This document shows, piece by piece, positions 1 through 64,000 of a DNA stretch of 64,000 nucleotides. A program made the position numbers and the translations under genes. Every line of letters starts with the position of its first letter. Within the stretch, counting starts at the first letter, position 1. Below the pieces are notes generated by a model. The model was not told the DNA's origin, did not search any database, and saw nothing but the letters and a program-made list of their open reading frames with translations. This DNA is from Nitrososphaeria archaeon (GTDB lineage Archaea > Thermoproteota > Nitrososphaeria > JACIWG01): contig CAVVXT010000010.1 of assembly GCA_963752255.1 (NCBI GenBank), positions 110,217 through 174,216 on the forward strand. Reading direction: 5' to 3'.

Positions 1-32
1 GTAATGAAATTCTCAAGAAGGCTCCCCAGGAA

Positions 33-602
33 GTGGGAAATGCCTTACAAGAAAATCACATGGAAGATCTTCTTTCGAGAATTGGAGAGCAGGTGAACTA
101 CATGAATAAAATAATCTCAGACCTACAAGATTATTCAAAGCCCCTAAAACCAAACCTTGTCGAGACCAATTTGTTGGATTTAATCAACGACACCGTCTCT
201 AATATCGCTGTTGCAGAAAATGTTAAGGTTGCAATTAAGACTCCAGAAAATTTCCCTAGAGTTCCAATAGATTCTTCTATGATGAAAAGGGTGTTCGTTA
301 ATCTTGCTAACAATGCTATGCAGGCGATGTCAGAGGGGGGCCAACTGACCTTTGAGTCTTTAATTTCTGATGGGACATTAACAATTAGTGTCCAAGATAC
401 TGGAGTCGGCATACCCGCAGAAAACATGGACAAGTTGTTTCAGCCTTTATTTACAACCAAATCCAAGGGACAAGGATTCGGCCTAGCCGTCTGCAAGCGA
501 ATAGTAGAGGCTCACGGTGGAAGCATTTCCGTAGTAAGTGAATCAGGTAAAGGATCAATATTCACAATTAGGATTCCAATTGGAAAGTTAAAATACTCCT
601 AA
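33..602 (+). CDS. Sensor histidine kinase, C-terminal part (HATPase_c); gene probably begins before the window
   Basis: N box (VFVNLANNAMQAM), G1 (DTGVGI), F box (LFQPLFTTK), G2 (GQGFGL). Confidence 0.9.
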   Translation: MGNALQENHMEDLLSRIGEQVNYMNKIISDLQDYSKPLKPNLVETNLLDLINDTVSNIAVAENVKVAIKTPENFPRVPIDSSMMKRVFVNLANNAMQAMSEGGQLTFESLISDGTLTISVQDTGVGIPAENMDKLFQPLFTTKSKGQGFGLAVCKRIVEAHGGSISVVSESGKGSIFTIRIPIGKLKYS

Positions 603-603
603 A

Positions 604-1092
604 GTGATTAGAATAGTGTTAAAGAGAAGATCAAGAATGGTGGGATTTGAAAATTCAAAAATCCTAATTGTAGATGACGATAGGGACATTTTACGAAGTT
701 TAAAGGAGATTCTGCAGTCAAAAGGATACGAAATAGACATGGCAGAGACGGGCCAGAGTGCAGTTGAAAAAGCCAAGGCAAAATACTTCAACTTAGCTTT
801 ACTAGATATTAAACTACCAGACATCGAGGGCACAGATCTGCTCGCAAAGATTCATAAGGCTAAACCTGAAATGATGAAGATAATGATAACAGGTTATCCA
901 TCGTTGGATAACGCCGTTAAAGCGCTCAATCTTGGAGCAGACGCGTATATAATGAAGCCGGTTAATCCGGAAAACCTACTCAAAGTTGTTGAAGAAAAAC
1001 TGAAGGCGCAGAAGGAAGCAGAAGGTATGACAGAAGAAAAGATTGCGGAATGGATTGAAAATCGCATTCAGAAGCTTGAGCAAAAGAAGTAA
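604..1092 (+). CDS. Response regulator (receiver domain)
   Basis: ILIVDDD, LLDIKLPD phosphoacceptor, MITG, YIMKP; directly follows the kinase. Confidence 0.92.
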   Translation: MIRIVLKRRSRMVGFENSKILIVDDDRDILRSLKEILQSKGYEIDMAETGQSAVEKAKAKYFNLALLDIKLPDIEGTDLLAKIHKAKPEMMKIMITGYPSLDNAVKALNLGADAYIMKPVNPENLLKVVEEKLKAQKEAEGMTEEKIAEWIENRIQKLEQKK

Positions 1093-1177
1093 GTGTGAAG
1101 AATCAATAACAAATATCGACAAGAAATAAACCACATATATTATTTTTTATGGAATAAAGAAAGATTTAATTGAGTAA

Positions 1178-1600
1178 GTGTTATCGTCGAGCTCAATGGC
1201 CATTATTTCCTATCCGCATGTAACTTGGCAATGTCAGCGATGTGGAAAATGCTGCAAGGATCATGGAGAAAGAAAAAGGCGGATACTGTTAACAGACCAT
1301 GATATGGAACGTATAAAAGAAGCTTTTATTGGAGAGAGATTCTGCACAATCATTAAGAATAATGGCCCATACAAGTATCAGATGATACTGGAAAATGGTT
1401 CATGCATCTTTCTATCTAGGAATAGGTGTACAATCTATAATAGAAGACCTCTAATCTGCAGGTTCTATCCCTTCTCAATGGTAGAAGATGGAGGTTACAT
1501 ATTCGAGGTAGATGCGGACTGTCCAGGTGTCGGTCTTGGTAAATGTGCCACAAAAAAAGTTTTTACTAAGCTTGTAGAGGAGGCCAAGGAATTACTGTAA
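1178..1600 (+). CDS. YkgJ-family cysteine-cluster (CxxCxxCC) protein
   Basis: CQRCGKCC, CIFL, CTIYNRRPLICRFYPF, CPG. Confidence 0.88.
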   Translation: MLSSSSMAIISYPHVTWQCQRCGKCCKDHGERKRRILLTDHDMERIKEAFIGERFCTIIKNNGPYKYQMILENGSCIFLSRNRCTIYNRRPLICRFYPFSMVEDGGYIFEVDADCPGVGLGKCATKKVFTKLVEEAKELL

Positions 1601-1870
1601 CAGTTTAAGAGGACAGATAAAAAGAAAGGGGCTAAATATCATTGTGGCTTTTATAGTAGTTAGAACTCAGAGAAGAAGAACATCTATAACTTCTAGCTAA
1701 ATCAGCTTTCTTCCTGAACAATGTTGCAATATCGTCGTAGGGAAAAACATTTATCAACAGTACCAATTATAAGCATACAGTAATATGGCCAATACCAACG
1801 GAGCTGCAGCTACAACACCAAACACTCAGAAGCTAAACTAGAGAATTAAAACAGTATAGGGTTCGTTTGA

Positions 1871-2557
1871 TCAGGAATCCTCACTTGCTTGATAGGGTCT
1901 TTCATATAACCTATCCTCCACAGCATTTTCCTTTGCAGCCTTTTTCCATGCGGTGTCTCCGAACCAGGTGAACATCAGTGGGGATACCAGTGGCCTCTTC
2001 ATCAGTTTTATTGCCTCATCAGGTAATGGTTTATCTTCGTAAATTGCGTTTGCGACAATTTCCAAAGCTTTTCTAACACTACCACCTATTCTTCCTAGGT
2101 CTTCAAGGTTTATTCCTCCAATCGCCCCACCACCTCCTAAAGCAAGACCTCCGATCCATTCAATTTTTGTTTCAGAAGCAAACTTCCTACAGATAGCATG
2201 AGCAGTCTCGCTCTGGCTTGCTTCTGGAAAACCGCTATTTGATAACGAAAGTATCTTCTGTTTTTTGGGCTCTTTTTGCAGCGAACGGTGTTTAAAAATC
2301 AGTTCTAACAGAGCAATGACTTGAGATGGAAGGTTGTCCACGTACAACGGAAACGTAAGTATCAAAAGATCAGCATCATCAATAGATTGAAGTATGTGAA
2401 CGGCATCTTTATCGGTTTTCATGGCATCATAAATGTAGATCTTATCGCTTACAAAACCTTGTTTCTCTAATTTTTTTATGAGATAGTCCCCTAAGGCATT
2501 TGATGTGCTAGCGTAACTTTTTGGGCTTCCTATAAGAACTATTACATGTTTAGACAT
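1871..2557 (-). CDS. NAD(P)H-dependent FMN reductase / flavodoxin-like protein
   Basis: LIGSPK..STS, TFPLYVDNLPS, NSGFPE. Confidence 0.8.
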   Translation of the reverse strand: MSKHVIVLIGSPKSYASTSNALGDYLIKKLEKQGFVSDKIYIYDAMKTDKDAVHILQSIDDADLLILTFPLYVDNLPSQVIALLELIFKHRSLQKEPKKQKILSLSNSGFPEASQSETAHAICRKFASETKIEWIGGLALGGGGAIGGINLEDLGRIGGSVRKALEIVANAIYEDKPLPDEAIKLMKRPLVSPLMFTWFGDTAWKKAAKENAVEDRLYERPYQASEDS

Positions 2558-3186
2558 TTTTGATCAATAACCTCTGCTATAGCTTCAGCAACTTTTTTGT
2601 ATACGTCTTCTGGGGCGTCGTTAGGATAGACGACTCTTGCTGAATATTTTTCGCTGTAGAAGTTTATGGAATTGCGCTCGATCAACTTTTTGAATATCGT
2701 TTCACTTTCTTGGTCAGGACTTGGAAGGAAACCTATTCCAACCATTTTCGGATATTTCTCATATCGCGCACTATGGTGTATTTCGCCTCCAATTTTCGTA
2801 TAAAAGGGTAGGATGTTTGGTAGCATACGTTCAAGAGCTTTCTTCAACCATGGCGAATATCCTCCAAAAACGACAGGAGAAAGCAGGATAACTAGGTCAC
2901 TTTGAACATTTTCCTTTGCAATAGAGCGTCCTATATCATCTATTACGCACACACCCGGCGTCTTTTTCCAACAATCAAAACAGCCAAAGCAACTTGATAT
3001 ATTTTGATCTCGAAGAATTAATGCTTTGATTTGGTAATTTCTTTCCTTTAGAATATCCTGGATCTTGTCCATTATGCAAGCTGATATAAAATCCCCTTTT
3101 CTGGACCCATCCAGGATTAAAGCCTTCATATAATCATCATTCGATAGCACTGGTTCAACTTTTACATGACTAGATAAACTTTTCAC
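2542..3186 (-). CDS. Flavodoxin-family / iron-sulfur flavoprotein-like protein
   Basis: LDGSR, CFGCFDCW...PGVC, SPVVFGGYS. Confidence 0.8.
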   Translation of the reverse strand: MKSLSSHVKVEPVLSNDDYMKALILDGSRKGDFISACIMDKIQDILKERNYQIKALILRDQNISSCFGCFDCWKKTPGVCVIDDIGRSIAKENVQSDLVILLSPVVFGGYSPWLKKALERMLPNILPFYTKIGGEIHHSARYEKYPKMVGIGFLPSPDQESETIFKKLIERNSINFYSEKYSARVVYPNDAPEDVYKKVAEAIAEVIDQKCLNM

Positions 3187-3866
3187 AAAATAGCAAGAAG
3201 CTCTTTAAGACTGTTGACCTTATAATCCGGAATCTCAAAATCGTTTATAGGATTGAGGTTGACCATAACACCTTGCTTTACCCTTATAGTCCTGAAACCT
3301 AGTAGCTTAGATGGCCCCATGTCGATATCAAGTCTGTCACCGATCATTGTCGAATCTTCAGGACTACATTTCGCCATCTTCAATGCCAGCTGGAATATCC
3401 TTGTATCCGGTTTCCTCAGCTTAACCTGCTCAGATAAGACTATGACACTAAAATATTCTGCGAGCCCAAAAGAGTTTATCCTTTGCCTCGTGCCCACTGG
3501 TTGGTTAGCTATTATACCTAACTTGTACTTTTTACTTAGCTCAGAAACCGTTTTTAGAGCGTCAGAATAAGGCTCCATTTTTTCCAGATACCTTTTCAAA
3601 GCATATTTTTTATATCGTTCAACAATTTTTAGCATAATTTTCTTATCACTCGAAAAGTGTTCGGTGAGCGTTTTTGCAAGCCCAAAATATGCTGCGCCGC
3701 CAAACCTTCTCTCTTCAATTATCTTCTTTAAAGTTTCATCAAAATCTTCATGAGTGATCTTAGCTCCTGAACGCTCAATCATTTCATAAACGTATCCAAA
3801 CAGGTACTTGTCAAATGCCTCCTCATTAACAAGAGTTGACCCAATATCGAAGAACAGCCATTTCAT
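3183..3866 (-). CDS. HAD-superfamily hydrolase
   Basis: FFDIGSTL, IIANQ, RKPD, MIGDRLDID. Confidence 0.88.
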   Translation of the reverse strand: MKWLFFDIGSTLVNEEAFDKYLFGYVYEMIERSGAKITHEDFDETLKKIIEERRFGGAAYFGLAKTLTEHFSSDKKIMLKIVERYKKYALKRYLEKMEPYSDALKTVSELSKKYKLGIIANQPVGTRQRINSFGLAEYFSVIVLSEQVKLRKPDTRIFQLALKMAKCSPEDSTMIGDRLDIDMGPSKLLGFRTIRVKQGVMVNLNPINDFEIPDYKVNSLKELLAIL

Positions 3867-3947
3867 TTTCCCTCGACAAACCTCTCAAAACAGGCAATTT
3901 AACGATTTATTTGATTTATTTTTTCTGTAGAAGATATTCATTTTACT

Positions 3948-5138
3948 CTAGCTTTTCCTAGTGCTAAGCATACTAGCTAATAATAAAGTGAAACTTAACG
4001 GAAACATCGATACCAAAGATGAAGATCCTATTAAAACTGCAGCGAGAGGTGGCGAGAGAGCCGATGTGGCCTGGAAGGTAGTCTGAGAGAGGCTGTATGC
4101 GATACCTCTTTTCTCTAAAGGTGTTAGGCTAGCTGTCATAGAGTTCACTGGAGGCCATAGTGTACAACTAAAGAAAGTGAATGACATAAACATGGCAGTT
4201 AAAATAAAAGCAGTCGGAGTAAAAGGCAAGAGGATGACGAACAATGACGTAATGCCGATTACGAGCATTAACATCTTAAAGTCGCCCAGACGACCTCCAA
4301 GATATCCGGAAAAAAGACCTCCTATGATACCTATTAGAGGACCGAGTGTGAAGATCAGGCTTGCCGTAGCAGCAGGAATCCCTCTACCTAGAACCATGTA
4401 AGTTGTCATAAATGTCTGGATTACAGCGATTCCTGCCTGGGACAGCCCTAAGGAAATAAGGAAGAAGATGAACATCTTGTTGAATATACTACCTTTGCTA
4501 TAAATTCCATCAGGCTTATACTTCCCGATATTTGTGGGTGCCACAATTTTGACTCTTAGAAGAAGAAAAGCCCAGATAAGAATTGGAACAATCCATATAA
4601 AATAAGCAATCCTCCACTGGTCGTACAGAAGAAATAGCGAAAGCCCAAATAACCCCATAGAGATACCGACTGATCCTAACGCAGCATGTATACCTGCTCC
4701 TCTTATCAGATCACGATCGGAAAGTGATCTACTAATAGTCGAAAGGCCTGGGTTATGATATAAAGGATTTGAGATTCCTATACATGCAAGTCCAAGGATA
4801 AGTAACTCAAAACTTGAGCTTTGATACACTATAAACCCTCCAAGAGCCTGCACCACCAAACCAAGAATAAGGATTGGTTTAGCTCCTATATTGTCAACAA
4901 AGTGGCCTACAACCACATTCATCAGGATTCCCACCGCAGTCGGAACAGCGGCGATTAAAGAAACTTGAAAAAGTGTCAGGTGAAACTCTGTTATGAACAC
5001 CGGTATAAGAGCAAGGTGCATCATAAGGTAAACCTCATTGAACATATGGGAAATATACATCGACCATATTTGGCTCCTTAATGGCCTTGTTATTGGGTTT
5101 GCTAGAATTTTAACGGACGTGACAAATCTACGCAACAT
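3948..5138 (-). CDS. MFS transporter
   Basis: About 12 hydrophobic segments; motif-A-like GHFVDNIGAK and GYLGGRLGD. Confidence 0.88.
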   Translation of the reverse strand: MLRRFVTSVKILANPITRPLRSQIWSMYISHMFNEVYLMMHLALIPVFITEFHLTLFQVSLIAAVPTAVGILMNVVVGHFVDNIGAKPILILGLVVQALGGFIVYQSSSFELLILGLACIGISNPLYHNPGLSTISRSLSDRDLIRGAGIHAALGSVGISMGLFGLSLFLLYDQWRIAYFIWIVPILIWAFLLLRVKIVAPTNIGKYKPDGIYSKGSIFNKMFIFFLISLGLSQAGIAVIQTFMTTYMVLGRGIPAATASLIFTLGPLIGIIGGLFSGYLGGRLGDFKMLMLVIGITSLFVILLPFTPTAFILTAMFMSFTFFSCTLWPPVNSMTASLTPLEKRGIAYSLSQTTFQATSALSPPLAAVLIGSSSLVSMFPLSFTLLLASMLSTRKS

Positions 5139-5218
5139 TTCATGTTGTAATATAAATCTTTTTAGAACATGGGAACCGTTAAATATCGCCTTAAAAAAAG
5201 AATCTAATTAAGATAGGA

Positions 5219-5400
5219 TTGTTCGGTATAGCCTGCGAAAAATGTCCTAGGGTAGTTCAACATGGGTGTGCGCCTAAGGAAAACGAATTCTTTCGAATAG
5301 CAACTTACGCCTATTATGAGGGAGTTAATTTCCCTATGAAACTACAAAACATGGGCCGATTGATTACGGATACTGCCCATTCATATCCTGTAAGGATTAA
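5219..5400 (+). pseudogene. Degraded small Cys-rich (DUF3795-like) protein
   Basis: GIACEKCP start; a shifted frame reads FPYETTKHGPIDYGYCPFISCKD*. Confidence 0.4.
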
Positions 5401-5422
5401 TATTACGCAGGGTCGATAAACT

Positions 5423-6544
5423 ATGGTAGGGTCTAACAGGGAACGTTTTCTTGCAGTGCTGAAACATAGGATACCGGATAAGGTGCCGATAACGGATTTG
5501 GACATAGACGGCTCAATCGTAGAAAAGATCACAGGAGTCAATACAAGTGGAGGTGGGCAGCAATCTCCAATGATAGATAGAACAAACAGTTGGAAGAAGG
5601 TTCTAAGGAACGTCGACGCACTAATTGATACGCACAGGGCGTTAGACTTTGACGCCTTTTTGCTCACTAACTACAGAATGTCGAGGAAAGGGTATAAGCC
5701 CAAATTCCTCGATAAGGAAACTTTTGTTGACGAATGGGGTAGAAGGATGAAGATAAGAAAGGATACAGATATAGTATGGTATTGTGGGGGAACAATAAAC
5801 ACAGAGGAAGAGCTTGAGGCGTTCAACCCCCCTAACGTGCACGAACCCGGTAGAGAAGAGGTCCTCCTCCATGCAATAAAGAATGCAGGGGAAGAAATGG
5901 CTGTTGGAGGAGAGGTGCAAACGGGTTTTGTGATATCCTGGGAAGCCAGAGGCGGCTTGGACAAGTTTGTAATAGACATGTATAGAAATCCCACATTTGC
6001 GAAGAAGGTGATGAAAAAGTTCGCAGATGCTTGCTTTGAATTCGCTAAGATGATGTTAGATGACGGTGTTGATCTTTTAGTTTTGACCGACGATTACGCC
6101 GATAATCATGGTCCAATCATAAGCCCAGCCCTTTTCAGAGAATTCGAGCTCCCATACCTAAAGCGTGTTATAGAAACTGCAAATAACAGGAATGTTCCAG
6201 TCATGAAACACAGTGACGGTAACCTGTATCCTCTATTAGACGACCTGATCGATGCAGGTATTTCAGGACTACATCCCATCGAGCCCGGACCAATGGATAT
6301 AGCTGATGTAAAAAAGAGATATGGTGATAGAATATTTTTGGGAGGCAATGTCGACTGTAAAAGGATCCTACCTTATGGTTCAGAATCAGATGTTAGAAAA
6401 GATGTTAGAAGGGTAATCGATGCCGCAGGAAAGGACGGTGGGCTCGTACTTACGTCAAGTAATTCCCTGCACTCCGGTGTGAAGGTTGATAACATATTCA
6501 CAATGGTCGACGAAGCTAGAAAATATGGTAAATATATAACGTAG
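5423..6544 (+). CDS. Uroporphyrinogen decarboxylase-family (MtaA/CmuA-like) protein
   Basis: RERF...PDKVP, DEWG, TDDYAD, KHSDG, LHPIEP, GNVDC, SSNSLH. Confidence 0.88.
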   Translation: MVGSNRERFLAVLKHRIPDKVPITDLDIDGSIVEKITGVNTSGGGQQSPMIDRTNSWKKVLRNVDALIDTHRALDFDAFLLTNYRMSRKGYKPKFLDKETFVDEWGRRMKIRKDTDIVWYCGGTINTEEELEAFNPPNVHEPGREEVLLHAIKNAGEEMAVGGEVQTGFVISWEARGGLDKFVIDMYRNPTFAKKVMKKFADACFEFAKMMLDDGVDLLVLTDDYADNHGPIISPALFREFELPYLKRVIETANNRNVPVMKHSDGNLYPLLDDLIDAGISGLHPIEPGPMDIADVKKRYGDRIFLGGNVDCKRILPYGSESDVRKDVRRVIDAAGKDGGLVLTSSNSLHSGVKVDNIFTMVDEARKYGKYIT

Positions 6545-6642
6545 AATGGATCGGATTAAATCGACATTGAATGAATAGCTTGTTGTGAGCCATATAAATT
6601 TATAAAAGAAGAATTCCTATTTTAAGGATGAGGTTTTAGAAT

Positions 6643-7839
6643 TTGAAGGTTACGGATATTAAACCGTTCTCTAGACCAGTTATCGGAAAGGTTATCGGAA
6701 AACCGGTTTTTCAAGATGCAATAAACTATGGTGGGAACATTATCCGATGGACATACACTGAAATTTTGACTGATGAAGGGATTACAGGAATAATTCCATA
6801 CGACATGTCAGCCTATATGTTAGAGTTACTGAAGCCAGCCGTAGTCGGAGAAGATCCAATGGATATTCAGAAGGTATGGAATCAAATGTACTGGAGGAGC
6901 TTTAATGAAGGACGGAAAGGATCCGCGATCATTGCTATGAGTCAGATCGACATCGGGCTATGGGATATAATCGGAAAGAAGCTTAAAACGCCTGTCTACA
7001 GGCTTCTCGGAGGTTACAGAGATAGGGTTCCGGGATATGGTAGCGGTGGTGTTCTTTCATTAAGCAGGGATCAGCTGGTAAAAGAACAATTAAATTGGGT
7101 GGAGGCTGGATTCAAGGCCGTAAAGATGAAGGTTGGGCGACGTGATCCGAGGGAAGATATAGAAAGAGTTAGGGCTGTGCGACAAGCGGTAGGAAACAAC
7201 ATAGACCTGATGGTTGATGCAAACAATGGCTGGACCACAAGCACAGCTATTCAGATGGCTAAAAGACTGGAACGTTTTGACGTCAGATGGCTCGAAGAGC
7301 CTGTCGTTGCGGAAGACTATGAAGGTTATCCTAGAGTTTCTGCATCCACGGATATTCCAATTGCTGGAGGAGAAAGCGAATATACAAAATTCGGGTTCAA
7401 AGAGCTTTTCGTCAGAAAATGTGTCGACATATGCCAAGCTGATGTAGGTAAAGTGGGAGGAATAACAGAGTACATGAAGATATCAGCCATGGCCGAAGCG
7501 TTCAACATACCTATGTGTCCACATGGTCTAGGCTTAGTCAGCGCACATTGTGTTGCGGCAACTTCCAACGGTATGACTGTAGAGTTCTTCGATGGGAACC
7601 GGCTACCCAACAACACAATGAGGAAGTTTCAAGAAGATACCGGACGAAAGTTCATGCCAAACAGCATTCAACCAATTAAGGGATGGATTGATCTTCCAAA
7701 AGTTCCCGGCTTAGGGTTAGATCCCGACTTGGACGCTATAGAAGAATATCGTAGAAAGTACAAATTCAAAAACGAAGAATTATATGGAGGACCTGGAACA
7801 AAACCTCCGTTTAACAACAACATGTTTCTCTCACTATAA
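6643..7839 (+). CDS. Mandelate racemase/muconate lactonizing enzyme family (enolase superfamily) protein
   Basis: KMKVG, MVDAN, WLEEP, GGESE, CPHG, PGLG. Confidence 0.92.
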   Translation: MKVTDIKPFSRPVIGKVIGKPVFQDAINYGGNIIRWTYTEILTDEGITGIIPYDMSAYMLELLKPAVVGEDPMDIQKVWNQMYWRSFNEGRKGSAIIAMSQIDIGLWDIIGKKLKTPVYRLLGGYRDRVPGYGSGGVLSLSRDQLVKEQLNWVEAGFKAVKMKVGRRDPREDIERVRAVRQAVGNNIDLMVDANNGWTTSTAIQMAKRLERFDVRWLEEPVVAEDYEGYPRVSASTDIPIAGGESEYTKFGFKELFVRKCVDICQADVGKVGGITEYMKISAMAEAFNIPMCPHGLGLVSAHCVAATSNGMTVEFFDGNRLPNNTMRKFQEDTGRKFMPNSIQPIKGWIDLPKVPGLGLDPDLDAIEEYRRKYKFKNEELYGGPGTKPPFNNNMFLSL

Positions 7840-8000
7840 AGATAGAAGAAAAGAAAAAATAGATGCTCCAGATAATGCGACTTCATACGTAGTTAGAATA
7901 TTTTTTGCGGTTTTGATGACCTTCTTCTGATCTTGTTTAAAGGAAGGATTAATAATTTTGATATAGAAAGGATTAAATCAATCTAGATTAATAAATATAT

Positions 8001-8880
8001 TTGATAATCTTGGAAAAGGATCCCTTCTTAGAAAAGATACTTGTTCTGGCGGATGGTTCTCCACTAAGTAACTTGGCAATGGACACATCCGTGAGAATGG
8101 TCAAGAAGACGGATGCAAAGGTAACAGTACTGCACGTTATCCCTGACAGAGCGTTGTACTCTGGTTTCTATCCTGAAAACATTCCTTATGATGTGATAAC
8201 TAAAATTTTTGATGACCTGGAAGAAAGGGGAAAGAAGATAATAAGTGAAGCTCAAGAAGTATTCAAAAAAGAGGGAATAGAAGTTGAAGCACAGATCATT
8301 AGAGGACCTGACCCAGCGGAAGTCGCGCTCGAATATTCGAGACAGGGATTTGATATCATTATAGTCGGCGCAAGAGGTGAAGACGAAAAAGATCCCAGAA
8401 TGCTTGGAAGCATTACCTAGGAAGGTTGTAATGAATGCCACAGTCCCTACTCTCATAATCAAGAAGGAATGTCCTCTGGAGCGATTTCTCGTGTGTGTCG
8501 ACGGGTCTGAACATTCAATAATAGCCCTAGATTATATTTCTAAGCTAGCCCAAGAGATGGGGTCAAAGATTACGATTATTAACGTAGAAGAACGTAAACT
8601 CTACGATATGTCGCCCAGGACTGCTGTAGAAGGTGGCCAATTGGTCATCTCGCACGCCCTTTCTTCAATCGGTAAGCCTGACCTACCTGTAGATAAAAGA
8701 GTAGAATTCGGGGTAACCTCAGATGTCTTAGTTGAAGTCGCAGAAAAAGAAGGCATTGACTTAATAGTCATGGGAAGTAGAGGTCTAGGAACCGTAAGAC
8801 GATTCTTACTTGGAAGCGTCAGCGATGACGTCAGCCAAAAAGCTAGAACTTCTGTCCTGATATTTCCTTGGAGAAAATAG
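8001..8880 (+). CDS. Tandem-domain universal stress protein (split by a frameshift near 8415)
   Basis: Two USP domains (DGSPLS/DGSEHS; VGARG...LGS; MGSRG...LLGSVS) in overlapping ORFs 8001-8420 and 8377-8880. Confidence 0.85.
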
Positions 8881-9162
8881 ATCCAAGGAGAAAAATTAAG
8901 ACTGCAAACCAGCAATGGAATGGTTCAACTCATAAAAGCGCCGAATCATTTATAGAAGCAAGGTTAAGTTTGATTATTTAACAGTTTATTCCCTATTTTT
9001 CTAATTATGATGCGATCCAGCGGAATTATTAATGACAGTAGAAAATTTTGTTTTCAAAAAAAATTATTTATTTCTGAATATTTTGTCAAATAGCTAATAA
9101 AATGTTTCTATACTAAACGTTTATGTGCTCTCCAAACATCTCAGCTTTAAGATGGACTATTT

Positions 9163-10011
9163 ATGGAGTACAAAGATTTTGGTAGGGCGAAAGTCAAAGT
9201 TTCTGCAATAGGAATGGGTACGTTCTTTGACGCAAAAGGTATAATGGAATCATTGATCCTTGGTCATCATAGGAACGAAAAGGAAAAGATTGAAGCATTG
9301 AAGAAAGGAATAGAGCTTGGCATCAATTTTATAGATACAGCTGAGGTATATCGCACAGAGAAATATATTGGCGAAGTCATCAAAGGCTATAAAAGGGAGG
9401 ACCTATTCATCGCGACAAAGGTTTCTTCATGGCATCTAAGGCATGAACAGGTCTTAAAAGCAGCCATACGGAGCTTAAGCAGGCTCCAGACTTCTTACAT
9501 CGACCTCTACCAGATACATATGCCGAATTCTAGAGTTCCCATCAAGGAAACCATGAATGCGATGGGGCAGCTTATTAAGGAAGGAAAGATCAGATATGTT
9601 GGGGTAAGTAATTTCTCACTTGACCAAGTTAAGGAGGCGGACAGTGTATTTTCGAACTCTGAACTGGTTTCCGTTCAAAACAAATATAATCTAGTTGACC
9701 GAGGTTTAGAAGTTGACATACTACCATACTGCATTAAGAATAACATAGTTATAATACCATATTTACCGCTGGCACATGGGAAACTTACAAAACCTTCTCG
9801 GAAACAGAAAGAAGTTTTAGACCATATCTCCGAGAAGTATGGAGGAAAGACACCGGCCCAAATAGCCTTGAACTGGTTTCTTTCCAAGAGTAAAATAATC
9901 TTTCCAATCCCAAGAGCTTCTAAACCAAGTAGAATCATAGAAAATGTTGGAGCAACAGGCTGGACAATGGAAAAAGATGACATCACCACATTAGAAAATA
10001 CTTTCCAATAA
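9163..10011 (+). CDS. Aldo/keto reductase
   Basis: IGMGT, DTAEVY, IATK, DLYQIH, GVSNF. Confidence 0.93.
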   Translation: MEYKDFGRAKVKVSAIGMGTFFDAKGIMESLILGHHRNEKEKIEALKKGIELGINFIDTAEVYRTEKYIGEVIKGYKREDLFIATKVSSWHLRHEQVLKAAIRSLSRLQTSYIDLYQIHMPNSRVPIKETMNAMGQLIKEGKIRYVGVSNFSLDQVKEADSVFSNSELVSVQNKYNLVDRGLEVDILPYCIKNNIVIIPYLPLAHGKLTKPSRKQKEVLDHISEKYGGKTPAQIALNWFLSKSKIIFPIPRASKPSRIIENVGATGWTMEKDDITTLENTFQ

Positions 10012-10031
10012 TAATAAAATGATATAACATC

Positions 10032-10472
10032 TCAAAAGGAGCTTGAATCTTCATTCGTTTTTTTGTCAAAATATTTTTTCAAAGGATTCCAGTAATAGTC
10101 GATCCAGCCTTGCCTATAATATTCCGCTTGTTCGGCAGGAACTTTAGAATGTGTCATATTAACTACTGTGCCACTTCTGGTCTTCCTGAACGTGAGCTTG
10201 AAGATCGAAGGTGGATAACCCGACGGCCATTCTGACGTCTTCCATTCCTGCACTATCTTCTTTCCTTTCACAAGTTCTAAATTCTTTCCAGATATATAGC
10301 CATCGCCTGCAGTAAATTTCTGTCCCACCTCAGGCACCCCAGTAGCCTTGGTACCAGTAAAAGCCGAGTGCACTTCAGGGTTCATAAAGGCTTCATAAAG
10401 CTTCTCAGGAGATGCTGTTACAGTTATCTTCTGCTTTATAGTTGATGTCTTAAATTCCATAAAACCCGCCAA
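10032..10472 (-). CDS. SRPBCC/AHSA1-like (activator of Hsp90 ATPase homolog) protein
   Basis: ASPEKLYEAF, KIVQEW, GWIDYYWNPLK. Confidence 0.85.
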   Translation of the reverse strand: MAGFMEFKTSTIKQKITVTASPEKLYEAFMNPEVHSAFTGTKATGVPEVGQKFTAGDGYISGKNLELVKGKKIVQEWKTSEWPSGYPPSIFKLTFRKTRSGTVVNMTHSKVPAEQAEYYRQGWIDYYWNPLKKYFDKKTNEDSSSF

Positions 10473-10681
10473 TAATATTAAATCGCGTAAATAATAAATT
10501 TTACCCGTATATGTTCGGGTTATTTTTTCATCTTTTGCTATAATTCTTTTCTAAAAAAGCGATAGATATTTACATAAGCGTTTCGCTAATATGTTCGTGA
10601 ATACATCTGACTAACAATAAACAGGCTGAGCCTTACCACATAACTATTGAGATAGAGAACAAACAGTGCAAGATACTAAGA

Positions 10682-11251
10682 ATGTTGGAACACCTTCGTA
10701 TACAGCATTTTGAAATGACCGATATCAGGAGTTATGCCCAACGTTCGACCGGACATCTGGTTAAGATGTCCAGGGAACAATTCAACAAATTGCCTAGAAA
10801 TTTCGTTGGAACTCAGACGGGTAACGTATCTGAGGGAGAAGCATCGGTATGGCTCAATAGTAAAGGTTGTGATGTCTGTGGAACAATATTATCTAATGAA
10901 TCATTCCTCGTGTCGGGAAGAAACATAGAGGGGTACACAATTGTCTACAGCTTTATAACGCCTAATTTTGACGCTTTCAAGAACATTATATCAACTTTAG
11001 AAGATAAGGGTTTTAAACCAAAGATAATGGAAGTTGGAAAATACACACCGAAGGGTAAGATCTTGACGAAAAAGCAGGAGAGCGTGCTTTGGTTTGCATT
11101 TAACATGGGCTTCTTTGACTATCCTAGGAAGATCAATTCGATAGAGCTTTCAAAAAAACTAGGAATAGGTGTTTCCACGTTTTCCGAAGTCACTAGAAGA
11201 GGTATACATAGATTGTTAGAGCACCATCTTGAGACCTTAGACTCCAGTTAA
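10682..11251 (+). CDS. HTH_10 (Bat-like) archaeal DNA-binding protein
   Basis: C-terminal LTKKQ...GFFDYPRKI...ELSKKLGI..STFSE..RRG. Confidence 0.85.
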   Translation: MLEHLRIQHFEMTDIRSYAQRSTGHLVKMSREQFNKLPRNFVGTQTGNVSEGEASVWLNSKGCDVCGTILSNESFLVSGRNIEGYTIVYSFITPNFDAFKNIISTLEDKGFKPKIMEVGKYTPKGKILTKKQESVLWFAFNMGFFDYPRKINSIELSKKLGIGVSTFSEVTRRGIHRLLEHHLETLDSS

Positions 11252-11319
11252 AAATCTAGAAAAAGCAATCCAAAGTCTCAGCTAAGTCGATTTAATAGAG
11301 GAAGCGATCTTTTTGTATG

Positions 11320-11703
11320 TTATCTTCTAGTGAGAACTGTTATAACATATATTCCTATAACTATAACTAATATGCCCATGATTATAAAAAAAGAGGATAT
11401 AAAAAACCATATTCCAAAGCCTTCGACAACTTGTAAATAGAACGCTAAACCTAGCAGAACTAAGATTATACCTCCGATTAAGGGACCGATGAACCTGAAC
11501 ATCCCTCCGCCATATCTGTTCCATCTCTCGTCCCTCATTCTTCTTCTTTCTTCCCTCCATTCCCTTTTCGCGTCCCTAATTTCCGCTTTAGCGCGGTCTT
11601 TTACGTCTTCATATTGTGAGCCTTTAAGAGAAGTGCCGCACTTAGAGCAAAATGCCATTGCTTCATCCACTTCTGAACCACACTTTGGACAGTAAGGCAT
11701 CAA
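11320..11703 (-). CDS. Zinc-ribbon membrane protein
   Basis: CPKCG...CSKCG, charged helix, two TM segments. Confidence 0.75.
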   Translation of the reverse strand: MMPYCPKCGSEVDEAMAFCSKCGTSLKGSQYEDVKDRAKAEIRDAKREWREERRRMRDERWNRYGGGMFRFIGPLIGGIILVLLGLAFYLQVVEGFGIWFFISSFFIIMGILVIVIGIYVITVLTRR

Positions 11704-11784
11704 ATTACCCCTTTATATCAGAGTCGATATTGACAAGCAGAATATTTAAAGTTGTCCGCGTAAAATAAAAAAATTAAATAGAGG

Positions 11785-12288
11785 GTGAAAATTACGTACT
11801 ATGATAAATATTTGAATGACGATAATACTTTAGTCAGGTCAAAGCATTTTGAATATGTGATCGGTATTGTCTCTTTCGGAATTTTCATAATATTAATTGG
11901 GGTCATATCAATTTTAACTCCTGGTTTATTTGGAAAAATTCAAGATTTCTTTAGAGATTTCCACTTAACTAAGCTTCCCAATACTCAAAATGTCTTTCTT
12001 CCAGCGCCGGCCGATCCAGGCGCTCATTTAGCCCTCTACAATGCAGTCGGTCTGTTCTGTCTGTTATGGGGATTATTCCAAATTTTGGTTTTAGTGGCTA
12101 AGCTTCTGCTGAACTTGTCAACTGTTAGCAAGGCTAGAAATATTTCCGATGTAATCTTCTGGCTGGGTTCTTACTACCTAATCGGTGTTTTCCTAAATGG
12201 AACCTTAACTTTAACCTCTTGGTTCGCATTTTGGGCAACGATAATAATACTTTTGGGCATCTCACTATTAGCTAGAGCGGTTCTCTAG
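11785..12288 (+). CDS. Hypothetical membrane protein
   Basis: 167-aa ORF with about 4 TM segments. Confidence 0.65.
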   Translation: MKITYYDKYLNDDNTLVRSKHFEYVIGIVSFGIFIILIGVISILTPGLFGKIQDFFRDFHLTKLPNTQNVFLPAPADPGAHLALYNAVGLFCLLWGLFQILVLVAKLLLNLSTVSKARNISDVIFWLGSYYLIGVFLNGTLTLTSWFAFWATIIILLGISLLARAVL

Positions 12289-12412
12289 CTTTCAGCTCAC
12301 ATATGTAACAGAACTGATCCGTTTTTAATGCATGTTGCAAAAGAAAATAGAGTCGAATGTACAAAAAAATTGTCTTGAAGAATTATAATGGACATATACT
12401 TACTATTAATAA

Positions 12413-12616
12413 ATGAACAGGAATAAGAACGAAATCATGAAACTAAAAAGAGCCAGAAAACTTGGGCTTAGGCTTGAAGATATATTGAAGGAACGAATAT
12501 ACAGAACAGGAACAAAATTGTTAGAACTGCAGCGCGAGAGGAGAAAAATGGAGGAGAGAATCATAAAGTTGGAAGGTAAAACAAGTCGTAAGGTTAAAAA
12601 TTCAACAAATGCCTAA
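12413..12616 (+). CDS. Small basic coiled-coil hypothetical protein
   Basis: 67-aa ORF, K/R/E-rich helix. Confidence 0.4.
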   Translation: MNRNKNEIMKLKRARKLGLRLEDILKERIYRTGTKLLELQRERRKMEERIIKLEGKTSRKVKNSTNA

Positions 12617-12646
12617 TCTAACTATAGAATCCGCATCCGAAAAATT

Positions 12647-13289
12647 CTAAATGTTCATTTTTGGCACTTGTTGACCAGAGACAATGTACACAACAGAATC
12701 ACCTATGTAAGTAGCATGGTCGGCTATTCTCTCGAGATATCGAAGAATAAGGATAGATGATATCGAACATTTGACGTCGGCATTGGACTGCGTAGACACC
12801 TGCCTTAAAGCATCCACATATATTTTGTCAATAACGTCGTCCATCTCTCTAACCTCCTTCGCAATCGTTACATTTTTTTCAACAAAGGCTTGGATGCTGA
12901 GTTTTATCATTTCCTTCGCCTGCTCACCCGCTTTTAATACTTCAGTTTTATCGCATGTCGAAAGGTTGCCAACGATTCTTAACACCTGTGATATGTCAAA
13001 CGCATATCTTCCAAATCGTGAGAAGCCATAGCTTATCTCCATGCATGACTTCAAAAACCTAACGTCTGATGCCACTGGCTGATATCTAGATATTATTTCA
13101 ACTGCCAGCTCGTTTACATCATCCTCCATCTTTCGTAGTTGGAGAGATGAGCACGTAGACCATATCCGCCAGGTCTTGTCCCTCACTGTAAGAGTTGATT
13201 GCAGTGAACACGGTTGCCTCCGAATAGTCCGCCATTTCCATGATCATACTCTTTAGCCTTTCAAGCCCCATATCCATTAATCTGACCAT
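12647..13289 (-). CDS. phoU: Phosphate transport regulator PhoU (frameshift near 13190)
   Basis: True start MVRLMDMGLERLK at 13289; YQPVASDVR, DDVID, LERIADHA; follows pstB. Confidence 0.88.
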
Positions 13290-13302
13290 TTCTTTTCACC
13301 TT

Positions 13303-14127
13303 CTAACCAAACTTCCCCGTTATATATCTCTCTGTCAGTTCTTCTCGTGGAGTACTAAAGATTGTAGTCGTTTCAGTGTATTCGATAAGTTGTCCCAGAT
13401 AGAGGAAGGCTGTATAGTCTGAAACCCTCGCCGCCTGCTGCATATTATGTGTCACTATTACGACAGTATATTCCCTTTTAAGTGCTATTATCAACTCCTC
13501 AATCTTAGCGGTTGCAACAGGGTCAAGGGCTGAACAAGGCTCGTCCATAAGGATAACCTCAGGTTCAACTGCAAGAGCCCGCGCAATGCACAGCCTCTGC
13601 TGTTGTCCACCCGACAAGGCAGTCCCAGTCTTCTTCAGATCATCCTTGACTTCGTCCCACAATCCTGCCTGCTCAAGACTCTTTCTAACAACTTCGTTCA
13701 ACTTCTTTTTGTCTTTTATTCCATTCAATTTAAGACCTGCGGCAGCGTTGTCGAAGATGGACATAGTAGGGAATGGATTAGGTTTCTGGAACACCATACC
13801 AACTCTTCTCCTAACAGCAACGGGGTCGATGTCCTTAGAGTATACGTCAACACCATCTAGAAAAACCTTACCCGAAACTATAGCTGAAGGAACCAGTTCA
13901 TGCATTCTATTAAAACATCTTATTAGCGTAGATTTTCCACAGCCTGAAGGCCCGATAATAGCGGTTACAGCATTAGACTTTATTTCCATAGAGATGTCTT
14001 TGATAGCATTCTTATTTCCATACCAAGCACTAAGGTTTTCTGTCCTGATCTTGTAAACTTCATTTATTTCACCTAGTTTAGGTAAGCTAATGCTTGTTGA
14101 ATCCATCCTCTGTTCTTCTAGCGGCAA
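13303..14127 (-). CDS. pstB: Phosphate ABC transporter ATP-binding protein
   Basis: [48 protein letters not shown]. Confidence 0.96.
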
Positions 14128-14674
14128 CTTAACTTCTACTTTTATACTTTCCTTTTACAGTAAATCTGTTGTTACTTTAGGAGATTTTGCTTGGGCTTAT
14201 TTCAGCAAAGATGATGCTTCCAAATTATTAGAGGCATCATCTATATAGAATAAAGAGCCCTCAATAAATTATTTGGGAATAGCAGATAAATGTCTTTTAC
14301 GATCTATAATGCGATGATAGGAAAAAGGAAGCTGGGAAACTTTTATTTTTCATCTGCATCCAAAATCGCAAGCACCTTACTAAATTTTATACGTGATATA
14401 TATGGATGAAAATCGAACTAAGAAAAAAGATAATCGAGATAGTTCGTACATTGTTGAATGGATGTTAGAGATGATTGATTTGATCTCGCGTGATTGTGAT
14501 AATTTTCCTCAACTTATGCGTGAAGTTCTTTAATAACATAAAGCTATGAAAGGTAAAAGAAGTATACCGCACAGAGGGCAAAGTTCATTTAATGGACTGC
14601 GCATCCGAATATGACTTACTAGCTATTGTTACCACGCATGGCTATTTTCTAGAAGCTTGCTTTTTATCATTTTC

Positions 14675-15722
14675 TCATGCCAATATTGATTCAACAGTCA
14701 GGTTGAGTACGATTTCGGCAATGTCAGTGGCATACTCTGCGGTTCTGCGAATGCTTTCGATAATCAATCGTACATATGATGCTTCTTCAACCTCCATCTT
14801 TTGAGAAGCAATAACAGCCTCTTTTTCAATAGAAATAACATCCTTTGTTTTCTCGAAAATACTTTCCGCAGAGATTGAAATCCTGCCTGAAAAGCGTTTC
14901 TATGGCTGTTTCAAACATTGAGATTGCTGTATTGCTCATCGTTTCGAGCTTTCCGATTATTTCCGGTTCTAACTGTTTTCTTAGTTGCAAGACGTTTTCC
15001 GCGATTTTAGCTGCGTGATCTGCAGTTCTTTCCACGGACTTTGTTACGAGACGATAGCCTAGACAATCACGGGCATTTTGTAGGCCGATTTCTTTTACTA
15101 ATTTAGGATTCTGAATCGCAGTTTTGAGCTGTCTTACTATATAGAGGTTGAATCGATCCACTTCATTGTCTGTAGTTATGACCTCTTTGGCCAGCTGAGG
15201 GTCTGATCCTTTTAGGGCGGTTATAGCGTCTCTGTGCATTGAAGCTGCTATTATGCTCGTTCGTCTGAGGGCGCTTTGAACAGAAAGTTCAGGATAACTC
15301 AACAAAACCTGCAAAGTTAGCTCTTGTGGGGTGTCTGTGACTATTTCGGTTCCAACAAGCATAATACGAGAAAAATCTTTAATATCATGTCTTTGATTTG
15401 CAGATAACTGTTTTTGGCTTTCAGCTTTTATATGTATCATATTATAGCCCACGAGGTAGGCGGAGACAGTTTTTCTAATTATCGAGTCTGAAGAATCTTT
15501 AAGTGCAACTCTGATCGTAGCTTCGTCCATTCTCTTTTGTTGCATGGTTGTATCAGTGGGTATGATTGATAATAAACCGCCTTCTTCTTCACGTAATTTT
15601 ATCGAGCTCCCTCTTTTAAGATCGTTTTGCCTTATCCAACTTATAGGTAATGAGATTATGAAGGTTGACCCTCCAGTGAACTGAAGCTTTCTCGTTTCTT
15701 CATTAAGTTTGGTTTCCAGCAA
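14675..15722 (-). CDS. AbrB-PhoU phosphate uptake regulator (frameshift near 14850)
   Basis: N-terminal RKLQFTGGSTFIISLP (AbrB) plus PhoU repeats; shifted frame continues ...IESIRRTAEYATDIAEIVLNL to a stop at 14675. Confidence 0.88.
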
Positions 15723-15772
15723 TCTAAATACACCTCCGTAAATATCATATTTAGCTATTAATATACCTTTAA

Positions 15773-15786
15773 TCTATATAGTTTAT
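15773..15786. promoter_or_regulatory. Candidate operator TCTATATAGTTTAT (copy upstream of the AbrB-PhoU gene)
   Basis: Identical 14-mer at 16051-16064; core TCTATATAG also at 14240. Confidence 0.45.
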
Positions 15787-16050
15787 AAATTCTATTGTAA
15801 GAATAACATGTTATTTTGCGAATGAAAAAAAGGTATGGCAAAAAGTGACTTGAAGAATCGTCAAAACAGTTTTTGTCAAAGTCTTATCCGGTTATCTTTA
15901 AGCAGAAAATCAGCTTGCTTTATATTTTATTGTACTTATTTGCATATGCAACTTCCCCCTTTAAAATGTGCAAACTGTTGCAATATTTGAGCGCAACTTG
16001 AAGTGGTTTACATGTCTTGGACTTTAGGGCTTTTATGCGTATCTTTATAG

Positions 16051-16064
16051 TCTATATAGTTTAT
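16051..16064. promoter_or_regulatory. Candidate operator TCTATATAGTTTAT (copy upstream of pstS)
   Basis: Identical 14-mer at 15773-15786. Confidence 0.45.
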
Positions 16065-16116
16065 GGAGGGAATATATATATAATAAAGTTAGACTACCTC
16101 GCAAATAGAGAAAAAA

Positions 16117-17369
16117 ATGAAAAATACATACACAATCGCCATAGTAATAGTGGCAATAGTCATAATCGTAGCAGCAGTTGCTGGCTACACATACATCAGC
16201 TCCTCAACAAACACTTCAGCAACAACATCGACGGTAACTTCAACAAAAACAGTTCCAACAACCTTTACAACAACTCTAATAAGTGGGGTTACAACCACCT
16301 CGACCGTCATCTCGACCATCACCCCGACCAGTACTACTCCAAGTGCAACAGGAACACCAATATCGGTTACCGGAGCAGGTGGAACTCTGATCTACCCGCT
16401 CATGTCTGTTTGGGAGTACACCTATAACCAACTTTATCCAAACGTTCAAGTTAACTATGCAAGCGTCGGCAGTGGCGCAGGAATCCAACAAATCACAGCA
16501 CAGACTGTCGACTTCGGTGGCTCAGACGCCCCATTGACAGCTGCACAATACAAGGCACTTCCCTCAGGCACAATTCTCCTCACAATACCAGAATCTGCCA
16601 GCGCAGTTGTACCAGCATATAACCTACCAGGAATTAGCAACGGCCTCAATTTCACTGGAGCAGTCTTGGCTCAAATCTTCCTTGGCAATATAACGAACTG
16701 GAACGACCCTGCCATTGCAGCCCTTAACCCCGGCACAACCCTACCGAACCATGCTATCGTAGTGATCCACAGATCCGATGGCAGCGGAACAATGTACGCC
16801 TTCACAAACTATCTCTCTGATTCAAGCACCCAGTGGGCAACCAAAGTTGGCAAAGGAACTTCAGTAAATTGGCCTGTTGGTCTCGGAGAAAAGGGTAATG
16901 AAGGTGTAGCGGGAGCCATCTCAAGCACGCAATATTCAATAGGACCTATTGAAATCGCATACGAAATCAATAACAAGGGTCTGATCTCATATGGAACAGT
17001 GCAAAACGCAGCGGGCAAATTCATACTAGCGAACCTGACTAATATAGGAGAAGCAATTAATGCAGGTGCTACTGGTCTTCCGGCAGGAAACGCCCAATGG
17101 ACGAACGTATCCGTAATCGACAACATATTTAACGATAAGGCAGCTACTTACGCTTACCCAATCTCAACGCTAACTTACCTACTGGTCTATCAGCAGCCAG
17201 ACTAATCTAGCAAAGGGTACAGCCGTGGTGAACTTCATCTGGTGGGTCGTAAACTCAGCACAATCAGCCGGAGCAGAGTTTGGGTTACATACCGTTGCCA
17301 GCAAACATCGTCGCTATCGATGATGCAACCCTCAATTCAGTCACGTACAATGGCGTAGCAATACACTAG
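16117..17369 (+). CDS. pstS: Phosphate ABC transporter substrate-binding protein (frameshifts after about 17200)
   Basis: N-terminal TM plus Thr-rich linker; YASVGSGAG, DFGGSD, HRSDGSGT, YPIS. Confidence 0.93.
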
Positions 17370-17450
17370 GGAACCTAATTGTTTATTAGATTCTTTTTTC
17401 CCCCTTTTTTTATAATTTCGTGAATAAAAAATGCGAGGTCTAAAATAAAC

Positions 17451-18383
17451 TTGCACCGTGAAGCTTTGAAAGGTGACATAATCCTAAAGGCAGTTGTTGG
17501 CGTGGCAGCCGTCTTCATCGTATGCTTACTTGGGTTACTCGCATTGGAGTTGTTTTTGGGTTCAAATCTTTCTATCGCCAAGTTTGGCCTATCATTTATT
17601 ATAGTTAGAACTTGGGATCCAGTTCATGATATTTTTGGTGCGTTACCGTTTATTTACGGAACATTGCTAACTTCTGCCATTGCTCTTCTTATAGGATTAC
17701 CCATTAGTATAGGAGTGGCGATATTTCTTACAGAGAAGCTCAAAACCAAAAAAGGAATTGCTTATGTGCTTGGAACGTTGGTAGAGCTTCTCGCGGCAGT
17801 GCCGAGTGTTATTTACGGGTTATGGGGGCTGTTATTCTTAAAGAATATCCTTCGAGACTATGTCGAAACGCCCTTACATAGTTACCTCAGCTTTATCCCT
17901 CTCTTTTCTGGAACGCCGTTCGGTCTCGATTTCTTTACCGCCGGAATCATACTTGCCATAATGATAATCCCAACGATCTCTGCGGTCTCTAAGGATATCC
18001 TGAACGCAGTTCCAAATAGTCAAAGGGAAGCCATGTACTCGCTTGGTGCTACGGACTGGGAAGTTACACAAAAAAGCGTTCTACCTTATGCGAGGTCAGG
18101 CATTTTTGGAGCCACCATCCTTGGTTTGGGGAGAGCCGTGGGTGAAACGATGGCGGTGACGATGGTGATTGGCAACACGCCTAGAATTACGGCAGACCTA
18201 TTTTCCGGCGGATATACATTGGCTGCTGTGATAGCGAATGAGTTCACAGAGGCGTCTTCCCCGCTCTATACTTCTGCTCTCATCGAAATTGGCCTGATCC
18301 TGTTTTTTGTAGCTTTAATTATCAATGTTTTCGCCAGATTTTTGCTTTGGAGGATGATGCGTGGTGTACGATTCAGAGTCTGA
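17451..18383 (+). CDS. pstC: Phosphate ABC transporter permease PstC
   Basis: ELLAAVPSVIYGLWG, LGLGRAVGETMAV, IANEF. Confidence 0.95.
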   Translation: MHREALKGDIILKAVVGVAAVFIVCLLGLLALELFLGSNLSIAKFGLSFIIVRTWDPVHDIFGALPFIYGTLLTSAIALLIGLPISIGVAIFLTEKLKTKKGIAYVLGTLVELLAAVPSVIYGLWGLLFLKNILRDYVETPLHSYLSFIPLFSGTPFGLDFFTAGIILAIMIIPTISAVSKDILNAVPNSQREAMYSLGATDWEVTQKSVLPYARSGIFGATILGLGRAVGETMAVTMVIGNTPRITADLFSGGYTLAAVIANEFTEASSPLYTSALIEIGLILFFVALIINVFARFLLWRMMRGVRFRV

Positions 18384-19272
18384 GAAAAATAATGCCACAG
18401 TGAAGAGGATTAGCCTTGTTACTGGTACGGCTCGCAGGCGAAGGGTAGTTGACAAAGTGATGACTGGGCTTGTTATGTTAGCCGTAGCCCTTGCGGTAAT
18501 TCCCTTGGTGCTAATACTAGGCGTAGTCGTCTTGAAGGGCGCTCCTGTCATAAGTTTATCGTTTCTTACTAATCTTCCTAGGCCTGTGGGTGTTCCTGGA
18601 GGGGGAATAGCTAATGCGATTTTTGGTAGTTTCATAATGATGGGGATAGCTACGTTGATAGCTGTGCCCATTGGTGTTGGGGCGGGAATTTTCTTTTCGG
18701 AGTGGCCAGAGTCTCGGCTTTCCACGGTTTCAAGTTTTACGAATGATGTGTTGGCGGAGTTTCCTTCGATTGTGATTGGGATTTTCGTTTATATCATAAT
18801 TGTTTTGTCGACTAAGGCGTTTTCTGCGTTAGCTGGGGCTATTGCGCTTAGTATCATAATGATTCCGATAATTGCGAGAACTACTGAGGAGTCTCTTAAG
18901 CTTGTTCCTATGACGTTGAGAGAGGCTTCTATGGCACTTGGGGTTTCGAGATGGAGAACTGTGATTAAGGTGGTTATAGGCACGGGGAAGAGCGGGCTGG
19001 TTACTGGTGTACTTCTAGCTGTGGCTCGTGCTGCAGGTGAGACCGCGCCTTTAATTTTGACCGCTCTGGGCAGTGTCTATTTTCCGACTAGCCTGTTTCA
19101 ACCTACTGCGGCGTTGCCGCTTTTAATTTACACATATGCGATCACTCCGTATCAGTATTTGCAGGCGCAAGCGTGGGGTGCGGCTTTGATCCTTATAGCA
19201 ATCATGTTCGTGTTGAATCTCTCCATCAAGCTTTTTATCCTGAGGAGATCCGCGGTGAGGGCAGAAACTTGA
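18361..19272 (+). CDS. pstA: Phosphate ABC transporter permease PstA
   Basis: GGGIANAI, PSIVIG, ARAAGETAPL, AWGAAL. Confidence 0.95.
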   Translation: MVYDSESEKNNATVKRISLVTGTARRRRVVDKVMTGLVMLAVALAVIPLVLILGVVVLKGAPVISLSFLTNLPRPVGVPGGGIANAIFGSFIMMGIATLIAVPIGVGAGIFFSEWPESRLSTVSSFTNDVLAEFPSIVIGIFVYIIIVLSTKAFSALAGAIALSIIMIPIIARTTEESLKLVPMTLREASMALGVSRWRTVIKVVIGTGKSGLVTGVLLAVARAAGETAPLILTALGSVYFPTSLFQPTAALPLLIYTYAITPYQYLQAQAWGAALILIAIMFVLNLSIKLFILRRSAVRAET

Positions 19273-19398
19273 TTTATGTCAGTTTAGAAAATCGTGCACC
19301 TTAATCGCACAGAATCCTAAAAATTACGCTCCTTTCTGTCTGATCAGGATGCTTCCATGTTTCCCGTGAATTATGCTACCGACAACTTGCAAGGTCGA

Positions 19399-20508
19399 TC
19401 ACCGCATCAATTCGTTTAAGATTACGTGAGCATCGGAAGACCTTGTGAACTGAGATATCTTTTTCCAGATCCCCCTCTTGGACGCTACCACCTTGAACTG
19501 GAACTCCTGTGTCGATTTCTCATTCGTATCTACGCGGCCAAGCCTGTCCGCGTCCATTAACCCGAAAGGATATCCGGGGAAACTTACGTCTCTAGAGTTA
19601 TCCGCCATGGCGGAAATGATCGACTCAATTTCTTCGAACCTGCTCCCTTCTGCCTGCTCCCTCAATATTTCAAACCTGAAAACATGCTCGGACTGCCTAT
19701 GCAGTTTAACTGCAAACATGTCAGCTCTGTGGTCAGGATGTGCTATTTTAACGATCGGATGATAGTACCAGGAAGACCCCTTTAGTAATGTGCTCTGGGA
19801 GAGTTCCCATATTGCTGAGAGCAGCGGCTGTCCGGTCGTTGTAAAAAGTGTAGATGTCTTGGATAAGGCGGTGAAATAGACCTCCTCGTTTAACGCCGTG
19901 TCGTATGCTTCATTCGCATACTTACTTTCGTTTGTGACAGATGTCTGTAGAGTTCCGTCCTTTACGAGTATATCGTTTCTATTGAGCTCTTCCTGCATTA
20001 TAAAGTTTGTAAATTTCCATTCAGCGAATGTACGTGCCGCGTTAGAGACCCTATCTATCGCAGCCCTCTGAAGCCCCGACATTATAGTCCTATCGAAGGA
20101 ATTGAACTTCAGGTCTTCAACTTCAGGCAAATATTTCCTCCATATTTCTTTTATCGGAACGAACTCCGTCCTGTAAACTATCTTCTTATCTTCCAACGTC
20201 GCATAGCATACCGTATAAAAATCAATCTTTTGAGGAACATTACACGGTTCAATTCTCCTGTTTCCTTTGAATAGGTTGAAATATAACCTTGTCAGTTCTA
20301 TTATGAAATTAGGTGCACTAGCTATTTCCATATTACCTCCGTCGATGAAACAGATTGTCCGTTCCGCATCGCTTTTAGGGATTGCATGAAAGTTAGCAGT
20401 ATCGAAATCGCTCGAATGATATCTCCTGTCAGCGAAAGTCGGTTGGCCTAGGGGAATGGGAATTACATTCTTTTCGAGCAATTGAACAGCCAAATCAATC
20501 GGTAACAT
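19399..20508 (-). CDS. NurA-like nuclease (RNase H fold)
   Basis: FIDGG, ILVKDGTL, ALSKTS, GYPFGLMDAD. Confidence 0.75.
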   Translation of the reverse strand: MLPIDLAVQLLEKNVIPIPLGQPTFADRRYHSSDFDTANFHAIPKSDAERTICFIDGGNMEIASAPNFIIELTRLYFNLFKGNRRIEPCNVPQKIDFYTVCYATLEDKKIVYRTEFVPIKEIWRKYLPEVEDLKFNSFDRTIMSGLQRAAIDRVSNAARTFAEWKFTNFIMQEELNRNDILVKDGTLQTSVTNESKYANEAYDTALNEEVYFTALSKTSTLFTTTGQPLLSAIWELSQSTLLKGSSWYYHPIVKIAHPDHRADMFAVKLHRQSEHVFRFEILREQAEGSRFEEIESIISAMADNSRDVSFPGYPFGLMDADRLGRVDTNEKSTQEFQFKVVASKRGIWKKISQFTRSSDAHVILNELMR

Positions 20509-20686
20509 CTTCTCACTTTACACTAATAGATATGCAAACATCTAACAAATATTTAAGCTAATCCACGAGTCTGCATCATTCCCGAATTTTGGCATACCTT
20601 AATCAAATTACTGTTACATCAAAAGAAAACTTCCATTTCTCTTTTCTCAACTTTAAAATGTAGCGACTATTAGATTTTTTAAAAGG

Positions 20687-20729
20687 TAGCGGGTCCGGTG
20701 GGACTTATACCTAAAAGGGTTTAAGTCCC
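20687..20729 (-). mobile_element. att-like site: tRNA 3'-end fragment fused to an 11-6-11 inverted repeat; left border of the island
   Basis: Minus strand reads GGTATAAGTCCCACCGGACCCG (T-arm plus acceptor-like); GGACTTATACC-TAAAAG-GGTTTAAGTCC at 20701-20728. Confidence 0.55.
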
Positions 20730-21073
20730 TCTATTTGCCTTATATTCAATATGTCAGCTATCATCTCTACTCTAAAGTAATTGGTATTTTTCTAATCTTG
20801 TTAGCTATAAGGTTTTTTAACGTCCTTTGCTTTCCCCCTTTTTTTCTTACTGTACTGAAAACTATTCTCTCAACAATAACAACATTTTTAAATCTGGGAC
20901 GCGGTCTTTTTTAAATAGTAATGCCGATTAAATTAGAATCTTTAGATTCTTCTATACAAGAAGAGAACATCACTTTGATTGTAGGTAAGAACATATTACT
21001 CAAAATAATCGAAAATTCAGAAAAACAATGAATAATACGTATCTAATTATTATTTTAGATTGAATGAAGTATA

Positions 21074-21547
21074 TCAATCGTATTTGTTAAAGATATATTC
21101 CAATGTGATGTTGCAGTTCTCTCTTATGATTTGCTCTGATTTACCCTCAAGGGAAATTCTTTGAGAAAATAGTAATTTTATTTCTATGGGAGAAATGTAA
21201 CCAGATAAAACTACTGGATAGAAATTGAAACCAATTAAGGAATTCTGATTTAGGAAATCCCTAATTGAATCACATACGTTTTTTATTTTTTGAACTGCAT
21301 CCAAAATTGGGGCATCACCTTTTTTTAATTCAACAATCACAATTTTCTTTTTTTCTAAAAAACAGCAGAGAATCAAGCAGTCACTTACCTTCCCTGGTTT
21401 GTGTTTTTGAACCCAATATTTTTCAACATTTATGATAATTTTTTGGTTTACACCTCTTCCGATCTTCATTGAGCAACCTTGATCTTTACATTTAGATGTA
21501 ACATAAGGTCTGGCTGAATTACAAAGATCTGTTAAAGCCCAAGACAT
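21074..21547 (-). CDS. Small PD-(D/E)XK-like protein, partner of the ABC-type ATPase
   Basis: SDCLIL...IVIVELK motif; starts 10 bp after the ATPase stop. Confidence 0.55.
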   Translation of the reverse strand: MSWALTDLCNSARPYVTSKCKDQGCSMKIGRGVNQKIIINVEKYWVQKHKPGKVSDCLILCCFLEKKKIVIVELKKGDAPILDAVQKIKNVCDSIRDFLNQNSLIGFNFYPVVLSGYISPIEIKLLFSQRISLEGKSEQIIRENCNITLEYIFNKYD

Positions 21548-21556
21548 ACTACTACA

Positions 21557-23086
21557 CTATCGTTGTTGTAGTGCTCTATCAATTTTGACCGATTCACCAT
21601 AAAGTTCTGTGATAACCTCGTTAAACCCAGAATCCTTCGTTGATGTATCACGAATATCTATTTTTTTGACTATGCTTTTGCCAGGTTCAGTTTGTGTAAA
21701 GAGATAGATTCCAACATATTCAGATTTTATTTGATCCAAAACACCGTATCCCAGTTCTTTTCGTTTTTTCTCAGAAACTTCTGATAATTTAACAAAATTC
21801 TGAATTTGTTGCAATAGGTAATCACTATGGGTTGTCATAATCAGTTTCACTCCTCCATTTGCAAGCCTTACAAGGATTCTTGTAAGTCTTCTTTGAGCAT
21901 CTGGATGTAAATGGGACTCTGGTTCTTCCATGAAAAGAGTTGAGTCAGGTCTTAAAATATACTTTAAGTATAGGATTAAGGGTGCTACTTCTGAGACCAT
22001 TGAAGATGCTCGGTGAAGAGGAAATTTAGCATTTTTTGAATAGTAGAAAATCTCTGGATAATTAGATTTCTCTGTCTCCTTTACATCAACTCTACCCATA
22101 GTGACTTCTTCTTCAATTAGTTTTGCGAGGTTGGAAAAGCTACCACCACGTCCTGGAAGTCTGATTATGTTAGCAAGAAAATCTGTGATAACACCACTCA
22201 ATGGAAGGAATTCTATTTTTCTAATTCCTATATATGGCATTTCCCTTATTAGTTCTGATGCTACTGTCTTATGCGCTGAAAGGATGCCTGAACGCGCAGC
22301 TGGCAGATAGAAAGAATGTAAATCTATTTTTTGGGGGGATAAAATAGAAGACAAGAATGCATCAAAAATATTTTTGAAGATCGAAAATCTGAAATAGCTC
22401 TTTTCTTTTTCGATTTCCTTTAGAACAGTTGGAGTAATTGAAAACTTGATAACTCCTTTACTTCTCCCTTCAAACCTAATTGAGCTATACCTAGATTTTG
22501 AAAATCTAAAGAGTAGTTTCTCTAAAGGATAAGTTGGAATCAATTGTAAATCGAAGCTTCTGTTTTCACATGTTAAATCAATCTCAAAATTCATAGTCCT
22601 GAAATTAACTTTTAGTGAATTACTACCGTGACTGCATAGATCGAACAAACTACATCCAAAAATTCTTTCTAGCTCTTCGGATAGAATTCGCAAGAATTCT
22701 GTTTTAAAACCATCCATCATAGATTTGTATAGCTCTTGAGTTAAATCTTTTGGTATCTCAAAATTTTCTATCTTATCTTTGTTGGATAAAAGAACTTTAA
22801 TGAAATTGTTCTCGACTTCGATAGGAATTTTCTCATAAAGATTCCTTCTTCTTCCACTATATAACATTCTATTCTCTCTATAGATTTCGGATTCAATAAA
22901 CATCGGCATATATGAAGAATAGAATTTCAGTAACGATTCCTCAAAGGTATGTATCAACATTGCAAAATATGATTTGCCTGTATTATTCTTACCAAGAAGA
23001 ATTGTAAAGGGCTTTATTACTATGGTTCCTTTTTCTATAGGACCAAAGTTCTCTACGGAAACACTAATTTGCTCCATTATTCGCAC
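21557..23086 (-). CDS. AAA_15/AAA_21-type ABC ATPase (defence-associated family)
   Basis: VENFGPI, Walker A GKNNTGKS, YLPAARSG, ASSMVSE, Walker B MEEPESHLHP, TTHS. Confidence 0.88.
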   Translation of the reverse strand: MRIMEQISVSVENFGPIEKGTIVIKPFTILLGKNNTGKSYFAMLIHTFEESLLKFYSSYMPMFIESEIYRENRMLYSGRRRNLYEKIPIEVENNFIKVLLSNKDKIENFEIPKDLTQELYKSMMDGFKTEFLRILSEELERIFGCSLFDLCSHGSNSLKVNFRTMNFEIDLTCENRSFDLQLIPTYPLEKLLFRFSKSRYSSIRFEGRSKGVIKFSITPTVLKEIEKEKSYFRFSIFKNIFDAFLSSILSPQKIDLHSFYLPAARSGILSAHKTVASELIREMPYIGIRKIEFLPLSGVITDFLANIIRLPGRGGSFSNLAKLIEEEVTMGRVDVKETEKSNYPEIFYYSKNAKFPLHRASSMVSEVAPLILYLKYILRPDSTLFMEEPESHLHPDAQRRLTRILVRLANGGVKLIMTTHSDYLLQQIQNFVKLSEVSEKKRKELGYGVLDQIKSEYVGIYLFTQTEPGKSIVKKIDIRDTSTKDSGFNEVITELYGESVKIDRALQQR

Positions 23087-23149
23087 TAACTTAACAAACA
23101 GTTGATCTTATTTATAAGATTTTAGAGATTTATAGGATACCTGATTAAC

Positions 23150-23771
23150 TGTTCATATTTAATTTTACTAACAGCTCAATTTTTGTAAGAGCTACATCTA
23201 AACTTGGGGAGGCTGAAGAGATATTTCTTTGCTTTGCTTTTTTAAAAAGATCGAACTCACTAATTCCTTGTAAATTAAGTTCTTCAGTTATATCTTTTTT
23301 GTTTGAAGGCACTACTTTATTATATTCTAATTCAACAAGTCTTGCAATATTTTCTTTGATCTCCTTCTTCTTCCCATTTACAGCTACATATATTGTAGCT
23401 TGATGGGCTCCAACTTATAACTTATATAAAGATTCTTCGCCTTTGATGGCTTTTCTTTCTTCATTTAGCAAAATTCTTTTTACATCAGTTAATAAATCTA
23501 TTTTGATTGTGTCTCTGTCAACAATAAAGAGGAAATTCTGGATTTTATAATAGAGACTTAGGTATGTCTTTATTGCACTCAAAGCTATCATTCCTTTTTT
23601 AGTAGGGAGAGACATTTCAGGAATGAATAGAATTTTTCCCTTTCCATTGTATCTTTTGCTAAGTGCACGGAGAACCTTAAACTTTTTTTTACCATCACTC
23701 GTTAATACACTAATTATCTTTTTCGATTCTGATTTATCTTCAAGTTTATCCAGAATCTCCAATAACATCAC
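23150..23771 (-). pseudogene. Interrupted TOPRIM-like partner protein (left end approximate)
   Basis: FLFIVDRD DxD motif; reading continues in frame after the stop at 23415 (VGAHQATIYVAVNG...). Confidence 0.45.
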
Positions 23772-23776
23772 AGGCT

Positions 23777-24026
23777 TTAGAGCTTTAAAAGGTCCACAAG
23801 TATCCTGGGATCTTGACTTGCATCAAATAGACTTCGCAGGTCGTCAATACTTAGAGTTTTATATTTTAAAACATCATCTTTCCCTTTCTGTAATTGTATA
23901 ACACTTATTTCAGAAAGGGTTGCCTTATTTGAAGTGTCCTCGGTAATATTTAGCAGCGCATTTAATACGTCTATACTATGGGTAGTAATTACAACCTGCC
24001 AATCTTTTGATAAAAGCCCAAAAAGT
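23777..24026 (-). pseudogene. C-terminal remnant of a second ABC/AAA ATPase
   Basis: Frame without a start codon: LLSKDWQVVITTHSIDVL...SQDPRILVDLLKL* (H-loop TTHS). Confidence 0.65.
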
Positions 24027-24187
24027 TAATTTTAGGGCTTGTCCTGTTGCTTCAAGATTGTTCTTACTCATCGCTTTAAATATGTCTAGCATACTGGGGA
24101 AGTTTAATTAGAAGGAAAATAGTTATTTTCTTATTGACACTAAGGATTAATATCGCTACCTTTACAAATATGTATCAACTATTACCA

Positions 24188-25163
24188 ATGGAGTCGGAAT
24201 CGAACGAGAGTAGATAATAATTCGGATTTCAGTCTAGACGAATTTCGAGTATCAGATAGTGAAGTACATGAGCCAGCTATATTTTCTATATCAGTCCTTT
24301 TGTCGAGAACTTCTTTAGTAAAACCTCTTCCTGACGTGAAAGAAGCACTTCTTAAAATCAAGAAAATTATTGAAGAAAAATATTCTTTCGGAAAGCGACA
24401 TCAGAATGAATCTTTTAAGCAAGGTTTTCTTAATTTTAATGTAAAACAAGAGACTCTAGAGTTCTACTATGCTCAAGAGATTCCTCTTAAAATGGATTTT
24501 GTTCCGGAACGCGATGACCCTGAAATAGTAACTAGACATATACGAGCTGTTAATCCTACTCATAAAATTAAGATAAAACTGACCTTAAGCAAACAAAATG
24601 CTGAGGTAATACTGTTTGGAGGGTCCGATATTCTAGTATTAAAAGTCGCAGGATTAGTAAATGAATCAATCAGAGCTTTAGCTGAAGACGGTCACGAGAC
24701 TTACGATTACAGAATTACTAAAGAGGAAATGCTCAAGATTCTAGAGGCATTCCAATCAGATGTTGAGTACATCTATATAGACCCAGGACAAAACGAGAAA
24801 CTTAGAAAGTATATTAAAGAAAAAAGACTAGGAGAAGAAATTTTTGTTCAAGTATATGATGTCCATACACAGTTTAGAGGGTACAAAGTAGTCGGATCAC
24901 CAGTAGTCCAACAGATTCTTAGAGAAACTGGAGTCTATCTCAGAGAAATTCAAGGCAAAATCGACTATGCCGCAGGGATAAGGATTACGAGTAGAGTGTC
25001 TTCCAGTGGCAGGATACTGCTCTATATACCAGAGAATATCTTAGAAGTAGGAGAAGATGTGTACGATATAGCTTTCAACCTTTACAAGAAAGTAATAGCG
25101 AAGAATGTATTAAACAAAAGTCAACCAACAATAGAGTCCTACTTTAATGGTGTAAAGTTATGA
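24188..25163 (+). CDS. Hypothetical protein, first gene of a two-gene module (start probably 24188 via a 1-nt indel)
   Basis: 287-aa ORF from 24300 whose frame is open upstream; its stop overlaps the next start (ATGA). Confidence 0.7.
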
Positions 25164-26539
25164 ATCAAGAAATAAGTGCAGAAACTCTACTTGAAATAAC
25201 TGCCGAAGAAGAATTACTAGACATCAAACGATGTAAGAATCTTATAGGACAAATTTTTGCTGAAAGAAGATATGATTTATTAGATGCTGCTCTTAGAAAA
25301 GTTACTCACGCCTTCTATTTATCTTCCGTTGAGTTTAGAGCATCTTTAGTTTCTTACCTTCTCGAGCAGTCAAAGGGTCTTAACGAAAGGGAGATCAAGA
25401 GGCTTCTTGATAACTCGGTTATAGGCAATCTGACTCTCATACGATACTTGCAAAGTAGGCATCCTGTAGTCGATAGTAATGGTTTAAATGCTCTGGATAT
25501 TCTTTCTGAAGCGAAATATATAAAGGATGCCACAGTCTTAACTCTTTATCCTTTTGAGGAAAAACTAAAGACGGACATAGAAGAGGAGGTTACGGGAATC
25601 TATGATCAGACTACACTGAAGAAATTAACAGAAATATATGAAGTGCTCTTTCTTTTCAATTTAGTTCAGCATAATAGATCCTGTGTTCAGAGTCTCGTCA
25701 ACCTTTACGCATCTATTCAGACGCCAGAATTTAGACTAAAAAATGGTATAGTCAGCTCCATACTTGAGCCAAAGTTAGATATTTTCATTGCCCACATGTC
25801 AAAGTTCATAGTGAACATTAAGGAGGAAACTGATATAATCGAGAATTATGATCTAATATTCGATTCTTTGAGGAATATAGGTATTCCTGTCTTCTTTGAT
25901 ATAATGAAAGTCCGATTTAATGATATGGTTTTCAATGATAACTTTTACTTTCTACTTTTTCAGGATTTAGAGAGTGCTAAAGTTCTCATACCTCCCTACA
26001 AGCAGGCTAAAGCTGAACATGTTCAGAAGATTTATGACCCCATAGTTGGGAAGTTTGTAACTCCTAAGGGGAAATACGGGAAGATACTGATAGAAGATAT
26101 ATTCTCTTTCTCGGAATATGAGAAGGTTCATGATATAACTGAGGAGGAATTAAATACAGTTAGAGAGATGAGGGAGACAGAAATAGAGGCTAAAATTCGC
26201 AACATCCTGAAAGATGAAAACCGTACAGCAGATTCCCCAACGGAAAAAGCGGACATAATAACACTGAAATTAAGGATTAATAATAAAGATGACCTTCGTA
26301 ATGCAGCCTTTATACTTAAAGGTAAAAGCTATCGAAAGGTGACAATAAACTCTGTCGCAACTAATCTACTTAAGGCTACAGAACTACTTGTTGATGTAGT
26401 GTTCCTTGTTTACACTGGAGAACTATTAGATGAACCACTTACTTATTTCATAAAACTTTGTAATCAGAATAAGAAGATGTATTGTGTAATAGATGGTCGT
26501 GACCTTACAAGGTTGTTAAAGGCATACAGACTACTATGA
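25160..26539 (+). CDS. Helical N-terminal domain plus C-terminal restriction-endonuclease-like domain
   Basis: C-terminal E..IE...EKADII...AAFILKG...YCVIDGRDLTRLL. Confidence 0.6.
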   Translation: MNQEISAETLLEITAEEELLDIKRCKNLIGQIFAERRYDLLDAALRKVTHAFYLSSVEFRASLVSYLLEQSKGLNEREIKRLLDNSVIGNLTLIRYLQSRHPVVDSNGLNALDILSEAKYIKDATVLTLYPFEEKLKTDIEEEVTGIYDQTTLKKLTEIYEVLFLFNLVQHNRSCVQSLVNLYASIQTPEFRLKNGIVSSILEPKLDIFIAHMSKFIVNIKEETDIIENYDLIFDSLRNIGIPVFFDIMKVRFNDMVFNDNFYFLLFQDLESAKVLIPPYKQAKAEHVQKIYDPIVGKFVTPKGKYGKILIEDIFSFSEYEKVHDITEEELNTVREMRETEIEAKIRNILKDENRTADSPTEKADIITLKLRINNKDDLRNAAFILKGKSYRKVTINSVATNLLKATELLVDVVFLVYTGELLDEPLTYFIKLCNQNKKMYCVIDGRDLTRLLKAYRLL

Positions 26540-27127
26540 AGATAGAGGTTCAACATATTCACAAACTAGACATTTACTGAAAGTTGACTTAATGTCTGAG
26601 TCAGAATATAAATTAAGAGTTGTAGTTGAGCATAAGTACAGTGCTGACCCACAATGTAATCCGCTTGGCCTTTGCATGATATAGTCATCCTTCCAGAAGA
26701 ACATAAATACCGTGTTCGAATGACAGATTAAGAATAAGAATCGGATTTTGGGTAGTAGGAGGTACAAACATACACACATCTTCACGTTTATGGTCTGTTA
26801 AAGCGGTAATGGAGTTTTATAATCGGTTGTATAAGGAGTTTCAGATATTTGAAGGGGAGAATAAATCTAGAACGATAATGGTAGCAGTGAACATCCGATT
26901 ACATATGCATCTAGGAAAACAGAACGACTAACCCTCTTGTGTAACGAGCTAATTTTTGGGGAATATTTTGGCTATATTAAAGCATTACATAAGGGACTTT
27001 AATGGAAATGGATGGGCATCTCTTGAAGAGTGACGACATAAAGTGGAGTAAGAATGCTGAAAAGCGTCTTTTTAAATCTTTAAACGTTAGGAAGGTTATA
27101 ATAAAGAAGTAGGAATAGATCATTGAC

Positions 27128-27220
27128 ATGATGCCTGAGGAAAAAGCAAGAACAAGAATTGACCCAATCCTTAAGGCTGATGGATGGATAGTTCGGGTTA
27201 TGAATGGTTTGAGGAAATAA
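27128..27220 (+). pseudogene. 30-codon N-terminal relic of a different HsdR
   Basis: MMPEEKARTRIDPILKADGWIV parallels the HsdR start SEYRTRREKIDVQLRKSGWDV. Confidence 0.55.
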
Positions 27221-27222
27221 CT

Positions 27223-30037
27223 ATGGTAAAAACATCCGAGTATAGAACACGTAGGGAGAAGATAGACGTTCAATTAAGGAAGTCAGGTTGGGACGTCGAT
27301 GACCGATCAAAAGTTATTCAAGAGGTTGATACTAAACAGTCAGACTTCAAGGCTGGTAACTACAAAACCATTGATCAGACTCTGAAAAATCCAGAAGAAA
27401 AAGCATATGCAGATTATCTCCTTCTCGATTCTAATGGTTTGCCTTTGGCTATTATCGAAGCTAAACGAACGGACAGGGATTATCTTTCAGGGCAAAAACA
27501 AGCTGAAGATTATGTTAACGATATCAAGAAGCAGACAGGAAAGGATATTTTCATTTTCTTAACTAACGGATATGAGGTATGGTTTTGGAATAAACCGTTC
27601 GAGGCACCTAGAGCCGTTAGTGGGTTCCATGATAGGCGTTCCCTTGAACGCATTAGATTTCAGAATTACTCAAGGAAGGACTTCTCTGACGTTCCCATCA
27701 GCAAAGAGATTATCGATAGACCTTATCAAATCGAATCGGTAAAAAAAGTGCTGGAAGGAATAGAGAAAGGCAAAAGGAAATTTCTTATCGTTCAAGCAAC
27801 GGGTACAGGAAAGACTCGTGTTGCAATGGCTCTTATCGATGTTCTTCTAAGAGCTAATCGTGCCCAAAGGATTCTCTTTCTCGCTGACAGAAAGGAGCTA
27901 AGAGACCAAGCATACGGTGACAACGGGTTTAAAACATTCTTCCCTCAAGAGTCTAAAGTCAAAGTATTCTCTGGACAAGTTGACAAGACCTCTCGCCTCT
28001 ATGCTTCAACAATACAAACCTTCATGGAATGTTATCAAGAATTCTCCCCAGGCGATTTCGACGTAGTTATTTCAGATGAAGCTCACCGCTCTATCTACAA
28101 CAAATGGAAGGAGGTCTTTACTTATTTTGATGCGATTGAAATTGGACTTACAGCTACTCCATCTGACTTAATTGAGCGTGACACGTTCAGATTTTTTAAC
28201 TGTGAGGATAGTATTCCAACCTACCTTTACACTTATGAAGAGGCGGTTAAGGATGGGTGGCTCTGCAGACTACAAAGTATATGTTGCTCAAACTCGTTTT
28301 CAGATTGAAGGCATTCGGCCTAGCGACGTTCCTGACACAATAAAGAAGAAGTTGCTTGAAGAGAAAGGAATAAGTGAAGAAGAGATTAACTTTGAAGGGA
28401 CAGACATAGAGAAAAAAGTTGCTGTGTTAGGAACTAACGAAGCTATAGTAAAAGAGTTTATGGAAAAATGTCTAACGGATGCAACTGGAACACTACCAGC
28501 TAAAACTATTATTTTCGCTGTTTCACAGAAGCACGCAACAAGATTGTGGGAAGCCTTCGAAAAACTCTATCCAGAATACAAAGGTCGTCTGGCAAGGCGT
28601 ATAGTGTCAGAAGATTCAAGAGCAGACGAACTTCTCAAAGAATTCAAGACCGAAAGCTTGCCCCGCGTCGCTATTTCCGTTGGCATGTTAGATACAGGAG
28701 TGGACATACCAGAAGCATGTAATTTGGTCTTTGCTAAACCAGTGTTTTCAAAAATAAGATTTTGGCAGATGATAGGAAGAGGAACGAGACACGACAGAAT
28801 ATGTAAGCATAGGGATTGGCTGCCATATGAAAAAAAGGAGTATTTTCTGATTTTCGATTTCTGGAATAACTTCGACTGGCATAACATGCATCCAGAGGGT
28901 AAAGAGGAAGAACTAAGCGAGGCAGTTCCTACGAAAATCTTCTTAACAAGACTCAAGCAACTAGATTATTTGCTTCTGAAAAGGGATAAACGAGCAGATC
29001 TACTTAAGAAGAAACTTACTGAAGATGTAAAATCGTTACCTTGTGATTCTGTCACAATCAAAGAACATAAACGAGATATTGAGAGAGCTTTAACGCCTAA
29101 CGTATGGGATACAGTGGGGCTAGATGCACCAACGTTCTTAAAAACCAAGATTGCGCCTTTAATGCGTTATCAGAAGGATGTCAACCCAAACGAAGCATCT
29201 TGGACTTTGAAAATTGAACAGTTGAGCTTTGCAATTTTACAAGATAATAAAACCGAGATTGATAGGGTTAAAGATGACATAGGTGAGTGGCTCAATGCCT
29301 TGCCAACGACAATTCGAGAAGTGAAGGATAAACAGGAATTGCTCGACAAAGCATTACGCCCACAATTTTGGAAGAACATAACTTTCGATGACGCCCAGAT
29401 GCTTTTAAAAGAATTCGCATCGTTAATGAAATATAAACAGCCTGAACCGCGACCTATTATTATCCTCGATATTGACGATATTGTCCAACGGAGAGACTTC
29501 ATCGAATATGGCCCAGTTCCAACACAAGAATATGCTATAACTTATATTGACAAGGTTGAGAAAAGAATTAAGCAGCTCATTGAGGAACATCCCACCATTA
29601 AGAAGATTAAACGCGATGAGGTTCTAAATGAGGAAGACCTTAAGAATTTGGAAAAGACTCTAAATAGTCCAGAGCTTTATATTACTGAAGAGGTTTTGCA
29701 GAAAGCCTATGGACAGCACAAAGGGACACTCGTTCAGTTCATCAAGAAAATTTTAGGCCTGTACGAGTTTCCCGATGCAAAGAGGAGGATTCAAGAAGCC
29801 TTCAAGGCCTTCGTTATAGAGAAGAATTATCTTAACTCAGATCAGGTTAATTTCCTTCGTACAATTCAAACTGTGTTTTTAAAGAAGCACCATATTGAGT
29901 ACAGTGACCTGTTTGAGCCGCCATTTACTAACTTCGGTGTTAATGCACCGGTTCCGCTTTTCAATGTGGACGAGCTTAAAGAAGCGATCCAACTATGCAA
30001 CCAATTAGAGGTGGAAGTACTGCATGTTAGCCCCTGA
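27223..30037 (+). CDS. hsdR: Type I restriction enzyme R subunit, EcoAI/EcoEI-like (frameshift near 28260)
   Basis: ADY...IIEAK nuclease, ATGTGKT, DEAHRS, GLTATP, LDTGVD, QMIGRGTR, EcoEI_R_C-like tail. Confidence 0.93.
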
Positions 30038-31508
30038 ATTGAAATCGCAAATCAATAAGCTCTGGGATAGATTTTGGTCCGGAGGGATTGCCAATCCGCT
30101 TACTGCAATCGAGCAGATGTCTTACTTAATTTTTATGAAAAGATTGGAAGACCTAGATAACATCCATGCAAGAAGAGCAGCAGCGAGGAACGAGAAACAC
30201 AAATCACTTTTTGAAGGGCATGAAAATTGTAGGTGGTCACAATGGAAACATCTTAACGCTCAAGCAATGTTGAGACATGTTCAAGAAGTCGTTTTCCCAT
30301 TTATTAAAAACCTGACCAACGGCGATGATGTATTATACTCACAATATATGAGAGATGCTGTATTCGTTATTCCAAAGGCTTCCTTGCTGCAGGAAGCTGT
30401 CGCGATAATTGACGATATGAATATCACAGAACGAAATCAAGACACCCAAGGAGACATCTACGAATATCTGTTAAGTGAGCTAAAGACTGCAGGCAAGAAT
30501 GGACAGTTCAGAACACCAAGACATATCATTCGAATGATGGTTGAACTCATCGAGCCTGATATAGGCCAGACTGTTTGTGATCCTGCCTGCGGTACAGCTG
30601 GTTTTCTGATTGCTGCTTACGAACACATCTTGAGAAAATATACAAGCGATGATATCATAAGTATCCACGAAGATGGCTCAACACACAACTTGGTTGGAGA
30701 CAAAATTGTTGAGAAATCTCATTGGGACCTTTTGAAACGAGAAACATTTTTCGGCTTTGATTTTGACACTACAATGATTCGTATTGGATTAATGAACATG
30801 ATTCTCCACGGTATCGGGAGACCTAACATTCGTTATGCTGACACTCTTTCTAAACGCTTTGAACAAAAGGCACGGTATGATATTGTTTTTGCGAATCCTC
30901 CATTTGCTGGATCAATCGATAAAAGCGACATTAATGATTCTTTTAAATTAGATACAACGAAAACCGAACTTCTGTTTTTGGAACTCTTCTATAATCTTCT
31001 GAAGATCGGAGGTAAAGCTGCAGTTATTGTTCCAAACGGTGTCTTATTTGGTTCATCAAATGCACACATCAAAGCTAGAAAACTTGTGTTGGAGAATTGT
31101 CAACTTGAAGCTGTAATTTCCATGCCTGGAGGTGTTTTCCAGCCCTATTCCGGCGTTGGTACAGCCATTCTTGTTTTTGTAAAGGGAGGTAAGACCGATA
31201 ATGTTTGGTTCTACGAGATGCGACAGGATGGATATACCCTAGATCAGAAACGTGATTTTATTGATGGCGAAGGTGACATTCCTAATATAATTCAGAAGTA
31301 CAAGAAGCGAGAGGAGTCAGGACAAAGCATCTTGGTGCCATTTGAGAAGATAAAACAGAGTGATTACAACCTCTCAATTTCAAGATACAAAAAAGTTGAG
31401 CGCGAGGAAGTTGAATATGAAGACCCTTTAGTTCTAATAGACAATGTTCTAGAAAGTGAGCGTGAAATCGAAAACGATTTAATAACTCTTAAAAAGATGA
31501 TTCAATGA
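30024..31508 (+). CDS. hsdM: Type I R-M m6A methyltransferase
   Basis: GQFRTPRH, DPACGTAGF, ANPPF. Confidence 0.95.
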   Translation: MLAPELKSQINKLWDRFWSGGIANPLTAIEQMSYLIFMKRLEDLDNIHARRAAARNEKHKSLFEGHENCRWSQWKHLNAQAMLRHVQEVVFPFIKNLTNGDDVLYSQYMRDAVFVIPKASLLQEAVAIIDDMNITERNQDTQGDIYEYLLSELKTAGKNGQFRTPRHIIRMMVELIEPDIGQTVCDPACGTAGFLIAAYEHILRKYTSDDIISIHEDGSTHNLVGDKIVEKSHWDLLKRETFFGFDFDTTMIRIGLMNMILHGIGRPNIRYADTLSKRFEQKARYDIVFANPPFAGSIDKSDINDSFKLDTTKTELLFLELFYNLLKIGGKAAVIVPNGVLFGSSNAHIKARKLVLENCQLEAVISMPGGVFQPYSGVGTAILVFVKGGKTDNVWFYEMRQDGYTLDQKRDFIDGEGDIPNIIQKYKKREESGQSILVPFEKIKQSDYNLSISRYKKVEREEVEYEDPLVLIDNVLESEREIENDLITLKKMIQ

Positions 31509-32624
31509 AAATATCGAAACTGGAAGAACTTGCAGATATTCAATACGGATTTCCTTTTAATTCAAAGAAATTTAAGGAAAATGGTAGGATTCGGGTTGTA
31601 AGAATAAGGGATATAAAGAAACCTGAAAAACCTACTTTTTTAGATGATATCTATAGACAAGAATATGTAATTGGAAACGGAGATATTATTGTTGGAATGG
31701 ATGGAGAATTCAATTGTATTATTTGGAATTTTGGAAAAGCTGTCTTGAACCAACGAGTTGCAAAAATTATACCTAAGAACTTTGTTTCCAAGAGTTATCT
31801 CTATTATATTCTTAAAATTAAACTCAAAGAGATAGAACAGAGGGTAACATTTGCTACAGTAAAACATCTACTTGATTCACATCTTCGGAATCTTGAGATA
31901 CCCTTTCCTCCATTAAATGAACAGATACGAATAGCATCCATCCTTGGAAAAATTGATGAGCTGAAAGATAAACGGGAACAAGCAAATTTGATGACTAACA
32001 AAATTCTTCAAGTTATTTTTCTGCAGATGTTTGGAGACGGTAATTTCACACGTGAGCCTATCAGAGAACATATTATAAAGACAGAAGTAAGAGACCCACA
32101 AAAAAAACCTCATGAATACTTCAAATACATCGATATTGCTGGAATTGATAATAAATCTGGAAAAATAGTAAAAGTAAAAACTATACCTAGGGAAAGATGC
32201 TCCAAGCAGAGCAAGAAAAGTAATCAGAAAGGATGACGTGATCATATCAACAGTGAGACCTAATCTAAATGCAACTGCGCTTGTTCCGCCTGAGCTCGAT
32301 AGTCAGATTTGTTCTACTGGGTTTTGCGTTCTTCGTTGTAAGAGCTCATTGAATCCAAGATTCCTATATGTTTTCACAAGAAGAACAGAATTCATCGATG
32401 TTCTATCATCTCAGATGAAAGGAGCTTCCTATCCCGCTGTGACAAACGATGATGTCTTGAATGTTGAAATACCAATTCCCCCTATTGAACTTCAGAATAA
32501 ATTCGTTTCAATTGTTGAAAGAGTCCAAAATATCCAAGAAAAACAGCAGCTATCCACTGGGGAAATTACAGAGTTATTCAATTCTCTCATGTCCAAATCA
32601 TTTAAGGGAGAGTTGGTGTCGTGA
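31505..32624 (+). CDS. hsdS: Type I R-M specificity subunit (frameshift near 32190)
   Basis: Two TRDs with IPFPPLNEQ and IPIPPIELQ; ends LMSKSFKGEL. Confidence 0.9.
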
Positions 32625-32625
32625 G

Positions 32626-33483
32626 ATGCAGTTCCTTTTAAAACCTAATTGGCAACAATTAAACAGATACATCTGGAATTCCCTTGAAAAATCGGCACCA
32701 GCTGACGTATATATTGAATTATATCGCTTTCAAGGAAGAATATTGGGAATTGATTCACGAGCAAATGAGCCCGACGTCACACAAGAAGAAATAGATGCTC
32801 GTAACATGTTTTTAATTATAATAAATGACACAAAACTAGCTAAAAATGAATTCAAAAAGTACAACCCTCCAACTAATGAAGCTATTTGTATCGAGCTATT
32901 GGAGGGATTCTATGGAGTCTTAAAAGACAACTTCGGTACTAAACTGGCAAAGAAATATTATTCAAAATTATCGCAGTTCTTACTCGAACATAATCTAAGA
33001 TACAAACTTGACGCAAATTGCAAGTTTCATTTAACAATTCAAGGCATATTAATGACTCAATATGTACATCTACGTCAGTTTCTTGAAAATAATCCTGAGT
33101 GCTCAGAATGTCTAAGTGAATTAGAAGACATCATTTCTAATTTACATCAGTCACAACAGCAAAGAAATTGTGTACGTGTTTCTAGCAATCTATTAGAAAA
33201 CTTGGTAGTTGCAAAAGCAAATAGAAGAGCTAGTACGCTATCGCGGGCTTTGGAACAATGTCCTGTGGATTTATTTCCACATGATGCAGTACGTGAAAGC
33301 TTAAAGAAGATTTATGATTTTGCATGCGATTATCCAAACATTCGACATGCTGGTAGACCTGAAAGCCGTTTAAGAGACCTCAGAAATGATGACGTGCTTC
33401 TTATCTTATCCTTAACAATAGGTTTCGCATCTTTTCTCTCTAGGGAGAATGTTAGTCAAACAATACTTAGTGGAGATATATGA
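32626..33483 (+). CDS. AbiJ-like / HEPN-like abortive-infection-type protein
   Basis: C-terminal KKIYDFACDYPNIRHAG; begins 2 bp after hsdS. Confidence 0.55.
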   Translation: MQFLLKPNWQQLNRYIWNSLEKSAPADVYIELYRFQGRILGIDSRANEPDVTQEEIDARNMFLIIINDTKLAKNEFKKYNPPTNEAICIELLEGFYGVLKDNFGTKLAKKYYSKLSQFLLEHNLRYKLDANCKFHLTIQGILMTQYVHLRQFLENNPECSECLSELEDIISNLHQSQQQRNCVRVSSNLLENLVVAKANRRASTLSRALEQCPVDLFPHDAVRESLKKIYDFACDYPNIRHAGRPESRLRDLRNDDVLLILSLTIGFASFLSRENVSQTILSGDI

Positions 33484-33647
33484 ATATTTAATCCCCTTTA
33501 CATTTCCTTTCTATCTTATTTGCTGTCTTGTCAATAGGTGATAATTCAAGTCTCGATTAATTCTTGAATTTCATCTTATCAGGTTACATATAAAACTTGA
33601 ATTTATTTTTAGGTTCTATATCTTTTTGTAAAAATGATGAACTTGTT

Positions 33648-33845
33648 TTAAATTAGAAATTTATACATACCTTTTCCCAAGAATGTGATAACTTTTTGGT
33701 CTCTCAAAACTTGCAGCTGTTGGCGGATCTTGGGGCGAATGTGCCTGTTTCTGGGATGGAGCCTGGCTAACTGGTCCTCAAACGTGTAGACCTGATCTAA
33801 CGTAAATGTCTCTTGGTCTAGCTTTCTTATACATAGTAGCACATC
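33648..33845 (-). pseudogene. Duplicated 3' end of dpnI (winged-helix domain only)
   Basis: FTLDQVYTFEDQLARLHPRNRHIRPKIRQQLQVLRD; DNA closely similar to 40661-40861. Confidence 0.85.
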
Positions 33846-34240
33846 AACTTTAAATCATTACGATAAATTTCAAAAAAGTATTATAGTTGTCTCGTCCAAA
33901 ACAGGAATACCTTCCTATGTCTCTTTAAAGAGACTTCTAAGAAAATACAAGTCTGAGGTTATTTTACGGGAAAAGTATCATAGGCATGCTTTAACTAAAA
34001 CTCATAGTTATGAATTACTTTTCATAGCACAATAATATGAATGAACCTAATGCTAAAATTGTTCCAATATTAGGTAACGTCTAGCGTCTGAATTTTATAG
34101 GTTATAGGGTTCTGTTAAATATCCTTTGTGTCTCTTCCTTTAATAATCTTTTTATAACAACCATTTCCTCATACATCTTAGAGTTTAGGTGATTTTGTAT
34201 CCGAATTTTTGCTCATGCTCTTTCAATAAGCTTCTTATCA

Positions 34241-34580
34241 CTCCTATTTTTTTCCTATTGCCCTTATTAACTTTCCTAAATAGGATTCTTAAAGTTCCTA
34301 AATAGAAGTCCCTAAATTTCCTACTTAGGAGTCCTATTTCCTGTCCTATTTTCCTGCTTAGGAATCCTATTTTTCCTGTCCTGTTTTCCTATTTTTTTCC
34401 TAAATTTCCTGCTTAGGATTCCTATTTTCCTATTTAGGATTCCTAATTTTCCTATCCACATGAAGCAATTCCTAAAGGTTTCCTGTACACACCCCTATTT
34501 ACCCTCTTTTCCCAGCTAAATTCCTGAACATTCCTATTTTCCTAAATTCCCTATTTAGAAGTCCTGATAACCTGTTCTAT
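34241..34580. repeat. Dense CCT(A/G)/TAGGA repeat array, iteron/origin-like
   Basis: About 29 CCT(A/G) motifs in about 340 bp by manual count, including five TTCCTRNWTAGGANTC(C/T)T units. Confidence 0.8.
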
Positions 34581-34628
34581 AGAATAGTCCTTTAGTTTAA
34601 GGCTGCTCTGATCTGATTTCTTATTATA

Positions 34629-34799
34629 ATGATGACGTCTTTTTATATGACGGGACTGCTCTATAATGAACATTGCAGTTTAATCAAAAACCCAGTCTTT
34701 GATAGAGCTTATAGGAATTACATGCAAAGGATGGTCAACCTCGGATTAATAAAAACTGAGGGAAAAGGAAGATGGAAAAGGTATGAGCTCGTCTCATAA
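34629..34799 (+). pseudogene. Orc1/Cdc6-like C-terminal winged-helix fragment
   Basis: TGLLYNEHCSLIKNPVFDRAYRNYMQRMVNLGLIKTEGKGRWKRYELVS*. Confidence 0.6.
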
Positions 34800-34896
34800 A
34801 ATATTCGTGAAACTCATCAAATTCTCTACTTATAAAACCTGTAGTGATTTTGTAGTAATCGACCTTCTGGGAGTTCGTAGAATTGAAAAGTTTCGC

Positions 34897-35594
34897 CTAC
34901 AGTTCCTCTTTTAAATGGGTAAACTTGGTCCAATTATAAATATCAATCCATCTGGTTATAAGCATATTATTATTGATATTTCTATTCATTTCTTGAATAA
35001 TTTTTCTCTTGGCATCCATTAGGTCTATGGCGTTTATCTTTGCATAATCCTCAACTAATTCTCTGTATTCATTTTGCATTCTGATAAGAAAAGTTGTGTA
35101 GCCTTCAGCAGTTCCAGTTACTCCCCAGTTATCTCGAATATTGGTATCCCATATTATGAATAAATTTGGGTAGACCATATGCATAACTTTTGAAGTGCAT
35201 GTGGATTTAAGAACCGCATTTATATCGTTAAAAGTGTTCTTTACTTCCTGTTTAATGTTATTAATATCGAAGTCAAGGTCAAAATTACAGTTTTTGAATA
35301 TTCCAGAGATACTCGACTAAGTGTCTTAGATTTTTCAATGTTCAGAGATAGAAATTTCTTTTCACCCAATTCCTTTTTTATTTTTCCTATAACTCGTCCC
35401 ATTTTCCATTCAAAAAGAAATTTCTCCACTTGTTTAACATCAGTTGGAGATGTAGTACCATTTACATAGTTCTTCCAAAACGGTTCTTCAAGCCATTGGA
35501 AGTAATCGTCCTCCGCATAAATATCTCTTTTATAAATATCTATTATTCTAAAGAATTCTTTTAGTTTCATAATACTATAGTTCGTCTCAGTCAT
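34897..35594 (-). CDS. Helical DNA-glycosylase-like (DUF6308/OGG-like) protein, frameshifted
   Basis: FLFEWKM; TSKVMHMVYPNLFIIWDTNIR; TRWIDIYNW across two ORFs. Confidence 0.5.
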
Positions 35595-35744
35595 ATTAAT
35601 ACTTTAGTCGAACACCCCAACATCTTTCCGAATTAATTCTTTGGTCTAAAACATCTGATATAAGGCAACTTTTTTGGAGATCACTAACGATAAAAGAATT
35701 GACGCACAAGGCTTTAGGAGATATTGATACTTATAGGAATGGAA

Positions 35745-36326
35745 CTAAGCATTAGGGCTTTCTACAGGATATCTAACCAATAGTATTGTTTCTCTCAGAA
35801 TATCGCTTAAGCAGTGTTCCATTATCATCTTCAATAGGTTTTCTGTTCCTCCTGATAAATATGCTTTCCATAGTCCAGGTACGTCCTTTCCGCATATTTT
35901 ATCATCATTGAAATAATCTTCAGGTTCGCTCATCAGATCATCCAATTTAGGCCATTTTAATCCCGATTCTTCTGCCTTCTTTCTCCATGGCTGCATTATA
36001 TCCACAAAATCATCATCAGCCACTTCCATCTTTAGTTCGATTCTGATAACATCTTTTTCAAATCTGGTGTTATATGAGTAGAGTGGTTTGGGAAGTGTTC
36101 TAATCGTTTCTCTTATCTCCCGGTAGAAGGGCTCCTTTTCTTTCGTTTTTCTTTGAACAATAATGAGTTCGTTCAAACGAAAATAACCAAAGGTAATTAC
36201 CTCGTGTTCTCTGTCTCTGTTTGGTATACCTGTGGTCTCGAAATCAATCAAACTCCCTTTGTTTATGCATAGAGCTAGTGATATAGTCGTCTTTATGTGA
36301 TTCTTGTATACTTTTAATCCATTCAT
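35745..36326 (-). CDS. RNase H-like (RNase_H_2 / DEDD) exonuclease-domain protein
   Basis: IDFETTG, YSYNTRFE, HCLSDILRE. Confidence 0.8.
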   Translation of the reverse strand: MNGLKVYKNHIKTTISLALCINKGSLIDFETTGIPNRDREHEVITFGYFRLNELIIVQRKTKEKEPFYREIRETIRTLPKPLYSYNTRFEKDVIRIELKMEVADDDFVDIMQPWRKKAEESGLKWPKLDDLMSEPEDYFNDDKICGKDVPGLWKAYLSGGTENLLKMIMEHCLSDILRETILLVRYPVESPNA

Positions 36327-36403
36327 TAATTCTAAATTTACTTAGTCTCAATATAAGTTTATCATTTGTCTTTATACGAAAGAGAAATAATCAACGTCAT
36401 AAG

Positions 36404-36455
36404 GAACTTGTTTTAAATTCGAAATTTATACACGCCTTTTCCTAAGAATGTGATA
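36404..36455 (-). repeat. 52-bp copy of the dpnI 3' end
   Basis: gaacttgttttaaattcgaaatttatacacgccttttcctaagaatgtgata matches 33639-33690 and 40652-40703. Confidence 0.85.
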
Positions 36456-36595
36456 GGAATTTGTTGTATATTTTACAAATGAGAGAGCAATCATCAAGAT
36501 TTAATTAAACTGTTCATATATAATATTAACTCGATTTACTTTTTTATTAGAAGATTAGTCATAAGAATAATTCTAAAAGGAAACCAAGAAATCGT

Positions 36596-37100
36596 CTAGT
36601 AACCAATGATCAAATTTCCTTTCAGAGGCAATTTCAGTCTTCCACTGGCATATAGTGTGTCAAAATGGGTGACCACTGTTTCAAAATCAGGATGTTTTCT
36701 ATAGATAATACGAACAGCTATAACTAAAAAGCTCACGTCATGCATCATACAAGCTTCAAACAAGTCCTTTAGAAACTGGTAATTAGTCACAGCCCTTCCA
36801 GCTTCTACTTCAAGGACTGTACCTGTGTCTTTTTGGAAAGCGTTTACCTGAAAAGATTTCTCAAGTTGATTATTTCGCCCAAAAAGGACTGGCACTTATC
36901 TTATCTCCAAGCTTATTGCCTTTCTCCACTTTAAAGCCAATGTCTAGTAGGGACTTCTTCAGAACCAAAAGAACTCCATCGCTGTTCAGTTTGTGCTCTG
37001 AGGAATCTATTGCGCCAGCATGCTGCTTGAAAATGTTAACAACTTTTAGCAGGTATTCAGGTATGACATCTGACTTTGGATAATACTGCCAGCTTGTCAT
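36596..37100 (-). CDS. PD-(D/E)XK restriction-endonuclease-like protein (BglII/BstYI-like EVE motif), frameshifted
   Basis: PVLFG...VLEVEAGRAVTNYQFLKDLF; two overlapping ORFs. Confidence 0.6.
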
Positions 37101-37776
37101 GACATGTACAGATAAATAACAAGTTATATATTATTTATCGCAATATTTCTGTGAATAAAAATGATAAATAATTGGTATCTCTATTGTCACGTTCTAATAA
37201 TTATTGGACAAAATTAATACCTATAGTAATAAAAAACAAACATAATATTTGATTGCTTATATATTGCTCATATTTTTTGAAGATCAGTAAGTTAGAAAGT
37301 ATGATGAAGAATTTGTTTTAAATTCGTAAAATGTTTAGTTTTGGATTACCAGTATAGTCGTCTGAAAAACCTTATATTCAAAGATCATACTGTCTAGAAA
37401 TTAATGTCGAAAACTGAGAAAGAAATAATGGACTTATTAGAATTAGAACAAAAAGAAGTACCTATTCTCTCCTTCCCGCATATAGGGCAAATATTACTCA
37501 TGAATTAATGAAGATTCCGTCAGCATAATTGTAAATATGATCAAATTCAATTTCCTCTGGTGAATAACCTTCAAAACTCTTAAGGCATATGTAACATTCT
37601 TTATGATTGTTTAAAAGAGAGGATTTTTCATCTTGAGTAAGAATCCTCCGTTTTTCTTTGGACATAATTTTCCCTATTTCTGTTTCTTAACATATAAATA
37701 CCTTCTTTTAAGTTTAATGGTATCCGCAACTTTGATAAAACAAGTTTATATAAAAAAGAGATTTTATATCTAGTGT

Positions 37777-38259
37777 ATGAATTCTTTTTATAATCAATCC
37801 AATAGGGAACAGGGGAACAAAATTAAAAGGTTTGATGATATATTCAAGCTTTGGCTTACTATTTTAACTATCATCTTTTCTTTCTCCCTTGCTTATCAAA
37901 GATTTATAATGCCAACTGGCTTTTATTCCACTTTTATATTGATATTGTTATTAACAATAATTTTTTGGTCTGTGGGTCATACAAGAGAAAATATTTTCCT
38001 TGAAGTTTTTTTAAAATTTTTTTCATGGTTTTTATTAATGTATTTTACTGTAATAACAGTATTATATGTTACATACGGAGTAACTAGTTTAAAAAATATA
38101 CCAATTGGAATGATTGTAATGGGTCTTGTTGCTCAATTTTATCTTGTGTTACCTGTCTATTATTATTTTAGAGATTATCTTGCAAATAGGGGAAAATTAG
38201 CCTTTATTTTATTCTTCATAGAAATCATAATTCTGACTATAATTAGTTATTTTTTATAA
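37777..38259 (+). CDS. Hypothetical membrane protein (very AT-rich)
   Basis: 160 aa, about 5 TM segments. Confidence 0.6.
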   Translation: MNSFYNQSNREQGNKIKRFDDIFKLWLTILTIIFSFSLAYQRFIMPTGFYSTFILILLLTIIFWSVGHTRENIFLEVFLKFFSWFLLMYFTVITVLYVTYGVTSLKNIPIGMIVMGLVAQFYLVLPVYYYFRDYLANRGKLAFILFFIEIIILTIISYFL

Positions 38260-38556
38260 CTTTCACTTATCCTTCACTTTCAGCTAGAGGAGATAATAGG
38301 CTAGTTGAAGAGGCCCTAGAAGAATTTAGAGATTCTATTAACTACAATGTGCCTTTATTCCTAACGGTTCAAAATATCCTTGATAAAAGTAAGATCATGT
38401 CTTTTGAAAATAGACCCTAGAACTTTCGACCATTGGACTACACCGCCAGAGCTGGCGATAGAATAAAAAATATAGTGTGGCTAGTTCACCTCTCGCTTTT
38501 TTGACATTAAGGAATAGATTTATAATTTTATATACTCAATAAAGAATAATTGTATT

Positions 38557-39486
38557 TTGAAGTCATTGAATAATGATTGTGATAAAGACTTAGTTGACAA
38601 ACAACTAAAACAAACCCACCTTGCAACTATGTTAGACTATTACTCTGGGAAAGGTGCATCACATATAACAATTTTTATAGCTTTCGTATTTGGTCTTTTT
38701 ACAATACTAGCAATATTATTTTTATCAAATATTACCGATATCCCATTTGTTATATTATCAATTATCTACTTTTTTTTCTCAATTGGAGGATTATATGAGT
38801 TTTTTAAATTCAGTTTTTATAATAATGTTGTAAATCACATAAATGTTGAATTAGATAACCTAGTTCCAACACCAGAATATACAAGTTTTGAATTTGGCTC
38901 TCGCCCCTATTCAGAGCGCAAAGGCTCCAAACTTTCAAAACGTATTTATCGTATCTTCTATTTTTCACGTCAAAGGAGCTTAGTTCTTAATTTGGTTGTA
39001 ATTCTTTTTTCTGGTTCAATTCTTTTTGCTTGGATTGCTTCAATATTTAATCACTTCATCCAATTTGAAATTACTCTAAAGCAAGCCTTATACCCTTTCA
39101 TTGTAATTTTGGTATTTATCGGTGTATTACTATATTATTTAACATCTAGAGAAGAATTAAAAATTGTAAAAACTGATATAAATGATTATGAAATTAATAT
39201 TGAACTTAACGTATTAGAGGATACTGTAATAAGTCAAGTGCGTGTAAATGGAAAACCAATATTAAAAGATAAGATGATAGATGACATAAATGTAGAAATA
39301 TCTCCTATTCCAATATTTAATAAAAAAGGCGAAGCAATTATACCTTTAAAGAAAGGGAAACAGGATTTGAAATTGATATTCCCTAAAGAAAGGAAAACGG
39401 AATTTGAAACAAAGGTCTATTACATAGCAATCTTGACAGAAGGAGAACCTCCTTTACGATATTATACAAGTGCCCCTGAAAAGTAG
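38557..39486 (+). CDS. Hypothetical membrane protein with a C-terminal beta-rich domain
   Basis: 309 aa, 4 TM segments then a beta-strand-like tail. Confidence 0.6.
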   Translation: MKSLNNDCDKDLVDKQLKQTHLATMLDYYSGKGASHITIFIAFVFGLFTILAILFLSNITDIPFVILSIIYFFFSIGGLYEFFKFSFYNNVVNHINVELDNLVPTPEYTSFEFGSRPYSERKGSKLSKRIYRIFYFSRQRSLVLNLVVILFSGSILFAWIASIFNHFIQFEITLKQALYPFIVILVFIGVLLYYLTSREELKIVKTDINDYEINIELNVLEDTVISQVRVNGKPILKDKMIDDINVEISPIPIFNKKGEAIIPLKKGKQDLKLIFPKERKTEFETKVYYIAILTEGEPPLRYYTSAPEK

Positions 39487-39518
39487 CATGTATATATATT
39501 CTACATAATTCGTCATTA

Positions 39519-39746
39519 TTAGTTAACATCTAGCCTTTTCCGTTGAAGTTCTTTAACTATCTTCTCTATTTCTGAAACCTTAGAAATCTCCTTTTCCAAT
39601 ATTTCAACCCTATTCCTTAAACTAATGTTTTCAGTCGCTAGGGAATTAACTAGTGTTTGAAGTTCTTTATTCTTTTCGCTTATTTCTTCAGAATATTCTT
39701 TAACTTTCTCCTTGACCTGCTTTAGAAAGTCTTTAACATGATCTAG
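39519..39746 (-). pseudogene. Coiled-coil gene tail without a start codon, possibly an integrase C-terminus
   Basis: DHVKDFLKQVKE...KELQTLVNSLATENISLRNRVEILEKE...*. Confidence 0.4.
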
Positions 39747-40318
39747 TCTGACCCAAGAATTTTGCTCAATTCTTTCTGATCGCCAAGATCAAGAAGTTTC
39801 TTTATGTCATCTTCCAGTGTCTCTAGCCCAATTTCGCGACGAATTGCACCTGCGGTTATGGAGACATCGTCCCAAAGTTTTCGCCATTGATCAGCTGTTA
39901 AGGTGACTGAACTAGTCTTTTTTAAAACATCGTCATAGATGGCTCTTGCAACCTCTCTAAATATCCCACGAACATTAGAGATTTCTTTCTGAATGTTCGC
40001 CAACCAGATAACGTTCTGCTGTTCAAGCTTCTTCCATTCCTCCAGCTTTATTCCTACCTCACGTCTATAGTCACTTTGTGACGAAAGTAAATAAGGGGAG
40101 TTTGCATACATATTCAAAATAAATCGAACTTCAGCCATCTTCCTGTATGTTGCGTCTAGGGCTTCAACACGCTTAAAGTTTACTGGATCCAATAGCTTCT
40201 GCCTTCTTTCTTTGTCTAAAAGTTTCTCGTTCCACCAATTCGCAATCAAAACGCCAGCCAATGCAGAAGATGCAGAAATTATGGTTGCGGCTATTCCAAA
40301 CCAATCGGAAAGTACCAT
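39743..40318 (-). CDS. Hypothetical protein with N-terminal TM anchor and helical domain
   Basis: 191-aa ORF. Confidence 0.65.
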   Translation of the reverse strand: MVLSDWFGIAATIISASSALAGVLIANWWNEKLLDKERRQKLLDPVNFKRVEALDATYRKMAEVRFILNMYANSPYLLSSQSDYRREVGIKLEEWKKLEQQNVIWLANIQKEISNVRGIFREVARAIYDDVLKKTSSVTLTADQWRKLWDDVSITAGAIRREIGLETLEDDIKKLLDLGDQKELSKILGSD

Positions 40319-40666
40319 AGAGAACTATAAAGATATATTGAATCCTATTCTTAACATTATTCAGACTTGGGAAAATGGTTCAGTTGTATATTAAGATCAA
40401 TCCGATTTCATAATTAGAAAGACCGTCTCCTCCTAATGTACTTATGTGATGTGCTTCCCAACATCCTCTTCAATTTCATTTAGCCTATTCTTTAGGTCAA
40501 TGTCCCTCAGATTTAATTTTCCTCCTATATCAAAACGTTAGTTAATAATAAAAATAGGAGAATAGTTATGATAATTGAAAACCCAAAGCTAGGGAGAAGC
40601 CTCCCCGAAAATCAAAAGCCATACGGAGATGAAAACACATCTATCGCAGAGGAAATAGTTTTAAAT

Positions 40667-41455
40667 TCAAAATTTATACATACCTTGCCCCAAGAATGTG
40701 ATAACCTTTTGGTCTCTTAAAACTTGTAAACTGGCTGGCGGATCTTGGGGCGGATATGTCTGTTTCTGGGGTGGAGCTTAGCTAATTGGTCCTCAAACGT
40801 GTAGGCCTGATTTAACGTGAATGTCTCTTGATCTAGGCTTTCTTATGCATGCCAGCACATCCGTCATCCATCCCCGTGAAAGGGACGACTGTCCAAGTAG
40901 GAATGAAAATCTTTTCCAAGAATACCTTACCGCATTCTTGGGCATTTCAAACCCATCCCTGATGATATGTATTCGAGCATCTGTTGGCAGTTCTCCGAGG
41001 AGAATGCTGGATCCTACCCAGCCGCTCCGTCTAGCAGATTCCCTGAGGGGTTTCCGTTTTTCTACTACTGATTCCGTCATGAAATATTTTGGAACAAGAA
41101 ACAGGTTCGACACATTAAACAATTTCATGTCGTATTGGAGGAAGAGGTAGCTCGGTGCCGTTCCAGCGCGTATTGCTTTGATCTTCGGTTCATAGGCGGA
41201 GTTCATGATCTGATATCCGTAGGGGTGGCTCTGGCTCTTCAGTTGATATTCTTCCAGACAGTCCGGGCAGACAAAGTCCACTACCTGCCTTCCTGTTGGA
41301 GTGGTAGATAATACATCGGATGCGCACGCTGGGCAGTACAGGTTCTCCTGAACCCAATCTTCGGTGAGAACTCTTGCCCGTTGGGACAGGCTCCTATATG
41401 GCGATGCTATTTCAGGTTTTAGCTCAAGCTTCAATCTGAACTCAGAAAATATCAA
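40667..41455 (-). CDS. dpnI: DpnI-family (Dam-replacing) Gm6ATC-dependent restriction endonuclease (frameshifts in the wH tail)
   Basis: SQRARVLTEDW, CPAC, DFVCPDC.EEYQLKS, RKPL..ARRSGWVG, wH C-terminus. Confidence 0.9.
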
Positions 41456-41980
41456 GAGTTTCTAAAATTTATAGGTTATGATATAAGAAATTCGTGCATG
41501 TGATTAAAAAGCTTAATATTTTGCCTTCCATTAAGATGTCCATAAGTCAGAATGTCGGAAGAATTGATTAAAGGGTATATTGAGGATTACAATTATCAAG
41601 AGGACAATCAGGGAACTTATCGTGACTTTATTCATATAGAAAAAAGATATATGTTCACCATTCTTGATTCTTGCAAAAGTCCCAAAGAGATCTTTTTATG
41701 CTATTAGTGTAACCTGCAAGAGCATATTTTCTAAACAGATCCAATTATACCTTTTATTTAGTCCGGTGATTGTTTCCAAATTTTGGGATAGTCTATGGAC
41801 AATAGGGAGAATATCTTTTAGGTTGCGGCGGGTAGTGGAAGATGGTTAACGGGTGATAGCTTGCTAGACTGCGATGTCAGCCTATGGCTGGTGTCCCCTA
41901 AAAAAGCCCAGTACACCCCAGCAGAAGACCCTACCACCCATATTTAATGGCAGCACAAATTTTGCCAGATAAAAATCTAA

Positions 41981-42078
41981 ATTATCCACCATTATCCTCA
42001 CCATTATCCTCACCATTATCTTCCATTATCCTTATACGTTATGCCCCCATTATCCTAATTATTATCCAAGATTATCTT
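41981..42078. repeat. Helically phased ATTATC(C) direct-repeat array
   Basis: ATTATC at 41981, 41991, 42003, 42015, 42025, 42049, 42061, 42071; degenerate GTTATG at 42038. Confidence 0.85.
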
Positions 42079-42240
42079 AAAGCTAGTGCCTTTATCGATT
42101 CCAAATTTTATCAACTCCGAGAATCTGCCTTTCCTAGCTATGAATATCTTTGTTTAAAGTAGAGTGAATTCACTTCACGGTAATGTAGTAATAGAATATT
42201 TAATGTACCTTCTCAGTATACAACTCTCTGAGATCTTTTA

Positions 42241-42813
42241 TCACATTTGCATAGAACCCAACGCTACTAATGATATGCCGACAAGAAAAGCTCCTAAAGT
42301 AGCAGCAATCTGAGTTGTGTTATTTTTTAAATTCGCTTTTGCAAGTTCTGTTCCACACTCTTGACATCTGACCTGATCCCGCGAACTTTGTCCTTGGACG
42401 GGGATAAGGTTACTACATACAGGGCATGGAACAATTTTCATATCGATCTCCTCACTGTAACCGCATCCAAGAGTGATCATTTTCACCATGCCCCTTTTTT
42501 CTTCGATGACACCAAGCTTCAACATAAGGTGGATCAATTCTTGTTTACGCCATGGAATTTCTTCCCATCTCTTTTGTCCCCAATCATCAAAGTCTTTAAG
42601 CTCCGCTTCAATTCTTCCTCCTAGTTCGGTTAACGCATAACGCGGTGTAACGGTTGAAAATTTGAGCACGACTCCAGCTTTTTCAAAATCCACTAGTATG
42701 CGATAGACGGTTGTGGGGTTAATGTTCGCAAAACTCACTTTTTCAACTACTTCAGCTAAGGTGGGGGCTTGATCAGACTCTTTTAGGACTTTCAAAATTT
42801 TCGCCTTTAACAT
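42241..42813 (-). CDS. Winged-helix DNA-binding protein with Zn-ribbon and C-terminal TM anchor
   Basis: KILKVLK...TLAEV...PTTVYRILVDFEKAGVV...RYALT; CPVC...CQEC; hydrophobic tail. Confidence 0.75.
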   Translation of the reverse strand: MLKAKILKVLKESDQAPTLAEVVEKVSFANINPTTVYRILVDFEKAGVVLKFSTVTPRYALTELGGRIEAELKDFDDWGQKRWEEIPWRKQELIHLMLKLGVIEEKRGMVKMITLGCGYSEEIDMKIVPCPVCSNLIPVQGQSSRDQVRCQECGTELAKANLKNNTTQIAATLGAFLVGISLVALGSMQM

Positions 42814-42881
42814 GAATTACAACTCACGCTCAGTTTGTAATGGTGGTAGGTCGGTATAAAAGGTTGCGGTAGTTTAGAAAA

Positions 42882-44498
42882 ATGGAAAAGAAAAATGGGA
42901 AAAAAGTGGACGAAGAACCCGAACGGCTTGAAGATATTGCCAAGGAACTCAAGGAATTAGCCAAGAATAAGCCACTTAGTGATACAGATTTGGTGAGGGC
43001 TAAGCAGCTTATGTATAGGCTTAAAGAATTTGGTTTCACTAATAGGCAGATAAATGAGATAACTGATGGTGGATGGTCAGAGTCGACAGTAAAGCTCTAC
43101 ACGAGAGGTGCGACCGTCAAAAATTTGAGCCAGAAGAAGAATGCAGTTGACCTCTTAACTCAACTAATTAACATGGATTTGAGCCTAGAAGATGTTGAGA
43201 TATTCGTTTCGATAAAGAAAAATTTAGACTCTAAAAACGTTGGTTTCCAAGATATTTTAAACCTACTCGGTGAAGCTGACGGGCTTAAAGTTGATCCCAA
43301 AGAAATAGTTGCAACCTATCTAAATTTCCAGAATTCAGGCCTATCGGTAAGACAGTTGAGTGAAATCCTTTCATCCAAAGCAGAACTTGACAAAATGCAT
43401 GTGACAATTGAATTAATGGATGAAATTCTCCAAGCATCAAAAGTCTATGGAGACGCCGGTAAAATCCTTGAAGCTTTAAAAAGTTATGGAGCACTTGGGG
43501 CTATCCAAGAAGACATTAAGAAGACTTCTTCTGAGAAAGAGAATCTTCAGAATCAAGTTAACGGATTAAAGCTAGAAGTTACTGATTTGGAAAAACGTAA
43601 AGATGCTGCAAAAGATTCCCTGGCGACTTATGAAAGGATAAAAACTCTCGGCTTCGACGAACCCACCTTCAAGAGACTAAAGGCGTCAGCAGAAAAGTTC
43701 GGAAGAGTAGATTCAGTTCTTGATGCAGTAAACTCTTTCGTTGACCTATCTGAAATCAAGAGAAAGAAGGATGATTTAGAATCTGAGTTGAAGAAAGTTG
43801 AAGCTGATCACGCCCACCTTGCAACAATAATAGAGATCTGCAAGACATTGCTTTACAAATACAAGTTCAGTATAGCAGCCATAAACGACATCTACGAAGC
43901 CGCCAGAAATTACGGTGACCCATTACAGGTCTTGAAGGCTATTAACTTATACGGAGAAACCTTGAAGATTCGAGCAGAGATAGACACATTAAACAAAAAT
44001 AAAGAGCAACTTAAAGCAACGGTCAAAGAGCTTGGAGATCAATCTCAACAACTGGAGGCGACGATCAAAGCACTCAGGGCTTCAGTCGATGATGCTCTTG
44101 CGCCGATTAGGAACGAAATTACAAAGAATGTCGATTACGTGATTAAAAAGTTCGTTGAAACTTTAGCGGACATGTCTGTACAGTATGAACAGTACGCCCA
44201 AAGATATGGTGAACTAAAGGCTGAGGCAGGGAAACTTGAGGAGGACCTCAAGCTAGGCCGAATTATGCTGTTGCTCATAAAATATCCGAGCGAAGCTAGA
44301 CAGGTTCCATTGGAATATGATGCGCTTATACTGAGTGGCATAGTAAATCATTGCAGGGCTATGGGTATAAATCCGACACTTAAACTCCAAGACGTTGTTG
44401 AATCGAAATTATGGGCGATAGGAAGTTATAGCGTTACGTTAGTCGAACTGCTCGAATGGTCCCTGAAGGGGCTAAGAAAAAGCATCCCACATGTGTGA
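42882..44498 (+). CDS. HTH-like N-terminus plus long coiled-coil protein with three internal repeats
   Basis: GFTNRQINEIT..WSESTVKLY; repeats YGDAGKILEALKSYG, FGRVDSVLDAVNSFV, YGDPLQVLKAINLYG; no Walker A. Confidence 0.75.
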   Translation: MEKKNGKKVDEEPERLEDIAKELKELAKNKPLSDTDLVRAKQLMYRLKEFGFTNRQINEITDGGWSESTVKLYTRGATVKNLSQKKNAVDLLTQLINMDLSLEDVEIFVSIKKNLDSKNVGFQDILNLLGEADGLKVDPKEIVATYLNFQNSGLSVRQLSEILSSKAELDKMHVTIELMDEILQASKVYGDAGKILEALKSYGALGAIQEDIKKTSSEKENLQNQVNGLKLEVTDLEKRKDAAKDSLATYERIKTLGFDEPTFKRLKASAEKFGRVDSVLDAVNSFVDLSEIKRKKDDLESELKKVEADHAHLATIIEICKTLLYKYKFSIAAINDIYEAARNYGDPLQVLKAINLYGETLKIRAEIDTLNKNKEQLKATVKELGDQSQQLEATIKALRASVDDALAPIRNEITKNVDYVIKKFVETLADMSVQYEQYAQRYGELKAEAGKLEEDLKLGRIMLLLIKYPSEARQVPLEYDALILSGIVNHCRAMGINPTLKLQDVVESKLWAIGSYSVTLVELLEWSLKGLRKSIPHV

Positions 44499-44559
44499 TC
44501 ACTTTGCAATTCAATGAAAACATTGCATTCTTGACTTATCTTGTTGGGGGCTAAAGGGA

Positions 44560-45519
44560 ATGAGTCTAGAGAAAATTGAAGAGTACCTGAAAGATGTTCA
44601 AGCTATAAAGTTCTATGATACCATTAAAGCGCAAAATGAACGACTGATAGAGCAGAATAAGAAGATCGAAGAAACGTCTCAAATCGAAAGAAACAAACTG
44701 ATGGAAATAAACAGCGAACTGACACTAGAGCGTGACAACTTATCCCAAGAAATAATTGACCTCAGAGCTGAAGTCGACCAAAAAGATTCGAGGATCAATA
44801 ATTTGACGACCAATCTTGTTTCAAGCAGAGAAGAAGCCTCAAAACTCAAAGAGAGAGTTAAGGAACTTGAAGATCTAAAAGCTACGGTGGAAGGGAAGAC
44901 ACTCAAAGAGGCAGCAGAAATCTTCATAAAAGCCAAGAAGGAAGAAATTCAAAAGGAAGCTTTAGAAAGCTCCAACTTGATGAAAGCAGAATGGACACTG
45001 TCCGAAAAGCCTACGGAGGTAAGAAATGAAGCTATTCGAATACTCAATCACATAATCGCAAGCCTCAAGATAACAGGTTATAGACCGGAGATGACTGACT
45101 TGGCAGGGAAAGGATTGTATGATGATGTCGAAGCTATAATAAAGTCTGATGTCGACAAAAGGCTCGACGAAGAATTTGAAAAGAGGGTTGAACAAACATC
45201 TACTCAAAGAACCGCACAGAAGTTCAATCAATTAGTGTCTACAGAATGGCCGGACTTTCTGAGAACGCATTTGGAGCCGAAGGCTAGGGAACTGGAACTC
45301 AAAGTTAAATCCAACGTTCTGAGCCTTCTTCAGGGTACATGGCCTACAGAATGTGAACGGTGTGGAATGAAAGGTTCGCTAACCCTTCCAATTGAAGGGG
45401 TAGAATATCTACTAAGAAACGGCTCCATAAAAACAAACTGCCCTAATCATCAATGTCATCATCAAACTCCTTTGAAACTAATAGATCTAATAAAATTGAA
45501 ACTTTCTCCCAGTTATTGA
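44560..45519 (+). CDS. Coiled-coil protein with C-terminal Zn-finger
   Basis: Heptad-rich N-terminal half; CERC...CPNHQC. Confidence 0.72.
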   Translation: MSLEKIEEYLKDVQAIKFYDTIKAQNERLIEQNKKIEETSQIERNKLMEINSELTLERDNLSQEIIDLRAEVDQKDSRINNLTTNLVSSREEASKLKERVKELEDLKATVEGKTLKEAAEIFIKAKKEEIQKEALESSNLMKAEWTLSEKPTEVRNEAIRILNHIIASLKITGYRPEMTDLAGKGLYDDVEAIIKSDVDKRLDEEFEKRVEQTSTQRTAQKFNQLVSTEWPDFLRTHLEPKARELELKVKSNVLSLLQGTWPTECERCGMKGSLTLPIEGVEYLLRNGSIKTNCPNHQCHHQTPLKLIDLIKLKLSPSY

Positions 45520-45640
45520 TTAACATAATATCTGCTATCGCTCCTTTTTTTAAAATCTAGATGACTATTAAAGCGCGGTACTATTAATTTTTTAGCGATC
45601 CCTGTTATCACGAATCGTAGAAACCCAATTAAAGAAAATA

Positions 45641-45862
45641 TTAAAATGCCAGAGTGATCCATGTCGGAGTGAGTGAGTGAGTGAGCACTATATACGCTAT
45701 TGATGCAGGTTCCTTACCCAGCCACTTCACAAATTCAAGAATCTTCGACGCATTACCTCCCATTCCCGTATCCACAAGAACTAAAGCCTCCTTGCCGAGG
45801 AAGACGTAAGAGTTTGCGCCTCTCACACCAGGCACGAGATATACGCTTTCAGTGATCTTCAC
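45641..45862 (-). pseudogene. Truncated metallo-beta-lactamase-fold hydrolase
   Basis: NSYV...LVDTG...IVLTHS, then shifted H.D.DH and truncation. Confidence 0.7.
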
Positions 45863-46327
45863 ATTTCCTCACTCTCATAGTTATTGTTCTGAAAGGCTAT
45901 TATTTGAGTTTTGGGGGTCAAAGACATTAATCTATTATCCATTCAACGAAAGGGTTAATCTTAAGATCAAGGCTCAGAAGGCTAACTTGATTCGTTAAGG
46001 TGTTGAACAAGCTCCTTTGCGTTGTAAAACATCCACATTAGATCATCGAAGGGGAACAGATGGTTTAGAGAGGTCAAGGGCCTTCAGCTCCAGATATTTT
46101 TCAGGTGAAGCACCGTACTGCTCTACGACAGCTATGGCCCGCCTAATATATTTGCATCCTCGATCTTTCTGATTCTACCCTTCAATATCTCACGTTCAGG
46201 ATGTTTGGAAAGAAATTCTTTGAAAGCTATGGGATTGCCTTTATTCAAAACTTTAAGGTAGATATCAGAATAAACAGGAAATTTGTAAACCATAAAAGTT
46301 TAAAAATTTAGTCTACAGAATATTTGT

Positions 46328-47122
46328 ATGGATACTAAATATGAATCCGTTAAAGACTTATTCAAGTTGGATGGGAAGAAAGCTATCGTCACGGGAGCAG
46401 GAAGTGGAATCGGCAGATCTATCGCATTAGGTTTAGCAGAATATGGAGTCGACGTCGCACTATTTGGGCGCACATCTGAAAAGCTAACGAAGGTGCAGCG
46501 AGAAATAGAAGAAAAGTTCCCCACAAAAACATTGGTGGTTAACATGGACGTACTGGATTCGAGGCAGATAGGGGAATCTGTGCGTAAAGTGATTGAAGAG
46601 TTTGGTAAAATAGACATCCTAGTAAACAGTCACGGTATTGGACAATGGGTCAAAGCTGAGGAGATGACGGAGAAAGAATGGGATACGATGATTGACACAA
46701 ATTTGAAGGGAGTCTTCCTGATGTGCCAAGCTGTAGCTCGACAGATGATAAAGCAAAAAGAAGGAAAAATAATAACAATCGCATCTATTTCCGGTATGAT
46801 TGCCAACAGGCCTCAAAGTCAAGCCCACTATAATACAGCTAAGGCGGGTGTTCTAAATTTGACAAAATGTTTGGCTGTGGAATGGGCCAAGTATAACATA
46901 AATGTGAACTGTATCAGCCCCGGATATACGCTAACAGCGATGATTGAGAAAAGGTTTAAGACTACGCCGGAGATAGAAGGCATCTGGAAATCATACGTGC
47001 CTTTAGGACGTGTAGCTGAGCCAATAGAAATGGTGGGTGCAGCGATCTTCTTAGCTTCAAAGGCATCAAGTTATGTTACAGGAGCTAACATCGTAGTAGA
47101 CGGTGGATACACTGTTTGGTGA
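46328..47122 (+). CDS. Short-chain dehydrogenase/reductase (sugar/polyol type)
   Basis: TGAGSGIG, YNTAK, NCISPG, VDGGYT. Confidence 0.93.
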   Translation: MDTKYESVKDLFKLDGKKAIVTGAGSGIGRSIALGLAEYGVDVALFGRTSEKLTKVQREIEEKFPTKTLVVNMDVLDSRQIGESVRKVIEEFGKIDILVNSHGIGQWVKAEEMTEKEWDTMIDTNLKGVFLMCQAVARQMIKQKEGKIITIASISGMIANRPQSQAHYNTAKAGVLNLTKCLAVEWAKYNINVNCISPGYTLTAMIEKRFKTTPEIEGIWKSYVPLGRVAEPIEMVGAAIFLASKASSYVTGANIVVDGGYTVW

Positions 47123-47324
47123 TAAGAAAAATATCTGTCTAACAGAATGTTTAGAGAGTAAATAGGTCTTTCTCGTTAAAATCAAGAAAGACTAGGATTT
47201 GAAATTAACGCGTAGACGCAAGGGTCCAATCCCCCCCACCTTTACAAGTAGATTTGAGAGATATCAAAGAGATGTTCTGGCCTTTATTTCAAAAGTCTGA
47301 TAATTTTTAGCAAATGCCTGTTTT

Positions 47325-48838
47325 TTAGAGGTAACTCGTATTTTCTATATGTTGTTTAATCCTGTTTTCAATTTCGTTAAGTTGTGTCTCCCATGTATTT
47401 GTTAAATATTCTATATCCTCTTCAACTGTTCCTATATATTTTTCTGGCGAGAGTAAAACTGTTCTATCAGTAATACTTAGACTCGTGAGCATGTCACTGA
47501 TGATATTGTCATCTTTTATTATCGAAAGAAAGTCCACATTTTCATTTACAGCTTTGTCTGACAATTTTCTAACGTATTCATGTGTATCAATATCAAGGTT
47601 CTTCTTGATGCAATAGACCTGCAACGCCAGTTGAACCGGTTCAGCCAATATGAGACCCTTAGTCATGCTAAGGTTCTCCATCATTTTCTCTCTCCTTATC
47701 GTCATGTTATCAGCGATTTTTACAGATCTGCGTAACATGTGATATGTTATAAATGGAATTTCACTTCCATAGTATCTTAGATTTGATGAGGATCTTAAAT
47801 CCCTCTGGAAGTCAGTAACGAAATCTTCATATACACTGATAATTTTTGGTAAAATCTGCCTCCAATGACCCCCAATATTTTCCGAGTCGATCGGATTCCT
47901 TTTATGGGCCCCAGTGGAGGAACCAACCTGCTCCGACAGTCTCTGCTCACATATTTCGCCTACTTCCGTCTGTGGAAGTTTCTTATATCCTCACCAAACT
48001 TCGCCAGGTTACCAGCTATGCCTATCAAGTTACTAAAATATGGCATATAGTATGTTTGATGGACCACTTGACCGGTTAAAGGGTCAGGCAGTAAATGCAT
48101 TAAAGATAATGTCTCCTTCTCCAATTTCCGAGGGTGAACTTTTCCACCGAAGAGAAATTTTTGAGCTGCCGATGTTCCGACGAACCCTGAAACTTTTCCC
48201 CTAAGGTTGTCTGAAAGATTAAGCTGTTCCCCAAGCAGCGGCATTACACCGCCAAGTATTTCTAAAAGCCAGTGGCCGACGGTCGTGGGGGCAGCATGCT
48301 GTTTATGCGTTCGACCGACAAGAATAGTTTTTTTCTCTTCTCGAGCTCTCTTTATTAGAATCCGAGATAATTCTACTCCCTTTGGCACGATTACCTCGTA
48401 TGAGACATCCCTCAAAGCCGCACTCCACGCAGAATTGACGACATCGTAACTTGTGAGACCAAGGTATATGTAATATCTTGCTTCCCTACTTAAAACCTCC
48501 TGGCTGGCCCTGACAAGACCCCTTATATCGTGTCTTAACTTATCCTCCCATTCCTGCTGCTTCCTATAGGGCACATCCTTTCCGTTAAGCTTTTGAACTA
48601 TTTCAGCCGTAATTGCACTTGGAATAACCTCGTATTTACCCAACACGTTGATATACGATTTTATGAAAATCAGCTGGTACTCGTAAATAGCTCGGGGAGA
48701 AAGATACTGGACGATTTCAGGTTCCTCTAATTTTTCCCAATCAATATACCTTGCATAGGAAGAAGGCAAGTACTCCTCGCATTCGGTTACGCTACGACCT
48801 TTCGATTTTAGCTCTTCGAGAGATATTGGCGCGGGCAA
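47325..48838 (-). CDS. purB: Adenylosuccinate lyase (frameshifted)
   Basis: RHDI, GLTSYD, GRTHKQHAAPTT, GFVGT; GSSTGAHK signature in the shifted frame; last gene of the pur operon. Confidence 0.8.
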
Positions 48839-48841
48839 ACA

Positions 48842-50260
48842 CTAACCTCCATGTCCTGATTTAGGGTTAGTTTTAGACAAATATAACTTCTCTACCTCCT
48901 CTAAACTTTTCAAATCCAATCTTTCAATACTTACATTATTGACGAACATCTGATAGACGCCGTCAAGTCTTTTCCTTATTTCAGCTACGACTGCAGCCGG
49001 TATCTCAGGTAGTGGATTAGGAGGGTTACCGGGGTCGACATGTGAATCTAAAAGAAACTGTCTGTAAAACTCTTTGTCCAAACACCATCCTTCCTGCCTT
49101 TTTCCAATATTATTTTTCCAGAGTTCTTGAACCCAGATCCTCGCCGAATCATGATTTGGTGCTTCATCAATTTGAATGAATTCTCCCTTACATCTTCCGA
49201 ACTCTATTTTAAAGTCTGGAATTAGAAGCCCCCTCTGCTTAGCTGTTTTCGAGTAGAACTCGTAGAGTTTAAAAGACGCTTCTGAAAGAGCATCCCATTC
49301 ATAAGATTTTATTAAGTCGATGTCCACTGCTTTCTGTCTGCCGATCGGAACATCATGACCGACGTCGGCTTTTGTGGTTGGAGTTAACATAGGTTCATCC
49401 AATTCTTCTGCAAGACGGAGGCCATTCCGGAGCTTATATCCATAGAGAACTCTCTCTCCTTTGGAATAATCACGGAACATAGAACCGTAAAGGTGACTTC
49501 TGACAACCCATTCTATGTCTATTCTTTCCGCTCTGTTGGCAAGCATCATTGTTAAATCAGGAGTGTCTATGAAGTGGTTGGGAAAAATGTTTTTGGTTCT
49601 TCTAAACCACCACGCGGACAAAAGATTCAGGGACGCTCCTTTCCCCTCTATTTCAGTTAGAGAATTAACGTCAAAGGCCGATATTCTGTCGCTGGAGTTT
49701 ATCAGCAGTTTGTCTCCTAGCTCGTAAACGTCTCTAACCTTCCCTTTCTTGAAAAGGGGCAATCCAAGAGGCGCGCTGAGACCCTTATCCTGGTTGTCTG
49801 TCAGATATGTTTCCACAATTTTCATCTTTCTTTCAGACAATTCCCTTTCAGAGTAGACTGGTTTCGAAGTTTCCTTCAGTAATTGCAGTATTTCTTCACG
49901 TTTTTTTATCAGCACAACTCTTATACCCGTTGGAAGTTTAGTGCTCGAAAAGACTTTGCTTTCACCGTATTTTCCAAGGTCAGGTGGAAAAGCATAAACA
50001 GGTTTTGTGGTGTTAGCCGCGACAGATCCCGACAGTGCATCTGAAAGCCCAGCTACTGTAATGAACGCCGATACGTTGTCAGATCTGTTATATTCTTCTA
50101 TAATTTTCTGAAGATAACATGGAGTTCTGTGGGCAGAAGCTGTCCTATGTATTACGTGCACTCCCTTATCTTCTAGATAGGAGCCTAGACTTTGGCAGAA
50201 TTCCTTATCGGAGCGCGAGCCTTTGATAATTACAACGTTAAGTTTAGCCATTTGCTCCAA
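48842..50260 (-). CDS. purC: PurE-PurC fusion (AIR carboxylase plus SAICAR synthetase)
   Basis: N-terminal GSRSD, SAHRTP, VAGLSDALSG (PurE); C-terminal GKVRDVY, SDRISAFD, PTTK, DFKIEFG, DKEFYR (PurC). Confidence 0.9.
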   Translation of the reverse strand: MEQMAKLNVVIIKGSRSDKEFCQSLGSYLEDKGVHVIHRTASAHRTPCYLQKIIEEYNRSDNVSAFITVAGLSDALSGSVAANTTKPVYAFPPDLGKYGESKVFSSTKLPTGIRVVLIKKREEILQLLKETSKPVYSERELSERKMKIVETYLTDNQDKGLSAPLGLPLFKKGKVRDVYELGDKLLINSSDRISAFDVNSLTEIEGKGASLNLLSAWWFRRTKNIFPNHFIDTPDLTMMLANRAERIDIEWVVRSHLYGSMFRDYSKGERVLYGYKLRNGLRLAEELDEPMLTPTTKADVGHDVPIGRQKAVDIDLIKSYEWDALSEASFKLYEFYSKTAKQRGLLIPDFKIEFGRCKGEFIQIDEAPNHDSARIWVQELWKNNIGKRQEGWCLDKEFYRQFLLDSHVDPGNPPNPLPEIPAAVVAEIRKRLDGVYQMFVNNVSIERLDLKSLEEVEKLYLSKTNPKSGHGG

Positions 50261-50302
50261 CCTACTCTTTTAAGGGATTTTGATCTATACTTTTCTAGCA
50301 TT

Positions 50303-51385
50303 TTAAAGTTTCACCACATTTTTACTAAACGGTGAATGAATTTTTATTAACGAATTCCCTGATTTTACCTTACCTATGATGTCGGATGGATAGTATCGGT
50401 TTAATATTTCCACAGCGTCCTTTGCAACATCACTTTTTATGGAAACAACATACCCTATGCCGCAATTAAATCTGGAAAGCATTTCAGTATCACTCATATG
50501 AGATTCGTTATATATGAATTGAAAGATCTTCTGAGGAACAAGCCCATGCTCTTTGAAGACTTCATAAGAAACTGCTTTCTTGGAAAGTTCCCTAAGCTTG
50601 CTGAACCCTCCTCCTGTAATGTGAACTTTACCCGTTATTTCTTTTCTAAAGCTCTTGTTCAATTCTCTCAAAGCCTCGATATAGATCCTAGTCGGTTTTA
50701 CCAGCTCGGTTCCAAGAGTGCTATTTGGATCAAGCTTATAATCGAGCCCTTTTCTACGCAAGATTTTTTCCCTCACAAACGTTAATCCATTTGAATGGAT
50801 GCCATTACTAGATATCCCGATCAGCGTATCACCTTCTCCTGCATGGGGCACTAAAACGTCTTTGGGATCAGCATACCCAGTTGCAGTGACAGAAAATTCC
50901 ATTCCCCCGATAGTATTACATATGGCCGTTTCACCACCGTCAATAATTATGGGTATCATTACACCAGCTGGAGTTTTCCACTTATATTTGATGCACAGGC
51001 TCTTAAGCGACCTTATGGACTCTAAGATGGCAGCTAAATTTTCTTCTTGAAGGATGAGATGGCTTTGAATCTTGTAAGGTTGAAAGTTATGTTCGTACAG
51101 GTCATCAACTGTCATAGCAAAGGGATTACTTCCTGATTCACTGAAATTTTTCAGAGCCCATATAAGGTAGCCTTTGGTTCCTGTTCCATCGGTAACAGTC
51201 ATCTTTTCTGAGCTTCTGAGGGGTTCCGAATATTCTGTTATAGAGTACCTCTTACCGATTCTTTTAACGGAGATTTCCTGTGCACCCTCCGTGCCAGGTT
51301 TTGTATGCGTCTCCTCGATTATTTCCCTTATCTTTTCGCCAAAAAATTTTTCTGGGCTGTAAGCCTTGTTAACCAAAATAGTCAC
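50303..51385 (-). CDS. purM: AIR synthetase
   Basis: TDGTGTK, GGETA, SNGIHSNG, HITGGG, FNCGIG. Confidence 0.92.
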   Translation of the reverse strand: MTILVNKAYSPEKFFGEKIREIIEETHTKPGTEGAQEISVKRIGKRYSITEYSEPLRSSEKMTVTDGTGTKGYLIWALKNFSESGSNPFAMTVDDLYEHNFQPYKIQSHLILQEENLAAILESIRSLKSLCIKYKWKTPAGVMIPIIIDGGETAICNTIGGMEFSVTATGYADPKDVLVPHAGEGDTLIGISSNGIHSNGLTFVREKILRRKGLDYKLDPNSTLGTELVKPTRIYIEALRELNKSFRKEITGKVHITGGGFSKLRELSKKAVSYEVFKEHGLVPQKIFQFIYNESHMSDTEMLSRFNCGIGYVVSIKSDVAKDAVEILNRYYPSDIIGKVKSGNSLIKIHSPFSKNVVKL

Positions 51386-52186
51386 TTATCTAAAGTTCTC
51401 CTCAATATACTGAACTGCATTCTTGAATATTGATATCCCTTGAGCGGGTTCCTCTTTTTCAAATGATGTAATTCTCTGATATCTTGGGTGATTACAGATG
51501 CTCAGAAAGGCTGTTGGATGAGGCATAAGCCCGAACACTCTTCCAGTTAAATCACACAGGCCTGCAACAGATTCGATGGAGCCGTTTGGATTTAGAGGAT
51601 GCTGCATGGTTGGAACGTTGTTGTCGTCAACATACTGCATAACTATCTGATTATTTTCTTCTATTTTCCTAAGTACAGATTGATTTGCTGGAAAGAATTT
51701 ACCCTCACCATGCCTAACTGGCAGGTACATGCTTTTAATGCCGGCGGTAAACACGCACCTGGATCTTGGATTTATTCTTAGTTTCACCCATCTATCTTCA
51801 AAGACACCGGAATCGTTGCTCATCAAAGTAACACTCTGTTCCGTTTTATCCCCTTCTGACCATGGTAGAATTGCGGATTTCACCATGACTTGAAACCCGT
51901 TGCACTCACCAAAAATCAGTTTCCCATCAATTAGAAAATTTTTGATGCTTTCACCAAGTTTCAACCTATAAAGATTTCCTAAAACTTTTCCAGCTGAAAT
52001 ATGATCCCCAAAAGAAAAACCTCCAACAAGAGCCAGAAGGTGATATTCTAAAAGAAGTTTAGGGTGCTCAAAAAGTTGCTTCAGATGAACTTGGTCGACA
52101 TGGGCACCCACCAGCTCAAAAGCATATCTTGTTTCATCTTCACAGTTTAAACCGAATCCGTATGGAATCAGTATTTTTGGTTTCAT
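51386..52186 (-). CDS. purQ: FGAM synthase glutaminase subunit
   Basis: GLNC, GGFSFGD, GECNGFQ, HGEG, GLMPHP. Confidence 0.93.
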   Translation of the reverse strand: MKPKILIPYGFGLNCEDETRYAFELVGAHVDQVHLKQLFEHPKLLLEYHLLALVGGFSFGDHISAGKVLGNLYRLKLGESIKNFLIDGKLIFGECNGFQVMVKSAILPWSEGDKTEQSVTLMSNDSGVFEDRWVKLRINPRSRCVFTAGIKSMYLPVRHGEGKFFPANQSVLRKIEENNQIVMQYVDDNNVPTMQHPLNPNGSIESVAGLCDLTGRVFGLMPHPTAFLSICNHPRYQRITSFEKEEPAQGISIFKNAVQYIEENFR

Positions 52187-55100
52187 TCAAATCCCCTCCA
52201 AAGTCTTCTTCCATATCCCCTTGAGACGCTTGATATCAGAATCAATAATGCAGCTTCCATTCAACCCTTTAATCTTAAGATTGAAGAGAACTAGTAACGG
52301 TCCCAACTCTTGCGAATTTGACGCCCCTCATCACCTTTTCGAATTCTCTTTTCCTGTTTGTTGGTACGGTTACTATAAATCGGCTGTTGGATTCTGAGAA
52401 TAGTAGAATATCATCCCTTTGTATTCTAAGACTGAGGGATCTTACTTAAGTCCACTTCCAAACCTAATCCACCCGCTAGACATGTAAACGCAAAGGCAAC
52501 ACCTAAACCGCCTAAGAGTAGGCGTGTGAATCGAATTCGCCAGCCCTTTTTCTGTTACCACACTGATTTTATTATATATTTCCTTAGCCTTCTTTAGATC
52601 AACCTTGGGCACTTTCTGCCCTACATAGGCTCGACCATCCCTCTTCTCCCCCATGTAGTGATAATATTCAGACCCACCGGTTTCGTTGAAGGTCTCGCCA
52701 ATGACGTAGACCAGATCACCAGGATTCTTCACGTCCATCGTTACAAGCTTTTTGACATCCGATATTTTTGCTCGGACAGAAAACATAAGTGTGGGTGGAA
52801 TGGAAACGATCTTCTCCACTTCCTTACCGTCAACTGATTCGCTGACCTTCCAAACATTCCTCATGCTGTCCTTACCGGAAATACATGGTACACCGAATGC
52901 AAGGCAGCAGTCAGCAAGAGCCTTATTTGCTCTCACCAGCTGTCCAAGCTTGTATTGTCCATCCTCGTTGTCCAGAGAAGAAATGTTCCAACAGAAGTTA
53001 TCCAAACCGTATAAAATATTCTCTTCATTTGGCAGTTTCCCTCCAGCTGCTATAACCCTTCTGATTGCTTCGTCAATTACGGACGCAACCATGTCGTATG
53101 TGTCTATTTCAGAATAATTTGGATTGATTCCTTCGGCTAATATAAGCCCCTCTTTGCTGCCATACTCCACATAGAATGCAGTAGCGTCACAAGGGATATC
53201 ACTCTCCTTTCCCACGAGCAGTTTGACCACGGATAACCCTTTAACCTCATGGTCGTACTGCCTAAGCTTGAACTCCTCCGAACAAATATTTAGTCTCGAA
53301 AGCATCTCCTCTAGGACTTTTTCTAGGCCTTTAGGTTCTGCAAATTCTGGCTCACTGTTTGACTTTTTTTTCCATACCGCTTTAAGTCTCATTCGTGGAA
53401 CTCCATTGTGCAGAAAACCTATGTCAAGATAGGCTACAGTTTTTTTACCGTACCTTATATGAAATTTGCCTGAATCAGTAAAACAGCCTAAAACCGTTGC
53501 CTCAACATCCATTGCCTTAGCGAGTTGCAGGAAATCATTCTTCTTTAATGGATCGACTGCGACCGTCATCCTTTCTTGAGCTTCTGAGACAAGGATCTCC
53601 CAAGGTTGGAGACCTTCATACTTTAATGGGACCTTCTCTAGGTCAAGATCGCAGCCGTCAGTGTGTTCAGCAGTCTCACCAACAGACGAAGAAAGCCCGC
53701 CGGCTCCGTTGTCAGTTATCCATCTGTAGAGCCCGCGATCCCTTGCTTCAAGCAGGAAATCGCTCATCTTCTTCTGAGTTAGCGGGTCACCTATTTGAAC
53801 CGCCTGTATTGGGGAATCCTTGTCTAATTCAGCTGAAGAAAACGTTGCACCATGTATTCCATCCTTTCCAGTTCTACCGCCGACTAATACTATTAAATCA
53901 CCCGGATAAACTTGCTTCGTGTGACTTGGTTCACCGTTGATTTTAACCGGCATCGAACCAACTGTCCCGCAGAAGACGAGCGGCCTAAACGTATATGGAA
54001 GACTAAAGAACTCTCTTCCCCTTGCCAAAGGGATGCCGCTTTGGTTTCCTCCGTCAATAACCCCTTTGTGTACACCATTTCTCACTATTCTGGGGTGGAG
54101 GACTCCAGCAGGCAGTTTTTGATCATAGAATGGATCTCCGAAACAGTAGCTGAATACGTTGAAAAGAAGCTTTGCCCCCTTACCTGTTCCCATCGGGTCC
54201 CTGTTAACGCCTACTATTCCTGTAATCGATCCACCGTAAGGATCTATAGCAGAAGGCGCGTTGTGTGTTTCAATCTTGTCCACAACGTTGATTCTTTCAT
54301 TGAATTTCACTACACCAGCGTTGTCATTAAACGAAGATACAACCCAAGGTATTTTTTCGCTTATCCTTTCGCTGGGACCTTTAATGTATTCGTTAAATAG
54401 GCTGTTAATGCGCTCCTTTTTTCCGGTTTCACAATCGAAATAGTCTATTACGGCGTTGAATATCTTGTGTTTACAGTGTTCGGCCCAAGTCTGAGCTATA
54501 GATTCGAGTTCTACGTCGGTTGGATTTTTTCCGAGCTCCACCTTCTTTCGCTGTTCAACGATTTCAGGTCTTGAAAAGTGTTCCTTGATTACCTGCATTT
54601 CTTCCAAGCTCAGAGAGAGGATCCCTTCCCTACTGATCTTCATCAATTCTCCATCGTCGACTTGAAGATCAAATTCTTTAACTTCAATTCTCCGACCAGA
54701 CCTGACCGCCGGAACCACTAAAGGTATCCCTTCTTTTTTGAGCTCTTCATAATTTTTGATCTTCAAGCTATTTATTACAGGGTTGGCGCCGGTGCTTGGA
54801 TTTGTTCCAAGGCAGAATCTGCTTATCTTTTCAACTTCTTCCCTGCTTAAATGTCCGCCTTTAATAAAATATTGAACTGACGTGTAAATGCCTTCTTTTT
54901 CCGTAAACTTCCTTCCCAAAAGTTCTTCTGCCGCATACTTTGAAGTCCTCCCAACATTGTCGGTGACACCTGGCTTATATCCGACGACCACTAACCAGTC
55001 AAAATTTGAATCTTTACCGCCAACATCAGAAGAAACCAATTCGATTACATTGTCGATGAACAATTTTTTTTCTAGCACATTTATTTCTTTAGGTGTCAGC

Positions 55101-55240
55101 TTCGCATCTATCGTGTAAGATTGCCTTGTTCTAACTGAATCAAGCTTTATTTTAAAAATGTCTTCTATGAACGATTTAACATTTTTTCCTCTGATGTCAA
55201 GTTCATCTGACAGCGCATTGACATTTATCCGGCATATCAT
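52187..55240 (-). CDS. purL: FGAM synthase PurL with N-terminal PurS-like extension (C-terminal frameshifts)
   Basis: PGVTDNVG, QTWAEHCKHK, ETHNAPS, DNGAGG, SEAQERM, SGKDSM; continues LFSESNSRF to a stop at 52187. Confidence 0.93.
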
Positions 55241-55284
55241 TTAGAAGCCTCCCAACTTTGGAAGATCTAGAAATTTCAATTTGG

Positions 55285-56646
55285 TTACCTTTCAAATGAT
55301 ATTAATTTTTCAGCTTGGTGCGCAACGTCCTCCGCAATCTTCCTAGCGCAGCTAATGTCCTTGTGGAAACCTACAGCTAAGCCCATTCTTCTCTGCGGGT
55401 AAGCGTCCGGTTTACCAAAGTACCATATGTCACCATCGTATCCTTTCTCTTCGACGTAGGTTCTTATCCCGTTTAGGTCAAAGTTGTTAACACGATATTT
55501 CTTGTCTTCATTGAAGCCTTCAGCTAGTACTACGTGTGCCACACCGTATCCTGTCCTAGAGATTTTTAGATCGAATGGAGTTATCTGAAGTCCAATGCTT
55601 GAGAAGAGCATCATGGCTCCTTCATCCATGTTCAACATCCACCTCGTAATCATGCCCGTGTCATGGGGCCTATTAGCGACTTCGTTATTGTACACGACGT
55701 CGTCTATGACGAAAAGCTCTAACGCGAAAACGCCTAATCCTCCTATGAATTCAGCGATCTTTTTCACGCTTTCTTGACAAACCTTTCTTGCCTTATCCGA
55801 TATGTCGGATGGAAGCCAACTTTCATGGAAAGTGGCGCCTGGTCTTTTGTGCTCTACCGGTGGAGCTATGGAAGTAACAATCCTGTGACCTGAATCGAAG
55901 TGTCTTACGGCTATCTGGGTAATTTCGGTTCCCTTAACGTTCAACTCTGGCAGATACCTCTCAACTATAACTTCATCCCCCCTTCCTCTAGCGTGTTTTA
56001 AAGAATGCTCGTAAACTGATTCCAACTGCTCTTCTGTCTTCACTATTGTTGTTCCGTGTCCGCTTGAGGTCATAACTGGTTTTACGATTACGGGCAAGTT
56101 AAAGTCTTTAGCAACGCCTTCTATATCACGCTGACTTTTTGCATAGCACCAATCAGCCCTAGACAGCTTCAGTTTATCAAACATGAGCTTTGTCAGATGT
56201 CTATCCATACAGATTAAGGGTCCGAAGGGTGTGGACATGACCTTGTACCCTTCGTCAACACCCATTTTGCATACCCTTCTTGTATCCGCTTTTTCTACCT
56301 CTAAGTAAATGGCGTGTGGCTCAGATGGGTCAGGTACAAATTTTTTGATGTTCTCTTCAAGTTTGTCCCCATCCATCATGTTGAACACTTTTCCATTATC
56401 GGCGACATCCTGCGCTGGAAAACCTTCGTATGTATCGAATGCAGCCGTTTTTACCCCACCATTGACGCCTCCCAGCTGTCTTTTTGAAGCCGTAATCGCT
56501 AAATCTCCTAGTTCCCCGCCACCCACAGATATGAATTTAAATGGTTTTTGAGGATTCAATCCTAAAGTTGGTTCCAGTTTCTTTTCAAACTCGCGCTTAA
56601 ATCTTTCAGCTTCTGTGAGAACCATTAATCTTTCTTCTAATTCCAT
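55285..56646 (-). CDS. purT: Formate-dependent GAR transformylase
   Basis: GGGELG, KPVMTSSGHG, EVANRPHDTG, FGKP...RRMG. Confidence 0.9.
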   Translation of the reverse strand: MELEERLMVLTEAERFKREFEKKLEPTLGLNPQKPFKFISVGGGELGDLAITASKRQLGGVNGGVKTAAFDTYEGFPAQDVADNGKVFNMMDGDKLEENIKKFVPDPSEPHAIYLEVEKADTRRVCKMGVDEGYKVMSTPFGPLICMDRHLTKLMFDKLKLSRADWCYAKSQRDIEGVAKDFNLPVIVKPVMTSSGHGTTIVKTEEQLESVYEHSLKHARGRGDEVIVERYLPELNVKGTEITQIAVRHFDSGHRIVTSIAPPVEHKRPGATFHESWLPSDISDKARKVCQESVKKIAEFIGGLGVFALELFVIDDVVYNNEVANRPHDTGMITRWMLNMDEGAMMLFSSIGLQITPFDLKISRTGYGVAHVVLAEGFNEDKKYRVNNFDLNGIRTYVEEKGYDGDIWYFGKPDAYPQRRMGLAVGFHKDISCARKIAEDVAHQAEKLISFER

Positions 56647-56700
56647 ACTATCACGTTTTCCTCAATGGAATATGCTCGATTATTAAGCCTTGTCATTTTT

Positions 56701-58333
56701 CTAGGCACCATCCTGATCCAATGTTCTTCCCCAATCAACGTGCGTCTTTCTGTATCTTTTATTTTTAAAAAATATCTTTTTCTGTTCTTCATAGACGCTT
56801 CTTTCAGCTTCTTCTCTGGTCTTTCCTTCTCCAACTAGAACCATTGTCCTTCCACCTGAAGTGCAAAAGTCAAGTCCATCGCTCTTTAAAGCTTGTTTGA
56901 CATTTTGTTTCCTTAATGAAATACCGGATCCGAATATTTGGACACCGGTGATCTTATCGATGCCTGTAATAGGCTGGTTAGTTAAATGCGGCCACGGATA
57001 CCCTAAATTCTGATCTTTGATGAACCCTATACCCTTTTCTGCTACGATTTCAAGATCTTCGTAATCGGCCTGATAGGTCCTTGGAATCCTACCACTTACA
57101 AGCGTAAGTCCAAATGTGTATGCGTTTTTCCATTTGATTTCAATTTGGTCAAGTTTATCTTCTTAGGTACGCATTTCCTATGTCGAAAAGGCTGGTCTCG
57201 ATCAGGGGCATTCTAAGTTCTGTCTCAGTGTCTCCGTCTCTTCCGTTGAATTCCGAGACCTTCCTGACCACCTTTCCGTTTTCTTTCACAAGCAGCAGCC
57301 CAAAATACCCAATACCCTTCCATTCACTTCCTGTTGTCTCTTTATACATTCTAAAAGTAGGTTTGACAATGGTTCCCATAACGTCTTCTACGCTTTCTTC
57401 GTTCATCCAAGGCGATTGTGCGACACCTACCATACCACCAGTATTTTGATTAATAGTCAACGGGATTACGTTTTCAAATTGCTTGGAAGTCGGCCCAAGT
57501 TTTTGGAGGCTTTTATAGTATGTGTTGACAAATTTTCGGAAAAAATTTAGGTCAGGAGAATTCTCATCGTACGCTTTTTTGTCTTCACAAGCCGTTCCAA
57601 ACGATGTCATGGTCTTTTCATTCTTTAGAACAAAGAAACTTTCTTCCCCCAAAACCTCTAATCTCTCGTCAATTTCGATGTTTCCGTTATTCGGATCAAG
57701 TATACATTCGCCAATTCTTCTTTCGTTCATTATAGCTCTAACAGCCCATCTTGCCTGATCTCGAGAGCCGCAGACTATTGAACCCTTCCCCTCAGCATAG
57801 CCATCGTATTTCACTACAACATTCTTTTTATCGTTATACATCTCATCAACAAAGTCAAGAGCGGCTTTGAAGTCGTTTGGGTAACGGAAGTTTCTGTGCC
57901 TGGGAATTGGAACGTTCGCTTTTTTCATAAGGTCTTTTTGCCAGCATTTGCTCCCTTCCAACTTCATACAGTGCTTCAAAGCTCCGATTATGCAATTCAC
58001 CCCAATTTCTATACCTTTGTCCACTATTCCCAAAGAAAGACAATCTTCAGGGCCTACCCAGATCTGTTTAATGCTCTTCTCATGCGCGAACGATAGAATT
58101 TCGTCTATTAGTTCCACCTTCTCGAGAGTTTTGTTGTCGTATTCCATCACCTGTTCTGAGGTTACCTTAACCTTTTTTCTGGGAAAATCCATCAGCGGTA
58201 TACATTTTGGAATCAGGTAGGTTCCAGCGTTGCCGGGGACGATGTAAACCCTGTCTATTCTTGAATCCTTTTGGAGAGCGAATCCTATGGAGTTTTCTCT
58301 CCCTCCTTTTCCTACAACTAAAACTTCAACCAT
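56701..58333 (-). CDS. purD: GAR synthetase (frameshift near 57155)
   Basis: GKGGRE, PGNAG, VGPE, LEGSK, NTGGM, EFNGRDGD; shifted frame has GYP and TSGGR and stops at 56701. Confidence 0.88.
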
Positions 58334-58366
58334 TACCTTCGAACTCCATAGCCTTTAAGACACTGA

Positions 58367-59839
58367 TCATTCGTAGATCCTCCCTTTTTCTTGGCAGCCT
58401 CTGCAGAACTTCTTCCATTTCCTGTCAATCAGTCTGTCAGCGTATGGAGTAGGATATTGACGTGTAATGCAGCCTAAGCACAGCTCGTCTTTTTTGAATC
58501 CACTGGCGTTTAGAAAACCTTCTAAACTCTGATAATGTAAGCTGTCAACGCCAATAACTTTGGCTATTTCTTCTTGAGTTTTGACGGCACCAATAAGCTC
58601 CTTGAAGGTTGCCATATCGATACCGTAGGGACATACGCTCACTATCTTCGGAAACGTAATGAAAAGGTGAACCTCTTTAGCGAAATTCCTGATTTCTCTA
58701 ATTATATTTCTGGTCGTGTCACCTCTTACGATGCTGTCGTCAACACAGCCTATCACCTTCCCCTTCAATCTTTCACCAACTATCGTAATCTTTCTTTGAA
58801 TTGTCTGAACTCTTTCTTCGGGAGCTTTTATAAATGCTCTTTCTGATACAAACTTGTCTCTTCTAACTGCACGCTCCCAAGGTATTCCGGTTTCCTCATG
58901 GAAGCCGTATGTCGCATCATCAGCGGTTTCAGGTATTGAAATAACGATATCCAACTTTTTAGTTACATCAGCATTCTCTCTTGCTAGGCTTCTTCCAAAT
59001 CCCTCTCTAGCTTTATAGATGTATTTACCGTTAGACAACAAGGATTCTGGTCTCGAAAAATAGGCTATTTCAAAGGAGCAGAACGCTTTCTTGCGTGATA
59101 CAAGCAGTCTTCTTCTTTGCACTCCGTTCTTATCGACGAGCGCACATTCGCCTGGCTCAATGAAAGAGTTAAAATCAAAGCCTCCCTTTTCAATAGCTGG
59201 AGTTTCGGAGGCAAAAACGTAATCGGTTTTGTCCTTTGCTATTCCATAGCATAGGGGTCTTATTCCATAAGCGTCTCTAAAAGCGAACAGGTCACCGTCA
59301 TGTAGCCCAACAATAGAATATGCTCCCTCTATCTGCTCCATGCAATTCTTGACAGCAGAAAAAATATCCCCTTTAGGAAGTTCTAGAATCAACTTCTTAT
59401 TAATCAGTTCAGTGTCAACGGACGTGGAAATAGGACCGAGCTTTGAAACAATTTCAGACTTTAGCTTGCCAGAATTCACTATGTTACCGTTATATGAAAT
59501 AGTAAGATTCACCTTGCTGTTTTGTTCAATAATAGGTTGAGAATCGTGCATTAAAGATTCTGGATCGGCTCCTCCAAAAGTTGTATACCTTGTATTTCCT
59601 ATCCCCGAACCACCTGGCAAGATCTGGGACAGGCTGATTCCCGCACTCTTCAGCTTCGAGTCTATCTGATCCAATGGTGGTACAAGACCCAGCGCCCCAT
59701 ATCCGAAAAAACCATTATGATAGGTCACTATTTTCCAAGACTGATGACCTCTATTGTTCAACGCCCTTATACCCCAATAAATGTCCAAGTATGTGGGATC
59801 ATCGTTTACGTTGAGTATCCCAAAAACACCGCAGCCCAA
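58367..59839 (-). CDS. purF: Amidophosphoribosyltransferase
   Basis: N-terminal CGVFG, RYTT, NGNI, YFSRP, DDSIVRG, CPYGID, CLGC. Confidence 0.95.
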   Translation of the reverse strand: MGCGVFGILNVNDDPTYLDIYWGIRALNNRGHQSWKIVTYHNGFFGYGALGLVPPLDQIDSKLKSAGISLSQILPGGSGIGNTRYTTFGGADPESLMHDSQPIIEQNSKVNLTISYNGNIVNSGKLKSEIVSKLGPISTSVDTELINKKLILELPKGDIFSAVKNCMEQIEGAYSIVGLHDGDLFAFRDAYGIRPLCYGIAKDKTDYVFASETPAIEKGGFDFNSFIEPGECALVDKNGVQRRRLLVSRKKAFCSFEIAYFSRPESLLSNGKYIYKAREGFGRSLARENADVTKKLDIVISIPETADDATYGFHEETGIPWERAVRRDKFVSERAFIKAPEERVQTIQRKITIVGERLKGKVIGCVDDSIVRGDTTRNIIREIRNFAKEVHLFITFPKIVSVCPYGIDMATFKELIGAVKTQEEIAKVIGVDSLHYQSLEGFLNASGFKKDELCLGCITRQYPTPYADRLIDRKWKKFCRGCQEKGRIYE

Positions 59840-59986
59840 TTATGATCCCCACGGCTTTTCCATGTTATTAGAAATAAAATGGGTACTATATTTATTTTTT
59901 TAACATGTTAATGTTAATTAATTGATTTTATTTTCACACAAATATTGCAGTGCCCACATGGTGATTAAACTCTTGTCATAAAATGA

Positions 59987-60859
59987 TTACATTACACTCT
60001 TAGTGTTTCTATTCACGAGGTAGATACCTGCTAGAACCAATGCGACCCCTATCACCTGATATATGTTCACTGTTTCTCCGAGAATAAACATGCCCAAAAC
60101 AAGGGCGATTACAGGGATCATGAGGCTAGAGGAGGACACTGTTGTGGCATCCTCGTTTTTCAATAGATAAAACCATAGAAAGAAAGCTAAAACGGTAGAC
60201 AGGACAGTTATATACGCCATTGAAGCGATATATGGCAGATCGGATACAAAATTGACACCACCCGATGCAAGTGCGAAGGGAAGCACTACGATTGAGCCTA
60301 TTGCCACTTGGGAGAAACTTATCCAGTACGGGTGAACGTCATCCGATATTTTTTTGTAGTAGACTATTGTGACAGCCCATAACAACGCACTGAGCAACAG
60401 AAATAGGATCGGTAGCCCTTCTCCTCCAGCGCTACCTATTCTTTCAAGATAGATCGTTCCTATACCCGCAAATCCAACCAGAACCCCAGCGACCTTTGTC
60501 CCCGTTATCTCATTCCTTAAAAAGACTGAAGATAGCCCGAAGACGAACAAAGGCTGTGTAAAAACAACCATTGAGCTTATGCCCGAACTTTCAGACACCA
60601 AACCGAGCATCATAAACATGACACTAAATGCGTATATTACACAGAGCACTATCACGTTGACGATAACCCTAGAGTCTTTGCGTATCCCACTCTTTAGGAA
60701 CAATACGAAGGGGGCAATCATGATAGCTGAAAAAAAGAACCTTTGGAAGAGGTAGTTTAGGGGGGTAACATAATTTAACCCTATCTTCATGTTAACCCAG
60801 TTCGCACCCCATATAACGACGACGATTAAGAGCATTATAGAATTCTTTAGACTTTTCAA
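59987..60859 (-). CDS. EamA/DMT family transporter
   Basis: About 10 TM segments; IWGANW, LGE motifs. Confidence 0.9.
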   Translation of the reverse strand: MKSLKNSIMLLIVVVIWGANWVNMKIGLNYVTPLNYLFQRFFFSAIMIAPFVLFLKSGIRKDSRVIVNVIVLCVIYAFSVMFMMLGLVSESSGISSMVVFTQPLFVFGLSSVFLRNEITGTKVAGVLVGFAGIGTIYLERIGSAGGEGLPILFLLLSALLWAVTIVYYKKISDDVHPYWISFSQVAIGSIVVLPFALASGGVNFVSDLPYIASMAYITVLSTVLAFFLWFYLLKNEDATTVSSSSLMIPVIALVLGMFILGETVNIYQVIGVALVLAGIYLVNRNTKSVM

Positions 60860-60930
60860 GCACCCGGGGACCCTAGATATGGCGCACCTGAGACCCCTTT
60901 ATTAAAATTCCCCTCTGCAATTTTAGTATT

Positions 60931-62185
60931 TTAGGTGGACACTATTTTCTTAACTCCCCACAAATTTATTGCAGCCTGAAGCTCTCCATGATCTTTTGCA
61001 TAATCTTCCAATGCTATTCCTTTCATATAAGCGTCTGCGGCTTGCATCATAGCCTTACTACCAGCTGTCAAGCTTGTCGGATGCCCTAAAATGCCTCCTC
61101 CTGCAAATAGACAAACATCGTTTCCTACAAGATTACATGAAGCAGGAAGATTTCCCGGATGGTTTGCAGCGGACAGGACTGGCATAGTAGGTTTAAAGTT
61201 ATGCCATACGGTTCTAAAGGTTACCATATGCCTTATCATTTCTGCTGGTGTGTAGTGGAACTTGCCTTCGATCGATCCAGCGTGCATTTCATCTGCTCCA
61301 GCCATTCTACCCAGCTTGGATATCAAAACAGCATCAAATCCGTGAAAAGGAGACCTAGAAATTGCTCCATGCCCACATCTATGAACATGGAGAGGAACCT
61401 TTATGCTAGGATCCTCAGCTAATCTCCTTATTCCTCCATAACCCGTGTAGGCATAGCAGACCATCAGATGGTTCCCGCCGTGATTGATCACGAAGTCAGC
61501 GGCGTCCATCATCTTATCTTGCCTATCCATTGTAATGTTAAAGGCGTACAGTGCTTTCTTGCCCGTTTCCGCTTTCGCTTTATCGAGGGCTTCCATTATC
61601 CTTACAACCCTCTCCTCTAGCGGACAGTACTTAGGGTTCACTAAAGCTTCGTCGTCCTTTAGTAAATCCACCCCTCCTAGCGCGATTTCATAGGCCATCT
61701 TAGCCATGGTCTTAGCGTCCAATCCAATGTTGGGCTTCATTATTGCTCCGATAACTGGCCTTCGATTACTCTTCGTCTGAGTCAATTCCCTAACACCCTC
61801 CAATCCAAATTTCGGCCCAGGAAAAGCTGATGCCCAAGTTTTAGGAAAATGTAGGTCCATAAGCTTAAGCTTATCAACAAAAGAGCAGATCGAATGCATT
61901 TCCCGCAATGTCTGCAAGAAGGTTCGCTAATCCGCCTGTTTCCGGGTCATAATTTTCTCCATTGATTGCTAACTGGATAACGTACATGTTCTCTTTGGCG
62001 TTGATGAGCTCAACTATTTTTGCACCATACTCCTTTCTAACTTGAGGAGTTTCATACGAGACAGGGGTCCATGTTCCCGTAGACTCTTCCACTGCCAATT
62101 CTTCAGCTACTCGTTTTGGTGGATATGGGCCTATTTCAGCCAAGAAAGTTGCAATAATGTACTTGTCAGGATCAAGTGCACCCAT
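60931..62185 (-). CDS. RuBisCO-like protein (form IV), frameshift near 61880
   Basis: EESTGTW, GPKFG, KPNIG, GVDLLKDDE, HVHRCG, GGGILGHP. Confidence 0.88.
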
Positions 62186-62765
62186 GTCCTCCCAAAGGAG
62201 TGCTCCTTAAATAGCCTTCAGAAATTTCTGACACAATATATCACAAATTCCAAACATAAATTCAATATTTAAAAGTTATGATGTTTTCACTTCTTCAAAT
62301 AATACTTGGTTCACTCTTCTTGAGCTGGATGGCATTAAAAAGGGATGTTTCTTTGATCAGCAACTGAAAGGAGACGAAACAATTTACCAGACTCTAAACT
62401 TCGTAAACGGACAGCAGAGTCTGATAGGTAAAACCACTGAACAATCGTATTTGGAAGACTTGAAAAAAGCAAATGCCAGGAGCCCTTGTCTTCAAAAATA
62501 GAAAAACAAACTTCTAAATTAGTAACCCCTAGGTTTTTTAAAGTAAATATTTAGAAGTTTAAACCTCGAAAGAGTTCTAGAGTTCTGCGAGAAAGAAGGT
62601 TACGACTTAGACCACCATTATATTGGAAAGTATGAATCTCTGTGGGAGCAGCCTGAACTTTTTCTTCGATTTAGACGATACAAAAATCAATTTAATTTGA
62701 CTTTTAGACGGCGGCTGGGAAACAAAAAACTTAAAAAACCACTTACAATAACCAACAAACACACT

Positions 62766-62840
62766 GCCCAGGTAGTATAGACTGGCCTAGTATGCATGGC
62801 TGTCACCCGTGCGACCCGGGTCCGAATCCCGGCCTGGGCG
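62766..62840 (+). tRNA. tRNA-Asp (GTC), no encoded CCA
   Basis: Acceptor GCCCAGG/CCTGGGC plus G discriminator, anticodon arm CATGG-CTGTCAC-CCGTG, T arm CCGGG-TCCGAAT-CCCGG; TATA-like CTTAAAAA upstream. Confidence 0.92.
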
Positions 62841-63143
62841 CTCCTTATGATGAAACAGGAAAAGTATCAAATATAAGGAAGAGATATTACGTTTAATTAC
62901 TTTAAATTTCATTACCTATCTCCTTTAATAAGTCTTTGAACCCCATTGGCTTCAATTCTCAGTAACTCTGATGGGAACTTTATTACATGAAGTTGTCTTT
63001 TTTTATCCATAGGTAGACTACCTTATTCGATGTACCAAGTAATCTTGCAATTTCACTAACTTTATGCAACCCTGTATGTATTTCTACCCTACGATTGATA
63101 GAAGTACAAAGTTTTTATAGCGAATAGTTAAAATTTCGCTAAC

Positions 63144-63701
63144 GTGTCCAGATGTGATTATTGTGGAGAAGAAGTAGAATTTCCTTTCAAATGTAATTAC
63201 TGCGGCTTGTACTTATGTGGAGATCATAGACTTCCGCCTTCACATAATTGCATAAACATTAAGGCTTGGGAAACAAGACCCCCACCTAAAAGTTCGAGAG
63301 AAACTAGAAAGTATTCTGAATCTGTTATTTATTCAACAATCCAATTATTATCGCAGGCAATTAAACTCCCTTCTTTCATAATAGCGGTAATATTATCTGT
63401 CATTGTATTGTTTTTGATGTTTCCGCTAGGAAATCCTATAATATATGGAACTCTTGCACTACACCATATTCCTGAAGGGTTTACCTTATTCTTTTTAGGC
63501 AGATGGTTCAAAGAAATCGGCTTTCCATGGCACTTTGTGCTCTTGATATGCATACTTGGTGCAGTTTTAGCATCGATTGGCTTAAGTAATTTTTATGCAA
63601 TAATTCCTGCGATGATCTTGCTTCTGCTCCTAGTGTTAGGTTTTATGGTCTCAAAGCAAAAAGTAACCATTTTTGGCACACATCTTGGTATATTCTCTTA
63701 G
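63144..63701 (+). CDS. AN1-type zinc-finger membrane protein
   Basis: CDYCG...FKCNYCG..LCGDHRLPPSHNC plus 3-4 TM segments. Confidence 0.8.
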   Translation: MSRCDYCGEEVEFPFKCNYCGLYLCGDHRLPPSHNCINIKAWETRPPPKSSRETRKYSESVIYSTIQLLSQAIKLPSFIIAVILSVIVLFLMFPLGNPIIYGTLALHHIPEGFTLFFLGRWFKEIGFPWHFVLLICILGAVLASIGLSNFYAIIPAMILLLLLVLGFMVSKQKVTIFGTHLGIFS

Positions 63702-63813
63702 GTTAATTTGCTTAATGGTCTCCTTTGTTGAATAAGGTCAAGACGGACTGTATTACAACGAATTGGGGAAGATTGTCTGTAACAAAACTTCTTTCATCAT
63801 ATCCTAATTGGAT

Positions 63814-63851
63814 TGGACCAGACGGGATTCGAACCCATTTGGGTATGAGCC
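63814..63851 (-). mobile_element. tRNA 3'-end fragment, att-like site
   Basis: Minus strand GGGTTCGAATCCCGTCTGGTCCA (T-loop plus acceptor 3' strand) with no 5' half. Confidence 0.65.
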
Positions 63852-64000
63852 TTATTTTATGGTACTACAATTGTTTCTCGAAAATCTAAAATCATAAGTG
63901 CGATAACGAGTGACTTATCCTCTGATCCAGCCACTACCAAGGCTGACGCAGTAGATGTGTGTTGCTTCGAAGGTCGCGACAAGTGTTACTTCATAGGTTC

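Follow-up and report, generated by a model that had tools for sequence, protein, structure and literature searches.

An archaeal two-gene candidate defense module pairing a protein of predicted RdgC/RexA-type fold with a Shedu-related putative nuclease

Among described defense systems, Shedu is found both in association with other immune genes and across domains—in the accessible part of Gu et al., 602 Shedu genes lie within restriction-modification (R-M) systems, and 47 of 7,687 homologs are archaeal. The N-terminal domains of Shedu proteins are characterized, in the portions of the literature available, as regulatory or as DNA-end clamps. For KELShedu of E. coli, the available part of the preprint (bioRxiv 10.1101/2025.09.13.674623) reports that defense depends on two proteins, one a dsDNA binder encoded upstream and the other a nuclease encoded downstream. 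RexA, RdgC, IML3, and CHL4 are placed in one DNA-binding fold group in the accessible sections of PMC11077077, where RdgC is described as a recombination-associated protein and RexA as the DNA-binding part of the phage-exclusion pair RexAB. Finally, DS-21 (TOXO) is a validated E. coli defense system of three genes encoding proteins of about 365, 140, and 211 aa (DeWeirdt et al., Science 2026, PMC13092281), one of which is annotated in the supplement as LmuA-effector PD-(D/E)xK-like.

Here, we describe a gene pair from a 64,000-nucleotide stretch of a Nitrososphaeria archaeon genome (the window, to which all positions refer) that looks like a rare, undescribed relative of Shedu. The upstream gene (gene 1 or A, encoding protein A) occupies 24204..25163 on the forward strand and is followed on the same strand by gene 2 (B; 25160..26539), an ORF of 459 aa whose ATG overlaps the TGA of gene 1 (25161-25163) as ATGA (25160-25163), just as an earlier, sequence-only reading of this DNA had recognized. 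On balance, we lean towards interpreting the pair as an undescribed, translationally coupled module of sensor plus nuclease, in which the nucleases are interchangeable and for which anti-virus defense would be the most likely role. The pair lies in a low-GC island that also contains genes resembling PDC-S32 and DpnI; its left flank holds an AAA_15/AAA_21 ATPase gene resembling AriA/PD-T4-4_A (21557..23086, reverse strand) together with ATPase remnants, and type I R-M genes begin on its right at 27184, so that the placement between ATPases and a type I R-M system was read correctly from the letters. The same is true of the lack of a methyltransferase inside the pair. No RNA families or tRNAs were found nearby.

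The beginning of gene 1 had been placed at 24188, an assignment that fails: the ATG at this position is out of frame with the gene and opens a mini-ORF of nine codons (24188..24217, forward strand; MESESNESR) that ends at TAA 24215-24217. The reading frame of gene 1 is free of stops across 24144..25163, and its earliest canonical in-frame start is a TTG at 24300..24302 (forward strand). Initiation there would remove 32 conserved N-terminal residues, and the invariant columns L11, D12, V16, and P24 all lie 5′ of this codon. We set the extent of the gene by homology, at about 319 codons—full-length homologs are 313-319 aa long, with alignments beginning at about 24204-24210 (P0005-P0008, P0158, P0159), and ACG 24204-24206 pairs in a DNA alignment with the ATG of a homolog that is 79% identical (locus L002). 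The mini-ORF is missing from the sequence upstream of that homolog, and programmed frameshifting from ATG 24188 was rejected as having nothing in its favor. An assembly indel behind the frame problem between 24188 and 24204 is also unlikely, because the independent contig of a related strain, with 48 differing positions, keeps the same gene 1 frame and has no indel over 24100-25381. The protein from that strain (P0004) was likewise called from a downstream start, so a non-ATG start seems to be common to the strains rather than a fresh lesion.

With ACG replacing the ATG of gene A, the copy in this genome may nevertheless be weakly expressed or inactive, judging from sequence. The absence of a canonical start, along with the state of the neighboring genes—hsdR and hsdS beside the pair are each broken into two frames, and a nearby ATPase gene has shrunk to a C-terminal fragment—raises the prospect that the copy is a decaying, non-functional remnant, which would be compatible with any of the other readings discussed below. 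We consider this somewhat unlikely. Both frames are intact over the whole homologous length, every invariant residue is retained, the related strain preserves the frame without an indel despite its 48 differences, and the non-ATG start appears to be shared with P0004.

Protein A is about 315 aa in length and about 36 kDa. Its best AF2 model has moderate confidence (pLDDT 71.8, with the other four models at 48-57) and matched RdgC (2owl) both in VIA, with a Z score of 10.5 over 230 aligned residues (rmsd 6.8; residues 27-303), and in Foldseek (E 1.7e-6, probability 1.00), with low TM-scores of 0.37-0.41. Foldseek additionally returned CENP-L and Iml3 (both at probability 1.00) and lambda RexA (E 1.9e-4, probability 0.99), and the top BFVD matches included phage proteins named RdgC or recombination-associated (for example, Serratia phage JS26, E 3.9e-7). 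At the sequence level, gene 1 had no Pfam match to RdgC (PF04381) at E<=0.01, a profile run against PDB sequences at E<=10 retrieved neither RdgC nor RexA, and the ESM Atlas offered weak leads only (<0.9), to TBP-containing giant-virus clusters. Taken at the confidence of the model, protein A is predicted to have a two-domain DNA-binding fold of the RdgC/RexA/Iml3 type, a group in which RdgC, lambda RexA, and Iml3 bind DNA non-specifically, and the suggestion that gene 1 encodes a sensor or regulator, first made in the absence of any recognizable motif, gains in this predicted fold a concrete basis.

The AF2 model of protein B (pLDDT 94.3, pTM 0.85) comprises three domains, all encoded on the forward strand: an N-terminal alpha-helical domain (residues 1-240; 25160..25879), a middle beta domain of seven short strands (residues 241-312; 25880..26095), and a C-terminal domain of the FokI/Mrr-type PD-(D/E)xK fold (residues 313-459; 26096..26536), the last assigned from VIA structural matches. 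The layout initially proposed for gene 2, of about 300 aa of helical sequence followed by a nuclease-like domain, was therefore right about the nuclease-fold C-domain and wrong in the number of domains; the helical part extends for 240 aa, and the rest of the supposed helical region is a beta domain of roughly 70 aa. This beta domain keeps the motifs NDNFYF and PKGxxGK and is confined, among scanned proteins, to members of the gene-2 family (domain HMMs). Structural matches to the helical N-domain were generic (solenoid/PCI/TPR) and below the meaningful level.

In VIA-align, the C-domain matched AF1548 (Z 8.5, 109 aligned residues, rmsd 3.0), FokI (Z 8.2, 128 aligned residues, rmsd 3.9), AspBHI (Z 8.1), and MspJI (Z 7.2-7.5), where nuclease-domain Z scores of 6-8.5 count as “middling” on the tool’s own scale. 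Structures of BspD6I, LlaBIII, NucS, and Avs4 were matched as well, and all matches spanning residues 324-459 were to the restriction-endonuclease fold or to the RPB5 N-domain. The domain was recognized by VIA-align only, as a Foldseek search of the PDB with the entire gene 2 model gave nothing at E<=0.001. The motifs previously picked out by eye are all present in the translation—ETEIE at 339-343, ADII at 364-367, FILKG at 384-388, and YCVIDGRDL at 441-449—and four putatively catalytic residues, E339 (26174-26176), E362 (26243-26245), D365 (26252-26254), and K387 (26318-26320; all codons on the forward strand), are identical in 115/115 complete family domains, where they form an E...ExxD...K set. 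The matches to AF1548, FokI, AspBHI, and MspJI, together with these four invariant charged residues, bear out the assignment of the C-domain to a nuclease fold. Two positions before the invariant Lys, at 385, the family has I, V, or L, where the classical (D/E)xK motif has an acidic residue. Sequence profiles placed the domain less readily: residues 309-459 alone were without a match to Mrr_cat (PF04471) even at E<=5, Mrr_cat was detected in one relative (P0046) at E 0.0012 and 19.4 bits, under the cut-off of 21, and the ESM Atlas gave gene 2 a weak lead (<0.9) to a cluster with 38% Mrr_cat. Against PDB sequences, the profiles of the two proteins yielded nothing meaningful, with PH0006 over 40 residues (E 0.001) as the best match.

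Homologs of the N-domain of protein B, as indicated by hhalign and domain HMMs, stand at the N-terminus of a small subgroup of Shedu nucleases, namely three proteins bearing Pfam SduA_C (DUF4263)—P0052, P0080, and P0096—and two of these (P0052 and P0096) are labeled SduA by PADLOC. Residues 1-200 of gene 2 align with the N-termini of P0052 and P0080 at an hhalign probability of 98%, and P0096 combines a gene 1 homolog (hhalign 100%, E 6e-67), the B N-domain, and SduA_C in one chain of 701 aa. Behind this N-domain, then, stands a FokI/Mrr-type domain in the window and a Shedu DUF4263 nuclease in the sister proteins. The C-domain is itself mobile, occurring in many other architectures (279 representative clusters at E<=1e-3 in a profile search): P0073 joins it with a type IV restriction-like helicase and P0043 with an LmuA-like domain, further fusions involve TPR and KaiC, and relatives also adjoin GmrSD_N and HEPN genes (L004, L009). 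No LmuA model in PADLOC matches the C-domain of B. This domain of roughly 150 aa is an unnamed putative nuclease family, and it merits its own family definition because of the 279 clusters and the many fusion partners.

Several of these observations could also be accommodated if B were a methylase-less type IV or type IIS restriction enzyme, with a nuclease that reads DNA or modified bases by way of the beta or helical domain and with A as a loader or specificity helper rather than an infection sensor. The best-matching structures include the modification-dependent AspBHI and MspJI, plus FokI and BspD6I, the pair is without a methyltransferase and is adjoined by a type I R-M system, and in P0073 a type IV restriction-like helicase is joined to a C-domain relative. 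However, known base-reading domains such as SRA and PUA are lacking from the gene 2 model, and the N-domain of B is one common to Shedu-type proteins, in which such domains are regulatory or clamp DNA ends according to the available descriptions. We regard the restriction-enzyme explanation as unlikely.

Both ORFs have homologs (E 1e-52 to 1e-166) and their order is conserved, leading us to conclude that the pair exceeds chance. In 3/3 metagenome loci holding a whole or N-terminal gene 2 (L001, L002, and L003), a gene 1 homolog is located immediately 5′ of the gene 2 homolog, with start and stop overlapping, such that an adjoining upstream gene 1 homolog is found in 4/4 contexts when the window itself is included—four genomic contexts in all, of which three are short metagenome contigs. 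Defense signals among the neighbors of L001-L003 are weak. The distribution is otherwise sporadic: gene A and whole gene B were both absent from 400 other genomes of the phylum at E<=1e-5, where one C-domain-only profile match was found, and 40 nearer relatives yielded a single weak match to gene B over 31 residues. Scans of species-representative genomes gave no match to gene 1 or to the Shedu-type relatives, and a scan of viral contigs gave no match. By tblastn, neither protein matched phage records and gene 1 had no match in plasmids, where gene 2 matched one C-domain relative only, annotated as hypothetical.

With respect to known systems, neither protein matches PADLOC, Pfam, or NCBIfam; for gene 2, this holds for all Pfam families and the PADLOC SduA model at E<=0.01, in the same searches that detect SduA_C/SduA on its relatives. 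No description of an RdgC-like protein plus a nuclease as a defense system was found in open-access and bioRxiv full texts. The sequence-only reading had staked itself on three points, and on each the outcome is now known: homologs of the two genes co-occur (in the three loci and, as gene 1 plus N-domain, in the 701-aa fusion protein), the C-terminal domain takes a nuclease fold, and the pair lies outside known systems.

The tight gene overlap and the sporadic distribution, as well as a flank upstream of about 24100 that is not the same in the 96%-related strain and so fits a moving cassette, might instead suggest that a mobile element carries the pair as a toxin-antitoxin or addiction module, in which B is a toxic nuclease, A its neutralizer, and maintenance of the island, not defense, the main role. 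Yet protein A, at about 315 aa and with a predicted DNA-binding fold, is unlike typical small antitoxins, P0096 joins A and the N-domain in one polypeptide, which is unusual for a labile antitoxin, and at the pair we detected neither an adjoining integrase nor noteworthy direct or inverted flanking repeats; an addiction module thus strikes us as quite improbable. Still more doubtful is a housekeeping role in DNA repair or recombination, with A modulating recombination in the manner of RdgC and B acting as a structure-specific nuclease—RdgC is recombination-associated (accessible sections of PMC11077077), NucS is among the fold matches, and a NurA-like gene lies 4 kb off, but neither gene was found whole in the 400 further genomes searched from this phylum, the surroundings combine low GC with many restriction- and defense-type genes, and relatives swap the nuclease domain for a Shedu nuclease.

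We therefore return to the translationally coupled sensor and nuclease as our preferred reading. Under the mechanism we propose, protein A would be a DNA binder like RdgC and RexA, with a target that may be invading, replicating, or undergoing recombination, and would work via the N-domain of B, either restraining the nuclease or turning it on. FokI-type domains have one active site apiece; the nuclease of B would cut DNA, probably once two B molecules join. Binding between A and B, DNA sensing, nuclease activity, and defense are all steps that we infer, and a prediction of the A-B complex, with a score of 0.01, carries no weight either way. If the proposal is true, an RdgC/RexA-fold DNA binder would be a sensor type new to nuclease-based immunity, the “regulatory” N-terminal domain of Shedu could dock a separate protein while the nuclease is swapped, and the pair would represent an archaeal case of such defense. 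More tentatively, and as a generalization that we hold to be possible without favoring it, members of a split or fused family might all employ an RdgC/RexA-type protein as infection sensor and the B N-domain as adaptor to interchangeable nucleases. Were this sensor-adaptor reading true, some “single-gene” Shedu systems would become two-component, and a wider class of RdgC-like-plus-nuclease immunity would reach into archaea.

Among described systems, DS-21 is set apart by description, having three genes vs the two found here. FokI, BspD6I, MspJI, and AspBHI share the fold of the C-domain (Z 7.2-8.5 over 109-129 aligned residues), but their DNA-recognition parts are missing from B. An acidic/acidic/Lys set is conserved in the C-domain, which differs from FokI-type and Mrr_cat domains in having a hydrophobic residue two before the Lys and no Pfam match at E<=5. 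With lambda RexA and RdgC, protein A has in common the predicted two-domain DNA-binding fold, although it is without sequence similarity to either; moreover, the partner of RexA is RexB, which is not a nuclease, and RdgC is a stand-alone recombination modulator. KELShedu, compared by description only and from the part of the preprint available, resembles the pair in being a two-gene operon with an upstream gene followed by a nuclease gene, but KELA is 12.6 kDa vs about 36 kDa for A, with its predicted RdgC-like fold, and KELB has the DUF4263 that B lacks. Shedu itself is presented in the accessible descriptions as a single-gene system, whereas here a second gene is present in 4/4 contexts, and DUF4263 (PF14082) is absent from B, with beta and FokI/Mrr-type domains in its stead. 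The N-domain of B may already be among the 79 N-domain families of Gu et al. The likeness to Shedu is nonetheless threefold: B has the same layout, with a non-catalytic domain at the N-terminus and a nuclease of PD-(D/E)xK fold at the C-terminus; its N-domain is homologous to that of three DUF4263 proteins; and both occur in defense islands and beside R-M systems.

Gene 2 (25160..26539, +) is an ATG-started reading frame encoding protein B (459 aa), and its start overlaps the stop of gene 1, which encodes protein A, as ATGA at 25160-25163, the very overlap described by the sequence-only reading. The start of gene 1 proposed there, at 24188, proved untenable: the ATG at that position lies in a different frame and is followed after nine codons by TAA (24215-24217). 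The gene 1 frame is open over 24144-25163, with TTG 24300 as its earliest canonical in-frame start. Alignments with full-length homologs (313-319 aa), which include a conserved 'F-S-L-D-x-(L/F)-R-V...P-A' stretch near the N-terminus, begin upstream of this TTG, at ~24204-24210; at the DNA level, ACG 24204-24206 sits opposite the ATG of a 79% identical homolog in metagenomic locus L002. A related-strain contig from a public run differs from the window over 24100-25381 by 48 bases and no indels, and P0004, presumably encoded by that contig (its own source contig has the same length, 1,659 bases) and 96% identical to the gene 1 protein, is likewise called from a downstream start. Thus, a non-ATG start seems to be common to two strains and not to be an assembly error; that the strains agree at 24205 itself is inferred from the differences listed, which are a subset of the 48.

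Proteins A and B had no matches in Pfam, NCBIfam, or PADLOC. When 5.8 billion proteins were searched through a word index, gene 2 had two relatives (49% and 38% identity) and gene 1 eight in all. A profile of the gene 2 alignment, run against 1.84 billion cluster representatives, gave 279 matches at E<=1e-3, of which 111 reached <=1e-10 and 31 reached <=1e-30. Among 40 nearer relatives, this profile matched one, over a 31-residue stretch (E 1.7e-4). A sample of 400 further genomes of the phylum gave, at E<=1e-5, one match to this profile, in the C-domain only, and none to the gene 1 profile. The co-occurrence of homologs that had been proposed as a check on the pair was found: five loci emerged from a metagenome scan, three of them carry a homolog of gene 2 that is whole or N-terminal, and in each of these three a gene 1 homolog lies immediately upstream of it (HMM E 1e-141 to 1e-153). 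The two genes share ATGA in L002 and L003 and TAATG in L001. The remaining two loci carry the C-domain only, at the N-terminus of different proteins of 453 and 490 aa. The pair is a genuine two-gene module, conserved but very rare. In L002 (2-1123), another upstream gene encodes a nucleotide-cyclase-like protein (Guanylate_cyc, E 3.4e-7); its counterpart in position in L003 (599-3277) encodes a protein of 892 aa that matches STAND NTPases weakly.

Protein B was modeled confidently with AlphaFold2 from a 40-row alignment (mean pLDDT 94.3, pTM 0.85), with residues 1-240 helical, seven short strands in 250-300, and an alpha-beta-beta-alpha-beta-alpha-beta-alpha unit at 339-455. The whole model gave weak matches in Foldseek. 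In a VIA-align search of 48,161 chains, 15 of the 50 rows listed matched residues 324-459, and 13 of these were restriction-endonuclease-fold nucleases, the other two being RNA polymerase subunit E chains. Z values reached 8.5 for AF1548, 8.2 for FokI, 8.1 for AspBHI, 7.6 and 7.2 for the BspD6I subunits, and 7.2 for MspJI; Cdn1, LlaBIII, NucS, Avs4, EcoT38I, and Hna were also listed, and a further fold comparison agreed with this picture. Because such values are only middling on the tool's scale, the weight rests on the consistency of the matches and on invariant residues—E339, E362, D365, and K387 are shared by every one of the 115 complete C-domain instances, F317 by 114, and G388 by 112, and position 402 is Q or N throughout. 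Taken together, the fold matches and the invariant charged set support the earlier assignment of a PD-(D/E)XK-like C-terminus, and every motif reported for gene 2 is present in its translation. A hydrophobic residue stands two positions ahead of the Lys, which leaves no classical (D/E)xK triplet; a Glu borne on a helix or loop may substitute for the missing acidic residue, for which other restriction enzymes offer precedent. Pfam Mrr_cat gave a match under the cut-off to one relative (P0046, E 0.0012) and none to protein B of the window.

Domain HMMs cut from the gene 2 family alignment were run over 159 collected proteins. The full succession of N-domain, middle domain, and C-domain was complete in 23, including protein B of the window, and the last ~150 residues recurred in ~100 further proteins at varied positions and in varied architectures. 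This ~150-aa C-domain constitutes a large nuclease family that has no name, with relatives at L004 (2542-3903), L005 (448-1920), and L009 (7004-8341) and among proteins P0046-P0157. Its commonest setting is the N-terminus of ~450-aa proteins annotated as hypothetical. The L004 gene adjoins GmrSD_N and HEPN genes; another C-domain gene, carried by a Paenibacillus plasmid, lies near a LA2681-family HEPN gene. Fusion partners of the C-domain are a helicase resembling those of type IV restriction (P0073), a LmuA-like domain (P0043), KaiC (P0089), and TPR repeats; in P0085 (567 aa) it is N-terminal to a Mu-type transposase (rve + Mu-transpos_C), an arrangement resembling TnsA-like endonuclease partners of transposases.

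The first ~200 residues of gene 2, in the N-domain, occur on three proteins with a Shedu nuclease C-terminus (SduA_C). Residues 1-200 matched the N-termini of two SduA_C proteins, P0052 and P0080, with an hhalign probability of 98%. In P0096 (701 aa), residues 4-311 are a gene 1 homolog (hhalign probability 100%, E 6e-67), 320-513 the N-domain, and 541-665 SduA_C, also recognized by PADLOC as SduA (E 2.7e-29). P0096 may represent read-through across two genes that overlap, but in that case too a gene 1 homolog adjoins the N-domain in a Shedu-type context. Since the N-domain occurs both on SduA_C proteins and in gene 2, gene 1 and the N-domain form a unit that, within one small clade, is combined with one or the other of two nuclease modules unrelated to each other.

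The model of protein A, built on only seven sequences, was moderate (pLDDT 71.8, pTM 0.67; the other four models 48-57). E. coli RdgC topped both structure searches (VIA Z 10.5 over 230 residues, rmsd 6.8; Foldseek E 1.7e-6), followed by CENP-L, Iml3, and lambda RexA (E 1.9e-4), and in a viral structure library, six of the 16 top rows were phage proteins named RdgC or recombination-associated. Pfam and a profile search of PDB sequences gave no sequence-level link to RdgC or RexA. Despite the moderate model, the matches are coherent, and an RdgC/RexA-type fold is predicted. The RexA structure paper (PMC11077077) groups RexA, RdgC, IML3, and CHL4 as one DNA-binding fold and presents RdgC as a dimer in the shape of a ring with non-specific DNA binding.

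The genome (19 contigs, 2.1 Mb, 94.7% complete) is archaeal: the contig with the pair also has a gene for a TATA-binding protein, and a control search was positive in the four archaeal controls alone. GC content is 31-38% across an island at ~20-40 kb of the window, compared with 40-47% on either side; the left flank has a phosphate ABC transporter operon and the right flank purine biosynthesis genes. The island holds a NurA-like gene (19399..20508) and, on the reverse strand in 21074-23086, an AAA_15/AAA_21 ATPase of 509 aa (its best models in PADLOC are PD-T4-4_A, E 1.2e-41, and AriA) followed by a 157-aa protein matching no family; the latter two may together be a second two-gene defence module. 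Reverse-strand ATPase remnants (23415-24025) include an AAA_21-type C-terminal fragment ('VVITTHS...', 23777..24025) whose N-terminal half is absent upstream. This truncation, and a related-strain sequence unlike the window upstream of ~24100, suggest a cassette boundary or rearrangement ~100 bases ahead of gene 1. Beyond the pair come hsdR, split into overlapping frames (27184..28308 and 28172..30037) that cover adjoining parts of one PADLOC REase_I profile, a whole hsdM (30024..31508), and a split hsdS (31505..32236 and 32238..32624), so that the setting between ATPase modules and a type I system holds as first described. Further right are a PDC-S32-like protein (32461-33483, E 2.8e-8), an RNase_H_2 superfamily protein (35745-36326), and a DpnI-like enzyme of the Dam-replacing family (40793-41455, E 5.8e-56). 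The splits reflect either decay or single-base assembly errors. The window's copy of the pair may itself be decaying, a question separate from function, in view of the ACG at the start of gene 1 and of the interrupted neighbours hsdR and hsdS; we consider this unlikely.

Established here are the coupled, co-inherited genes, their folds, the invariant charged nuclease set, the shared and fused domains, and the island context, and we hold the anatomy of genes, folds, and domains with high confidence. The pair is best read as an undescribed nuclease-based defence variant, related to Shedu through the N-domain and with an RdgC/RexA-fold partner; for defence function and a sensor-nuclease mechanism, the balance tips only slightly in favor. 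By analogy with RdgC and RexA, protein A would bind DNA. It would also contact the N-domain of protein B, as the two always occur together whichever nuclease follows, once as a single chain, and this contact would control a DNA-cutting nuclease. Cutting might come after two protein B molecules pair, as in FokI, which cleaves after pairing of two molecules. Among other functions, a restriction enzyme operating without a methylase is distinctly improbable, and an addiction module has still less to recommend it. A repair pair is the least probable of all.

The proposed defence variant can be set beside described systems. The N-terminal domains of Shedu are reported to hold free DNA ends in a clamp (Loeff et al.) and to inhibit the nuclease allosterically, falling into 79 families (Gu et al.), of which the gene 2 N-domain may be one of those left unnamed. 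A two-component Shedu, KELShedu, is reported to have as its partner a 12.6-kDa DNA-binding protein (bioRxiv 10.1101/2025.09.13.674623), and DS-21 (TOXO) of E. coli is listed by DeWeirdt et al. (PMC13092281) with three proteins, one annotated LmuA-effector PD-(D/E)xK-like.

Follow-up and report, generated by a model that had tools for sequence, protein, structure and literature searches.

Four diverged copies of the 3' end of the restriction gene dpnI stand in direct orientation, ordered by length, within a variable genomic island, and at three of them homology ends within a few nucleotides of one position just past the dpnI stop codon. There is about an even chance, in our judgement, that this arrangement arose as foreign AT-rich DNA was inserted three times in succession at a single fixed point behind dpnI, inside the 27-kb island. 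Positions are coordinates in the window, the 64,000-nt stretch of contig C10 (CAVVXT010000010.1) that was analysed; the host genome is G000, and other contigs of the same genome are designated in the same way.

Results

The island, the gene and the copies of its 3' end are as follows.

19276..46289, unstranded: variable genomic (defence) island, 27 kb, enclosing all copies and inserts (comparison with genome G001)
40662..41455, minus: dpnI, type IIM/IV methyl-dependent restriction endonuclease, wH part frame-shifted in this assembly (Pfam)
40649..40861, minus: gene-attached copy of the dpnI 3' end, with wH domain, stop and ~10 nt beyond (repeat families, alignment)
37304..37329, minus: 26-bp copy, stop-codon region and post-stop core only (repeat family D7)
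36401..36455, minus: 55-bp copy, last ~35 coding nt of dpnI, stop and core (repeats, alignment)
33614..33845, minus: outermost (33.6-kb) copy, whole wH domain, stop, core and ~22 nt of native downstream flank

The original prediction had placed four direct copies at these positions, and the repeat search confirms them far above chance: when at most 3 mismatches are allowed, a 29-mer motif is matched 3 times (0.00 expected), and when at most 1 is allowed, a 16-mer motif is matched 3 times (0.01 expected). The four share a core of ~16-26 nt at the stop codon. When a 19-mer core was sought genome-wide with at most 3 mismatches, only six sites were found, namely the four copies and two more, and the remaining 5 of the 11 matches in the scan each had 4 mismatches. 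The homologous part of the outermost copy (33636-33845, ~210 bp) is 86-89% identical to 40649-40861 (repeat families D2, D4 and D17), the 55-bp copy is 92% identical to the outermost copy and 85% to the gene-attached one, and the 26-bp copy matches at 85-88% (family D7), so that divergence among the copies spans 8-15%. The differences between the outermost and gene-attached copies fall 5/5/16 over codon positions 1/2/3, which agrees with the earlier observation that the copies have diverged, often at third codon positions.

The ORF at 40793-41455 matches Pfam DpnI (PF06044) at 5.8e-56, and the outermost copy, which holds an intact 64-aa ORF (33648-33842), matches Pfam DpnI_C (PF17726) at 2.9e-25. 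Both elements that define the DpnI / Dam-replacing family, an N-terminal PD-(D/E)XK domain (PF06044) and a C-terminal wH domain (PF17726), are therefore found when the first is scored on the gene ORF and the second on the 33.6-kb copy. To read the wH part of the gene itself, two shifts of frame have to be bridged: a single base near 40836 and two bases near 40727-40735 are additional to the 33.6-kb copy, and the gene's ORF consequently ends at 40793. The gene at 40652, which had been described as full, is thus not intact in this assembly. A related contig from metagenome run X1 lacks the three extra bases, and the assembly contains other indels, since purB lacks one nucleotide that G001 has, and both hsdR and hsdS are broken into pieces. 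The gene-attached and 33.6-kb versions of the wH domain differ at about 5 residues, and relic wH copies in genome G003, in the Thermoplasmata MAG L035 and on contig C19 are broken; the suggestion that wH domains are swapped at this locus finds no support in these comparisons.

At the gene-attached, 26-bp and 55-bp junctions homology is lost within about 6-9 nt of one position, to the left of 40658, 37315 and 36410 respectively, and each of these three inner junctions abuts a different, unrelated sequence. The native downstream flank is kept by the outermost copy alone; ~22 nt of it are common to two orphan copies of the dpnI 3' end elsewhere in the genome (G000:C19:315277-315442 and G000:C12:206666-206744), which have ~35 nt downstream in common with each other. 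The proposal that all copies share one left endpoint consequently holds to within ~6-9 nt for the three inner copies and fails for the outermost, which runs ~22 nt further, while the idea that insertions recurred at a specific position immediately after the dpnI stop is supported both by the coinciding junctions and by the restriction of the native flank to the outermost copy. The coincidence of the boundaries rests on short AT-rich sequence.

An independent X1 metagenome contig, 98% identical, runs from insert C into the 55-bp copy and departs from the sequence of this locus exactly at 36455, so the junction is real and its boundary variable. The 141 nt of this contig beyond 36455 do not match dpnI at 85% likeness or more, so the form in which dpnI would lie directly next to insert C is not seen in it. 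A 6-bp inverted repeat in the core is perfect in one of six copies, the 26-bp copy, and comparison of the six copies reveals no conserved hairpin or other secondary-structure site at the core. The repeat search and junction comparison found no end sequences common to the three inserts, and such mutually unlike ends are odd if one integrase family moved all three.

The flanks of the island align to contig C1 of the same-genus genome G001 at 91-94%, up to 19274 and from 46290; G001 lacks the whole island and holds a different 21.5-kb insert between the same flanks. The island, which includes a type I R-M system, an OLD/AriA-like ATPase and a PDC-S32-like gene, has a GC content of 36.2%, compared with 40-41.5% in its flanks. 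No nearer relative than G001 turned up in 41 related genomes, genome_contigs or metagenome_contigs, and the best amino-acid identity in the public collections is 72-76%. Contig C10 has no tyrosine integrase (PF00589), the genome's 4 matches, which are tyrosine-recombinase genes or fragments, all lying elsewhere, and no recombinase was found among the 33 island ORFs in Pfam, NCBIfam or PADLOC.

Three inserts lie between the copies.

37330..40648, unstranded: insert A, 3.3 kb, GC 31.5% (ORF list, hydropathy, repeats)
37498-37665, strand not given: small ORF in insert A (ORF list)
37777-38259, plus: membrane-protein ORF in insert A (TM segments)
38557-39486, plus: membrane-protein ORF in insert A (TM segments)
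39743-40318, minus: membrane-protein ORF in insert A (TM segments)
38347-38472: gene-end relic repA in insert A, recurring elsewhere in the genome
39518-39760: gene-end relic repB in insert A, recurring elsewhere in the genome
36456..37303, unstranded: insert B, 0.85 kb, GC 32.7% (ORF list)
36596-36895 and 36870-37100, both minus: overlapping ORFs in insert B, apparently one frame-shifted gene
33846..36400, unstranded: insert C, 2.55 kb, GC 33.1%
34268-34455: degenerate repeat array in insert C (repeat search)
34629-34799, plus: small ORF in insert C (ORF list)
34897-35184 and 35241-35594, minus: ORFs in insert C (ORF list)
35745-36326, minus: RNase H-superfamily gene in insert C (Pfam RNase_H_2, 5.6e-13)

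These units contain 1-4 ORFs each, on both strands. Among the cargoes previously read from this stretch, the three membrane proteins are borne out by hydropathy, the RNase H-like gene by its Pfam match and the repeat array by its presence at 34268-34455, while the "glycosylase-like" gene and the "Cdc6 relic" find no counterpart in Pfam, NCBIfam or PADLOC. The restriction-enzyme-like gene of insert B possibly encodes a BglII/BamHI-like endonuclease: the similarity to Atlas BglII/BamHI-like clusters, at 0.87-0.89, is a lead only, and Pfam, NCBIfam and PADLOC give no match. Apart from this weak lead, the cargo contains no defence gene recognisable in those three collections, and no methyltransferase lies between the copies according to Pfam. 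A homologue of the insert B gene (~86%) occurs in run X1 in a different context, and a 69% homologue of the RNase H-like gene occurs in another archaeal MAG (L194), again in an unrelated context. The relics repA and repB are found as a pair again on C19, C6 and C3, and repB also on C5, adjoining an integrase fragment; the genome also has them within or next to tyrosine-integrase elements, at tRNA-Cys (C3) and on C5.

Pieces of dpnI also lie elsewhere. The gene occupies non-syntenic places in G000 and G003, further 3' relics without an array occur on G003:C3 and C14, L035 has a 3' relic upstream of the gene, and N-terminal relics are present in G001, G066 and G047; dpnI with its native 3' flank belongs to a multi-copy mobile module in this lineage. 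Broken copies elsewhere adjoin tRNA-Arg attachment-site relics. The 3' half of a tRNA-Arg-like sequence follows the C19 relic at a distance of 70 nt; the G003 dpnI gene has a 27-bp copy of the tRNA-Arg(ccg) end ~200 bp away, and dpnI pieces have tRNA genes as neighbours in G066 and G047. The 55-bp copy and the C19 orphan agree at 49/51 nt (96%). Because the copies are 8-15% diverged and the nearest relative of the 55-bp copy is on another contig, they were probably imported rather than duplicated on the spot; duplication in place followed by drift fits poorly with this divergence, with the C19 match and with flanks that differ from G001 by 6-9%.

In 160 other dpnI loci, the 3' end of the gene is no more repeat-prone than its surroundings, which does not bear out the idea that this end is a general integration anchor and argues against a general dpnI-specific process. 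Direct repeats were found in the dpnI neighbourhoods of 45 of these loci (83 pairs). In one bacterial metagenome locus (L158) a gene for a 717-aa AAA/ORC-like ATPase is flanked by dpnI on one side and by an 81-88-bp copy of the dpnI end on the other, and in another (L184) a 2.3-kb insert at dpnI is bounded by a 102-116-bp repeat which begins 15 bp before the dpnI stop.

Discussion

In the proposed sequence of events, the fixed point would overlap the dpnI stop codon and the first ~10-20 nt downstream, and each incoming piece would have carried its own att-like block resembling the dpnI 3' end (about 205, 52 and 26 bp). Each piece would have recombined at the gene-proximal copy, so that older copies were pushed outward to give the order 26, 52, 205, with the native downstream flank still attached to the outermost copy alone. 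This would be the pattern of integrative elements whose repeatedly used att site lies at the 3'-distal end of a protein gene. The order of events, the site-specific recombination and the import of the blocks with the inserts are what we infer from the observed repeats, boundaries, divergence, orphans and island. Base composition speaks for the explanation (dpnI 46% GC, 46.3% when measured on the gene; inserts 31-33%; flanks 40-41.5%), as do the repA and repB relics of insert A and the mobility of dpnI. The units now have no integrase and look decayed, and the array is most probably fossil and could at best be mobilised in trans. Weighing against the proposal, insert B is only 0.85 kb long and consists of one broken gene, and the C19 and C12 orphans show that 3' relics arise without any array.

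Those relics are also the starting point of the most serious alternative, which we regard as possible but doubtful: that the copies are the surviving ends of several dpnI modules, randomly whittled in a hotspot with no defined insertion point, the 3' relics persisting because loss of the nuclease half is harmless or favoured. Such unspecific decay would account for the array-less 3' relics on C19, C12, G003:C3, C14 and in L035, for the N-terminal relics in G001, G066 and G047, for the tRNA or att relics that adjoin dpnI pieces, and for the frequency of direct repeats near dpnI generally. It does not predict that three independent outer breakpoints would agree within a few nucleotides, that the 26-bp and 55-bp copies would lack a native flank which the C19 sister of the 55-bp copy still has, or that four copies would share one orientation and be ordered by length.

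It is unlikely that recombinase-less inserts instead duplicated the dpnI tail on the spot, to a variable length. Furuta et al. (2010; PMC2853133) found restriction-modification units that had entered by insertion with long target duplication; in their survey a flanking direct repeat had to exceed 30 bp, repeats overlap the last 2-15 bp of the neighbouring gene, and zero archaeal cases passed the screen. As in those units (PMC2853133), variable direct repeats (here 26, 55 and 210 bp) cover the 3' end of a neighbouring gene in a restriction-gene setting, and transposase or integrase genes are absent; one insert is restriction-enzyme-like, and L158 and L184 present the same picture at dpnI in bacterial metagenomes. 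The mechanism predicts near-identical repeats, however, and those found here are 8-15% apart, too diverged for recent duplication in place, with one nearest to a copy on another contig. The inserts furthermore lack R plus M gene pairs, the only candidate being a possible endonuclease relic in insert B, and the 26-bp copy falls below the 30-bp threshold, although the 55-bp and 210-bp copies are long enough.

A broader reading, to which we give only a slim chance, is that the ~20-nt core around the dpnI stop acts as a portable attachment site for any circle that carries a piece of the dpnI tail, which would be inserted either through homologous (Campbell-type) recombination or with the help of a recombinase acting in trans. 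Since dpnI spreads widely by horizontal transfer, circles with a conserved tail piece could insert behind it, and this locus, L158 and L184 would be candidate examples; the 160-locus comparison weighs against this.

Slightly less probable again is a living cassette platform, in which the core would still be used by an integrase encoded elsewhere, with capture and excision in trans, from which a defence array would grow and wH domains might be exchanged. The same boundary evidence as for stacked insertions, the four tyrosine-recombinase genes or fragments elsewhere in the genome and the intact 64-aa wH ORF of the 33.6-kb copy are compatible with it. No integrase lies nearby, however, no secondary-structure site is conserved, the cargo is not recognisably defensive and consists partly of gene-end relics, the two wH versions are nearly the same protein and the relics in G003, L035 and C19 are broken, and neither excision nor an alternative junction appeared in the contigs of a single run that matched weakly. 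An active platform is therefore probably not what this locus represents, and the integron-like defence array that had been envisaged is not supported, given the missing integrase and hairpin site, the multi-gene units of mixed orientation and a cargo with no recognisable defence gene beyond the weak endonuclease lead. The locus is like mobile integrons in having an array of units at one anchor, but IntI, attI and attC hairpins are absent, as are promoter-less single-ORF cassettes of uniform orientation.

Finally, an assembly artefact or a diversity-generating retroelement with template and variable repeat is very improbable: despite the indel-type defects of the assembly, the copies are diverged and so are not mis-joined duplicates, and an independent X1 contig spans the junction of insert C with the 55-bp copy, which effectively rules the artefact out, while the retroelement, whose hallmark is indeed partial 3'-end gene copies downstream in direct orientation, is effectively refuted by the substitution pattern (7/28 at adenines of the putative template, 6/28 in the other direction, the rest ordinary transitions) and has no reverse transcriptase among the ORFs scanned with Pfam.

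Stacked insertion at the dpnI 3' end has its closest parallel in the tandem elements of thaumarchaea, whose hosts probably belong to the same class as this archaeon. Krupovic et al. (2019; PMC6563490) report that 14 of 68 thaumarchaeal integrated elements lie in 3'-distal regions of protein genes, that the stop region is replaced and that arrays arise by site re-use. The locus resembles the elements described there (PMC6563490) in its direct repeats over the stop region of a protein gene with a replaced stop, in the re-use of a site with short att sequences to form an array, and in cargo that is often cryptic or R-M related; direct repeats over the dpnI 3' end bound each unit. Unlike those elements, no integrase is present in or beside any unit (contig C10 and the 33 island ORFs), the units, at 0.85-3.3 kb, are small and unrelated to one another, the repeat blocks vary in length (26-210 bp) and have diverged by 8-15%, the target is a mobile and now frame-shifted restriction gene, and the same-genus genome G001 lacks the island as a whole instead of displaying an empty site.

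Comparable accretion occurs in bacteria, where ICESt1/ICESt3 and CIMEs accrete at the fda 3' end in Streptococcus thermophilus and phage 21 and e14 integrate at icd in E. coli. In these systems, as proposed here, a replacement 3' end is supplied, internal att copies delimit the units, and units that have no integrase endure and are open to mobilisation in trans. An integrase has been identified for those systems and their excision demonstrated; the units of the present array contain no integrase.

It is plausible, on the basis of these comparisons, that the locus is a new example of the tandem integration already described at 3'-distal ends of protein genes, and on its own it opens no new mechanism. 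If the portable-site reading were true, integrase-less gene stacks would be expected behind dpnI in both archaea and bacteria. If the stacked-insertion explanation is true, further foreign DNA would have landed at a mobile restriction gene in the genome of an uncultured archaeon; the locus would add a target and an integrase-less, fossil-like case to thaumarchaeal stacking at protein-gene 3' ends, and it would provide a worked case of the growth of a defence island by accretion at fixed junctions.

Copies of the dpnI 3' end

The 3' end of dpnI, which encodes the C-terminal winged-helix (wH) domain of DpnI (Pfam DpnI_C), recurs in the window in direct orientation, as the original prediction had stated, with three extra copies besides the one attached to the gene (40649-40861). 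Two further copies, both of which lack the 5' part of dpnI, are found on other contigs (C19 and C12) of the source genome, which comprises 2.1 Mb in 19 contigs and has archaeal gene content (A-type ATPase subunits, NurA, intron-bearing tRNAs).

Copies of the dpnI 3' end and the inserts between them (window coordinates unless a contig is named)
33636-33845, direct orientation with dpnI: outermost (33.6-kb) copy, 86-89% identity to the dpnI 3' end
33846-36400: insert C, with a degenerate repeat array, an RNase H-superfamily gene (5.6e-13) and small unassigned ORFs
36401-36455, direct orientation with dpnI: 55-bp copy, identity of 92% with the 33.6-kb copy and of 85% with the gene copy
36456-37303: insert B, with one apparently frame-shifted gene giving a weak BglII/BamHI-like lead
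37304-37329, direct orientation with dpnI: 26-bp copy, 85-88% identity
37330-40648: insert A, with three membrane-protein ORFs as well as repA and repB, which are both relics of gene 3' ends
38347-38472: repA, in insert A
39518-39760: repB, in insert A
40662-41455, minus strand: dpnI, whose ORF at 40793-41455 matches Pfam DpnI (5.8e-56)
C19:315277-315442: orphan copy, 140-170 bp, several frame breaks
C12:206666-206744: orphan copy, about 60-80 bp

These counts are far above chance: a 29-mer motif has 3 matches compared to 0.00 expected, a 16-mer motif has 3 compared to 0.01, and the 19-nt core occurs with at most 3 mismatches at only six places in the whole genome. The copies' inner edges yielded no additional degenerate cores with at most 4 mismatches, and an exact-motif scan of the genome contig collection returned a single match, which is bacterial and unrelated. 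In the 33.6-kb copy a 64-aa ORF is intact and matches DpnI_C (2.9e-25), and the differences of this copy from the gene copy fall 5/5/16 at codon positions 1/2/3, in agreement with the predicted divergence at third positions. This bias was considered as a sign of separate functional origins and dropped for being indecisive, since a similar mix results when a functional gene and a neutral relic diverge.

Junctions and proposed order of insertion

With the six copies put in register on the shared GTTTTAAATT, the 33.6-kb copy has about 22 nt past the stop in common with the C19 and C12 copies, and these two have about 35 nt in common with each other; judged from this alignment, the common sequence is taken as the native downstream flank of dpnI. 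In the gene-attached, 26-bp and 55-bp copies all likeness is gone about 6-9 nt to the left of the anchor, beyond which the three copies adjoin three different sequences, at the ends of inserts A, B and C, and three independent junctions therefore coincide within a few bases. This coincidence, together with the fact that the native flank is still joined to the outermost copy only, is the pattern expected from successive insertions at one point. The insertion point would lie between the dpnI stop codon and the native flank, the most recent insert would be the one nearest the gene, and the block lengths (26, 52 and 205 bp going outward) would have been fixed by what each insert brought. The reading best supported is that of a fixed point behind dpnI at which insertion has recurred, and we assign it about an even chance of being correct. 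The recurrent integration anchor originally proposed for the dpnI 3' end is supported by the coinciding junctions, while the notion of an active integron-like platform is not; most likely the locus is a fossil, a stack of decayed inserts that lack an integrase, within a defence island.

The objection that the copies are an artefact of assembly can be evaluated with an independent sediment metagenome run, in which 6% of the sampled words are present and only the covered parts of the stretch are informative. One 765-nt contig from this run, at 98% identity, covers 35834-36455 and bridges insert C and the 55-bp copy, so this junction is not an assembly artefact; beyond 36455 the same contig continues with 141 nt unlike the window, and the inner edge of the 55-bp copy therefore varies. 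No joints between any two dpnI copies were reported in the contigs of the run at this level of representation.

At the level of single bases, the gene-attached wH region exceeds the 33.6-kb copy by three bases, one near 40836 and two near 40727-40735, and because of these the ORF ends at 40793; a related dpnI contig in the sediment run is without exactly these three. In addition, purB (47325-48838) has a 1-nt deletion at about 47973 relative to the intact gene of the same-genus genome G001, and hsdR (27184-30037) and hsdS (31505-32624) are each split in two ORFs. The broken genes here represent either frequent pseudogenes or assembly indel errors. In this archaeal class two other full-length dpnI genes were found, in the related genomes G003 and G066, and both likewise have frame shifts, at other positions: in G003 (G003:C5:17053-17850; locus L011, 9544-10371) the shift is within the catalytic domain, and one zinc-finger cysteine pair is lost, with CPSW in place of CPDC, while in G066 (G066:C5:1582-2335; locus L026) it lies between the two domains.

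Local duplication or import

The copies could have been made locally, by target duplication followed by drift, or they could have arrived with the inserts. Divergence among the tail copies is 8-15%, and the island flanks are 6-9% different from G001. The 55-bp copy is 96% identical to the C19 orphan over 51 nt and is without the downstream flank that this orphan retains, and GC content is 46% in dpnI, 31-33% in the inserts and 40-41.5% in the flanks. The copy divergence, the similarity to C19 without the flank and the GC contrast, taken together, favour blocks that would have arrived with the inserts.

Contents of the inserts

Several of the predicted cargo labels are borne out, namely the three membrane-protein ORFs, the RNase H-superfamily gene and the repeat array; no support was found for a "glycosylase-like" gene or a "Cdc6 relic". 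The proposed defence array is not sustained by the cargo, in which no match to a defence family was found except a weak DEDDh match. Almost no paralogues of the cargo proteins occur elsewhere in the genome. For the RNase H-like protein, the genome contigs contain one 69% homologue in an unrelated context, and no viral contigs carrying it were found. Rfam searches of 19-47 kb (E up to 0.1) gave no match, and at the orphan loci there were only spurious miRNA matches.

The repA and repB pair is also present on C19 (316071-317188), C6 (31797-32755) and C3 (166001-166485), and the slot flanked by the two relics, 0.28-1.05 kb long, has different content at each of the four loci. On C3 the pair lies within an element adjoining tRNA-Cys and a tyrosine integrase, and on C5 repB (17370-17544) follows an integrase fragment. 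The slot looks like a variable hotspot within an integrase-bearing element family. The two relics are conserved and face each other, one ending in "...DPSTFDHWTTPPELAIE" and the other being a coiled-coil C-terminus. At C3:166866-168967, the tRNA-Cys (168894-168967, minus strand) adjoins the integrase, which is split by one TAA, and a 47-bp copy of the tRNA-Cys 3' part lies 2 kb off in inverted orientation (166866-166912); the integrase segment may therefore be invertible or rearranged.

Island setting and mobility of dpnI

Window positions 14000-19274 and 46290-61000 align to G001:C1 at 90-94%. In G001 the interval between these flanks is occupied by a different insert, of 21.5 kb, that includes another type I R-M system, while the island in the window contains a type I R-M system, an OLD/AriA-like ATPase and a PDC-S32-like gene; by this comparison, the dpnI locus lies within a variable island. 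To the right of dpnI, at 42882-45519, a coiled-coil (SMC/Rad50-like) gene and a 319-aa gene form a pair that has a paralogous pair on C6 (39096-41612, 44-60% identity) and a 32% relative on C5 (11428-12555). No tRNA or att relics were found in 33-42 kb: in a BLAST comparison of the window with the genome's full set of 46 tRNAs, only tRNA-Asp itself matched, and in a looser search the one piece found, 17 nt long and tRNA-Arg-like, lies at 20687-20703, which is outside the array. This piece belongs to a sequence of about 43-60 nt at 20667-20730 with a tRNA-Arg-like 3' end (GTCCCACCGGACCCGC), which has further copies at four places on C19 and one on C7 (91-97%) as well as matches on several contigs of G001. 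Lying in the left part of the island, this sequence may represent either a dispersed att relic or a family of small repeats.

Within this lineage the gene itself is mobile. The source genome and G003 have it at non-syntenic places, with homology that stops at the gene edges, and N-terminal dpnI relics are present in G001, G066 and G047 (a further related genome). The C19 relic has a tRNA-Arg(CCT)-like 3' half 70 nt behind it; about 200 bp upstream of the G003 gene, 27 bp of the tRNA-Arg(ccg) 3' end are repeated; a 212-bp wH relic in G003, 88.7% identical to that genome's own gene, lies 3.1 kb from tRNA-Arg(ccg); and the dpnI pieces in G066 and G047 adjoin tRNA genes. No self-repeats were found around the G003 and G066 genes. 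About 700 bp from the C12 relic, C12:205807-205965 encodes an N-terminal fragment, 53 aa long, of an N4/N6 DNA methyltransferase (DPPF motif), and this fragment is 100% identical to C19:77030-77188.

Generality across dpnI loci

Loci that encode the wH domain were sampled from genomes (80) and from metagenomes (80). At the dpnI 3' end, 10 of 158 loci have short direct repeats, compared to 3/79, 6/92, 8/107, 11/135, 10/126, 13/102, 1/84 and 3/77 at eight control offsets in the same loci. Non-tandem direct-repeat pairs of at least 50 bp number 83, in 45 of the 160 loci, and seven of these pairs, in five loci, touch the dpnI tail, compared to a rough chance estimate of about 5. Since the tail counts are near the control and chance levels, there is no enrichment at the dpnI 3' end, and the tail was rejected as a general repeat hotspot.

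Two loci individually resemble the window in their sequence arrangement. In locus L158 (1429-4070), dpnI is separated from an 81-88-bp copy of its own end by a gene for a 717-aa AAA/ORC-like ATPase, and L184 (9989-12545) carries an insert of 2.3 kb, the bounding repeat of which (102-116 bp) begins 15 bp ahead of the stop. Both are bacterial-looking metagenome contigs, with the order methyltransferase, dpnI, insert and then tail copy (81-116 bp, 90-96%), and may represent insertions with long target duplication at dpnI. A third locus, L035, has a 252-bp relic, but upstream of the gene.

Comparison with known systems

Two known systems are comparable. Among thaumarchaeal integrated elements, 14 of 68 lie in 3'-distal parts of protein genes, the stop region is replaced, and arrays arise by re-use of one site (PMC6563490, Krupovic et al. 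2019), while R-M units insert with target duplications, long and variable in length, overlapping neighbouring genes at their 3' ends (PMC2853133, Furuta et al. 2010). The window fits the thaumarchaeal elements better than the R-M insertions, because its blocks have diverged and were apparently imported. The lineage is probably of the same class as the hosts of those elements, judging from L032, the titled record nearest to the wH copy, which carries the label of a Nitrososphaeria MAG. The window departs from the elements with respect to their integrase.

An integron-like array, as originally suggested, is rejected: no integrase was found on C10, the contig containing the window (C10:110217-174216), the genome's four tyrosine-recombinase genes or fragments lie on other contigs, and an attC-like hairpin in the core is not conserved among the six copies. 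No evidence was found for the suggested swapping of wH domains, and a DGR is rejected on the substitution spectrum and the lack of an RT among the scanned ORFs. With a fixed, re-used insertion point at the 3' end of a gene, the window would be a further example of a kind of locus that is already known.

Follow-up and report, generated by a model that had tools for sequence, protein, structure and literature searches.

A phased repeat array and a linked pair of coiled-coil genes in an archaeal chromosome: a candidate NTPase-free DNA-maintenance cassette

The systems that most closely resemble the locus described here come from plasmids and bacterial chromosomes. KfrA of RA3, as presented in one account (PMC7783346), combines a helix-turn-helix (HTH) domain with a coiled coil and binds a set of five 9-nt repeats situated over the promoter of its own gene; according to the same source, it forms complexes with the alpha-helical protein KfrC, supports plasmid maintenance, and carries internal sequence iterations in its long coiled-coil tail. 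A second group, formed by pSK1 Par, Bacillus RacA and pneumococcal RocS, is described (PMC11500499) as having an N-terminal winged HTH (wHTH), a central coiled coil that oligomerises, and a C-terminal domain that is either anchoring or disordered, with RacA binding repeated centromere-like sites and tethering DNA to the pole. In plasmid R388, the stbS site is reported to lie upstream of the operon and to consist of two sets of five 9-bp repeats that recur every 11 bp, the HTH protein StbA binding it cooperatively on one face of the DNA with no plasmid NTPase; the same preprint (bioRxiv 10.1101/2022.04.29.490116) gives tubC as seven 12-bp repeats in two sets.

The locus considered here lies in a 64-kb stretch of DNA from a Nitrososphaeria archaeon, analysed as a whole and referred to as the window, and comprises a phased array of ATTATC repeats, a gene for a 538-aa HTH/coiled-coil protein, and a gene for a 319-aa coiled-coil/Zn-ribbon partner, together with an intervening gene for a 190-aa wHTH protein (Table 1). 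By analogy, the architecture of the cassette appears to be that of the NTPase-free plasmid-maintenance modules KfrA/KfrC, pSK1 Par and R388 StbA/stbS, and it is best read as an archaeal counterpart to KfrA, pSK1 Par or StbA, one that would regulate itself and assemble on its own array. We tentatively propose, with slightly less than even confidence, that the window array is a cis-acting site for the 538-aa protein, which would assemble there with its 319-aa partner and serve in DNA maintenance, tethering or pairing. For the cassette we infer DNA binding and autoregulation, as well as higher-order assembly and a role in maintenance, and the same analogies make a role in segregation or tethering plausible.

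Table 1. Features of the cassette and its surroundings, in window coordinates
Feature	Position	Strand	Description
Possible degenerate distal inverted array	41786..41850	-	GGATAG, GGACAA, GGAGAA, GGTTAA
Spacer between possible distal and proximal arrays	41851..41980	.	~130 bp, relatively G+C-rich
Proximal phased array	41981..42113	+	Eight exact ATTATC(C), one degenerate and two weak trailing copies
190-aa wHTH + Zn-ribbon + C-terminal TM protein	42241..42813	-	Pfam, hydropathy; divergent from 538-aa gene
Divergent intergenic region	42814..42881	.	68 bp; TATA-like tataaaag, read from sequence
538-aa core protein	42882..44498	+	HTH, helical hairpins, coiled coils; proposed array reader
319-aa partner	44560..45519	+	Three long helices and four-Cys Zn ribbon
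3' flank to right-hand cassette breakpoint	45520..45647	.	Comparison with G409

Likeness to the KfrA/KfrC systems of the IncP and IncU plasmids (RA3, RK2, R751) is found in the HTH/coiled-coil protein with three internal modules, in the phased array that, for most relatives, lies at the promoter of the gene itself, and in the adjacent alpha-helical partner. The cassette differs in its longer arrays (6–12 copies), which are usually doubled in inverted orientation; in the Zn ribbon of the partner; in its archaeal chromosomal setting, with no ParA or ParB (IncC/KorB) family near the window cassette; and in the absence of both a KfrA_N sequence match and a copy in plasmid records. The wHTH of pSK1 Par, RacA and RocS is of the MerR type. 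Neither MerR nor DUF536, nor KfrA_N, was among the 19 Pfam families listed for the 538-aa protein by hmmscan at E ≤ 0.1; one relative (P0021) has a precomputed PF13411 hit. The 538-aa protein differs from this group in having no membrane-binding helix and in having a dedicated partner gene. In terms of cis-site geometry, the likeness is to StbA/stbS, parC and tubC, with two sets of repeats that recur about every 11 bp and lie ahead of the gene for the binder. However, StbA is small and has no long coiled coil, the sets of stbS are direct rather than inverted, and ParR and TubR need the motors ParM and TubZ, while no motor is encoded here. StbA, ParR and TubR have no sequence relationship to the 538-aa protein, and KfrA, Par, RacA and StbA gave neither a sequence nor a fold match to it.

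The proximal array contains eight exact copies of ATTATC on the forward strand (at 41981, 41991, 42003, 42015, 42025, 42049, 42061 and 42071; span 41981–42076), spaced by 10, 12, 12, 10, 24, 12 and 10 bp, with a degenerate TTATGC at 42039 filling the 24-bp gap. This confirms the first-pass annotation, which had counted eight copies and one degenerate copy about one helical turn apart, and sets the period at 10–12 bp. Weaker units trail at 42092 (TTATCG) and 42108 (TTATCA), a 12-bp period is reported across 41987–42032 by Tandem Repeats Finder, and the motif is oriented in the direction of the 538-aa gene. With 34 copies of ATTATC on the forward strand of the window, 0.05 would be expected per 96 bp, and the Poisson probability of eight or more in such a segment is about 1e-15; the hexamer is not enriched window-wide (71 matches vs 59.5 ± 7.2 in shuffles). 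Genome-wide (2,107,113 bp), only two clusters hold at least four exact copies in 120 bp: the window array, which is the densest with eight, and a cluster of four at C6:42804-42870, which adjoins a paralogous cassette. The distal array candidate, with four matches at no more than one mismatch in 65 bp, is not significant alone, because ten other positions in the window reach at least four in 70 bp. It occupies the site where relatives have a clear inverted array of the GGATAA type, as seen in C6 (six copies), L018 (seven exact GATAAT), L033, L047, L053, L057 and L105.

Phased arrays recur among relatives of the cassette, and the arrangement is shared by many uncultured archaea. All seven copies in this genome (G000) and in a genome of the same genus (G409) carry an array with 10–12-bp phasing upstream of the 538-like gene, and the motifs of these arrays differ from copy to copy. 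Exact 5-mer chains number 15 in 90,238 bp of upstream DNA vs three in 440,076 bp elsewhere. When TTATCC-like copies were counted with at most one mismatch, at the 71 loci with enough upstream DNA, densities of five or more per 100 bp were found upstream at 37 loci (79,219 bp) vs two elsewhere (417,892 bp), and a threshold of six left 29 upstream and one elsewhere. The upstream arrays comprise 33 distinct ones, the 176 spacings of which peak at 10–12 bp and its multiples. The other 34 loci fall below five copies by this detector, several of them having degenerate or different arrays by eye, and at L070 and L084 at least there is no array near the 538-like gene. For most relatives, some 20–40 bp separate the end of the array from the start codon of the 538-like gene, and a second array lies upstream; such pairs, found at 22 loci (19 distinct), are inverted, not direct. 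Together with the 538-aa gene and, usually, the 319-aa gene, the array makes up a conserved cassette. The earlier proposal of a cis site is upheld to this extent, with the array tied to the two coiled-coil genes and phased arrays kept by paralogues and distant relatives. The three-gene arrangement with adjacent array, for which a search of other genomes and plasmids had been suggested, was recovered in part: arrays with 538-like and 319-like genes recur, the wHTH is absent from the retrieved loci, and none of the plasmid records searched carries a relative.

An alternative is that the arrays act solely as multi-site autoregulatory operators, the coiled-coil products having cytoskeletal, envelope or defence functions rather than one in DNA maintenance. 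This is consistent with the overlap between the proximal array and the 538-like promoter region in most relatives; with the location of the cassettes in variable chromosomal islands, among restriction-modification, SNF2 helicase and glycosyltransferase genes; and with KfrA and StbA, which the sources cited above present as repressors likewise. In the window, however, the array lies 3' of the 190-aa wHTH gene, 165 bp beyond its stop codon, and some 800–900 bp upstream of the 538-aa gene, at which distance it cannot serve as a simple operator. It is absent from the 68-bp divergent promoter region, in which tataaaag, about 30 bp before the 538-aa ATG, is a putative promoter element. The most perfect arrays, those of the window, C6/L041, L018/L066 and L019, all lie 730–1660 bp from the promoter with a gene between; 6–12 sites and a second inverted set far exceed the needs of repression; and no real defence family was found by PADLOC, the only matches being coiled-coil ones to JetC and LmuB (E 4e-6 to 7e-5). 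We consider a purely operator role unlikely.

The AlphaFold model of the 538-aa protein is all-helical, with an N-terminal HTH domain at approximately residues 15–80, helical hairpins that each close with a (Y/F)G turn, long coiled-coil helices at 192–255 and 347–467, and a small folded domain at the C-terminus (469–534). The three (Y/F)G...(I/V)L.A...(Y/F) repeats recognised previously are present, starting at residues 189, 273 and 344, and G190 and G345 are invariant across 25 relatives. The family numbers 23 proteins plus 78 loci elsewhere, in which HTH variants are under-sampled because the metagenome loci were collected via a peptide pattern within the HTH. Fold searches with Foldseek gave weak generic HTH matches only (DnaA domain IV, RptR and Spo0J; all E > 0.5). 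The 319-aa partner has long helices at residues 19–107, 115–171 and 181–257 and a Zn ribbon at 260–306, the cysteines of which are at 265, 268, 294 and 299; across 34 relatives the first three never vary, and conservation of C299 is 90% or higher. Its family extends to 158 cluster representatives at E ≤ 1e-3. Linkage of the two coiled-coil genes, also suggested at the outset, is seen in the 319-like gene immediately downstream of the 538-like gene at 22 of 38 testable loci, and in the fusion of a 538-like body to a 319-type Zn ribbon in L017 (hhalign probability 96%, E 2e-9).

As the first-pass annotation had noted, the 190-, 538- and 319-aa proteins have no Walker A motif; the cassette contains no NTPase, and neither the three proteins nor the adjacent ORFs matched an ATPase, actin or tubulin family. 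ParABS, archaeal SegAB, AspA-ParBA and the type I–III systems (ParA, ParM, TubZ) were rejected as candidates on the basis that no dedicated NTPase is encoded in the cassette or adjacent ORFs. SMC and Rad50 proteins, which like these systems function in segregating or organising DNA, share the long coiled coils, and weak matches to Rad50, JetC and LmuB were obtained, all restricted to coiled-coil segments and well short of the curated cut-offs. They too were rejected, there being no Walker A and a NCBIfam Rad50 score of 27 bits vs a cut-off of 700, confined to the coiled coil.

Under the proposal that the array is a cis-acting site, the N-terminal HTH of the 538-aa protein would read one ATTATCC unit per helical turn, so that bound copies would align on one DNA face. 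The coiled-coil body and the 319-aa partner may then link these copies into a large nucleoprotein complex, and in the common form of the cassette, where the array lies directly on the 538-like promoter, binding should also repress the operon. The module may belong to, or derive from, integrative mobile elements, and now reside in variable chromosomal islands. A bolder version, which we regard as doubtful, would make the cassette a widespread, undescribed NTPase-free archaeal ‘kinetochore’, its HTH/coiled-coil protein polymerising on two inverted phased arrays, with the Zn-ribbon partner aiding folding or pairing, to position, pair or tether DNA, and with bacterial cousins on integrative elements. 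If so, swapping the 80-residue HTH head and the array would yield new specificities, equivalent to incompatibility groups, and since the two are swapped together, several orthogonal systems could coexist in one genome.

The family is patchily distributed: one of 401 genomes sampled across the phylum contains it, as do two of 10 from the order. The window belongs to a chromosome and includes genes for purine biosynthesis and phosphate transport; relatives were absent from 72,556 plasmid records (tblastn, two queries), from 50,697 phage records, and from IMG/VR. The archaeal cassettes have neither an integrase nor a replication gene in their vicinity, which leaves an extrachromosomal partitioning role without direct support. 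Distant bacterial relatives are found in 3–4-kb units ending in a tyrosine integrase: at L071, L079 and L087, an array, a 538-like gene, a 150-aa gene and the integrase are wedged between housekeeping genes, and at L070 a distant relative is beside a primase-like protein, a resolvase and an integrase. These units are what might be expected if the inverted arrays flanked the attachment or crossover site of a small integrative element, with the 538-like protein as an architectural or directionality factor and a recombinase acting in cis in the bacterial relatives or in trans on the archaeal copies. The sharp right-hand breakpoint at 45647 could be viewed similarly, as it is common to the remnant in G409: G409:C18:12647-13087 is 97% identical to window positions 45207–45647 and the match ends there, with synteny between the window and G409:C1 beginning at 46290. 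Such a recombination site is nevertheless improbable, given the lack of any integrase near the archaeal cassettes; the failure to find terminal direct or inverted repeats bracketing the window cassette; the spacers of relatives, which have no sequence or core conserved family-wide; and the comparison with G409, which reveals mosaic islands, not clean insertions.

Array motif and HTH domain covary across a few independent variant loci (L010, L017, L019, L020 and a bacterial subgroup), in which the motif tracks the first ~80 residues of the 538-type protein, and not its body, its partner or the wHTH neighbour. Proteins with W(S/K)E(P/S)T(V/I)KxYTRG accompany T(T/C)ATCC arrays; copies with G(R/H)AWxxSxxR accompany TCAAC or TCATC arrays; the LSERTIKSYTKK copy accompanies a TGCACC array; and the WSESTVKGYTKG subgroup has inverted arrays of the TCGTC type. 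L018 and L019 share 69–85% identity over residues 81–538, and 72% between their 319-like partners, yet just 35% over residues 13–80, and their arrays are ATTATC and ATCAAC, respectively. L018 and the window protein, both with ATTATC, are conversely 62% identical over residues 13–80 but only 24–33% elsewhere, with partners at 35%. Taken as sequence comparisons, these three loci have the appearance of a natural domain swap. The swapped N-terminal coding region is contiguous with the array, and a single recombination could move both without a functional link.

The 190-aa protein matches a FUR-type wHTH family (E 2.5e-6, 28 bits vs a cut-off of 23.1) and, weakly and below the cut-off, a LysW-like Zn ribbon (E 2.8e-4), with cysteines at 130, 133, 150 and 153 and a hydrophobic C-terminal stretch from residue 169 (19-residue Kyte-Doolittle mean 2.06). 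In the model of the first-pass annotation it would bind the array and tether it to the membrane, and the coiled-coil proteins would provide the filament or scaffold, the three together forming a machine for segregation. The gene does lie between the array and the operon, and its product combines a convincing DNA-binding domain with a TM helix; four cassettes of the genus have a divergent gene at this position, at least two of them encoding a wHTH by Pfam. The protein is, however, an orphan, with no paralogue in the genome, no homologue in any retrieved relative locus, and only itself recovered from 5.8 billion proteins, and it is the sole one with a TM segment. In three ATTATC cassettes the proteins at this position are mutually unrelated, yet the N-terminal HTH domains of the 538-type proteins are 54–69% identical; no gene separates the array from the 538-like gene in most relatives; and it is the 538-type HTH that the motif tracks. 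Membership of the wHTH in the system was not borne out, and the three-protein machine is very unlikely. The gene is a lineage-specific neighbour, probably inserted locally between array and operon, and its product possibly an extra regulator rather than the array reader.

Several specificities within one genome, as in G409, where ATTATC, ATCAAC, TGCACC and TCATCA all occur, could also constitute a repertoire for incompatibility-based immunity, chromosomal arrays and binder acting as decoys that destabilise incoming elements of the same specificity. The defence-type or variable islands in which the cassettes lie would suit such a role, as would same-motif pairs in which one copy is split or deleted (the C6 frameshift; the G409:C18 remnant). 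The counts are tiny, though, the frameshift in C6 coincides with a G5 run and is possibly an artefact of assembly, and no extrachromosomal element with the system was found in plasmid, phage or IMG/VR records, making this idea highly improbable.

Least credible is an iteron-type origin of an integrated replicon, formed by arrays and spacer with the 538-like protein as initiator: two phased direct-repeat sets around a spacer resemble iteron origins, and in L010 the DNA separating array from gene includes an AT-rich stretch, but no Rep, helicase, primase, polymerase or AAA+ domain is present in the cassette, the spacer in the window is G+C-rich, not AT-rich, the cassettes are multi-copy in a chromosome, and known replication initiators are unlike a coiled-coil-dominated protein. 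The window spacer has no Rfam match, and the spacers of relatives, as delimited by the array detector, are about 50–300 bp in length.

The ATTATC array that the first-pass annotation had described in the window is real, comprising eight exact copies spaced at 10–24 bp, and its account of the three neighbouring open reading frames also holds, including the lack of Walker motifs, with Walker A being absent from the 538-aa HTH/coiled-coil protein (538), the 319-aa coiled-coil/Zn-ribbon protein (319) and the wHTH protein. The array does lie beside the wHTH gene, as annotated, but 3′ of it, 800–900 bp upstream of the 538 gene and outside the 68-bp divergent promoter region. A degenerate copy occupies the 24-bp gap, two weaker copies extend the array further, and Tandem Repeats Finder assigns it a 12-bp period. 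The hexamer itself is not enriched across the window (71 matches against 59.5 ± 7.2 expected); it is the clustering that is extreme, with ~0.05 copies expected per 96 bp (Poisson P(≥8) ~1e-15). Elsewhere in the 2.1-Mb assembly, only one place, on contig C6, has at least four exact copies in 120 bp, and clusters of at least five ATTATCC words, allowing one mismatch, are found solely in the window (8 copies) and on C6 (6 copies, opposite strand). The distal inverted array in the window falls short of significance taken by itself. Rfam gave a single match above the gathering threshold over the whole window, a tRNA-Asp also called by ARAGORN, and zero matches at E ≤ 1 over 41450–42300, so the array and its spacer correspond to no known RNA family.

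Coordinates of features in the window and in related loci
Feature	Position (strand)	Remarks
NurA-like and AAA_15 ATPase genes	19399-23086	low-GC island
Type I restriction-modification locus	27184-33483	low-GC island
hsdR, split	27184-28308; 28172-30037	overlapping ORFs
hsdS, split	31505-32236; 32238-32624
Short elements	38328-38605; 39515-39690	~120-280 bp
Membrane ORF	38557-39486	309 aa
DpnI-like (methyl-directed) endonuclease gene	40793-41455	low-GC island
ATTATC array, exact copies	41981-42076 (+)	steps 10, 12, 12, 10, 24, 12, 10 bp
Array with weaker copies	to 42113
wHTH gene	42241-42813 (-)	190 aa, C-terminal TM
538 gene	42882-44498 (+)
319 gene	44560-45519 (+)
Match to G409:C18 remnant	45207-45647	441 bp, 97% identical
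Metallo-beta-lactamase-fold fragment	45641-45862 (-)	73 aa, N-terminal
(GAGT)5 microsatellite	~45667-45690	adjoins end of the fragment
Resumption of G409 synteny	46290
tRNA-Asp	62766
ATTATC cluster	C6:42804-42870	≥4 exact copies in 120 bp
ATTATCC cluster	C6:42581-42644	opposite strand
Extra G in C6 538-like gene	L009 (G000:C6:33000-50000), ~8010-8080	G5 run
Second phased array, TTTACG	L020 (G409:C5:36000-50000), ~5607-5875	~16-17 copies
SNF2-family helicase genes	L018 (G409:C17), 4518-7508; L079, 217-3414	array side
TTATCC(C)/GGATAA words	L232 (G227:C2), ~251.2 kb	same class

The C6 cluster coincides with a second copy of the cassette, in which inverted GGATAAT-type and ATTATCC-type arrays surround a ~155-bp spacer, the 538 paralogue is in two pieces (60% and 48% identity), and a 319 paralogue (45% identity) follows directly 3′. 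The split of this 538-like gene stems from one extra G relative to locus L041, and reflects either real decay or an assembly error. A further 538 paralogue, on C5 of the same genome (G000), is truncated to 395 aa (33% identity), and the same-genus genome G409 holds four more copies. A 10–12-bp phased array precedes the 538-like gene in all seven loci of these two genomes, with a repeated word that varies: ATTATC in the window, C6 and G409:C17; TGTTGA in the orientation of the locus, equivalent to TCAAC on the strand of the gene, in G000:C5; ATCAAC in G409:C18; TGCACC and TTGCCT in G409:C3; and TCATCA and TTTACG in G409:C5. In the last of these the TTTACG array lies upstream of the TCATCA array, and the locus may hold two specificities. 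Within neither genome do any two intact copies have the same array motif, although the numbers are small.

The array word goes with the HTH type of the 538-like protein. Heads of the type W(S/K)E(P/S)T(V/I)KxYTRG accompany T(T/C)ATCC, those of the type G(R/H)AW..S..R accompany TCAAC or TCATC, LSERTIKSYTKK accompanies TGCACC, and WSESTVKGYTKG, found in a distant subgroup, accompanies inverted TCGTC or GACGA arrays. The strongest single evidence for the 538 HTH as the predicted array reader is a natural head swap involving three cassettes. The proteins of loci L018 and L019 are 69–85% identical over most of their length, and their 319-like partners 72%, yet residues 13–80 share only 35% and the arrays differ (ATTATC vs ATCAAC); L018 and the window, by comparison, share 62% over residues 13–80 but 24–33% over the rest and 35% in the partner, and both have ATTATC. 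On comparative grounds, this domain swap points to the specificity determinant, although the DNA coding for the head is contiguous with the array, so that both could be inherited together even if functionally unconnected. In most relatives the 538-like gene follows its array with no other gene in between, which leaves the 538-type N-terminal HTH as the only DNA-binding domain that the cassette always encodes; it is also the best-modelled region of 538 (pLDDT 86–89, residues 20–80).

The membrane-anchored wHTH protein, previously proposed as a component of the system, drops out of it. Its homologues were found neither in G000, nor in the other fetched loci, nor in a search of 5.8 billion proteins, and the genes transcribed divergently in the three ATTATC cassettes (190, 161 and 255 aa) resemble neither each other nor the 309-aa gene of L019, with a TM segment in the window’s wHTH alone. 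Of the suggested three-gene co-occurrence, the array and 538-like gene do recur together and the 319-like gene accompanies them in part (22 of the 38 loci in which downstream sequence extends for 1 kb or more, immediately 3′ on the same strand), whereas the wHTH gene does not recur and the plasmid records searched hold no 538 relatives. The other 16 loci carry an unrelated ~190-aa gene (four), a tyrosine integrase (five) or none of these (seven). The 189-aa ORF of L060, an example of the ~190-aa gene, and the 150-aa ORF of L071 were ruled out as 319 relatives (hhalign probability < 1%). The 576-aa protein of L017, which has no separate partner, ends in a homologue of the 319-type Zn ribbon (hhalign 96%, E 2e-9); this fusion to a 538-like body argues that the 538-like and 319-like proteins act together. 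The 319 protein is predicted to form three long helices and a four-Cys ribbon (pLDDT 88), and its model had zero matches among solved structures at E ≤ 1e-3, only generic Zn ribbons and coiled coils being returned.

The 538 family is small and patchily distributed, with 23 proteins among 5.8 billion clustered sequences (counting the window’s own and the C6 fragment), and presence in one genome, G000 itself, of the 401 sampled from the phylum, and in two of ten genomes of the order. Eight loci came from species-representative genomes, comprising Methylarchaceae, Bathyarchaeia and Nitrososphaeraceae MAGs, and 70 from metagenomes, where the scan relied on a peptide pattern from inside the HTH and so under-samples HTH variants. 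At E ≤ 1e-3, 158 cluster representatives make up the 319 family. Several 538 relatives carry the precomputed Pfam annotation PF28175. The 538 model matched nothing in the PDB by Foldseek at E ≤ 1e-3, and coiled coils only by VIA wide (Z < 7); PDB sequence profiles likewise gave coiled coils only, and PADLOC, PHROGs and NCBIfam gave nothing beyond coiled-coil or sub-threshold matches to the cassette proteins. By sequence and predicted fold, these proteins appear to belong to no described family. Literature searches found nothing on DUF7491, nothing relevant by title or abstract among the matches listed for ATTATCC in archaea, and, among those listed on archaeal centromere-like coiled-coil HTH systems and Thaumarchaeota mobile elements, no description of the family. 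The sequencing runs listed as carrying this DNA comprise three DNA runs (shares 0.06–0.20) and no RNA runs.

In total, 85 loci were pooled and oriented on the 538-like gene, 71 of them extending 250 bp or more upstream of it; these loci are not phylogenetically independent, and some duplicate one another. Chains of exact 5-mers at 9–13-bp steps with at least five links numbered 15 in 90 kb upstream of the gene and three in 440 kb elsewhere in the loci, and 4-mer chains of at least six links 28 in 104 kb and 10 in 426 kb, respectively. TTATCC with up to one mismatch reached five per 100 bp upstream in 37 of 71 loci (33 distinct arrays) and elsewhere in two, and six per 100 bp in 29 loci and one. 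Of 176 spacings, 51% are 10–13 bp (mode 10), with more peaks near 20–22, 32–33 and 43–44 bp, and (c)ATTATCC(y) emerges as the consensus. Most relatives have their array starting 100–170 bp 5′ of a tblastn match that begins near residue 16, which places its end 20–40 bp 5′ of the start codon. Farther upstream, across a spacer of ~50–300 bp as called by the spacer detector, comes a second array, of GGATAA type and inverted. No spacer sequence conserved across the family was found; GCCCAG was noticed by eye in several. Degenerate arrays are visible by eye in several sub-threshold loci, and none was seen close to the 538-like gene in L070 and L084. The reciprocal pattern of three TTATCC words with 4–7-bp gaps occurred in nine of 401 genomes of the class, G000 included, against eight for the reversed control. 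Six of these loci were inspected, and all proved to be tandem or coding repeats that lacked a 538-like gene; among viral sequences, the pattern matches at least 117 stretches. At L232, a small inverted set of such words adjoins an ORF with a DPPF motif, DNA methyltransferase-like by eye, with no 538-like gene visible in the 3-kb locus.

The most economical reading is a four-step model, in which a 538 HTH head would sit on the same face of the DNA at every helical turn, the parallel coiled-coil bodies and the partner would cross-link adjacent units, and possibly also the two inverted arrays, and the resulting complex would silence the promoter it covers and form a large, sequence-addressed DNA handle. 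Passages in papers on KfrA/KfrC (PMC7783346), pSK1 Par and RacA (PMC11500499), and StbA/stbS (bioRxiv 10.1101/2022.04.29.490116) describe those bacterial systems as working in this way. By architecture, the proteins group with KfrA, Par and StbA as HTH/coiled-coil proteins paired with iterated cis sites; we rate as new to this class the protein family, the archaeal host range, the doubled inverted arrays, the Zn-ribbon partner, and the predicted change of specificity by head swapping. If the array is instead an operator only, a family of unknown function would still have gained a well-characterised regulatory element; however, the near-perfect arrays of the window and its close relatives, kept despite the gene between array and promoter, argue for a role beyond promoter occlusion. 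Such a DNA handle may serve in segregating an excised element, in tethering or pairing, in recombination-site architecture, or in incompatibility. Confidence in a partition role is low, as an extrachromosomal carrier is absent from the collections searched (IMG/VR, PLSDB plasmids and INPHARED phages, in which no 538 relatives were found). To our knowledge, DNA segregation and maintenance are poorly understood in most archaea and their mobile elements, and motor-free systems are known from just a handful of bacterial plasmids. The module is compact and easily testable, with one array and two genes in ~3.7 kb, and dozens of natural variants. Should binding and a maintenance role prove true, the module would be the archaeal equivalent of KfrA, Par or StbA, would supply a series of orthogonal protein–DNA pairs, and could serve to flag cryptic integrated elements in the genomes of Nitrososphaeria, Bathyarchaeia and related lineages.

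The window is chromosomal, with phosphate-transport, purine-biosynthesis and RuBisCO-like genes, and the cassette stands at the right edge of a ~27-kb low-GC variable island that also encodes an RNase H-like protein. The splits in hsdR and hsdS may represent frameshifts or phase variation. The elements flanking the 309-aa membrane ORF match at least 25 places in G409 (77–97% identity) and look like MITEs or another dispersed repeat. The right-hand breakpoint of the cassette is placed at ~45647, where the G409:C18 remnant stops matching; no convincing direct or inverted terminal repeats bracket the cassette. The metallo-beta-lactamase-fold fragment lies just outside this breakpoint, and in the C6 cassette and L041 a full gene of this fold lies on the array side. 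Compared with G000, the G409 loci are mosaic islands rather than clean insertions, and other archaeal cassettes neighbour glycosyltransferase, rhamnose-synthesis, IS110, SNF2-helicase and surface-protein genes. In the distant subgroup, L071, L079 and L087 carry an array, a 538-like gene, a 150-aa gene and a tyrosine integrase between housekeeping genes, L071 adjoining a bacterial-type Pol III alpha gene, and L070 neighbours a primase-like protein, a serine resolvase and an integrase; the integrases and resolvase tie the wider family to integrative mobile elements. Large SNF2-family helicase genes occur on the array side of two unrelated cassettes, L018, which is archaeal, and L079, which is bacterial-like and whose helicase gene also encodes a PLD nuclease domain.
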